Below are positions 1-32,000 of a stretch of DNA of 32,000 bases, piece after piece (position 1 is the stretch's first letter; each line of letters begins with the position of its first letter). Below the pieces are notes generated by a model, which had not been told where the DNA came from, made no database searches, and saw only the letters and a list, made by a program, of their open reading frames with translations. The position numbers were made by a program, and so were the translations under genes. Source of the stretch: Candidatus Saccharimonadota bacterium (GTDB lineage: Bacteria; Patescibacteriota; Patescibacteriia; 2-12-FULL-60-25); contig JALHOH010000001.1 in assembly GCA_022843095.1 (NCBI GenBank), positions 270,001 to 302,000 of the forward strand, in the 5' to 3' direction.

Positions 1-186
1 CAGACGCTCACGTTATCGGATGGGACCACCTGTCGCATCGGGGCTATCACAGGGACGGGGAATACGAATCGGACGATCACGACAACCAGTACCGTGACAG
101 GTGCATCCTCGAAGGTGTTTATAGATATTGCCACGGTGAATCCGTTAACCTCGGTCACTACTTGGCAGGAACGTACCGATTTTTAG
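1..186 (+). CDS. C-terminal fragment of an ORF that starts upstream of the window; Thr/Ser/Gly-rich, function unknown
   Basis: Frame 1 is open from base 1 to TAG at 184-186 (...GASSKVFIDIATVNPLTSVTTWQERTDF*). It stops 3 nt before the pilM-like ATG. It is absent from the ORF track because it has no start in the window. Confidence 0.35.
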   Translation, partial: QTLTLSDGTTCRIGAITGTGNTNRTITTTSTVTGASSKVFIDIATVNPLTSVTTWQERTDF

Positions 187-189
187 TGT

Positions 190-1239
190 ATGGGTTTTAT
201 CCAGCAACTCTTCGGCGCCCCAAAAGCCTTTGCCATCGAGGTAAAGGCGGAATTGGTGCGCTTGTTGGTGCTGGAAGGCGGAACTGGAAGTTGGCGCGAG
301 CTATTGTTTGTCGAGCGCGCACTTCCAGAAGGAACGATCGTCAATGGAGAAATTAAGGATGTAGAGGTTCTCGCGAATGAAATACGGGCGGCTGCGCAGG
401 GGCTTCCCGCGGAGAAGAAATTGCGAAAAATCGTGACCGCCTTACCAGAATCGCATGTGTTCATGGCGCACGTGAGTATTTCGCGCGAGGTAGATAAAGC
501 CGATGTTGCGGGGGCGGTATTCATGCAGGCAGCAACGAAACTCCCGATAAACCTTGAACAATGCGCGTGGGATTATCAGCCGGTCGGCGACGAGAATGAA
601 GAAAAGCAGGTGCTGTTTACTGCGGCAGAGACGCCGTACTTGGAGGCGTTAGAGCAAGCCGTTGCGCTCGCTGGGTTTGAGCTTGCCGTCGTCGAGCCGG
701 AATCGCTTGCGTGGACTCGGGCCTTGATTCACGGCGTCGCGCTTGATGATTCGACGGCGGTGCTGATTTGCGATGTCGGACACCATGGGGCAAATGCGGT
801 CATCGTGGATAAAGAAGGGATCGAGCGGTCAATTTGGCAGGCAGCTGGTTCGGCGGCGTTGTTGGAGGTGGTAAAAAAGAAGGTCAAAGTCAAAAACGCG
901 GAAGGCGTCTTGTGGGAAAAGGGGATGCAAGATGATGCGGTGGCGAAGGTGGTCGGAGAATGGATGGATGCGCAGTGGGCAGATCTGGCGGCAGAGGTCA
1001 CACAGTATGAATCAGCAAGCCGACGCGCGGTAAAGGGGATGTGTTTTACCGGGGAAGGATCACGTGTCCCGGGTCTCAAAGAGCGATGGTCAAAGCGATT
1101 GGGGAAGGAGATTTTTACGGATTGCATCCCCCCACTTACTCCCGCCCATCTGACGCCGGAGTCTGCTGCTGTGATCGTCGGACTTGCGATGCGAGCGAAT
1201 AAGTTATCCACAGGACTTAATTTCATTGTCCCGACATAG
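190..1239 (+). CDS. pilM: Type IV pilus assembly protein PilM-like (actin-like ATPase fold)
   Basis: 349 aa. The N-terminus (FAIEVKAELVRLLVLEG...) and the later block (AVVEPESLAWTRAL...VLICDVGHHGANAVIV) follow the PilM/FtsA-like pattern. Pilin genes lie directly downstream. Confidence 0.7.
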   Translation: MGFIQQLFGAPKAFAIEVKAELVRLLVLEGGTGSWRELLFVERALPEGTIVNGEIKDVEVLANEIRAAAQGLPAEKKLRKIVTALPESHVFMAHVSISREVDKADVAGAVFMQAATKLPINLEQCAWDYQPVGDENEEKQVLFTAAETPYLEALEQAVALAGFELAVVEPESLAWTRALIHGVALDDSTAVLICDVGHHGANAVIVDKEGIERSIWQAAGSAALLEVVKKKVKVKNAEGVLWEKGMQDDAVAKVVGEWMDAQWADLAAEVTQYESASRRAVKGMCFTGEGSRVPGLKERWSKRLGKEIFTDCIPPLTPAHLTPESAAVIVGLAMRANKLSTGLNFIVPT

Positions 1240-1248
1240 GCAAAAGTG

Positions 1249-1257
1249 TGTTATTAT
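1249..1257 (+). promoter_or_regulatory. Extended -10 promoter box TGTTATTAT upstream of pilin 1
   Basis: TG-n-TATTAT lies in an AT-rich stretch just after the pilM stop, 25 nt before ATG 1283. No Shine-Dalgarno is visible. Confidence 0.4.
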
Positions 1258-1282
1258 TTAAGTATTCATTTTGAACACTACT

Positions 1283-1735
1283 ATGCGTCGCCTTCATGCC
1301 TCGTCCGGTTTCACCCTCGTTGAGCTTCTGCTCGTGATCGCCATTATTTCCATTCTTGCGGCGATTACGATCATCGCGATTAACCCGGCGCGGCAGTTGG
1401 CGCAGGCGAATAACGCGCAGCGTCGTTCCAACGTCAACACGATTTTGAACGCGGTGAACCAATACATGATTGATAACCGCGGAACCATTCCGACATACGT
1501 GTCGACGAGCGCCGTTCAGGTGTGTCGCACGACCGCGGTTTCGACCTCCACCTGTACGGATCTTTCCGTCCTTACGGCGAGCGAACTCTACCTTTCATCA
1601 CTTCCTGAAGATCCAACCGTTGCAAGTGGAAACCACACGGGATACACCATTCGGAAGTCGACGAGCTCTAATCCGCGTGTGACGGTTGCAGCCCCGGCAG
1701 CAGAATTGAGCGAAACCATTTCCGTTACGCGGTAG
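1283..1735 (+). CDS. Type IV pilin-like protein (prepilin-type N-terminal cleavage/methylation domain), paralog 1
   Basis: MRRLHASSG|FTLVELLLVIAIISILAAI is a class III signal peptide with G-F-T-L-x-E. ATG 1283 is preferred over the TTG at 1271 used by the ORF track. The conserved Cys pair is VCRT...STC. Confidence 0.85.
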   Translation: MRRLHASSGFTLVELLLVIAIISILAAITIIAINPARQLAQANNAQRRSNVNTILNAVNQYMIDNRGTIPTYVSTSAVQVCRTTAVSTSTCTDLSVLTASELYLSSLPEDPTVASGNHTGYTIRKSTSSNPRVTVAAPAAELSETISVTR

Positions 1736-1750
1736 CCAACGATTGAAGAA

Positions 1751-1780
1751 AAGAACGCGCGCTCAAGGCGCGTGTTCTTG
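1751..1780 (+). terminator. GC-rich hairpin between pilin 1 and pilin 2 (probable terminator)
   Basis: aagaacgcgcgc-tcaa-ggcgcgtgttctt is an imperfect 12-bp stem. It has no clean T-run on the plus strand. Confidence 0.45.
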
Positions 1781-1795
1781 CATTCAAAAAAAATG

Positions 1796-1804
1796 TGGTA
1801 TACT
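1796..1804 (+). promoter_or_regulatory. Extended -10 promoter box TGGTATACT for pilin 2
   Basis: TG-G-TATACT ends 9 nt before ATG 1814, with no SD in between. Confidence 0.5.
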
Positions 1805-1813
1805 GGTTGCGAT

Positions 1814-2269
1814 ATGTCCTCACGTCGCCACTTCTCCTCTGGGTTTACGCTCATCGAGCTCTTGCTCGTGATCGCGATCATTGCGGTGCTTGCGTCCATC
1901 ACCATCATCGCCATTAACCCCGCCCGTCAGCTTGCGCAGTCGAATAACGCTCAGCGTCGTTCCAACGTGAACACGATTTTGAACGCTATCAGTCAGTACA
2001 CCATCGATGAGTTTGGGGTTATTCCTAGTTCCATTAGCACGACCGCCGTGCAGGTGTGTCGGACAAATGCAGCGTCAACATCATCGTGTACGGATTTGTC
2101 CGTACTTACCGCGGATGAGTTGTATATTTCCTCGATTCCAGAAGATCCGACCGTCGCAAGCGGGAACAATACAGGATACACGGTGCGTAAAACCACCAGC
2201 TCCAATCCACGTGTCATCGTGAACTCGCCGGCAGCAGAACTTGGAGAAACTATTTCGGTCACGCGCTAA
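1814..2269 (+). CDS. Type IV pilin-like protein, paralog 2 (tandem duplicate of pilin 1)
   Basis: MSSRRHFSSG|FTLIELLLVIAIIAVLASI. It aligns colinearly with pilin 1 over the full length, with the same C-terminus ...ETISVTR. Start 1814 is chosen over the ORF-track start 1772. Confidence 0.85.
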   Translation: MSSRRHFSSGFTLIELLLVIAIIAVLASITIIAINPARQLAQSNNAQRRSNVNTILNAISQYTIDEFGVIPSSISTTAVQVCRTNAASTSSCTDLSVLTADELYISSIPEDPTVASGNNTGYTVRKTTSSNPRVIVNSPAAELGETISVTR

Positions 2270-2275
2270 CACCGC

Positions 2276-2308
2276 AAAAAAACACGGAGGAATCCGTGTT
2301 TTTTATTT
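2276..2308 (+). terminator. Rho-independent terminator after pilin 2
   Basis: aacacgga-ggaa-tccgtgtt is a perfect 8-bp stem flanked by an A-run and the T-run ttttattt. Confidence 0.8.
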
Positions 2309-2344
2309 GGCAGACAGGGTGTATTCTGTACGTAGTATTCGTAT

Positions 2345-3460
2345 ATGTCTTCTTGTTGCTCGGTTCCATCTGTGCGTCCATGGCGTGAACGCATGACGCG
2401 CGCCCTGATTGCGTTTCTTGCGATCGGCCTCATCGGCTCGCTTGTGTGGTCACGCACGATCGCTTGGATGCCACAGGCTTCCTCTGGAGGATCGGTGGTT
2501 GGAATGCTGATTCTGGGGTTCGTCGCCTCCGTTTCGACCTGTCTTGCGTCGACTGGCGCGTATTTTTTGACGGCATCCACACGTGTGTCGGGGAATCGTG
2601 CGATCCATCTCATGCACCTGGGCCGGTTCTTGGCGTTCATGGTGGGAGGTGCGTTGCTTGGAGCGCTCGGGGCCGCGTTGCCGGAATCGCCGTGGATATA
2701 CGGGGCGTTCGGGATGCTTCTGGGGATCGGGTTTTTGGGAATCGGGCTTCAGCTTTTGGATCTTGCCCCGGCAAACGGAGCATTCGGTTGGCTTCCCGGC
2801 GGCGTTTCTCGTCGTGTCGAAGCCTTTATGGGACGGGTTGAATCGCGTTCGCCATGGGTCATTGGGGCGATCTCGTTTATTCTTCCGTGTGGCTTTACAC
2901 AGACCGCGCAAGCGTTCGCGCTTGGGAGTGGAAGTGCCTGGACGGGGGCGGTGTTGCTTGGCGCATTCGCAGCGGGAACGGCGCCGGTGCTGTACACGAT
3001 CACACGTGTGGGAGGGACGGCGACCGGAGAGCGTCCATGGATGCGTCTTGCGACCGGGGCGGTGCTCGCATGGACGGGGCTGACCCAGCTGGACGGGGGA
3101 CTGACGGTGCTGGGCTCGCCGATTACGTTGGCTGGGATGGGAAGGCAGATTGTGGCCAGCGTTGGGACGACGATGATTCCGACCGTTCAGGCGCAAGAGC
3201 AATTGATTTCGATGCGCGTCATCTATGGGACGTTTTCTCCAAATCGGTTTGTGGTGCGACGTAACGTGCCCGTGCGTTGGCAAATCGAGGGGGTGGATGT
3301 GACGGGATGTGCAAATACCTTGGTGTCACCTCGACTTGGCATTCAGCAATCCTTGATCAAGGGGGCGAATGAGATCGTGTTCACGCCAAAGGATGCGGGA
3401 GACGTCCCATTTAGTTGCGCGATGGGGATGATTCGCGGGAGTTTTACCGTCGTGGATTAA
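2345..3460 (+). CDS. DsbD_2/TauE-SafE-like polytopic membrane protein fused to a C-terminal cupredoxin-like (Cupredoxin_1-type) domain
   Basis: It has multiple hydrophobic helices. Its motifs STCLASTG and [15 protein letters not shown] resemble the paired Cys motifs of the DsbD_2 family. The C-terminal ~90 aa ([17 protein letters not shown]...[25 protein letters not shown]) matches the C...C-x-MGM cupredoxin-like pattern. The start is ambiguous: ATG 2345 sits 6 nt after a TAGTAT box, and ATG 2393 is the alternative. Confidence 0.7.
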
Positions 3461-3465
3461 CACCT

Positions 3466-5652
3466 ATGAAAACCGCTCTCAAGATTCGTGGGATGCATTG
3501 TGCGAGTTGTGCCGTGAATACCGAAAAGGCATTGGCGGCGGTTCCCGGGGTCCAATCTGCATCCGTGAATTTTGCGTTGCAGCGCGCGCACATCGAACAC
3601 GGAGATCAGGTGACACACGGACAGTTGATTGATGCGGTTCGTCGGGAAGGATATGAGGCCGAGCTCTCTGATGGAGCGCATCACGCGCATGCCACACCAA
3701 GCCATTTGACGCATGGAGACTACGCCACGACAGGAGACCTTTGGCGTGCCGCGGTCGTGGCGATTCCGCTGGTGGTCGGGATGATGGTGTCGCTTCCGTT
3801 CGGAATGGTGGGGACGGTTTCGGTGTGGGTATTGATCCAGGCGGTTTGTGCGTGGATATTGGTCGCCTGGTTTGGACGCGCATTTCATGCAGGGGCTCTG
3901 CGTGAGTGGCGGGCGCGTCGCGCCAACATGGATACGCTGGTGACGCTCGGCACGGGAAGTGCGCTTGCGTGGAGCACGTACGCGATGTTTATCGGCGGTG
4001 ATGTGTATTTTGAAGTGGCAGGCGTGTTGATTTTGTTCTTGTTGCTCGGAAAATGGATCGAGGCGCGACAGCGCGCGCAAGCGGGCGCGGCCGTTCAGGC
4101 ATTGCTCGAGCGACATCCCATGGTGGCGCACCGTGTTCAGTCTGCGGGTCGGGTCGAAGATGTGTCGCCCGTGACATTAATCCCAGGAGATCGTTGTTTA
4201 GTGCGTCCGGGAGAGGCGATTCCGACGGACGGGGTGGTGGTCGAAGGGGCGCCAACGGTGGATGAATCCATGTTGACCGGAGAGCCGATTCCGGTGGGAA
4301 AGCGTACGGGAGATCACGTCTATGGGGCGACCGTGAATCAGGCAACGGCGTTTACCTTGGAAGTGACGGCAGAGGCAGGGCACACGGTTTTTGATGGGAT
4401 CGTCCAGGCGGTCGAACGGGCCGTGAGTCTGAAGTCTCCGATGGAACGGTTTGTGGATCGTGTGAGCAGTGTCTTTGTTCCAGGGGTATTGGTCGCGGCG
4501 GCGGTGACCTTTGTGGCGTGGATGATGTTTGGAGATGGGTCCATGGGGGAGGCGATCCGCCATGCGGTCGCAGTTCTTATTGTGGCCTGTCCATGCGCGA
4601 TGGGGCTCGCCACCCCCGCTGCGATCATGGTGGGCGCTGGTGCGGGCGCATCCTCTGGGATTTTGATCAAGGATGGCGCGGCGCTGGAGGCGGCGAGTCG
4701 GGTGGATACCATCGTGTTTGATAAAACGGGAACGCTGACCGCGGGTGCGCCACGGATTTTGAATAAGATGACGACGCGACCCGAAGATGCGGATCGCGCG
4801 ATTCGTCTTGCGGCCGGGTTAGAGCATGGATCAGAGCATCCACTCGCAAAAGCATTCATGCAGTACGCGACAGATGCCGGGGTTGCCTTGGCTTCGCTTC
4901 AAGAGATCCGAGCCATCCCGGGAAAAGGGATCGAAGGGACGGACGGCGCGAGACGGTATCGGATGGGAACGCCGGAATGGATTCACGCAGAAGGCGGCGT
5001 TTTGTCTGATGCATTGTCCGCCTGGGTTCAGCACGAACGGACGCAAGGGGGAACGGTCACGGTCCTAGCAGAAGACGCATTTGTCCTGGCGGCGTTTGCG
5101 GTGCGAGATCCGTTAAAGCCAGAGGCGAAAGAAGCCGTTCGTGCCGTGCATGCGTTGCAAATTCGTCCGGTGCTGCTTACGGGAGATCATGCGGTGACGG
5201 CGAAGGCGGTGGGGGATGCGGTTGGGATTCAGGATGTACGCGCGAGCGTGTCGCCCGAAGGAAAACAGGAAGCGGTGCATGCGCTGGAAGAAGAGGGGAG
5301 ACGAGTTGCGTTCGTCGGAGATGGGCTAAACGATGCGCCGGCGCTTGCAACGGCAACGCTTGGGATCGCCATGGGAACGGGGACGGACGTTGCGATGGCG
5401 GCCGGTCAGGTGGTCGTGATGGGAGGTTCGCCACGGAAGGCGGTGGATGCGCTTGTGCTTGCCCGGCGGACATTTTCGGCCATTCGGCAAAATCTTTTTT
5501 GGGCGTTTGTGTACAATATCATCCTGATTCCGCTTGCGGCCGTGGGGTTACTTGATCCCATGCTCGCCGGCCTCGCCATGGCATTTTCTAGCGTGAGCGT
5601 GCTGGCAAATAGCTTGAGGATCGCTCGAGGAATGGCGATACAGAGAGGATGA
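3466..5652 (+). CDS. copA: Copper-translocating P1B-type ATPase
   Basis: Motifs present: N-terminal HMA domain GMHCASC, TM CPC motif ([11 protein letters not shown]), DKTGTLT phosphorylation site, GDGLNDAP hinge. ATG 3466 lies 5 nt after the upstream stop, whereas the ORF-track start 3415 overlaps the upstream gene. Confidence 0.95.
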
Positions 5653-5668
5653 GTATGGTTGTATAAAA

Positions 5669-5693
5669 ACACCGCCTCCAGATGGGGCGGTGT
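5669..5693. terminator. Hairpin between convergent copA and the 5713-6528 gene (bidirectional terminator candidate)
   Basis: acaccgcc-N9-ggcggtgt, flanked by aaaa on the left and tgttgtt on the right. Confidence 0.6.
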
Positions 5694-5712
5694 GTTGTTG
5701 CGGTGCGCACGA

Positions 5713-6528
5713 TCACTGCGACATCGCGAGGTGCGCGGCGACCAGGAAGTCGTGGGCGCGCGTCGATTTCTCTTCCAGGTCCTGCTCGATGGAGAGGAAC
5801 GGGAAGAGTCGGAGCAAGGACGGAAAACGGTTCAGGACCACTTCCGGGGGCCAGGAGCAGGCGAGGCTGATCCCGAGCCCGGGAAAGCGGTTTGCCAGGC
5901 GGTCGATCACCGCGAGGATCCGCGTCAGGAGCGCGCCTGAGCCGAGGTCGATCACGACGTCCGTGCAAAGATCTCGCCAGAGGTAGTCCTCCAGCGCATT
6001 CGCGATGCGCTCCCCGTCGAACCGATACTCGAGGAGCATTGGTTCGCGCAAGTGGAATCCGATGCGCTTGCATCGGTTCATGAGCGCGGCCTTCAGATCC
6101 TCCATCTCCGGCAGGTCGCCATCGATCTGGACGCCGTCCAGGCCATGCTCCACGAGCTCTCGGACGTGGGAGAGTTGGTCGTACAACGACCAGTTGGGGT
6201 GTGGCAGAACATGCGCGAGATGCACGGTTCGTCGCGGCTCCGGGGCGCCCGTGTGCGGGTCGCGCTCGATCGCGGGAAACGTCCCGAGGACGCGTGCGGC
6301 GTCGATCGGGATGAGCGGGTCCACACGCACCCCCAGTTTGAGCTGAATGGGCGACGTGGTGGAAGCGTCCGTGAGCGGCAGGCGCGCATCCAGACGTTCC
6401 GACTCGTCACGCGAGGCAATCCCGATCAGTCCGATCGATCGGGCGGGGCGCTCGATCGCGAACCCTTTGAATGCGCCGTCTTCCGAGCGCCGATAGATCC
6501 GACCACCGATGATCTGTTCGGTTTGCAT
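5713..6528 (-). CDS. Hypothetical protein, no family recognised
   Basis: The long ORF has protein-like composition. ATG at 6528 is preceded by GGAGGAAGGT (strong SD). The ORF-track start 6540 lies inside that SD. Confidence 0.55.
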   Translation of the reverse strand: MQTEQIIGGRIYRRSEDGAFKGFAIERPARSIGLIGIASRDESERLDARLPLTDASTTSPIQLKLGVRVDPLIPIDAARVLGTFPAIERDPHTGAPEPRRTVHLAHVLPHPNWSLYDQLSHVRELVEHGLDGVQIDGDLPEMEDLKAALMNRCKRIGFHLREPMLLEYRFDGERIANALEDYLWRDLCTDVVIDLGSGALLTRILAVIDRLANRFPGLGISLACSWPPEVVLNRFPSLLRLFPFLSIEQDLEEKSTRAHDFLVAAHLAMSQ

Positions 6529-6593
6529 ACCTTCCTCCATTTGGCAAAAGAACCGATCGAAGAATACGCCAAAAATGGCAAAAAGTCAAGGGT

Positions 6594-6623
6594 TTGACGG
6601 GAGTCTCGAGGATCCCGTATATT
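6594..6623 (+). promoter_or_regulatory. Sigma70-like promoter of the Fe-S operon: TTGACG-N18-TATATT
   Basis: The -35 box TTGACG is at 6594-6599 and the -10 box TATATT at 6618-6623, 24 nt upstream of the rrf2-family ATG. Confidence 0.55.
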
Positions 6624-6640
6624 CCTGGTTGCTAACCAGG
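6624..6640 (+). promoter_or_regulatory. Perfect inverted repeat CCTGGTT-GCT-AACCAGG abutting the -10 box (candidate Rrf2 operator or 5' UTR hairpin)
   Basis: The 7-bp arms are read directly from the sequence. The repeat sits between the -10 hexamer and the SD/ATG of the regulator gene. Confidence 0.45.
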
Positions 6641-6647
6641 AAATACC

Positions 6648-7052
6648 ATGAATTCCCTGCTTCACGTGTCAGGCCGCCAACATGCGGGAGTGATTCTCCT
6701 TGCGGAGTTGGCGTCTGCGGAAGAGTTTCGTTCGCTGCAAGAAATTGCGACGAGTATGGCCCTTTCTCAAGGGTATTTGGAGGAAATTGCGTCCGCGTTT
6801 AAACAAGCGGGGTTGGTCACGGGGCGCAAAGGGCCACGTGGCGGGTATCGGCTTACCCGTCGTCCAGAGCAGATCACCATGGAAGAGGTGGTGGTGGCGC
6901 TGGAAGGGCCGCTCGAAGCCGTTCCGTGTCACGGTGCCGCGTGCCCGGTGCAAGCCAAATGTGAAACGAAATCGTGGTGGGATTTTTTGCGCGATTCCGT
7001 CCGAACCACGCTGAAGACGACGACCTTGGCAGATATTTTGAACACGCGCTGA
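6648..7052 (+). CDS. Rrf2 family transcriptional regulator (IscR/NsrR-like)
   Basis: It has a winged-helix N-terminus (SLQEIATSMALSQGYLEEIASAFKQAGLVTGRKGPRGGYRL) and a Cys triad C-x4-C-x5-C (PCHGAACPVQAKC). It lies first in the nifS-nifU operon. Confidence 0.85.
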   Translation: MNSLLHVSGRQHAGVILLAELASAEEFRSLQEIATSMALSQGYLEEIASAFKQAGLVTGRKGPRGGYRLTRRPEQITMEEVVVALEGPLEAVPCHGAACPVQAKCETKSWWDFLRDSVRTTLKTTTLADILNTR

Positions 7053-7053
7053 T

Positions 7054-8280
7054 ATGACAAAACGCCTGATTTATCTTGATCATGCCTCTACGACCCCGAC
7101 CGATCCACGCGTGGTCGAGGCGATGCTGCCGTATTTTACGGAGACGTTTGGAAACCCCTCGAGTTTTCACTCTGTTGGAATGGAGGCTAAAAAAGCGGTG
7201 GCAGAAGCGCGAAAATCTATCGCGCAGCGTTTGAATGCCCAAGAAGACGCCATCATTTTTACAGGGGGTGGCACGGAATCCAACACCCTTGCGATTCAGG
7301 GGATCGTGCGAGCCCATCGTGCCGCGATCGCGCCGGCAAAGCCGCATGTTGTGACGTCTGCCGTGGAACACCATGCGGTGCTTGAGCCGCTGCTTGCCCT
7401 CAAAAAAGCGGGAGAGATTGATCTTACCATCGTCCCGGTCGATGCCTTTGGAATGGTCTCGGGAAAAGAGGTGCTTGCTGCTGTGACCGATGCCACGATC
7501 CTTGTGACCATCATGATGGCAAACAATGAAATCGGGACGATCCAACCAATCGCGGACATCGGACGCGGATTGCTTGCACGGCGCAAAGAGCGCAAGACCG
7601 TCTACCCGTATCTCCATACGGATGCCTGCCAAGCCGCCGGGTTTTTGTCGCTTGATGTCGAAAAAACACACGTCGATTTGCTGACGTTGAATGCATCCAA
7701 AATCTACGGTCCAAAAGGAATTGGGTTGCTGTTTGTGCGACGTGGGGTGAAGGTGTCGCCGATCATGATCGGAGGCGGACAAGAACGCGGGATCCGTTCG
7801 GGTACCGAAAACGTGCCGGGAATCATCGGGTTTGCAAAAGCGTTTGCTCTGGTTTCGGAAGAGCGCGAGGCGGAATCTGCGCGCCTGACCGTGTTGCGTG
7901 ATCGGTTAGTGGAAGGGTTGCTCGCCATCCCAAAGTCTCGATTAAACGGCCATCCGACGGAGCGGTTGCCAAACAGCGCGAACGTCTCGTTTTTGGACAT
8001 CGAGGGCGAGGCGGCGGTGCTGTATCTGGATGCGGAAGGGATTATGGCGAGTACGGGATCTGCCTGCGCCTCCACGTCGCTTGATCCGTCGCATGTGATT
8101 CTTGCCACCGGCCTTTCGTATGAAGCGGCGCATGGCAGCATCCGGTTTACGCTTGGACATGCGACCACGGCGGAGGATGTAGAACGGGTGATTGCGGTGA
8201 TGCCGGGAATCGTGGAACGTCTCCGTCGCATCAGTCCTGTGAATTTAGACATGAAATATTTTGAGAAAACAACGGTATGA
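7054..8280 (+). CDS. nifS: Cysteine desulfurase, class I (NifS/IscS type)
   Basis: Motifs present: IYLDHASTTP, GGGTESN, HTDACQA, PLP-lysine context NASKIYGPKG, SGTENVPG, and the active-site loop STGSACAS. Confidence 0.95.
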   Translation: MTKRLIYLDHASTTPTDPRVVEAMLPYFTETFGNPSSFHSVGMEAKKAVAEARKSIAQRLNAQEDAIIFTGGGTESNTLAIQGIVRAHRAAIAPAKPHVVTSAVEHHAVLEPLLALKKAGEIDLTIVPVDAFGMVSGKEVLAAVTDATILVTIMMANNEIGTIQPIADIGRGLLARRKERKTVYPYLHTDACQAAGFLSLDVEKTHVDLLTLNASKIYGPKGIGLLFVRRGVKVSPIMIGGGQERGIRSGTENVPGIIGFAKAFALVSEEREAESARLTVLRDRLVEGLLAIPKSRLNGHPTERLPNSANVSFLDIEGEAAVLYLDAEGIMASTGSACASTSLDPSHVILATGLSYEAAHGSIRFTLGHATTAEDVERVIAVMPGIVERLRRISPVNLDMKYFEKTTV

Positions 8281-8963
8281 TCAACCCCCCAACAACCACC
8301 AGTACCCAGGGCGATGTGACCGGCGCGGGCACCCAAACCGGCAAAGGATGGTTTTACACGGACACCGTGAAAGACCACTTTTTTCATCCAAAAAACTTCA
8401 TGGACGACGAAGCGGTGTATCGTGCCCAGTTTCCGGACGCAGCGGTTGGAATGGTGGGATCACCGGCCTGTGGCGATGCCATGAAAATCTGGATCGCGGT
8501 GGATCCGGAAACACGTCGCATCAAGGACCTGAAATGGAAAACCTTTGGCTGTGCATCCGCGATCGCCTCGACCTCGATGATGTCCGTCATTGTGACGGAA
8601 GGGGAGGGGAAGACGCTGGAAGAAGCGCGCGCCTTGCGTCCGCAGGACATCATGGAACGTTTGGGTGGATTGCCGGCGCGGAAGGTGCATTGTTCCGTGC
8701 TGGGCGACAAGGCGTTGCGTGCCGCGATCAATGATTGGTATCGCAAACAGGGTGAAACCGAGAACATCGAAATCGAACACGGGCGCGTGATTGATCCGGA
8801 AACGAAAGTGACGGATCATGATATCGAGGAGGCGGTGTTGGACGGGTGTGATACGCTGGAAAAAGTGCAGGCAAAGCTCAAGGTCGGGATCGGGAATCCT
8901 GCGTGCGTTCCGGAGGTCGAAAACTTGATTCGTTTTTACAAAGAAAAGTATTTTGGCGCCTAA
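8277..8963 (+). CDS. nifU: NifU-like Fe-S scaffold: IscU-type N-domain plus a degenerate BFD-like middle domain
   Basis: The three IscU Cys contexts are present (GSPACGD, KTFGCASAIAS, KVHCSV). ATGA overlaps the nifS stop. The C-terminal ~60 aa resembles a BFD-like domain but keeps only 2 Cys. Confidence 0.9.
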   Translation: MINPPTTTSTQGDVTGAGTQTGKGWFYTDTVKDHFFHPKNFMDDEAVYRAQFPDAAVGMVGSPACGDAMKIWIAVDPETRRIKDLKWKTFGCASAIASTSMMSVIVTEGEGKTLEEARALRPQDIMERLGGLPARKVHCSVLGDKALRAAINDWYRKQGETENIEIEHGRVIDPETKVTDHDIEEAVLDGCDTLEKVQAKLKVGIGNPACVPEVENLIRFYKEKYFGA

Positions 8964-8967
8964 ACCT

Positions 8968-9201
8968 ATGTCGAATACTGCTGCGCAGGTTATTGAAGCG
9001 GCACTCAGAGATATTCAGCCCATGCTCGCCGCCGCTGGCCGATCCATCGCCATCCGTGAAACATCGGACACGTCCTGCGTGATCGAGCTTACCGGTTTTT
9101 GCGGGGATTGTGCCTGCTCCGAATCCTATAAACACGGGATTGCGGAATTATTGCGAGAGCACGCGCCGCAAATCGTGGACATTCGATTCGTCGAGGCGTA
9201 A
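8968..9201 (+). CDS. NifU C-terminal (Nfu-type) domain protein
   Basis: The pattern IELTGFCGDCACSESYKHGIAELL matches the Nfu CxxC scaffold. ATG 8968 lies 4 nt after the nifU stop. Confidence 0.75.
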   Translation: MSNTAAQVIEAALRDIQPMLAAAGRSIAIRETSDTSCVIELTGFCGDCACSESYKHGIAELLREHAPQIVDIRFVEA

Positions 9202-9213
9202 TCTACGGACGAT

Positions 9214-9453
9214 ATGAGCGAGGTGAAACCGGTAAAAATCGCCAAGATCGTCGTGGATCGCGATCTCTGCATTGGAGCAGCGCCGTGCGTGACCGTCGCA
9301 CCCGGTGTCTTCCAGTTAGACGATGAAAACAAGGCATACGTCGTGGATCCAAAAGCTGCGGATGATGATACGATTTTGCTTGCGGCACAGGCGTGCCCCG
9401 TGCAAGCCATTCTCTTGTACGATGAAGAAGGGGATCAGATCTATCCGGATTAG
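9214..9453 (+). CDS. Small single-cluster ferredoxin (3-Cys, [3Fe-4S]/[4Fe-4S] type)
   Basis: DLCIGAAPCVTVAPGVF...AAQACPVQAI has the C-x5-C...CP pattern of small monocluster ferredoxins. Confidence 0.8.
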   Translation: MSEVKPVKIAKIVVDRDLCIGAAPCVTVAPGVFQLDDENKAYVVDPKAADDDTILLAAQACPVQAILLYDEEGDQIYPD

Positions 9454-9466
9454 CACGCATAAAAAG

Positions 9467-9489
9467 CCCCCTCCCGAATTTGGAGGGGG
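9467..9489. terminator. Bidirectional rho-independent terminator between the ferredoxin gene and the convergent 9511-10452 gene
   Basis: ccccctcc-cgaattt-ggaggggg, with aaaaa on the left and tttg on the right. Confidence 0.75.
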
Positions 9490-9510
9490 GTTTGTGGTTA
9501 GGTTCTGCCG

Positions 9511-10452
9511 TCAGTTTTTGGTGACGGCCGATCCCGGATGCCCACGCATGATCATGAGTGCTTTGTAGACCTGTGCGGCCTCGTTGCGTACCTGATCATC
9601 CGCGCTCGCCATCAGTTCTTCGATGAGCGGTTGGAGCGCTTCCAGAAGTCGGAAGGGCGAGATTTTGCTCGAGAGCACCTCGGCGTGATGGAGGAAGATC
9701 TCCGTGAGCTGAATGCTCCGATCGGACGGCGGACGCGACTCGCGCACCGCGCGCTCGATCGAGGTCAAACGCTCCTGCAGGTCTCGGCCGAGTAGTTTTT
9801 GCTGCTCGGCAAGTTGTTCCTGCAGGGCCGTAAGCGTATTCCGCGTCGCGTCTGCTTCGCGAACCGCCTGATCGCGTTCCTGGGTCAAGCGGAAGATCTG
9901 TTCCCGTGCCGCGCGTTCGATGTCGAGGGCGTATTGCGCCTGTACGGCGGCTTCGGCTTCGGCATCGGCGGCCCGTGTCTCGGCGGCGCCACGGTCCAGG
10001 TCCAGCGCAACCAGCGTCTCTTCCAGCTCCGCGCGCTCCCGAGTTTCCCGTTCTTCGCGTCGCCTCTGGTGCAGGCTCTGGCGGGCCAGTGCTTCTCGGA
10101 CCTTGCGGTGCCGATCGCGTCTGACCTCCGGCATCATCTCGCCATCGAGTGTTTCTTCGGTGACGACGGCGACCTCTGCGTTCGCGGTCACGATCGCGAC
10201 GTGCGGATAAAACCGCCCGTCAAAGAAGTAGTCGAGACCGACGTGGCCGCCGGCCTTGATGGTGGCAAGAACGGTTCCCGTTGCCGGGTCCCGCTCCTCC
10301 ACGATTCCAGCAAGGACGAGATACCCTGCGGTCATGGCACCCGTTGCCAGGAGTTCCATCCCGGCATTCAGCGCCATTCTAGGAAAGAGCGGTTGTTTAG
10401 GGTCCACTGCCGCCAGCATTTGCGACAGGGACCGAACCAAATCCTTGTCCAT
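9511..10452 (-). CDS. Soluble coiled-coil protein with a degenerate cyclic-nucleotide-binding-like N-terminal beta-barrel
   Basis: GGAGG SD lies 8 nt upstream of ATG 10452. The N-terminal ~110 aa follow the cNMP-domain spacing (GYLVLAGIVEE...ATIKAGGHVGLDYFF...VAIVTANAEVAVV) but lack the GE/RxA phosphate-binding residues. Residues ~120-230 are E/R/A/Q heptad-like. Confidence 0.6.
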   Translation of the reverse strand: MDKDLVRSLSQMLAAVDPKQPLFPRMALNAGMELLATGAMTAGYLVLAGIVEERDPATGTVLATIKAGGHVGLDYFFDGRFYPHVAIVTANAEVAVVTEETLDGEMMPEVRRDRHRKVREALARQSLHQRRREERETRERAELEETLVALDLDRGAAETRAADAEAEAAVQAQYALDIERAAREQIFRLTQERDQAVREADATRNTLTALQEQLAEQQKLLGRDLQERLTSIERAVRESRPPSDRSIQLTEIFLHHAEVLSSKISPFRLLEALQPLIEELMASADDQVRNEAAQVYKALMIMRGHPGSAVTKN

Positions 10453-10466
10453 CTACAAATCCTCCA

Positions 10467-10488
10467 GTTTCAGGCAAATACCTGAAAC
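10467..10488 (-). other. Perfect 8-bp hairpin directly upstream of the SD of the 9511-10452 gene
   Basis: The plus-strand sequence is gtttcagg-caaata-cctgaaac. On the minus strand the stem ends 1 nt before GGAGG. It has no U-run, so it is not a classical terminator. Confidence 0.35.
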
Positions 10489-10532
10489 GAATCAACCTAG
10501 CAAAGAATGACAGGATTGTCCAGGGATGGTAA

Positions 10533-11669
10533 TCAGTTTTTCTCAAACGACAAGACGTGGCGGTGGACAAATTGACCGGGCCGCCGATACACGAAGGGTA
10601 CGCGCGTCATGCGGTAGCCGGCGGCCTCGACCACTGGGGCGAGCTGGACCTGAACCGTTTCGCCACGCACCGCATATTCTGGGGACAGGAGAACCAGCGT
10701 CGCGCCTTTGGGTTGGAGGGAGGCGAGGTGTGGCGCCACCGTTTCCCACAGGGTTTCAATCCGATGCGCTTCCGCCTCCAGGGCTTCGCGCCCTTCGCGT
10801 CCCTGAAGAGGCTTCCCTAAAAATCCTTCGGTCACGATGGCGTGGATCGGCGCATATGCAGGAATTACGTCGGCGGACGCACGAAGCACGTCCCAATGCC
10901 GCGCCTGGGCACCATGGGTTTTGAGCCAATTCATGTTGTCTCGCGCCCCTTTGACCTGGCGTTCATCGATGTCGCCCCCCGTCACGCGGCCGACACCCAT
11001 GACGGACGCTTCCATGAGGACGGTGCCACTCCCGCAAAACGGATCAAGGAGATGGATCGACGCCGGATCGCGGGTTCCGATCGCCAAATTGACCAGCATG
11101 CGCGCCAATTTTGGAGGCAGCATCCCGGTTTTTGCATCACGGAAGGGTTTTTCAAAATCGCGGGCACTCCACGCATCCGGATCCTGGACATGCGTGGTTT
11201 TGCCAAAATACGCCGTCCCTCCATCGATCACGACCACGAGATCAAGTCCGGTTTCGATCAGGCCAAGTTTGAGCACGGCGGCAGGGGAGATCATCCCTTC
11301 TTCACCGGTCATCCAACGCGGCTGCGCGCCACGTTCCTGCCAAACCCGTTTGAGTTGGATGGCGAGATGCTCGAAACGCGCCGTTTCGGACGGGGATCCG
11401 TACACGGTCAGTCCAAACGTGATTTTTCCCGTCTGAGGGGGAATGAGATCCGCGAGCGTTTCTGCGGTCATGCTGCGCGTTTCTAGGGCCGCAAGGATGT
11501 CTCCTCCTTTGACCAATCCACCGAGTCGTTGCTGCAACCGAAGACCGGGCACAGTGCCTTGAGTAAGCAGGATGGAGCCAAGGAGAAGGGTCTCGGTGTC
11601 TCCGGTCACGGCGGCGTATTCAGCGGCGGCAAGATCGGCGTGGGTGCCGAGGACCAGGAATTGGCGCAT
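10533..11669 (-). CDS. SAM-dependent methyltransferase, UPF0020/Trm11-like RNA methylase family
   Basis: It carries SAM motif I (LLDPFCGSGTVLMEA), followed by GGDID. The N-terminal ~170 aa domain precedes the Rossmann fold. ATG 11669 is chosen over ORF-track 11897, whose extra 76 aa are Arg/Cys-rich junk. Confidence 0.75.
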   Translation of the reverse strand: MRQFLVLGTHADLAAAEYAAVTGDTETLLLGSILLTQGTVPGLRLQQRLGGLVKGGDILAALETRSMTAETLADLIPPQTGKITFGLTVYGSPSETARFEHLAIQLKRVWQERGAQPRWMTGEEGMISPAAVLKLGLIETGLDLVVVIDGGTAYFGKTTHVQDPDAWSARDFEKPFRDAKTGMLPPKLARMLVNLAIGTRDPASIHLLDPFCGSGTVLMEASVMGVGRVTGGDIDERQVKGARDNMNWLKTHGAQARHWDVLRASADVIPAYAPIHAIVTEGFLGKPLQGREGREALEAEAHRIETLWETVAPHLASLQPKGATLVLLSPEYAVRGETVQVQLAPVVEAAGYRMTRVPFVYRRPGQFVHRHVLSFEKN

Positions 11670-11725
11670 AGCGAGATGAAAAAAGCATACCCGAAACCGG
11701 CGATTCTCCCAATCTTGACGATTTC

Positions 11726-11734
11726 TGGTATATA
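11726..11734 (+). promoter_or_regulatory. Extended -10 promoter box TGGTATATA for coiled-coil protein A
   Basis: TG-G-TATATA overlaps the ORF-track ATG 11734. This argues that translation starts downstream, at GTG 11830. Confidence 0.45.
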
Positions 11735-11829
11735 TGGTCGCATGGGACGTCCGTCGTTTACGGGCGGACCGCGTGGTTACACACCCCACGCATGGCTCTT
11801 TCACACACCACATCACAAGGGGAATACAG

Positions 11830-14058
11830 GTGAAACATCTTTTGTGGGCTTGGAACGCCCTCTTGCTCGTCTTGACCGTCCTTCTCCTTCCCGTCACTGC
11901 GGTTGCGCAGGATCAGGAAGTGGAGCGGTACCACGAAATCGAGGACCTGCACCAAACGGTGCCGTGCCTCGATCGCCAATGTCGCGTGTTTCGGCTGGGA
12001 CTCTCGATGGAGTCGCGCCATGTCGGCCATCTGTTTCTTCAGGCGCAACGCCTGGTGGAGCGGTCGCTTGGCCGTGCGATCGTGAACGACGCAAACGCCG
12101 ATGGATACACCATCGACGACATGCTGCGTCCGTTTGCCCCCCGCGAGCGTCGAAACGCGCGCGGAGAGGTGACGCGTACACTCCCGCCCATTCTTGCGGA
12201 CGAATCCCGGAACGGGACGGAGTACGTGACCCTCGAGATGCTCTTCAGCGCGAACACGGGGAACGGCGATGGTTCGTACGCACCGTTTCAGGTGGTGGCT
12301 CGGAATGGACGTCGGCATTACACCGGCATCTATTTCGGCAACCTCCAAAGCGCGCGACGTCGTGGTCTCCCGGAAGCGGTCACGCTCGGAAATGTCGGAA
12401 CGATTCTCTCGCGCCTTGGCGTGAGCTGGGTCGGACGCGTGTCCATCTCGGATAATCTGCGCGTCCGCATTCCGACGACGGGCGGCCCGACCGTGGGTCA
12501 GCGCATCGACGCGTTGATCACGACCGGTCGCGCGGCGATGGCCGACGGGATCACTCCCGAGGCGCAGATGACGATTGCGCGATTGAATCGCGACCGTGCG
12601 ACGTTCCGCGAATTGCGGGCCCGTCCGGGAGTGTTCATCGAAACCGCGCGTCGTGATGCGTTCGACGTCTACGTAGATGAGGCACTGACCTACATCGAGC
12701 GTCATCCGCAGACGGCAACGCCTGCAGTGACGCCCGTGCAGCCGTCGCCCGCAGCGCCGACCATGGCATGCGGTACGCCCGCGAATCCGTGCATCCGCAC
12801 GGTGACGACGCGGGTCACGGTGCCTGCTTCGGTGAACTGGCGGTTTCTGCTGATCGCCTGCGGAGCCATGCTTCTCGGCGGTCTGTTCCTGGGACGCGCG
12901 TGGCGACGCCAGGCGGTCCCTGCGGAATGGCCACTCCCGCGGATCACGGACGACGAGAGCGATGATGCGTCGCCGCCTCCAACTTCACGTACAGCGCTTC
13001 CGGATGACAAAACGGAGCGGATCGTGACCAAGGAGGACATGGATCCAGCCGCCTGGGCGCGTGAACGCGAGGAGCTGCAAACGCTCGTGCGTACCGCCGA
13101 ACAGAAGGCGAGGGACGCAGAGTTGCGCTGGAAGACGACGGAAGAACGGCGCGCCATCGCAGAAACGCGTGCCGTGGAGCTCGAACGGCGCGCACAGGTC
13201 GCGGAAGCCAAGCTGGAGAAGAAGGACGCGGAAGCGCGAAACTTCTCGATCCTGATGGAGGAGAAAGCGCAAGAGGTTGCGCGGGTAAAGCAGGAATCGG
13301 AAGGCGCGATTAATCGCGCTGCCGCCGATGCCGCACATGCCCGCGACGAAGCGCAGCAGGCCAAGGATGCGCTCGCCAAGCAGAAGCTCGAGGAATACGC
13401 CCGAAGTACGGCGCTGCAGAATACGCAGAGCCGTGTGACGCGCCTCGAACACGAGCATGCGGCACTGAAGGCGGCGTTCAAGCAGGATCTGCTCGCCACC
13501 GATGAACTCTTGCGCGCCCTCCTGAACGAACAGACGCTGGACAATGCGTTTGTGCTGGAACAGGCGCGCGAAGGACGTCGATTTGTGGGCGGGATGCTGG
13601 AGCGGATGGGGATCGACTTGGTGTCGATTCCGCCGGCGAAGCAGTTTTCCGTCCCGCCGAAACCGCCTTCTGGGGCGCCTCAGACCGCGGATGACGAGCC
13701 GACCCAGGTGCGCACCTCTCCGTACCGCCAAACGCTTCCTCCTCCGGGGCTTACGAATCCCCCAAAGGAGACGGCGTCCAGCGGGAACGGGAAGAAGGGC
13801 CTGGGTGCTTCGCTCGGGGATCGTGCGAAGGCCAAGAATGACGGAAAGAAGAAGTCGCCGCGGAATACGCTTCCGCATTTCGCAGGCCCTGAACCGGAAA
13901 AACCCGGGGTGGCTCCGACGCCGACGCGGGAGAAGATCCCCGGTCCGCCGGCGATGCCGAGCTTTGGAGATGCTTCCGGAAGCGGGCACGATCCGACGGA
14001 AGATACGCAGCCGTTTAGCGCCGTTTCGCGTCCTACGGACGGGAACGGGATCAAGTGA
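11830..14058 (+). CDS. Bitopic membrane protein A: signal peptide, ~310-aa ectodomain, one TM helix, ~380-aa cytoplasmic coiled-coil and Pro-rich tail; no family recognised
   Basis: GTG 11830 is preceded by AAGGGGA. The signal peptide is VKHLLWAWNALLLVLTVLLLPVTAVAQ|D. The TM helix is WRFLLIACGAMLLGGLFLGRAW, followed by RRQ. A long E/R/A/K/Q heptad-like region follows, with the motifs PPKPP and TLPPPG. The alternative start is ATG 11734. Confidence 0.65.
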   Translation: MKHLLWAWNALLLVLTVLLLPVTAVAQDQEVERYHEIEDLHQTVPCLDRQCRVFRLGLSMESRHVGHLFLQAQRLVERSLGRAIVNDANADGYTIDDMLRPFAPRERRNARGEVTRTLPPILADESRNGTEYVTLEMLFSANTGNGDGSYAPFQVVARNGRRHYTGIYFGNLQSARRRGLPEAVTLGNVGTILSRLGVSWVGRVSISDNLRVRIPTTGGPTVGQRIDALITTGRAAMADGITPEAQMTIARLNRDRATFRELRARPGVFIETARRDAFDVYVDEALTYIERHPQTATPAVTPVQPSPAAPTMACGTPANPCIRTVTTRVTVPASVNWRFLLIACGAMLLGGLFLGRAWRRQAVPAEWPLPRITDDESDDASPPPTSRTALPDDKTERIVTKEDMDPAAWAREREELQTLVRTAEQKARDAELRWKTTEERRAIAETRAVELERRAQVAEAKLEKKDAEARNFSILMEEKAQEVARVKQESEGAINRAAADAAHARDEAQQAKDALAKQKLEEYARSTALQNTQSRVTRLEHEHAALKAAFKQDLLATDELLRALLNEQTLDNAFVLEQAREGRRFVGGMLERMGIDLVSIPPAKQFSVPPKPPSGAPQTADDEPTQVRTSPYRQTLPPPGLTNPPKETASSGNGKKGLGASLGDRAKAKNDGKKKSPRNTLPHFAGPEPEKPGVAPTPTREKIPGPPAMPSFGDASGSGHDPTEDTQPFSAVSRPTDGNGIK

Positions 14059-14115
14059 TGATGGTGTGACCTCGATTCCCCTTGGGAATGAGGATGTGGT
14101 GTGAACGTGGTGTGA

Positions 14116-14149
14116 AGCCCTCGCAATACGGCGGGGGCTTGATTTTTTT
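14116..14149 (+). terminator. Rho-independent terminator after protein A
   Basis: agccctcgc-aatacg-gcgggggct is a 9-bp stem with one G-U pair, followed by tgattttttt. Confidence 0.8.
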
Positions 14150-14157
14150 GGTAAAAT
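14149..14157 (+). promoter_or_regulatory. Extended -10 promoter box TGGTAAAAT for coiled-coil protein B
   Basis: TG-G-TAAAAT lies 39 nt upstream of ATG 14197. The SD-like gaaagaaggtggaag sits in between. Confidence 0.5.
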
Positions 14158-14196
14158 CGTCTCACGATAGGTTCGCACATTGAAAGAAGGTGGAAG

Positions 14197-16035
14197 ATGA
14201 ACCGATGGATGGTTTGGTTCGGAACGCTGCTGGCCTGTTTTCTTGCGATCGCGGTTTCCGCGGACGCGCAGGATCTTGGACGCGGCCGTTACCGTGTCCT
14301 GGCAGAAGAGACGTCGTCGGAGGGCGTGTTTGTCCGCGTGCGGATCGGGGAGGATGTGCCGGTGCGGGCGTTGGTTGCGCTTGCGAATGCAGGACGTGAT
14401 CCGTCCACGACGCCGATCACGGCCGTGGATATCGCGACGGCGAATCCGGATCGCGTCCGGTATGCCTGTACGGCAACGGCGCAAACACCGGTTTCAAGGG
14501 GACGTACGATTGCGCATTGGCAGATCTGTCCGCCGGGTGCGCGGACGTACGTGTCGATCGTCGATCATCTGACGCTGCGCATTCCGCGCCGTCATCAAAC
14601 GACCGACGCCGAACGTCTAGAAGAGATGCGTCAGACCGTGGAGACGCGAACGCGAGAATTGCATCAGGCACGGCAGGAACTGAGTCAGGCGCGTCGTGTG
14701 CAGCCGCCGCCACCGTTTTTGGTGCCGCGGATCGCGACGCCGCCCCCTCCGCGCATCGCGCGGAGCGGGGCTCCGTGGGCGCTCCTCGCGCTCGGGTTCT
14801 TTCTCCCGTTCAGCCTGTGTGTGGGCGCGGCGCTTGTGCTGCGTGAACGTCGGATGACGCAAGGGGTAGATCGCCGACGTCGTGCGTGGAAACACGTCGC
14901 CTCGGTTTTCGCAAAGCGTCTTCGAGCGCTTCGTGAGACGATGGTGGCCCGCGAACAGGCGTGGCGAGAAGAAACGGCGCTACAGCTCGAAGATCTCCGC
15001 GCGCACTATGCCGCCGAGCAAGGGCGGATCACGGAGCGGCATTGCGAAGACCTGCGTGCGCTTGCGACGGCAAAGCAACAGGCGGAAGACGATGCGCGGT
15101 TTTTGCTCGCAGGAAAGGTGCAGGCGCAAAAAGACCGCGATGCGGTTGAAGGTCACGCCAAACGGCTGGATGCGCAATGCGAGGAATTGCGTCGCGAGTT
15201 GGCGGAAGAGCGTGGTGATCGGAGCGATTTGCTGCAACGCGCCCATCAAGGGGATGCGCTTGCCAAAGCAGAAGCGGCGCGTGCGGAACTCCTTCAACGT
15301 ATTCGGACGCGGTGGGAGGAATCCCGTTTGGCCGCCCTACGTGCAGCAGAGCGGAGTGAGTGCGCGTCTGCGTTCGGACTGCTCGCAATGGACCAGGAAT
15401 GGCCGGAGCAGGTGCGTCTGCAAACGGCGCAGGGCGCGTCTGATGCTTTGATGGTGGCAGAGACGTTTCGGAAGGAATCCGAACGGCTTCAGAAGGAATG
15501 CCTGGAGGATCTAAGCACGCTTCTTGGACTTCCAAACGAAGTCGGAGAGGCGATGGCGGCACGTGTGCAGGCAGTTGATGATATGCAATCGACCCTGCTT
15601 GCGCTTCGCGCGGAGACGGAGGCGACGCTCGCCATCCGCAGAAAGTTCCTGGAGGACTATCGTCGGTTGCAGCGGGAGAATGCTCGACTGCAGCAGGCGC
15701 AGGATTCGTGGAGTAGCGTAGAGAAAGATCGAACGGCCCAGGAGTTGCTTGCGGACATGCGCGAGGGGACGGCGGAGAGTTATCTCCGTGTCCTTCTCAC
15801 GGCGGCCTACCAGATCGGACGTCGCGTTCCACGCGAGATGCCCCTTCGCGTCACGAATGAGCAGTTCGACGATCTTTGTCGGTTCTTGGACCGTGCACTG
15901 GTGTGCGCGGAATGCGGGGACGAACTGTGGGTCCCCGAGGCGATCATGCACCTTCGCAACGTTCACCCGGAACGGGTGATTTACGAGGTGAAACATACCC
16001 TTCCGCCGCCAGGGCAGGGAGGGTCGAACACGTGA
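14197..16035 (+). CDS. Bitopic membrane protein B: signal peptide, ~170-aa ectodomain, one TM helix, ~395-aa cytoplasmic coiled-coil ending in a C2H2-like knuckle and TLPPPG; no family recognised
   Basis: The signal peptide is MNRWMVWFGTLLACFLAIAVSADAQ|D. A Pro-rich and coiled-coil segment precedes the TM helix WALLALGFFLPFSLCVGAALVL, which is followed by RERRM. The cytoplasmic part is E/R/A/Q/L-rich, with C-terminal CAECGDELWVPEAIMHLRNVH. Confidence 0.7.
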   Translation: MNRWMVWFGTLLACFLAIAVSADAQDLGRGRYRVLAEETSSEGVFVRVRIGEDVPVRALVALANAGRDPSTTPITAVDIATANPDRVRYACTATAQTPVSRGRTIAHWQICPPGARTYVSIVDHLTLRIPRRHQTTDAERLEEMRQTVETRTRELHQARQELSQARRVQPPPPFLVPRIATPPPPRIARSGAPWALLALGFFLPFSLCVGAALVLRERRMTQGVDRRRRAWKHVASVFAKRLRALRETMVAREQAWREETALQLEDLRAHYAAEQGRITERHCEDLRALATAKQQAEDDARFLLAGKVQAQKDRDAVEGHAKRLDAQCEELRRELAEERGDRSDLLQRAHQGDALAKAEAARAELLQRIRTRWEESRLAALRAAERSECASAFGLLAMDQEWPEQVRLQTAQGASDALMVAETFRKESERLQKECLEDLSTLLGLPNEVGEAMAARVQAVDDMQSTLLALRAETEATLAIRRKFLEDYRRLQRENARLQQAQDSWSSVEKDRTAQELLADMREGTAESYLRVLLTAAYQIGRRVPREMPLRVTNEQFDDLCRFLDRALVCAECGDELWVPEAIMHLRNVHPERVIYEVKHTLPPPGQGGSNT

Positions 16036-16039
16036 AGTT

Positions 16040-16068
16040 TCCCGCGCAACGCCTGCGCGGGATTTTTT
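16040..16068 (+). terminator. Rho-independent terminator after protein B
   Basis: tcccgcgca-acgcc-tgcgcggga is a perfect 9-bp stem followed by tttttt. Confidence 0.85.
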
Positions 16069-16086
16069 GTTGCCCGGGTTGACGAA

Positions 16087-16185
16087 CGGGGTCGGTTCCG
16101 GTACGGTGCACCCACTAAAACCTTAGCACTCGCTGGCCACGTCCTGGACTCTAGGACGCCCCGAATAGGGGCCTGCGAGACAACT
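16087..16185 (+). promoter_or_regulatory. Structured ~100-nt 5' leader of rpsF (candidate S6:S18 autoregulatory leader)
   Basis: Two adjacent, partly overlapping hairpins are present: cgtcct-ggactct-aggacg (16140-16158) and gcccc-gaata-ggggc (16158-16172). They lie between a GTTGACGAA box and the rpsF ATG. Confidence 0.3.
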
Positions 16186-16716
16186 ATGACGACTCAGTAC
16201 GAGTTGCTCTACATCGTTCCGACGTCCTTTACGGACGAAGAAGCCGGAGCGGTGGAGACGACGGTTGCCGGCATCCTTGCGAAGCACGGCGCCACGGTGG
16301 ACGACACGCGCCGCCTTGGAAAATTCAAGCTTGCGTATCCGATCAAGAAGCAGCGCCATGGACACTACGTCCTCGTGCGCTTCACGGCGGAAGGAAAGAA
16401 CATGGTCAAGATCGATACGGAGCTGCGCATTACGCCGTCCGTGTTGCGCCACTTGATCCTCCGCGTGGAAGAAGCCGGGGATACCAAGTACGACCTGGTC
16501 CAGTTCGTGGAAGTGACGGTCGAAGGCAAGGAAGAACGCCGCCGCGCGGGCAAGACCGCCGGGAAGGAAGGTGAAAAAGACGGAGAAGAGGTGAAGGCCG
16601 GTGTTGCCGCCCTTGAAGAAAAGAAGGAAGGCGACCTTGCTGCCTCGACGATGACGTCGGATGAGGTGGAAAAGAAGATCGAATCCGCCTTGAAGGACGA
16701 CGCGCAGGCCGTGTAG
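16186..16716 (+). CDS. rpsF: 30S ribosomal protein S6 with a ~80-aa Glu/Lys-rich C-terminal extension
   Basis: YELLYIV...GKFKLAYPIKKQRHGHYVLVRF... is the typical S6 core. The gene order is rpsF-ssb-rpsR. Confidence 0.9.
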   Translation: MTTQYELLYIVPTSFTDEEAGAVETTVAGILAKHGATVDDTRRLGKFKLAYPIKKQRHGHYVLVRFTAEGKNMVKIDTELRITPSVLRHLILRVEEAGDTKYDLVQFVEVTVEGKEERRRAGKTAGKEGEKDGEEVKAGVAALEEKKEGDLAASTMTSDEVEKKIESALKDDAQAV

Positions 16717-16734
16717 CATTCACAACAGTCATCT

Positions 16735-17211
16735 ATGGATCTCAATCGCGCGCAATTGATCGGCAACGTGACCCGTGACCCGGAATCGCGCACCACGCCC
16801 TCTGGGCAAATGGTGTGCAACTTCGGGATCGCGACGAACCAGGTGTGGACCGACGCCCAGGGGCAAAAACAGACCCGGACGGAGTTTCACAACATCGTCG
16901 TGTGGGGAAAGCTTGCGGAAATCTGCACCCAGTATCTTTCGAAGGGCAAAAAAGTGTTCTTGGAAGGACGGTTGCAGACGCGCGAATGGGAAACGCAGGA
17001 TGCGCAAAAGCGCCGCACCACCGAAATCGTCGCCGAAAACATGATCATGCTGGATCGTGGTGGCGCGCCGGTCGGAGCAGGTGGCGCCCCTGCGCCTCGC
17101 GCCCCCGCGGGCCCGGTGGAGCCAACGCTCTCGCCGCTTCCCGCTGCCGCACAAGCCCTGGAAAAAGGGGTTGGCGACAATGAGATCCGTGTCGAAGACA
17201 TTCCGTTTTAA
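16735..17211 (+). CDS. ssb: Single-stranded DNA-binding protein
   Basis: It has an OB-fold N-domain (LNRAQLIGNVTRDPE...TEFHNIVVWGKLAE...VFLEGRLQTREW), a Gly/Pro/Ala linker and the acidic tip EDIPF. Confidence 0.95.
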   Translation: MDLNRAQLIGNVTRDPESRTTPSGQMVCNFGIATNQVWTDAQGQKQTRTEFHNIVVWGKLAEICTQYLSKGKKVFLEGRLQTREWETQDAQKRRTTEIVAENMIMLDRGGAPVGAGGAPAPRAPAGPVEPTLSPLPAAAQALEKGVGDNEIRVEDIPF

Positions 17212-17266
17212 CCTCATCATTATCCGCGCGCACGCTGGTTGATCCGCTCCTGTCGCGCCTTACCCT

Positions 17267-17482
17267 ATGAACGCCAAGAAAGATCGTCAGTGCCATTTTT
17301 GCCAAGTCAACGCCAAGTCCGTGAACTACAAGGACACGAACACGCTCCGCCGCTACCTTTCCTCGTTCGGAAAGATCGTGCCGCGCAAGCGCTCCGGCGT
17401 CTGTCAGTGGCACCAGCGCAAGCTGTCCCTCGCCATCAAGCGCGCCCGGTTCATGGCTCTTCTGCCATACCTGGTGCAGTAA
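17267..17482 (+). CDS. rpsR: 30S ribosomal protein S18
   Basis: The conserved blocks are YKDTNTLRRYLSSFGKIVPRKRSGVC..HQRKLSLAIKRARFMALLPY. Confidence 0.95.
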   Translation: MNAKKDRQCHFCQVNAKSVNYKDTNTLRRYLSSFGKIVPRKRSGVCQWHQRKLSLAIKRARFMALLPYLVQ

Positions 17483-17492
17483 CAGGCAGTAT

Positions 17493-17521
17493 AAAACCTC
17501 TCTAGAAATAGAGGGGTTTTA
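17493..17521 (+). terminator. Terminator hairpin after rpsR
   Basis: aaaacctctct-agaaat-agaggggtttt is an 11-bp stem with one G-U pair. The T-run forms part of the descending arm. Confidence 0.7.
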
Positions 17522-17557
17522 TTGACCATTCCAGAAAAATGCGGTTCCGTGTTCTGC

Positions 17558-18556
17558 ATGAACACCGAGTTGATTCGCCTGCGGTCGGACGTGGTAAAAC
17601 GCATCCGTCGTTTTTTTGATGACCAGGGATTTACCGAGATGCTGACGCCGCGGTTGGTGGGGTTGCCGGGGCAGGAGCCGTATCTCGATCCGATGTGGAC
17701 CGAAGTGCATCGCGTTGCCGGGGGTGGGGTTCAGGCCGGGACCTTTCCGGCGGCGCTTATCACGTCTCCAGAGTATGCGATGAAAAAGCTGCTCGCTGCC
17801 GGGTTCGACAAGATTTATGATCTCGGTCCCTGCTTTCGTGATGGCGAGCCCTGGGATGGGACGCATGACCCTGAGTTTTTGCTGCTTGAATGGTATCGCC
17901 GTGACGCGGGGTTGGAGGCGTTGTTTCAAGATACCGAGGCGCTGGTGCGTGCCGTTGCGCCGGAGGTCGCGGGTGCTGCCGCGTTTCGTCGATTGACTGT
18001 GAGCGAAGCCATGAAGCAGTACGCGCACGTGGACATGGAACCATTGATCGCGGATCGCGAGGCAATGGCTGATGTTGCGCGTGCCCATGGACAAACCGTG
18101 ACGGATGCGGACACCTGGGACGATCTTTTTTTCAAGATTTTTTTAACCGAGGTTGAGCCGAAGCTTGGGTGGAACGATCAAAAGACGGCGTTTCAGCCCA
18201 CGTTTTTGTACAACTATCCGGCATCGATGGCGGCGCTTGCTCGCAAGGATCCGAACGATCCGCGTTTTGCGTTGCGGACCGAACTCTACATCGGCGATCT
18301 GGAGCTCGCGAATGGGTTTGCCGAGCTTTGCGACGCGAACGAACAACGGGCGCGGTTTCTGGAAGAACGAGCCATGCGCGCATCGCTTGGAAAGCACACC
18401 TGGCCGTTGGATGAGCGGTTTTTGGAAGCGCTTCCAGCCATGGGCGACGCGGCGGGTATCGCGTTTGGGGTGGATCGGTTGGTGATGTTGATTGCGGGAG
18501 TTTTATCCATCAGCGAACTCATGCCCATTCCGGTGCGTGAGCGTTTTCTTCCTTAG
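17558..18556 (+). CDS. epmA: EF-P lysine-lysyltransferase EpmA (PoxA/GenX; truncated class II LysRS paralog)
   Basis: It is colinear with the EpmA pattern: IRRFFDDQGFTEMLTP, ITSPEYAMKKLLAAG, GPCFRDGE...HDPEFLLLEWY, ELANGFAEL.D..EQ..RF, GIAFGVDRLVML. ATG 17558 is preferred over the TTG at 17522. Confidence 0.9.
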   Translation: MNTELIRLRSDVVKRIRRFFDDQGFTEMLTPRLVGLPGQEPYLDPMWTEVHRVAGGGVQAGTFPAALITSPEYAMKKLLAAGFDKIYDLGPCFRDGEPWDGTHDPEFLLLEWYRRDAGLEALFQDTEALVRAVAPEVAGAAAFRRLTVSEAMKQYAHVDMEPLIADREAMADVARAHGQTVTDADTWDDLFFKIFLTEVEPKLGWNDQKTAFQPTFLYNYPASMAALARKDPNDPRFALRTELYIGDLELANGFAELCDANEQRARFLEERAMRASLGKHTWPLDERFLEALPAMGDAAGIAFGVDRLVMLIAGVLSISELMPIPVRERFLP

Positions 18557-18559
18557 TTT

Positions 18560-19024
18560 ATGACAAAAATGACGCTCTGCCTGGCGCGTGAAAATGGAAA
18601 AATCCTGCTTGGTAAAAAGAAGCGCGGATTTGGTATGGGAAAATGGAATGGATACGGCGGAAAAGTCCATGAGGGAGAATCGTGGGAGAATGCCGCCCGT
18701 CGGGAATGGATGGAAGAAACCGAGACGGACGCCGCGTCTTTTGTCTTGCGAGGCGTGTTGCGTTTAGAAGGGGAGAGCGCGGAGCATGAGGTTATTGAAA
18801 TGCGGATCTACGAAGTTCGCGAAATCACTCTGCAACCATTTGAGACCGAAGAAATGGAACAAAAATGGTTTTTAGATTGTGCGTTGCCGTACAAGCAGAT
18901 GTGGCCGGGTGATCGGGTGTGGATGCCATATTTTTTAGCAGGAAAACCTTTTCACGGAACGTTTTGGTACGCGGGTGATCGCTTGTTGCGCCACGAAATA
19001 CACGAGGGCCTGGAAACAAAATAA
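18560..19024 (+). CDS. Nudix hydrolase of the MTH1/NUDT1-like subfamily (oxidised purine NTP pyrophosphatase type)
   Basis: The Nudix box is GGKVHEGESWENAARREWMEETE. The flanking LLGKKKRGFGMGKWNGYGGKV and the C-terminal MWPGDRVWMPYFLAGKPFHGTFWY resemble the MTH1 pattern. Confidence 0.85.
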   Translation: MTKMTLCLARENGKILLGKKKRGFGMGKWNGYGGKVHEGESWENAARREWMEETETDAASFVLRGVLRLEGESAEHEVIEMRIYEVREITLQPFETEEMEQKWFLDCALPYKQMWPGDRVWMPYFLAGKPFHGTFWYAGDRLLRHEIHEGLETK

Positions 19025-19045
19025 CCCCCCGCGTGCCAGGGGGTA

Positions 19046-19579
19046 TCAACCTGTGGGGGGAACGAAGGTTCGGGCAAAGTGCACCAGCGTGTCGATCGCG
19101 TCCGTGTCCAATCCTTCGGGGAGATACCGGTGTGGAAGGACAAGATCCGGGACAAAGTCGTAGGTGCGTTCTGCATCTGCGATCGTACGTGTCGCATTCC
19201 GTTCGGGAAACCCGATGGGCTTCACCAGCACGCAGGCGAGTGGGATACCGGCTGCGCGAAGCTTGGGAAGCACGGACTCGACGACCGCCTGGAATCCGAT
19301 CCCGCGTGTAAGCGTTTCCTCGATCAACGCGCGATCGAAGGCGTAGAAATGATGGGCGTATTCGAGGCACGAGAGAAGGCGTCCCGCTTCCTTTCGAAGC
19401 AGGAGTTCGCCAGGGGAGACAAAGTCGTACCACCGTGCTTCATCCGGGTCGTTTGCCCGAGGAAGACGTGTCGTAACCGATTGGACGATCTGTGCGTTCG
19501 GCACACGCGCGATCGCCTCACGCATGAGCGTCGTTTTGCCGGCACCGCTTGGACCGATGAGACAGATGAACGGGTGCAT
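19046..19579 (-). CDS. Guanylate kinase-like P-loop kinase (divergent)
   Basis: GGAGG lies 6 nt upstream of ATG 19579. It has the P-loop GPSGAGKTTL, then SVTTRLPR and YDFVS as in Gmk. The usual YYGT and lid Arg motifs are not evident. Confidence 0.6.
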   Translation of the reverse strand: MHPFICLIGPSGAGKTTLMREAIARVPNAQIVQSVTTRLPRANDPDEARWYDFVSPGELLLRKEAGRLLSCLEYAHHFYAFDRALIEETLTRGIGFQAVVESVLPKLRAAGIPLACVLVKPIGFPERNATRTIADAERTYDFVPDLVLPHRYLPEGLDTDAIDTLVHFARTFVPPTG

Positions 19580-19679
19580 GAGATCCTCCGTTGCCGAGCC
19601 TATCAAACCGTTTTATCTCTGCAAACCGTTGACGAATCAGGAAAAACGCGCTTGAGTAGTTCGGCTGAAAGGAGCAGGC

Positions 19680-20669
19680 ATGAAGCAGGAGACGGTGGAG
19701 CGTCGAAAAGCATGGCTTGAAGGACGCGGGATCCGGGTGTTTGGGGTGATTCATCCTCCGGATCGAAGTGATGAGGGACACCTCACCCTGATTGGGGCGA
19801 ATTCAGCGGAAGAAGGCCTTTCTTTCTTCAAGATGGGGGAAGCGGCATCGGTGCGTGATGCGCTTCGTCGGGAGCATCTGGTCGGTGGGTGGTGGCGTGC
19901 GTTGTATGGCACGCCGCCCGCGCCCACGCGGCTGCAGCGGTTGAAGCGTTGGTTCGCGGATGCGCCTCCACCGATTGCGTTTCGGGAGACATCGTTCTTT
20001 GAAGAGGAGGGGTACGCCGTGTTGCGCGGGCGATGGATCGACGGAAGATCGTGTGAGCGAGACAGGTATCCGTTGTCCATTCGTGAATGCCACGCGCTTG
20101 GGCTGTACATCGCGTTGCTGCATGATCCGCATTTGGTCGTGCCCGAAGAGATCCGCGACATCAGCGCTCCCCCTCGGGAGAACGCGTGGTATCTGGATAG
20201 ATGCGCGACTGAGTATCTGCCACACGCGGTGCGCCGAGGCTATCTTCCCGACCGGCACGTGAGTCCGCTTCTGCGGCGTTTCGAACGAACGTTGTCGCCC
20301 CGGCGCATTCCGGCGCATGCGGATCTCTGGGATCAGAATCTGGTCCGCGGAGAGGACGGAAGGTTCTGGATCGTGGATTTGGAGATGGCGGGATTGTATC
20401 CCCCAGGGACGGACATCGTGCGCTTTTTTCTGCTCATGGCAGGAAGAAAAGGGCAGAGAGAATTGGCAGAGGAGGCGGCCCGGACGATGCGTGAAGCGAT
20501 GGATGGAATCTGCGAGATTTCGGCAGAAGAATGGTGGTCTGCGACGCTACTCCATCTCGCGTCGATGCTTAACTGGATTCCGGAATCGGGCCCGGTCGAG
20601 GAACGGTTCCGAGCGCTCTTTCTGGAAGTCTTGGAGGGACACGTTCCGTTTCTTCCACGGCGTAGGTAG
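19680..20669 (+). CDS. Aminoglycoside/choline-kinase-family phosphotransferase (APH-like)
   Basis: AAGGAG SD is present. The catalytic loop is HADLWDQNLV, followed by FWIVDLE (H-x-D-x4-N ... D-x-E pattern). Confidence 0.7.
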   Translation: MKQETVERRKAWLEGRGIRVFGVIHPPDRSDEGHLTLIGANSAEEGLSFFKMGEAASVRDALRREHLVGGWWRALYGTPPAPTRLQRLKRWFADAPPPIAFRETSFFEEEGYAVLRGRWIDGRSCERDRYPLSIRECHALGLYIALLHDPHLVVPEEIRDISAPPRENAWYLDRCATEYLPHAVRRGYLPDRHVSPLLRRFERTLSPRRIPAHADLWDQNLVRGEDGRFWIVDLEMAGLYPPGTDIVRFFLLMAGRKGQRELAEEAARTMREAMDGICEISAEEWWSATLLHLASMLNWIPESGPVEERFRALFLEVLEGHVPFLPRRR

Positions 20670-20676
20670 ATGATTC

Positions 20677-20702
20677 CCCGTCGGATCCTCCGACGGGTTT
20701 TT
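20677..20702 (+). terminator. Rho-independent terminator after the APH-like gene
   Basis: cccgtcgga-tcc-tccgacggg is a perfect 9-bp stem followed by ttttt. Confidence 0.8.
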
Positions 20703-20762
20703 GTTGGTTGACGAATCCCCCAAAGATCGGGCATCCTTCCGGCATTCATCTATCGTATTTCT

Positions 20763-21335
20763 ATGGCATCTCCCTCAGACATCAAGAAGGGCGTCGTGCT
20801 CCGGGACCCGCAAGGGCTCTGGGTCGTCGTCGAATTTCAGCACGTGAACCCGGGCAAGGGCGCGGCATTCGTCCGTACGCGCATCAAGAACATCCAGACC
20901 GGCAAGGTGCTGGAAGCCACGTATAAAACCTCGGAAACGGTGGATATCGTGGATGTGGATCACCGCCGCGTGCAGTACCTCTTTCATGACAACACCGGCT
21001 TCACGTTCATGGACCAGGGAACGTACGAACAGGTCACCATGTCGGATGACGACATCGGGGATCAGGCCAAGTATCTTCGTGAAGGGCTTGAGGTGAACAT
21101 GTCGTTGTTTGAGGGTCGTGGATTGGCGATCGAATTGCCACGCAAGATGACGTTCAAGGTCGTGGAAGCGATGGATGCCTCCGCTGGAAACACGGTGAGC
21201 GGTGGTAACATGATGAAGGATGTGACCTTGGATGGGGGAATCGTGGTCCGCGCGCCATTGTTCATCAAGCAGGGAGAAGAGATCGTGGTGAACACAGAAA
21301 CGGGCGAATACGTGGAACGCGCCCAAAAGGGCTAA
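20763..21335 (+). CDS. efp: Translation elongation factor P
   Basis: DIKKG..L......W.VVEFQHVNPGKGAAFVRTRIKNIQTGK contains the PGKG loop with Lys32. The protein has the typical three-domain length (190 aa). Confidence 0.95.
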   Translation: MASPSDIKKGVVLRDPQGLWVVVEFQHVNPGKGAAFVRTRIKNIQTGKVLEATYKTSETVDIVDVDHRRVQYLFHDNTGFTFMDQGTYEQVTMSDDDIGDQAKYLREGLEVNMSLFEGRGLAIELPRKMTFKVVEAMDASAGNTVSGGNMMKDVTLDGGIVVRAPLFIKQGEEIVVNTETGEYVERAQKG

Positions 21336-21342
21336 TCAAAAC

Positions 21343-21373
21343 ACACCCTCGTGAAGAGGGTGTTTTTGTTTTA
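21343..21373 (+). terminator. Rho-independent terminator after efp
   Basis: acaccctc-gtgaa-gagggtgt followed by ttttgtttta. Confidence 0.85.
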
Positions 21374-21383
21374 TGCTGGCGGT

Positions 21384-21929
21384 ATGAAATCGTTTTTGCG
21401 GAGCGCGATTCTTTTGCTTGTGCTCGTGGGGGCAGGATGCCGCGGGTATGAGTTGGGAACCATTCCTACGGATGCTGAGCGCGCACGCCTAACGGACGCC
21501 GAAAAAATCGAGGCGATGAAGGCCTTCGTGGAACGAGAGCCGATTCCAACCCTCTCCGACGAGGAGCGAGATGCGGAACGACGTTTGTCTTGGGGGGTTC
21601 TGGCCGAAGGGACGCCCGAGCGGTTTGCCGAGTTTCAGGAGGGGGCGTTTCATGCGCGGGGAACGGTGAGGGTGGTGCGCGCGCCAGACCGGCGTTGGAC
21701 GTTGGTTTTGATGGACGGATTTCAGGTCGATCCCGCACCGCGCGTGACCGTTACGCTTTTGATGCGAGGAACGGATGGTACAACGTCTGTTCCCATTGGA
21801 CCGCTCAAATCGCATCGCGGGGCTCAGGTGTACCAGCTCCCACCGGAGATAGACGCGTCATCCATCGCGTCCATTCGGTTAGAAAGCGTTCCATTTGACG
21901 CGATTGTGGCGGAAGCGGTCATCAAATAG
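21384..21929 (+). CDS. Lipoprotein with a C-terminal DM13-like domain
   Basis: MKSFLRSAILLLVLVGAGC is a lipobox-type signal. The C-terminus (HARGTVRVV...LVLMDGFQVDPAPRVTVTL...IGPLKSHRGAQVYQLP...) follows the DM13 pattern. ATG 21384 is preferred because the ORF-track GTG 21351 lies inside the efp terminator. Confidence 0.65.
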   Translation: MKSFLRSAILLLVLVGAGCRGYELGTIPTDAERARLTDAEKIEAMKAFVEREPIPTLSDEERDAERRLSWGVLAEGTPERFAEFQEGAFHARGTVRVVRAPDRRWTLVLMDGFQVDPAPRVTVTLLMRGTDGTTSVPIGPLKSHRGAQVYQLPPEIDASSIASIRLESVPFDAIVAEAVIK

Positions 21930-21984
21930 ACTTTTCAACCGTTGGTTTGTTGCGTACCGTTTGGCCGAAGGAGAGAAGTACGGC

Positions 21985-22599
21985 ATGACGAGTACGGTAA
22001 GAACACGTCCAGAAGCGCTGAAGAATCGGTACGCGGGTCTTCGTCACGGTCAAAGCGAAGGGAATGTGCAAGGGGTCGTGGTGAGTGATCCGAAGCGAGG
22101 AGAGAATGGGTTCGGGCTGACCGAAGAGGGAAGGCGGCAGGTGGAACGGTCGGTGCGGGATGCGCTTGAACGGAAGATCATCACGGGAAATGTCGTGGTG
22201 TACACCTCTGATTTTTTGCGCGCCAAAGAAACGGCGGAAATCGCAGTCTCTCTCATTCCTGGAGCGATCCTGCAGTATGCGGGGGCGCTCCGCGAACGTT
22301 CGTTCGGCGAACTGGAGGGGGAGCGCGATACCGTCTATGAAGGGGTGTGGGCACAGGATTTTTACGACGCGACGCACACGAAACGCGGAGTTGAATCCGT
22401 GGCTTCCGTCGCAGATCGGATGCTGCGGTGCATCTCGGGTATCGAGAAAGAGTGGAAGGACTTTACGGTCCTTCTGGTATCCCATGGGGATCCGCTCAAC
22501 ATCCTCTCCGCGGTGTGGGAAGGACGCTGTCTCGAGACCCATCGCAAGCTGAATCCGTGGCAAACGGCGGAAGTTCGTCTTTTTTCTTCCGAAGTCTGA
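21985..22599 (+). CDS. Histidine phosphatase family protein (phosphoglycerate mutase-like)
   Basis: The RHGQSEGN catalytic motif lies near the N-terminus and LVSHGDPL near the C-terminus. ATG 21985 is chosen. Confidence 0.8.
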   Translation: MTSTVRTRPEALKNRYAGLRHGQSEGNVQGVVVSDPKRGENGFGLTEEGRRQVERSVRDALERKIITGNVVVYTSDFLRAKETAEIAVSLIPGAILQYAGALRERSFGELEGERDTVYEGVWAQDFYDATHTKRGVESVASVADRMLRCISGIEKEWKDFTVLLVSHGDPLNILSAVWEGRCLETHRKLNPWQTAEVRLFSSEV

Positions 22600-22601
22600 T
22601 G

Positions 22602-22633
22602 AACCGACGGGAGACTTCCTGTCGGTTTTTTTC
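22602..22633 (+). terminator. Rho-independent terminator after the histidine phosphatase gene
   Basis: aaccgacggg-agactt-cctgtcggtt followed by tttttt. Confidence 0.8.
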
Positions 22634-22660
22634 ATGGCTTGCGTGTTGTTCTGTGAAGTG

Positions 22661-22669
22661 TGCTATACT
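22661..22669 (+). promoter_or_regulatory. Extended -10 promoter box TGCTATACT for pilin 3
   Basis: TG-C-TATACT ends 10 nt before ATG 22680, with no SD in between. Confidence 0.5.
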
Positions 22670-22679
22670 TTCCTCATCT

Positions 22680-23117
22680 ATGCGTCGCGCCAAGGGGTTT
22701 ACCCTCATCGAATTGTTGCTCGTGATTACGATTATCACGATTCTTGCGGCGATCGTGCTGATCGCGATCAACCCGCCACGAAATATCGCTGCGTCCAATA
22801 ATGCGCAGCGCTGGAGCAACATCAATACCATCATCAACGCGATCCACCAATATGCGGTGGATAATGGCGGTCAGCTCCCTTCAACGATCACCACGGGATC
22901 TGTGGAAGTGTGCAAAACCAGTGCGGCTAGCTGTTCAGGGTTGATCGATTTGAGCTCGCTTACGTTTGAAGAACGCTACGTCCTGCGCTTGCCGACCGAT
23001 CCGACAAGTGCGTCCGCAAATGGAACCGGCTATTTCGTCAAAAAAGACGCCTACAACCGTGTAACGGTGAGCGCCCCGTTTGCGCAGCTCGGGGTCACGA
23101 TCGAGGTCAGTCGCTAG
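22680..23117 (+). CDS. Type IV pilin-like protein, paralog 3
   Basis: MRRAKG|FTLIELLLVITIITILAAI. It has the same architecture and conserved blocks as pilins 1 and 2 (NNAQRWSN.NTI.NA..QY, VC.T...SC, LP.DPT.AS.N.TGY, C-terminal IEVSR). Confidence 0.85.
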   Translation: MRRAKGFTLIELLLVITIITILAAIVLIAINPPRNIAASNNAQRWSNINTIINAIHQYAVDNGGQLPSTITTGSVEVCKTSAASCSGLIDLSSLTFEERYVLRLPTDPTSASANGTGYFVKKDAYNRVTVSAPFAQLGVTIEVSR

Positions 23118-23129
23118 GGAAACAGTACC

Positions 23130-23155
23130 AAAAACGAGCCGAAGGGCTCGTTTTT
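23130..23155. terminator. Bidirectional rho-independent terminator between pilin 3 and the convergent surface-protein gene
   Basis: aaaaacgagcc-gaag-ggctcgttttt is a perfect stem with A/T runs on both sides. Confidence 0.85.
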
Positions 23156-23158
23156 GTG

Positions 23159-24742
23159 TTACTGGACAATGTCTCCGGGTGAATACAGCGTATTCAGATA
23201 GACGCTTGGCGTATATCCATCCAACGAGGTGAGCGCGGAACCAAATCGATACTGCGTCGCAAATGCCTCGGAGAGATCATGAACCTTCGCCGCCCAATTC
23301 ACCCCGTGAAACGCCTTCGCAAGCTCTTCCGTGGAAACCCAGCGCAGGACGTTCGGAGAAATGATGGCGTAGACCTTGGGATCGCTTGGGAATTTGATGA
23401 GCTGTTTCCCAGGAAAATAGGTCACCGCGCTTCCAAGGGGGAGCGAGGCGAGCTGTTCCGGGGTCACGATCACGACGCCCTGAAAATTTGCGTACCAACT
23501 GCGATAGATGTGTGGATTTGGAAACGGATGGCGTTGCGTCAATCGGCTGACGTAATACACGGTCGTATCTTCTTGCGTGGCGGGATTCCCGTCGTCCTTT
23601 AGCTTAATCAGTTTTCCTTGAAGTGACGCGAGACTGATCGGAGGGGTCGAGGTGGACGGAGTGCCGGGAACGGGGGAGGGTTCTGGCGTTCCAAAGACAC
23701 GTGGCTCGAATCGAATCATGGGGCGATCTTCCAGCGAAATTCCCCCAACGACCGCGCTTACGTATCCGGACGTTACCGCATTTGCCGTGGCGCGCGTTTC
23801 AAATCGTCCAGCGCTGTCGGTCAACCCCGTTTCTTTTTCAAGGCGCGCATCCGCTCCAACCCGGAGTGCAACGGTGAGTCCGGACATAGGGGCGCCTCCC
23901 GCATCCTTCGCCTCCACGATGACGGTCACCGCCGTTGTTCCATCGGTGCGCCCCGGGTTTCCTTCTAAACGTAAGCGCGAGACATTCGGGGAAAGAATTC
24001 CTGGACCCGTTCCGGTCGCCCCCGTGACCGGGCCGCGGTCGGGAAGCTTGGTGGGATCCGTGATCGTCAGCATCACTGGTTTTAGCGCAACAGAGCCGAC
24101 GGTCGGGGTCAAAACGGCGTTTCCGACGCTGTATCCCGTGATGTCCCATGTGGCACGCCCGGTGAGATCCGTGCTTGTGGTATTTTGTCGGATACGAACC
24201 CCAGAAAACGTGTTGCCAAGCGTGACGGACTGGCCTTGGAGGGGGGAGCCGTACTGATTTTTTGCGTAGATGGTCAGCGTCGAAGTTGTTTTATCATCCG
24301 CTGGAATACTTCCAAACGTGAGCGCGGCCGTTGATTGTGCCGCATCCGCAACCGTGGGGGCGACAGGGGAAAGCGAATACGTGGCAGACCCGCAATTCCC
24401 CTCAGCAGGTACGATGGCGTTTGATTGTAGCGTTTGATACCCGCTTGCGATGACGAGTACGTAATAGGTGCCCGGAGATAGACGAACGGTCGCCTCGCCA
24501 TTCCCGTTTGTAAACGTCTGCGCATCATCCGGCAATGTCGTTAAAAGATTGTCCGCCGGACGCGAAAACGTTGGTTCGAGGTACACCTCGATGCGTGCAT
24601 TCGCGACCTTGTTTGCCGTGGCCCAAACCTGAAACGTAAACAGGTGTTCGGATCCCATGCATGCCGCAGCGGCTTGGCGTGGGGAAGAAACGGTCGCGGT
24701 GGCAAGGAGCATCGCGAGAAGGAATAGGGAAACGCGTCGCAT
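23159..24742 (-). CDS. Secreted/cell-surface protein: signal peptide, CarboxypepD_reg-like domain, two Big_1-type Ig-like domains, Pro-rich linker, conserved C-terminal domain
   Basis: The signal peptide is MRRVSLFLLAMLLATATVSSPRQAAAA. ARIEVYLE...NGNGEATVRLSPGTYYVLVIASGY is the CarboxypepD_reg-like domain. DDKTTSTLTIYAKNQYGSPLQGQSVTL...TDLTGRATWDITG and TDGTTAVTVIVEAKDAGGAPMSGLTVAL...TDSAGRFETRATA are invasin/intimin-like Ig repeats. The ORF-track extension to 25516 is Arg-rich and overlaps the opposite-strand gene. Confidence 0.7.
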   Translation of the reverse strand: MRRVSLFLLAMLLATATVSSPRQAAAACMGSEHLFTFQVWATANKVANARIEVYLEPTFSRPADNLLTTLPDDAQTFTNGNGEATVRLSPGTYYVLVIASGYQTLQSNAIVPAEGNCGSATYSLSPVAPTVADAAQSTAALTFGSIPADDKTTSTLTIYAKNQYGSPLQGQSVTLGNTFSGVRIRQNTTSTDLTGRATWDITGYSVGNAVLTPTVGSVALKPVMLTITDPTKLPDRGPVTGATGTGPGILSPNVSRLRLEGNPGRTDGTTAVTVIVEAKDAGGAPMSGLTVALRVGADARLEKETGLTDSAGRFETRATANAVTSGYVSAVVGGISLEDRPMIRFEPRVFGTPEPSPVPGTPSTSTPPISLASLQGKLIKLKDDGNPATQEDTTVYYVSRLTQRHPFPNPHIYRSWYANFQGVVIVTPEQLASLPLGSAVTYFPGKQLIKFPSDPKVYAIISPNVLRWVSTEELAKAFHGVNWAAKVHDLSEAFATQYRFGSALTSLDGYTPSVYLNTLYSPGDIVQ

Positions 24743-24752
24743 AGATGACAAA

Positions 24753-24761
24753 AGTGTAGCA
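24753..24761 (-). promoter_or_regulatory. Extended -10 promoter box TGCTACACT (minus strand) for the surface-protein gene
   Basis: The reverse complement of 24740-24761 reads TGCTACACTTTTGTCATCTATG. The box ends 10 nt before the ATG, with no SD in between. Confidence 0.45.
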
Positions 24762-24880
24762 TGTTCGCAGGAAAAACGGCACGATTTCCGATCTCTTGAC
24801 GCAGTTGTCAGGACGTGATTCGCTGGTATTCCCTTCGTTCCCCAAGTCGAAGGGCGGTTCTTTACAGGAAGGTGTGGGTC

Positions 24881-26062
24881 ATGAAATCGGTAGAACGACT
24901 GGTCTGTTTGTTGATAGCCCTGCTTGTCACGTCGATCTTTGGTCGCGTGGCAGAGGCGCAGGAGTACCGCGTCGTCCGGGATACCCCGAGGATGCACTTT
25001 CGGACATATGTCCGAGAGACGTCCGCTCGGACGGGGGCGCCGGTCGCCGACGTAAGAAATGCGCTGCTCGCCGGGAATCCGGGAGATTTCATCCTGCGTG
25101 GCGTGGATGCCCGCGGTCGTGTCCATTGGGCACACAGCGGAGGCGCGAATACGTGGATGAATCGCCGTGCAGGACTGGTCGGTACGATGGTGACGCTCGC
25201 GAATTTTTGCCCGACGTGCGTTCGGCGTGATGTGTGGACCATCGAGGGTCGTCGCGTCTCGGTTCCGCAGACGCCTGCCGCGCTTGCGCGGTTTCAGGCG
25301 CTGGTTCCGGGGGTGGTGGCAGTTACGCCTCCGACGCCCGCTGTCACGACACCGACGCCCGCTGTGCAGGTACAGGCATCTCCGCCGGCAACACCGACGG
25401 TCGATGCGGCGCGCCTGCGTACGCTCGAAGAGGAGAATGCACGACTTGTGCGTGACAACGCCGATTTGCAGCGTCGCCTGTCGCAGCAGCCGCTTCCGAC
25501 CGAAGACTACGAGCACGTGCGTGCGGATCGACAGATGCGCGAGCAGTTGCGCGAGTCTTGGTCGTCAGGGGACGTGCTGAAGCTCGCGCTGATCCTTGCA
25601 CTTACGCTCATGATCGTGTTTCTCGCCCTTGGCGTCTTTGTTGGACGCATCCTCCCTCGATACGAAACCGTCGAGGAGCAGGCGGAGCGGGACAAGGTCG
25701 ATTCCGGACGCAAATCCGGTGTTGATCTCGAACACGAGTACGGTCTCCAGTCGATCCGCCCTCCTCCTGCTACGCAAGCTGTGACGCAAGGAGCGCCGGC
25801 CATTCCGCCTCCACCCCCTCCGCGTTCGGACGTGATGAGGGAGCTGAACAAGCTGGAGCAGGCGGATGCACAGGCGGATGCCTCTTCTGCGACGAGCGGA
25901 TTCCGACCGATTAAACAATTGGTGGTAAGCGACCGAACGGGGGAGGTGGTCGACGTCGAATACGTCGACCCTCCGAAGCCACCAAAAACCGGCGCAGAAC
26001 ACGCCGGTCCGGATGAAAACACGATAGACCTCGACGCCGTGCGCAAACGCCGCACGTCCTGA
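24881..26062 (+). CDS. Bitopic membrane protein C: signal peptide, ~205-aa ectodomain with a FimV-like LysM-ish N-terminus, one TM helix, ~135-aa Pro-rich cytoplasmic tail
   Basis: AGGAAGG SD is present. The signal peptide is MKSVERLVCLLIALLVTSIFGRVAEAQ|E, followed by YRVVRDTPRMHF...VADVRNALLAGNPGDFILRG. A TP-rich linker and the coiled coil ARLRTLEEENARLVRDNADLQRRL precede the TM helix LKLALILALTLMIVFLALGVFVG. The tail contains PPPPPP and PPKPP. Confidence 0.65.
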   Translation: MKSVERLVCLLIALLVTSIFGRVAEAQEYRVVRDTPRMHFRTYVRETSARTGAPVADVRNALLAGNPGDFILRGVDARGRVHWAHSGGANTWMNRRAGLVGTMVTLANFCPTCVRRDVWTIEGRRVSVPQTPAALARFQALVPGVVAVTPPTPAVTTPTPAVQVQASPPATPTVDAARLRTLEEENARLVRDNADLQRRLSQQPLPTEDYEHVRADRQMREQLRESWSSGDVLKLALILALTLMIVFLALGVFVGRILPRYETVEEQAERDKVDSGRKSGVDLEHEYGLQSIRPPPATQAVTQGAPAIPPPPPPRSDVMRELNKLEQADAQADASSATSGFRPIKQLVVSDRTGEVVDVEYVDPPKPPKTGAEHAGPDENTIDLDAVRKRRTS

Positions 26063-26121
26063 GGATGATTGATGCAGTGAGAGAACGCTCACCTTCCTGA
26101 GCGAAGACGTACTTGGGTGAA

Positions 26122-26143
26122 CCCCCGCCAAACTTGGCGGGGG
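26122..26143. terminator. Bidirectional terminator hairpin between protein C and the convergent ABC permease gene
   Basis: cccccgcc-aaactt-ggcggggg followed by atttatgtttt. Confidence 0.75.
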
Positions 26144-26145
26144 AT

Positions 26146-28386
26146 TTATGTTTTCGCAGTGACGCGATAGGGGACGCTCGCCAACCGCCGACGTCGGAAA
26201 TACCGATATCCGCCGATGCCGCCCAGAGCCAGCAGGACGCCGATCATGTTTCCATATGTCACGATCGTCACCTGGATGTCACGTTCCACAAGTAATCGTC
26301 GAGAGACCGTCTGCTTGGAGGCAAGCGCGGCAAGCGATTCTTCCGCGGCAAGATGGCTCATGGATTCAGCCAAGAACACCAGGTTTTCAGGCGCATTTCC
26401 CACAAACATGTCCGACGCAAAGCTCGCGCTTCCAAGGACGATGATCTGTCCACGGCGGCCGTTTGCGCCCGGCTCTTTTGCAGTCAGGTGCCAGCCCAGC
26501 GATTGTGCTCCGGTTTGTTCCGAGGTTGGGCGTTCATTCGGCGCGACATTCGCCGAGCCGACCTGTCGACCCCCTGCCGGGGTCGTGGCGAGGATGCGAT
26601 TTGCCGTAAACCCGGCGGCGTCTACCCGTGCGGGATCAAGGGCGAACGCCGTCGCCCAGGGAAGCACGACCGTTTGAATGGCATTTGCCGCAGGTGCGCC
26701 GGAGAGGACCTGAACACGTGGCCAAAACGCGTAGGGCAACACATATCCGGCACCCGCTCCACCGACGCGGACGGTTTCATTCGCATTCACATCAAAGGCG
26801 ATCCCTTCTTCGGGGGTAATGCCCACCATGGAGAGAAGCTCGCGCGGACGGGGGAGCGGTGTTGCGATCATGCTGACCGGATTCACATCGGACCCTTCGT
26901 AGAGCACAAGGAGTGATCCGCCATCGCGTACGTACGAAAGGATGGCGTCGCGTGTGGAGGTGGAAAGATCTTCGGTCGGCGCTGCCGTGACCAATACCGC
27001 CGTTCCGGTCGGTACCATTGGTGTTCCGCTCGCCATCAAAAGTTCTTCTAACTGGAATTGTGTTTCCAACGCTTCCGACACCTGTGCAAATGATCCTTGG
27101 AAGGACTGTTCACCCGAACCGGTCAAAAAGCGGATGACCGGTTTTTCTTTGACGGTCAGCGCATGGAGTTGCGAGGTGAGTTGGTATTCCAGCGCATCCG
27201 TTTGCGGGACAAACGGCAGGGCTTTCGTGGAGCTCCCTTGCGAAAGCGCAATGCCTAAAAAGCCATGTTGAACCTGGAACTCGCCTCGACCGATCACATT
27301 AAACTGAACGGGTTGGATGCCGCGTTCTTTGGCTTCTGCTTCGATATCCGGCCGCGTGGGATCCTTGGTCTCGACACGGATGCGGTCTCCGCCGATACGC
27401 GCATAGTCGGCAAGCGTATCGCGGATGTCACGAAGCGCAGGTTGCAATTGTGCGGGCAATTTGGGCGAGGCGTAGAGGGTCAGGGTGACCGGTTCTCCGA
27501 GTCCCTGAAGCACGCGTCGCGTCCCTTCCGTGATCGTGAATTTGCCATTGCTTGTCAGGTCCAATCGTCCGGGAATACGTGTGGCGATGAGGGTTGATCC
27601 AACAAGAGCGGCGCAGACCATGACCGCGGTTGCGGCGCCGCGTACCTGCTGCCACGCGGCAATTCCGGCACGGCGCCGTCGGAGCGAAAGCCAGGCGATC
27701 GTGAGCGGAATGAGCGTCGCGGCAAGCGTATACCACGCATCGCGCACGTCGATGACCCCGCGTCCCATGTTGTAGAGGTGACTTGTTGGAGACAGGAACT
27801 CGAGGATCGGGGCAAGCGTAAGCGGGATGAGTTGGGTGACAAACTCGAATCCGGCGATGATGAGAAAAAACCCAAGTGCAATCGTGACCAGGATGCTGCT
27901 GATTTGGTGTTTAAAAAACGATGAAACCGTCACACCAAGCGCAACCATCGGCGCAAGGAAGAGAATGGATGCAAGATACTGCGCAACGATGACGCCCCAT
28001 TCAAACGAGCCAAACGCGGAAAGACTGAGCGCAAGCGGGAAGATCACCGTCATTCCGGCTGAGGCAAAGAGCCAAGCGCCAAGCCATTTTCCGGCGACGA
28101 TTTCCTGTTCTTTGATCGGATGGGTAAACAAAAGCTCCAGCGTGCCACTCGATCGTTCTTCTGCAAACGATCCCATGGTGATCGCGCTTGCGAGAATGAG
28201 TCCAAGCCACGGGAGCGTATCAAACAGCGAACGAAGCGACGCCTCTCCGATCAAAAACACGTTCCGGAAAAACAGGAATTCCCAGAGCAAGAGGATGACC
28301 GCAAGTACGATGTACGCCGTTGGGGCATCAAACAACGCACGCCATTCTTTTTTTGCCAGGTTCCACACCGAAGAAAAACGGATCAT
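26146..28386 (-). CDS. ABC-2 type permease (GldF-like) fused to a GldG-like auxiliary domain with a C-terminal TM anchor
   Basis: The N-terminal ~240 aa have six hydrophobic helices typical of ABC-2 permeases. The following ~470 aa resemble the ABC-type uncharacterized transport system/GldG layout. The protein ends with the TM helix VTIVTYGNMIGVLLALGGIGGY. Confidence 0.75.
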   Translation of the reverse strand: MIRFSSVWNLAKKEWRALFDAPTAYIVLAVILLLWEFLFFRNVFLIGEASLRSLFDTLPWLGLILASAITMGSFAEERSSGTLELLFTHPIKEQEIVAGKWLGAWLFASAGMTVIFPLALSLSAFGSFEWGVIVAQYLASILFLAPMVALGVTVSSFFKHQISSILVTIALGFFLIIAGFEFVTQLIPLTLAPILEFLSPTSHLYNMGRGVIDVRDAWYTLAATLIPLTIAWLSLRRRRAGIAAWQQVRGAATAVMVCAALVGSTLIATRIPGRLDLTSNGKFTITEGTRRVLQGLGEPVTLTLYASPKLPAQLQPALRDIRDTLADYARIGGDRIRVETKDPTRPDIEAEAKERGIQPVQFNVIGRGEFQVQHGFLGIALSQGSSTKALPFVPQTDALEYQLTSQLHALTVKEKPVIRFLTGSGEQSFQGSFAQVSEALETQFQLEELLMASGTPMVPTGTAVLVTAAPTEDLSTSTRDAILSYVRDGGSLLVLYEGSDVNPVSMIATPLPRPRELLSMVGITPEEGIAFDVNANETVRVGGAGAGYVLPYAFWPRVQVLSGAPAANAIQTVVLPWATAFALDPARVDAAGFTANRILATTPAGGRQVGSANVAPNERPTSEQTGAQSLGWHLTAKEPGANGRRGQIIVLGSASFASDMFVGNAPENLVFLAESMSHLAAEESLAALASKQTVSRRLLVERDIQVTIVTYGNMIGVLLALGGIGGYRYFRRRRLASVPYRVTAKT

Positions 28387-28395
28387 AGAGGAAAA

Positions 28396-29316
28396 TTAGA
28401 CGTCTTTGGTGAGGGTTTGAAACAGGGATTCAAGCGTCGGTCTCCGTTCTGCGAGAGACCAGATCGTCCAGTTTCGCGCGATCGCTTCTTGCATGAGCGC
28501 GGGTTGGAGCGCAGCGGCGTCGGGGTGCAGGGTAAGCGTTCCGCGTACGCGCGTTCCTGTTCGGGTCAGTTGGACATCCTTCACGCCGGGAAGGGCGGCG
28601 AGTCGCGTTTCCTGTTCAGCGCCTTCAATGTCCAGATCCACGGTGCGGACATCGGCACCAAAGAGCGTTTGCTGTGTTCCATCCGCAACCAGGTGTCCGC
28701 GATGGATGAGCAGAAACCGATCGCACATGGCCGCGGCTTCTCCCAAGATATGCGTCGAAAGAATCACGGTGTGTTCTTTTGCCAGCCCTTTGATGAGCGC
28801 CCGAATATCGCCGCGCTGGTTTGGATCGAGCCCCTCGGTTGGTTCATCCAAGATGATCACTCGCGGACGATGGAGAATGGCGGCAGCAATGCCGACGCGT
28901 TGCTTGAATCCCTTGGAGAGTTCGCCAATCGGTCGGTGGTAGACGTCCTCTAAGCCGGCGGCGGGAACGGCAAAATCCAGCGCTTCCTGTCGGGCGGAAA
29001 GCGGAATCTGTTTCATGTCCGCCGACCAAGACAAGAAGTCGGAGACGAGCATGTCTTTGTACAACGGATTGCTCTCCGGGAGATAGCCGATCACGGATTG
29101 CGCCGCTTCGCGAGCGGTTTGCAAATCTTTGCCATCCACGGTGATCGTCCCCGCGTCCGGGGTTAATGCGCCCGTCATCATCCGAAGGGTCGTGGTTTTT
29201 CCGGCGCCGTTCGGGCCCAAGAAACCAACGATTTCACCCGGCGCGATGGTAAACGAAAGATCGGCGACAGCGACGCGTTCGCCGAAGCGTTTGGTCACGT
29301 GTGAAAGGGAAATCAT
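28396..29316 (-). CDS. ABC transporter ATP-binding protein (GldA-like)
   Basis: Walker A is GPNGAGKTTT, the signature is LSKGFKQRVGIA and Walker B is IILDEPTEGLD. Confidence 0.95.
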   Translation of the reverse strand: MISLSHVTKRFGERVAVADLSFTIAPGEIVGFLGPNGAGKTTTLRMMTGALTPDAGTITVDGKDLQTAREAAQSVIGYLPESNPLYKDMLVSDFLSWSADMKQIPLSARQEALDFAVPAAGLEDVYHRPIGELSKGFKQRVGIAAAILHRPRVIILDEPTEGLDPNQRGDIRALIKGLAKEHTVILSTHILGEAAAMCDRFLLIHRGHLVADGTQQTLFGADVRTVDLDIEGAEQETRLAALPGVKDVQLTRTGTRVRGTLTLHPDAAALQPALMQEAIARNWTIWSLAERRPTLESLFQTLTKDV

Positions 29317-29349
29317 AGGTGACCAACTCTTAGCATATTTTCGTTCGCC

Positions 29350-30855
29350 TTAAAATATCGCGTTCAGGCGTTTTTTGATCTCTTCGAGAGCGTCTTCACG
29401 CGTCCGAATGGTTCCGTCGTCGCGTAATGCTTCGATTTCTGCGATCAGGCGTCCCATCGTTGGACCGGGTGCGACCCCAAGGGCCAACAAATCGTCTCCC
29501 CGAAGCAATGGTTGTACCGGGGCTTGATCCAGGGCATGGGTACGGATGGCTTCGATGAGCGCATCGCCGTAGTCGAAAGGTATCTCTGCGGCGTTTGGGA
29601 TCCCGCGTCCACGAAAATCCGCTTCTGCGACCGCAAGAAGCACCTGCCAGGGGACGGGGTGAATGCGCTTCAGAAGCTTGCGAACAGCGTTGACGTAGTG
29701 CTCTGGGGAAAGCGATCCCTGCGCACGCTGCAAATACAGCTGGCTGGGTTTGAGATGTTCTTCTGCCGCGACGCGTGCGGCGTCCAAGACGGAGGCGCCA
29801 AATGTCCAACGGGCCAGCAGGGTTTCGGTCGGAGGTACGCCCGCCTCTTCATGGCCAAGCGATCGGATACGAGGGATGCCATCTTTTTCGCCCAGTTTGG
29901 TCGTCGAAGGCTTGCCAAGATCATGACAAAGCGCGCCCAGCATCACTTGCAGCGCCTCGACCGATCCGGGGAGGATGCCATACCCCTGACGCGCAAGAAT
30001 CGCGGCAGCGGCATCGACCACAAGCAAGGTATGCACCCACACATCTCCCTCCGGATGCCATTCCGGTTCCTGGGGCGTTCCGATGCAGGCGGCAAGTTCA
30101 GGATAATCGCGCGCGATGATGCCGAGATCACGAAGCAGGGTAAGTCCAAGGGATGGACGATGCGCGCGTAAAAAGAGCTTGCGCAGTTCTTCGGTCACGC
30201 GTTCCTTGGAAAGGTGCGCCAGCATCCCATCCTCCACCATGCGTGTGAGTAACGCGCGCGTGTCCGGATCCAGCGTCGCTTCAAACCGTGCGGCAAACTG
30301 GACGGCGCGGTAGATGCGAAGCGGATCCTCCACAAACGTCGTCGCATCCACAACGCGCAGTCGCCGTGCACGAATGTCTGCCTCCCCATGGAACGGATCG
30401 ATAAGCGCGCCGGTACGCACGTCCAAGAGCAGCGCGTTCATCGTAAAATCACGGCGTCGGCAGGCATCCTCAAAGGAAAGATGCGGATCACCGGTCACGG
30501 CAAAATCCGCATGTCCTTCGCCCGTTTTGGATTCACGGCGGGGGAGCGCAAGATCGATCGTGACGCCGGGTTCGACCACGAGTTTAAGAACGGCGAATGC
30601 GTCGCCCACGGTAAGCACGCGCGCCGCTCCAAACTGCCGTTCAAGCAAGGCGCGTAAGGTGGATGCCGGTACGCCGTAGATTTCTAGGTCGGCATCGTCC
30701 GAGGGGCGCGAAAGGAGTGCATCACGAACACACCCTCCCACAAAAAAGGCGCGTGGCGGTTGCGCGCCCAGGGAATCCTGTGGCAGTGCCGCAATGGCGG
30801 CAGCGATCGCGCGACAGGTTTCCGTGAGGGCGGGATGGGTGAAGGCGGGGAACAT
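29350..30855 (-). CDS. cca: CCA tRNA nucleotidyltransferase with HD domain
   Basis: The polymerase-beta head motifs are FFVGGCVRDALL and DDADLE. The HD motif is LCHDLGKP. ATG 30855 is preferred over the TTG 30891, which would overlap hflX. Confidence 0.9.
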   Translation of the reverse strand: MFPAFTHPALTETCRAIAAAIAALPQDSLGAQPPRAFFVGGCVRDALLSRPSDDADLEIYGVPASTLRALLERQFGAARVLTVGDAFAVLKLVVEPGVTIDLALPRRESKTGEGHADFAVTGDPHLSFEDACRRRDFTMNALLLDVRTGALIDPFHGEADIRARRLRVVDATTFVEDPLRIYRAVQFAARFEATLDPDTRALLTRMVEDGMLAHLSKERVTEELRKLFLRAHRPSLGLTLLRDLGIIARDYPELAACIGTPQEPEWHPEGDVWVHTLLVVDAAAAILARQGYGILPGSVEALQVMLGALCHDLGKPSTTKLGEKDGIPRIRSLGHEEAGVPPTETLLARWTFGASVLDAARVAAEEHLKPSQLYLQRAQGSLSPEHYVNAVRKLLKRIHPVPWQVLLAVAEADFRGRGIPNAAEIPFDYGDALIEAIRTHALDQAPVQPLLRGDDLLALGVAPGPTMGRLIAEIEALRDDGTIRTREDALEEIKKRLNAIF

Positions 30856-30862
30856 GTCCGTA

Positions 30863-31987
30863 TCATGCCCGTGCCGGAACCTTCGACGCAATACGTGCCT
30901 TGAGATCCGGGATTCCGGCGCCAGAGGCGGCGCTCACAAACACCGGTTCATAGGCGGCATACCGCTTTTTTAAGACGGAACGCGGTGTTGCGACACCCAG
31001 ATCGGATTTATTGAAGACGTACAGGGTCGGGAGGTCGTGCGCCCCGATTTGTTGCAGCACCAGTTCCACATCGCGGATTTTTTCTTCGACATGCGGATCG
31101 CTTGCGTCGATCACGTGAAGGAGTAAATCCGCCTCTACGGTTTCCTCAAGCGTAGAACGAAAGGCATCGATCAGTTGCGGGGGAAGGTCTTGGATGAACC
31201 CGATCGTATCCGAAAGGAGAATCTTTTGCGGCGCGCCGGTTTCTGACGGAAACACCAGTTCGCCGACACGGGTATCAAGTGTCGCAAACAACGCATTGGC
31301 CACATACGCCCCCTTTTTGGTGAGCGCATTCAGCAGGGAAGACTTTCCGGCGTTGGTATAGCCGACCAGCGAAACCGTCTTTAGCCCCATGCGTGTGCGG
31401 CGAGCACGATGGAGCGCCCGGGTGGCAGCCACGCGTTCCAATTCTTTGCGAATGTGTTTTTCCTGCTGCGCCAAGTGGCGTTTCATGAGCTCGGTGTTGG
31501 TTTCTCCTTGACCACCACGGACGCCAACGCCACCCACCTGTTGCATCATTTCAAATCCCATCCCAAAGATGCGCGGCCCCATGTGTTTGATCGCCGCGAG
31601 TTTAATTTGGAGTTTCGCCTCATTTGTTTTGGCGTGCTTATCGAAGATTTTGAGGATCAAATCCACGCGATCCCAGGCCTTCATCGGCGTTTTTGCACGT
31701 CGGAGGCGCTCTTCAATTTCAAAGAGTTGTTTGGGTTTTAACAAGTTATTCACGATCAAGAGATCCGCATTGTGCGCGCGACCTTCTTCGATGAGCGCGT
31801 CCAGTTTTCCCTTGCCTATGTACGTTTGGTAGTCCGGCGCCGTGCGTTTTTGATCCCGTTTCACGATCACCATGCCGCCATAGGTGCGCGTCAGTAACTC
31901 CAATTCCGCCATGCGGCGTTCAGCCGTGGCGGGGGTGCAGGAGGGCGGGATGACGTCGACCAGGATGGCGCGGGGGAGAGAAGTCAT
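30863..31987 (-). CDS. hflX: GTPase HflX
   Basis: The N-terminal HflX domain is followed by G1 (GYTNAGKSSLLNALT), G3 (DTIGFI) and G4 (NKSD). Confidence 0.95.
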   Translation of the reverse strand: MTSLPRAILVDVIPPSCTPATAERRMAELELLTRTYGGMVIVKRDQKRTAPDYQTYIGKGKLDALIEEGRAHNADLLIVNNLLKPKQLFEIEERLRRAKTPMKAWDRVDLILKIFDKHAKTNEAKLQIKLAAIKHMGPRIFGMGFEMMQQVGGVGVRGGQGETNTELMKRHLAQQEKHIRKELERVAATRALHRARRTRMGLKTVSLVGYTNAGKSSLLNALTKKGAYVANALFATLDTRVGELVFPSETGAPQKILLSDTIGFIQDLPPQLIDAFRSTLEETVEADLLLHVIDASDPHVEEKIRDVELVLQQIGAHDLPTLYVFNKSDLGVATPRSVLKKRYAAYEPVFVSAASGAGIPDLKARIASKVPARA

Positions 31988-32000
31988 GCGTCTACCTTAG

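Follow-up and report, generated by a model that had tools for sequence, protein, structure and literature searches.

Two adjacent genes in the 32-kb window (the whole stretch of DNA analysed here, from a small Patescibacteria, or CPR, genome), A and B, encode what their sequences indicate to be members of a real, uncharacterized family of membrane-spanning coiled-coil proteins. Our reading as a whole, which we hold tentatively and at slightly less than even confidence, is that A and B are divergent paralogues within a fast-evolving family and would serve as a tether or landmark that spans the envelope and bears a docking peptide.

Layout and expression signals of A and B

The preliminary description gave both proteins a signal peptide, a single transmembrane helix (TM) and a large cytoplasmic heptad-like region, a layout confirmed by the reading frames, hydropathy and a heptad scan (Table 1). 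Each protein has exactly two hydrophobic segments by hydropathy, one N-terminal (aa 4-22 in B) and one mid-protein, the TM (hydropathy segment aa 196-214 in B). The start of A is the GTG at 11830, with the SD-like AAGGGGAA 7 nt upstream; an identical protein is recorded at NCBI, where the model has 761 aa. The RBS of B is GAAGGTGG. Each gene also has its own terminator, as proposed. Of the 10 bp in the stem 3' of A (14115-14140), 7 are GC pairs and TTTTTTT follows; the stem 3' of B (16040-16062) has 7 GC pairs in 9 bp and is followed by TTTTTTGTTG. The suggestion that each gene has its own extended -10 held well for B, but A has only a weak candidate (TGgTATATA, 11726-11734). The B element was read by eye, the two-hexamer scanner giving no score for such sites, and that scanner detected no complete sigma-70-type promoter in the region.

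Table 1. Coordinates of genes and sequence features in and around the A/B region (/ marks the predicted cleavage site)
Feature	Position	Strand	Basis
Gene D, soluble, weak cNMP-binding-like N-terminus and coiled coil	9511..10452	-	Sub-threshold Pfam cNMP_binding match, E=0.0017
RNA methyltransferase gene, synteny anchor	10533..11669	-	Pfam UPF0020
Gene A, predicted type-I (N-out, C-in) single-pass membrane protein, 742 aa	11830..14058	+	ORF, translation
A signal peptide, aa 1-26, ...PVTAVA/QD	11830..11907	+	Hydrophobic segment aa 4-22, KD 2.25
A ectodomain, aa 27-336	11908..12837	+	Composition: Arg-rich (12.3 %), Lys 0, pI 9.3
A TM helix, aa 337-357	12838..12900	+	KD19 = 1.93
A strongest heptad-like segment, aa 435-553	13132..13488	+	119 residues above threshold
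A TLPPPG, aa 635-640	13732..13749	+	Motif scan
Terminator-like hairpin (intrinsic type) and T-run 3' of A	14115..14150	+	Stem = 10 bp
Extended -10-like TGgTAAAAT, 40 nt 5' of B's ATG	14149..14157	+	Read from sequence
Gene B, predicted type-I single-pass membrane protein, 612 aa	14197..16035	+	ORF
B family ectodomain, aa 24-140, no Lys	14266..14616	+	Alignment and leave-one-out profile
B TM helix, aa 193-215	14773..14841	+	KD19 = 2.33
B cytoplasmic region, aa 216-600, heptad-rich, C-terminal CxxC...HxxxxH	14842..15996	+	Sequence, heptad scan
B TLPPPG, aa 601-606, 6 residues ahead of stop	15997..16014	+	Motif scan
Terminator-like hairpin (intrinsic type) and T-run 3' of B	16040..16072	+	Stem = 9 bp
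rpsF, synteny anchor 3' of B	16186..16716	+	Pfam Ribosomal_S6
Gene C, 393 aa, with signal peptide, ectodomain free of Lys, TM and Pro-rich cytoplasmic tail	24881..26062	+	

The cleavable-looking signal peptides were likewise borne out. Their ends read VAQ-D (A), DAQ-D (B) and EAQ-E (C), and the AxA/Q site of A and B recurs in C and in the related proteins P0003, L003a and L003b. Lysine does not occur in the ectodomain of A, B or C; as lysine is missing exactly from the predicted extracytoplasmic parts, this composition fits the topology independently. The ectodomain of A (~310 aa against ~120 aa in B) has a core, RV.IPT.GG.T.GQRIDAL, that is conserved in P0003, and it matched nothing in Pfam or PDB. 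That of B follows the pattern h.h..G / T..I..ANP / C...W..C / h.h.IP and leads into an extracellular heptad helix (aa 131-169), a PPPP linker and then the TM. Arg-rich stop-transfer flanks follow the TM in both proteins (RAWRRQ in A, RERRMTQGVDRRRR in B). AF2 models of the two ectodomains were unusable (pLDDT 40 for A and 35 for B), and Foldseek gave an E of only ~1.

The cytoplasmic parts measure 385 aa in A and 397 aa in B. In A the rod is Pro/Gly-poor over ~aa 400-600, with two stretches, 85 and 89 aa long, that lack both residues; in B, whose cytoplasmic region has a pI of 6.05, heptad segments span aa 222-251, 283-345 and 447-476. Heptad-like Pro-free stretches total 119 residues in A, where shuffles average 28 and reach at most 87, and 162 in B, where they reach at most 129. 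As these totals are only somewhat above the shuffle maxima, the coiled-coil signal is real but moderate. A Pro-rich C-terminal end, proposed for both, fits A, with its long tail (aa 601-742, 19.7 % Pro), but in B comes down to just the TLPPPG end.

A narrowly distributed, fast-diverging family

That neither protein belongs to a recognizable family was borne out by searches of Pfam (E<=0.01), NCBIfam, PADLOC and PDB sequences, none of which gave a match to A or B at threshold. A sub-threshold TolA-like match of the A rod in NCBIfam (TIGR02794, E=1.5e-4) reached 21 bits where the cut-off is 59, so far under it that we read the match as compositional. TolA (domain II) and similar Ala/Glu/Lys-rich tethers do, like A, carry a long charged helix on one TM helix, but TolA has an N-terminal TM and its helix in the periplasm, the opposite topology, and A lacks domain III. 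Among 1.8 billion representative proteins the sole homologue of A was P0003, which has the same layout and is 43 % identical across the ectodomain (E=1.3e-31), and a word-seeded search with B of 5.8 billion proteins returned only B itself.

Loci L001-L008 were fetched via rpsF, and the relatives are Patescibacteria MAGs. Four relatives have genes of the A/B layout, in a fixed slot between the methyltransferase gene and rpsF: one each in L002, L004 and L005, and two adjacent copies, like A and B, in L003. No family gene stands at the rpsF slot of the more distant L006-L008, and the family, as defined from five genomes and one metagenome fragment, is restricted to one Patescibacteria sub-clade. 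The methyltransferase gene is divergent from A across a 160-nt spacer; its true start is 11669, where the N-terminus MRQFLVLG agrees with relatives, and its product is 36-40 % identical to those of L002-L005. Beyond their layout, members share little except the ectodomain pattern and a peptide at the C-terminus. The B ectodomain nevertheless scored 35.8 bits leave-one-out against a profile of the other members (best of 2000 shuffles, 9.2), and P0003 scored 11.6 bits against the B-type ectodomain profile, a value equalled by 0 of 2000 shuffles. Neighbouring genes are 36-75 % identical to those of relatives, yet A, B and D have no tblastn match, which points to unusually fast divergence.

Such divergence, extreme next to that of neighbouring genes, would suit an episymbiont's receptors or adhesins for host contact: diversifying selection would act on variable ectodomains that bind host-surface ligands, and inside the cell the coiled coil and TLPPPG would relay or anchor this contact. 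Patescibacteria are typically epibionts, and the relatives are of this group. The genome of A and B carries expanded paralogues with differing, cationic, Lys-free ectodomains (A, B and possibly C), L003 also has an adjacent pair, and C adjoins a pilin-like gene and the gene for a secreted Big_1/invasin-like protein. We nonetheless consider this role unlikely, though not negligible: no adhesin-type domain was recognized in A or B, an ectodomain as small as that of B may fall short of the wall exterior, and neither protein has an enzymatic or signalling output domain.

The slot itself, a housekeeping one (rpsF-ssb, methyltransferase) and not an accessory island, would sit well with a division or morphogenesis scaffold that marks septum or pole and whose C-terminal peptide recruits the divisome or elongasome. 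The Gram-positive EzrA, MapZ/LocZ and DivIVA-type proteins are, like A and B, bitopic or membrane-associated coiled-coil scaffolds of monoderm envelopes, and in MapZ, too, an extracellular domain that binds the wall is linked to a cytoplasmic one for interactions. Relatives also gave weak DivIC-type and other coiled-coil Pfam matches, all sub-threshold. We regard such a role as very unlikely, however. Families of the EzrA, DivIVA and MapZ type were never matched at threshold, none of these proteins has the TLPPPG peptide, and the N-terminus of EzrA and MapZ lies inside, an orientation opposite to that of A and B. Moreover, essential division scaffolds are rarely so divergent or narrow, and the family gene is missing from L006-L008.

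A conserved peptide at the cytoplasmic end

The cytoplasmic peptide has the consensus [KQH]-T-L-P-P-P-[GPE] and lies at or near the C-terminus. Exact TLPPP occurs in three independent lineages (A/P0003, with NTLPPPE in P0003; B; and L002); L003a, L003b and L005 carry variants of it, and the L004 member lacks the peptide. Chance would yield it at 0.00175 in shuffled A, at 0.0004 in shuffled B and at 4e-4 to 2e-3 per family protein, and six-frame scans of 180 kb found it essentially confined to the A/B family. TLPPPG in both proteins, together with the weak link of P0003 to the ectodomain profile, supports a relationship between A and B.

EF-P-dependent stalling is strongest at PPP and PPG, and the region 1.5-5 kb downstream includes an EpmA-like gene and efp. 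That PPPG would act mainly in translation, as a stall site upstream of rpsF-ssb-epmA-efp coupling expression to EF-P activity, is nevertheless highly improbable. The motif does stand 3-8 codons ahead of the stop in B, L002, L003 and L005, but that distance is 44-103 codons in A, where a 102-aa Pro/Gly/Lys-rich tail follows, and P0003. B's own terminator precedes rpsF, the rpsF-ssb-epmA-efp order persists without a family gene in L006-L008, and the conserved T-L ahead of the prolines argues for recognition of the protein itself. A parallel, in architecture only, exists with methyl-accepting chemotaxis proteins (MCPs), which combine a ligand-binding exported domain, TM and long cytoplasmic coiled coil with a flexibly tethered C-terminal peptide, short and conserved, to which partner proteins are recruited; their NWETF recruits CheR and CheB. 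MCPs have two TMs, however; in A and B a cleavable signal peptide is followed by a single one, neither protein matched MCPsignal or HAMP in Pfam or NCBIfam, and the window holds no chemotaxis genes.

Genes C and D

C was thought to share the layout of A and B. It does have the signal peptide, ectodomain and TM (aa 236-254), but its 137-aa cytoplasmic part gave no heptad signal, and it has no TLPPP. Its score against the ectodomain profile was 3.0 bits leave-one-out, equalled or bettered by 52 of 2000 shuffles; from its sequence, C is possibly a distant relative of A and B. D has heptad segments at 137-223 and 277-304. An architecturally equivalent gene occupies the same slot in L002, L003 and L004, and the L002 counterpart matches cNMP_binding above threshold (28.2 bits), although no sequence alignment is possible between D and these positional counterparts.

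Relation to pili and to FimV/HubP/TspA

The preliminary description took A to D for a FimV/HubP/TspA-like scaffold that would connect the cytoplasm with the type IV pilus machinery (PilM, pilins). The architectural analogy is fair, given the shared envelope-spanning layout and the relatedness of A and B: FimV/HubP/TspA likewise combine a signal or anchor, an exported domain, a single TM and a very long cytoplasmic interaction platform, in that order, and diverge fast outside short conserved modules. FimV is tied to cAMP signalling, and the cNMP-binding-like domain of neighbouring D would agree with such a role. PilM and three pilin-like genes do lie in the same 32 kb, and as the window has no PilN-like INLLP motif, a partner for PilM is not visible locally.

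The link to pili found no support, and we judge a pilus scaffold quite unlikely. To call these genes interleaved with pilus genes was loose: 6-10 kb containing unrelated copper, Fe-S, ribosomal and EF-P genes separate A/B from PilM and two pilins (190-2269) and likewise from a pilin-like gene (~22659-23117). The preliminary description had staked its proposal on homologues accompanying pilus genes; in four related genomes, the 10 kb on either side of a family gene contained no pilin motif, and tblastn with PilM or pilins had no match there. Neither pilus nor flagellar genes showed conserved linkage to the family. FimV/HubP have four defining features (PMC12918733): LysM, a TM, the FimV C-terminal domain and an acidic cytoplasmic region. 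Of these, the TM alone is clearly present in A and B, and two, LysM and the FimV C-terminal domain, were not found. LysM was not found in either ectodomain with Pfam or hhalign, nor the FimV C-terminal (TPR) domain in either protein with Pfam or NCBIfam. A LysM-like look of the ectodomain had no backing from profiles (hhalign probability 1 %, a single Pfam match at E=0.24). With a cytoplasmic pI of ~6, A and B are only mildly acidic, near-neutral heptad rods in contrast to the strongly acidic repeat region of FimV/HubP/TspA, which moreover belong to proteobacteria and not Patescibacteria.

A proposed envelope-spanning tether

A and B each have a Sec-type signal peptide with an AxA/Q site and a basic, Arg-rich ectodomain, Lys-free in this genome; in B, a short helix outside the membrane and a stalk rich in Pro come before the TM. 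A single TM with a positive-inside flank joins this ectodomain to a mildly acidic, heptad-rich rod, of 200-600 aa in the family. In the reading we favour, coiled coils on either side of the membrane may drive oligomerization, the cationic ectodomain may grip anionic wall or surface polymers, and the polyproline peptide may bring in a cytoplasmic partner, possibly the protein encoded by D, next to the methyltransferase-rpsF slot of the family. A and B would thus be tethers or landmarks resembling FimV/HubP in logic only, probably non-homologous to them and not dedicated to pili.

Gene content, start sites and topology

Gene order in the window (GC 58%) was assigned from Pfam and NCBIfam matches, and the features discussed here are collected in the table below. 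The methyltransferase ORF as called mechanically (10533-11897, minus strand) overlaps the start of A by 68 nt; its N-terminus MRQFLVLG at 11669, however, agrees with relatives, and this start leaves A and the methyltransferase gene divergent around a 160-nt spacer or promoter region. A most plausibly begins at the GTG at 11830, after AAGGGGAA. A preliminary description of this DNA credited A and B each with its own terminator and extended -10 box. Terminator-like hairpins with T-runs do follow both genes, and B has a good extended -10, but the candidate for A is weak. Frame-specific GC does not separate coding from antisense frames; coding status is drawn from ribosome-binding sites, terminators, layout and homologues. 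Rfam and tRNA scans found nothing. Further downstream, the secreted Big_1/invasin-like protein, encoded between a pilin-like gene and C, combines a CarboxypepD_reg domain, a pair of Big_1/invasin-D3 domains and, at its C-terminus, a conserved domain that is 38-47% identical in related loci L002-L005; its real start is MRRVSLFLL at 24742, the 785-aa ORF call being too long.

Features of the window, with selected features of related loci in locus coordinates
Feature	Position	Strand	Remarks
PilM gene, directly followed by two pilin genes	190-2269
DsbD-cupredoxin gene, then copper P-type ATPase gene			downstream of pilins
Stretch between copper ATPase and Rrf2 genes	5659-6600		~1 kb; solely ORFs without Pfam/NCBIfam match
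Candidate ORF	5713-6540	-	275 aa; no Pfam/NCBIfam match
Candidate ORF	6052-6597	+	181 aa; no Pfam/NCBIfam match
Rrf2, IscS, NifU genes			between ORF-only stretch and D
D	9511-10452	-	cNMP-binding-like coiled-coil protein
UPF0020-type RNA methyltransferase gene	start 11669	-	378 aa
A	11830-14058	+	742 aa; divergent from methyltransferase gene
A, lysine-free stretch	11836-13008		aa 3-393
A, transmembrane helix			aa 337-357
A, TLPPPG			aa 635-640
Terminator-like hairpin and T-run after A	14115-14140
Extended -10 of B, TGgTAAAAT	14149-14157
B	14197-16035	+	612 aa
B, lysine-free stretch	14197-14889		aa 1-231
B, extracellular heptad helix			aa 131-169
B, transmembrane helix			aa 196-214
B, C2H2-like spacing	15868-15930		aa 558-578
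B, TLPPPG			aa 601-606
Terminator-like hairpin and T-run after B	16040-16062
rpsF, ssb, probable rpsR			after B
EpmA-like gene, NUDIX, unknown ORF, APH-like kinase, EF-P			after probable rpsR
DM13-like protein (weak, sub-threshold), histidine phosphatase			after EF-P
Pilin-like gene	22659-23117	+	after histidine phosphatase
Secreted Big_1/invasin-like protein	23159-24742	-	527 aa
C	24881-26062	+	393 aa; after Big_1 gene
C, lysine-free stretch	24887-25579		aa 3-233
GldG-type ABC transporter, CCA-adding enzyme, HflX			after C
L002, gene in D position	4123-5718	-
L002, second small cNMP-like ORF	5859-6419
L003, gene in D position	2739-3809	-
L004, gene in D position	3525-5321	-
L004, 350-aa ORF, two copies	2284-3336; 14293-15345		12 kb apart

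Hydropathy gives A, B and C exactly two hydrophobic segments each, an N-terminal signal-like segment, ending in AxA/Q-[DE] in all three, and a mid-protein transmembrane helix. The helices of A and B have positive-inside flanks, and the Arg-rich flank after each helix places the C-terminal parts in the cytoplasm (A: 385 aa, pI 6.1, net charge -3; B: 397 aa, pI 6.05, net charge -5), with D+E about equal to K+R in both. Coiled-coil content was gauged by a simple home-made heptad-occupancy test, not a calibrated predictor; it placed 119 residues of A above threshold, against a mean of 28 and a maximum of 87 in shuffles, and 162 of B (mean 76, maximum 129). Both proteins contain Pro/Gly-free runs of 73-89 aa, and B has an extracellular heptad helix besides its cytoplasmic heptad segments. 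Hydropathy, heptad test and library searches together bear out the layout proposed in the preliminary description for A and B, and their lack of a recognised family. Its reading of C as a third protein of the same layout stands for signal peptide and transmembrane helix but not for the coiled coil, as no residue of C exceeded the heptad threshold. Rods of this sort could belong to a division or morphogenesis scaffold, which we judge distinctly improbable.

A fast-diverging family in a conserved slot

Neither A nor B has a match at threshold in Pfam, NCBIfam, PDB sequences or PADLOC, and pairwise BLASTP finds no significant similarity between them. Word-seeded searches of A, B and a family ectodomain alignment against 5.8 billion proteins returned self-matches or nothing, and B had no tblastn counterpart in phages. 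A HMMER search of 1.8 billion representatives with the A ectodomain did recover one homologue, P0003 (592 aa, 43% identity, E=1.3e-31), with the same layout as A; a metagenome scan with the alignment of A and P0003 returned the P0003 contig again and nothing else. A 4021-aa cadherin-repeat protein was rejected as spurious, its score being the sum of ~25-bit matches to a repeated segment (BLASTP E ~0.005-0.02 each). AlphaFold2 models of the ectodomains reached pLDDT of only 40 (A, with P0003) and 35 (B, with C), a consequence of shallow alignments, and their best Foldseek match to the PDB, at E ~1, is meaningless.

In related Patescibacteria/Parcubacteria MAGs, found through ribosomal protein S6 and at most 55% identical, the order IscS, NifU, cNMP-like coiled-coil gene (minus strand), methyltransferase (minus strand), slot, rpsF, ssb, EpmA is shared with the window. 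With such relatives, and with proteins identical to A and B encoded on a 683,555-bp contig in NCBI, the window most likely comes from a small Patescibacteria (CPR) genome. The slot, bounded by the UPF0020-type methyltransferase gene on one side and rpsF on the other, is occupied in the window and in L002-L005, whereas in three more distant loci (L006-L008) the methyltransferase gene abuts rpsF, with neither a family gene nor a D-like gene. Alignment of the ectodomains reveals a recurring pattern, h.h..G.S, T...I..ANP..I..C, W..C and G..h.IP. Leave-one-out profile tests, each against 2000 shuffles, mark B as a true family member, and B has all four of AxA/Q signal peptide, family ectodomain, transmembrane helix and heptad-rich cytoplasmic region. 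A matches in layout, and its ectodomain is tied to the family solely through P0003, whose match to the B-type profile spans the NP..C...C..G.RVLIP half; given this link, A is probably a derived, expanded paralogue. On its profile score, C is no more than a possible relative.

Slot occupancy, ectodomain profile scores (leave-one-out) and C-terminal peptides of family members and candidates
Protein	Slot content or length	Score (bits)	Shuffles scoring as high	Peptide	Residues from peptide to C-terminus
A	first of two genes	2.4	95/2000	RQTLPPPG	103
B	second of two genes	35.8	best shuffle 9.2	KHTLPPPG	3-8
L002	single gene, interrupted by an assembly gap	54.8	none	KKTLPPPP	3-8
L003a	two adjacent genes, 711 + 789 aa, like A and B	10.8	1/2000	KTLPAPG	3-8
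L003b	as L003a	18.3	none	QTMKPPP	3-8
L004	one gene, 1008 aa	19.1	none	none
L005	one gene, 972 aa	49.5	none	GLPPPD	3-8
P0003		11.6	none	NTLPPPE	44
C	outside slot	3.0	52/2000	none

Genes in the neighbourhood keep 36-75% identity to their L002-L005 counterparts (IscS 68%, NifU 73%, methyltransferase 36-40%, S6 50%, SSB 60%, EpmA 60%, EF-P 62%), whereas A, B, C and D find no match there by tblastn at E<=1e-3. The family evolves much faster than the genes around it. On the basis of five genomes and one fragment, the A/B family is real, previously unannotated and lineage-specific.

The gene in the position of D is the best candidate partner that we can infer for this family. D and its counterparts in L002, L003 and L004, all equally oriented and placed on the side of the methyltransferase gene away from the slot, are soluble coiled-coil proteins. 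D has a weak cNMP-binding-like N-terminus (Pfam E=0.0017, sub-threshold) followed by a coiled coil; the L002 counterpart exceeds Pfam's cNMP_binding cut-off at 28.2 bits, while those in L003 and L004 have coiled-coil-type matches only. BLASTP does not align D with the L002 gene, so equivalence across loci is positional and architectural. The candidacy follows from co-occurrence: wherever the upstream side of an occupied slot was covered (the window and L002-L004), a D-like gene accompanies the family, and both are missing from the three outgroup loci. L002 also carries a second small cNMP-like ORF. In L004, one copy of a 350-aa ORF (MPPPNPFETSK...; weak IF2_N match only) lies between NifU and the D-like gene, and this ORF may be a mobile or duplicated gene.

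A lysine-free exterior and a conserved cytoplasmic peptide

No lysine occurs in the parts of A, B and C predicted to be extracytoplasmic, which have 38, 25 and 27 arginines (12-14.5%), whereas the cytoplasmic parts of these proteins have 27, 12 and 7 lysines (3-7%; Fisher p = 9e-8, 0.03 and 7e-4). The edge of the lysine-free zone coincides with the transmembrane helix, which independently supports the topology. L003a, L003b and P0003 share the lysine-free exterior; L004 and L005 do not. It is not driven by GC, as L003 has a GC content of only 51%, nor general for secreted proteins here, as the Big_1 protein has 15 lysines. An arginine-only cationic surface (pI 9-11) would suit binding to a phosphate-rich polymer; alternatively, it would suit avoidance of lysine-directed cross-linking or proteolysis. 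That such ectodomains are those of a host-contact receptor or adhesin we consider unlikely.

At the other end, a cytoplasmic C-terminal peptide, [KQH]-T-L-P-P-P-[GPE], recurs in A, B and most relatives, in regions that otherwise cannot be aligned across the family. When the window and all loci were scanned in six frames, the pattern proved essentially confined to the family, the exceptions being an antisense ORF and one S6 tail. Exact TLPPP appeared in 0.04-0.2% of shuffled versions of each protein, so its presence in three independent lineages is far beyond chance. No other feature links A to B as strongly as this peptide, which bears the signature of a short linear motif under selection while the scaffold drifts. 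A sortase-type or other C-terminal sorting signal was rejected, because LPPPG lies in the cytoplasm with no hydrophobic segment after it. A polyproline run in genes upstream of efp could also mark an EF-P-dependent translational pause, but this is highly improbable: rpsF-ssb-epmA-efp synteny persists in L006-L008 without the family, B has its own terminator and in A the motif is distant from the stop codon. Just ahead of its TLPPPG end, B has a C2H2-like spacing (CAEC...(12)...HLRNVH) that is not conserved among other family members; L003b has a similar KCGGELP.

Relationship to pilus genes and known scaffolds

The preliminary description saw these proteins as interleaved with type IV pilus genes and as a scaffold linking pilus to cytoplasm. 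In fact A and B are 9.5 kb from the nearest upstream pilus genes and 6.4 kb from the nearest downstream one, and housekeeping genes intervene. Three copies of the pilin signature G[FMYW][TS]L[IV]E are present in the window and none in the ten loci, and neither this motif nor tblastn with PilM and pilins placed anything within 10 kb of a family gene in L002-L005. A PilN-like INLLP motif is absent throughout the window, indicating that the PilM partner is not encoded locally. A role as a pilus hub is improbable.

The likeness to FimV/HubP/TspA that had been drawn holds for the layout, with a single transmembrane helix between exported and cytoplasmic parts in A and B. Among the FimV/HubP features described in PMC12918733, this segment alone is clearly present. 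The periplasmic, peptidoglycan-binding LysM domain was not detected in A, B or C (no Pfam match at E<=0.01); across seven family ectodomains Pfam gave one match at E=0.24, and hhalign of the family alignment with a LysM mini-alignment from PDB sequences gave a probability of 1%. The segments h.V..G.S, T..I..ANP and G..h.IP look LysM-like by eye, but the profiles do not bear this out, and the resemblance is at most a lead. Neither Pfam nor NCBIfam gives a match to the C-terminal FimV TPR domain in the C-terminal regions of A or B, which carry TLPPPG instead, and the long cytoplasmic parts are only mildly acidic. The analogy of exported anchor, transmembrane helix and cytoplasmic platform stands; membership of FimV and pilus specificity do not. 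A also differs from TolA, as TIGR02794 scores 21.2 bits against a cut-off of 59.45, in the rod only, and TolA has the opposite topology.

Discussion

The family falls within the broad class of bitopic coiled-coil envelope scaffolds. We suggest that A and B would form dimers or higher oligomers through coiled coils at both membrane faces, with the cationic ectodomain lying within the wall zone of a monoderm-type envelope and the polyproline peptide recruiting a cytoplasmic partner from a C-terminal end that is flexible or globular. A and B would then act as envelope-spanning tethers or landmarks.

A bolder and distinctly speculative extension, which we think probably wrong, is that A, B, perhaps C, and D form an undescribed outside-in module of Patescibacteria. 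Lysine-free, Arg-rich ectodomains would sense a polymer of the wall or host surface, or grip it, a signal or load would travel along the paired coiled coils, and the TLPPPG peptide would dock a cytoplasmic partner, possibly one regulated by cyclic nucleotides.

Unannotated membrane and surface proteins make up the bulk of Patescibacteria genomes, and both envelope organization and host contact in these bacteria are poorly understood. Because function here is inferred and the family is narrow, the impact is moderate. A tempting but unsupported pilus-scaffold annotation has nevertheless been removed, and two 'hypothetical proteins' have become a defined family with a fixed slot, a diagnostic ectodomain pattern, a docking-type peptide and a lysine-free exterior. 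Orphan membrane proteins are common in the CPR; TLPPPG, a fixed slot next to a cNMP-binding-like partner and an exterior free of lysine are, by contrast, specific features that can be tested. Should the outside-in module prove true, ultra-small episymbionts would couple surface contact to the cell interior in a new way, without kinases or chemoreceptors.
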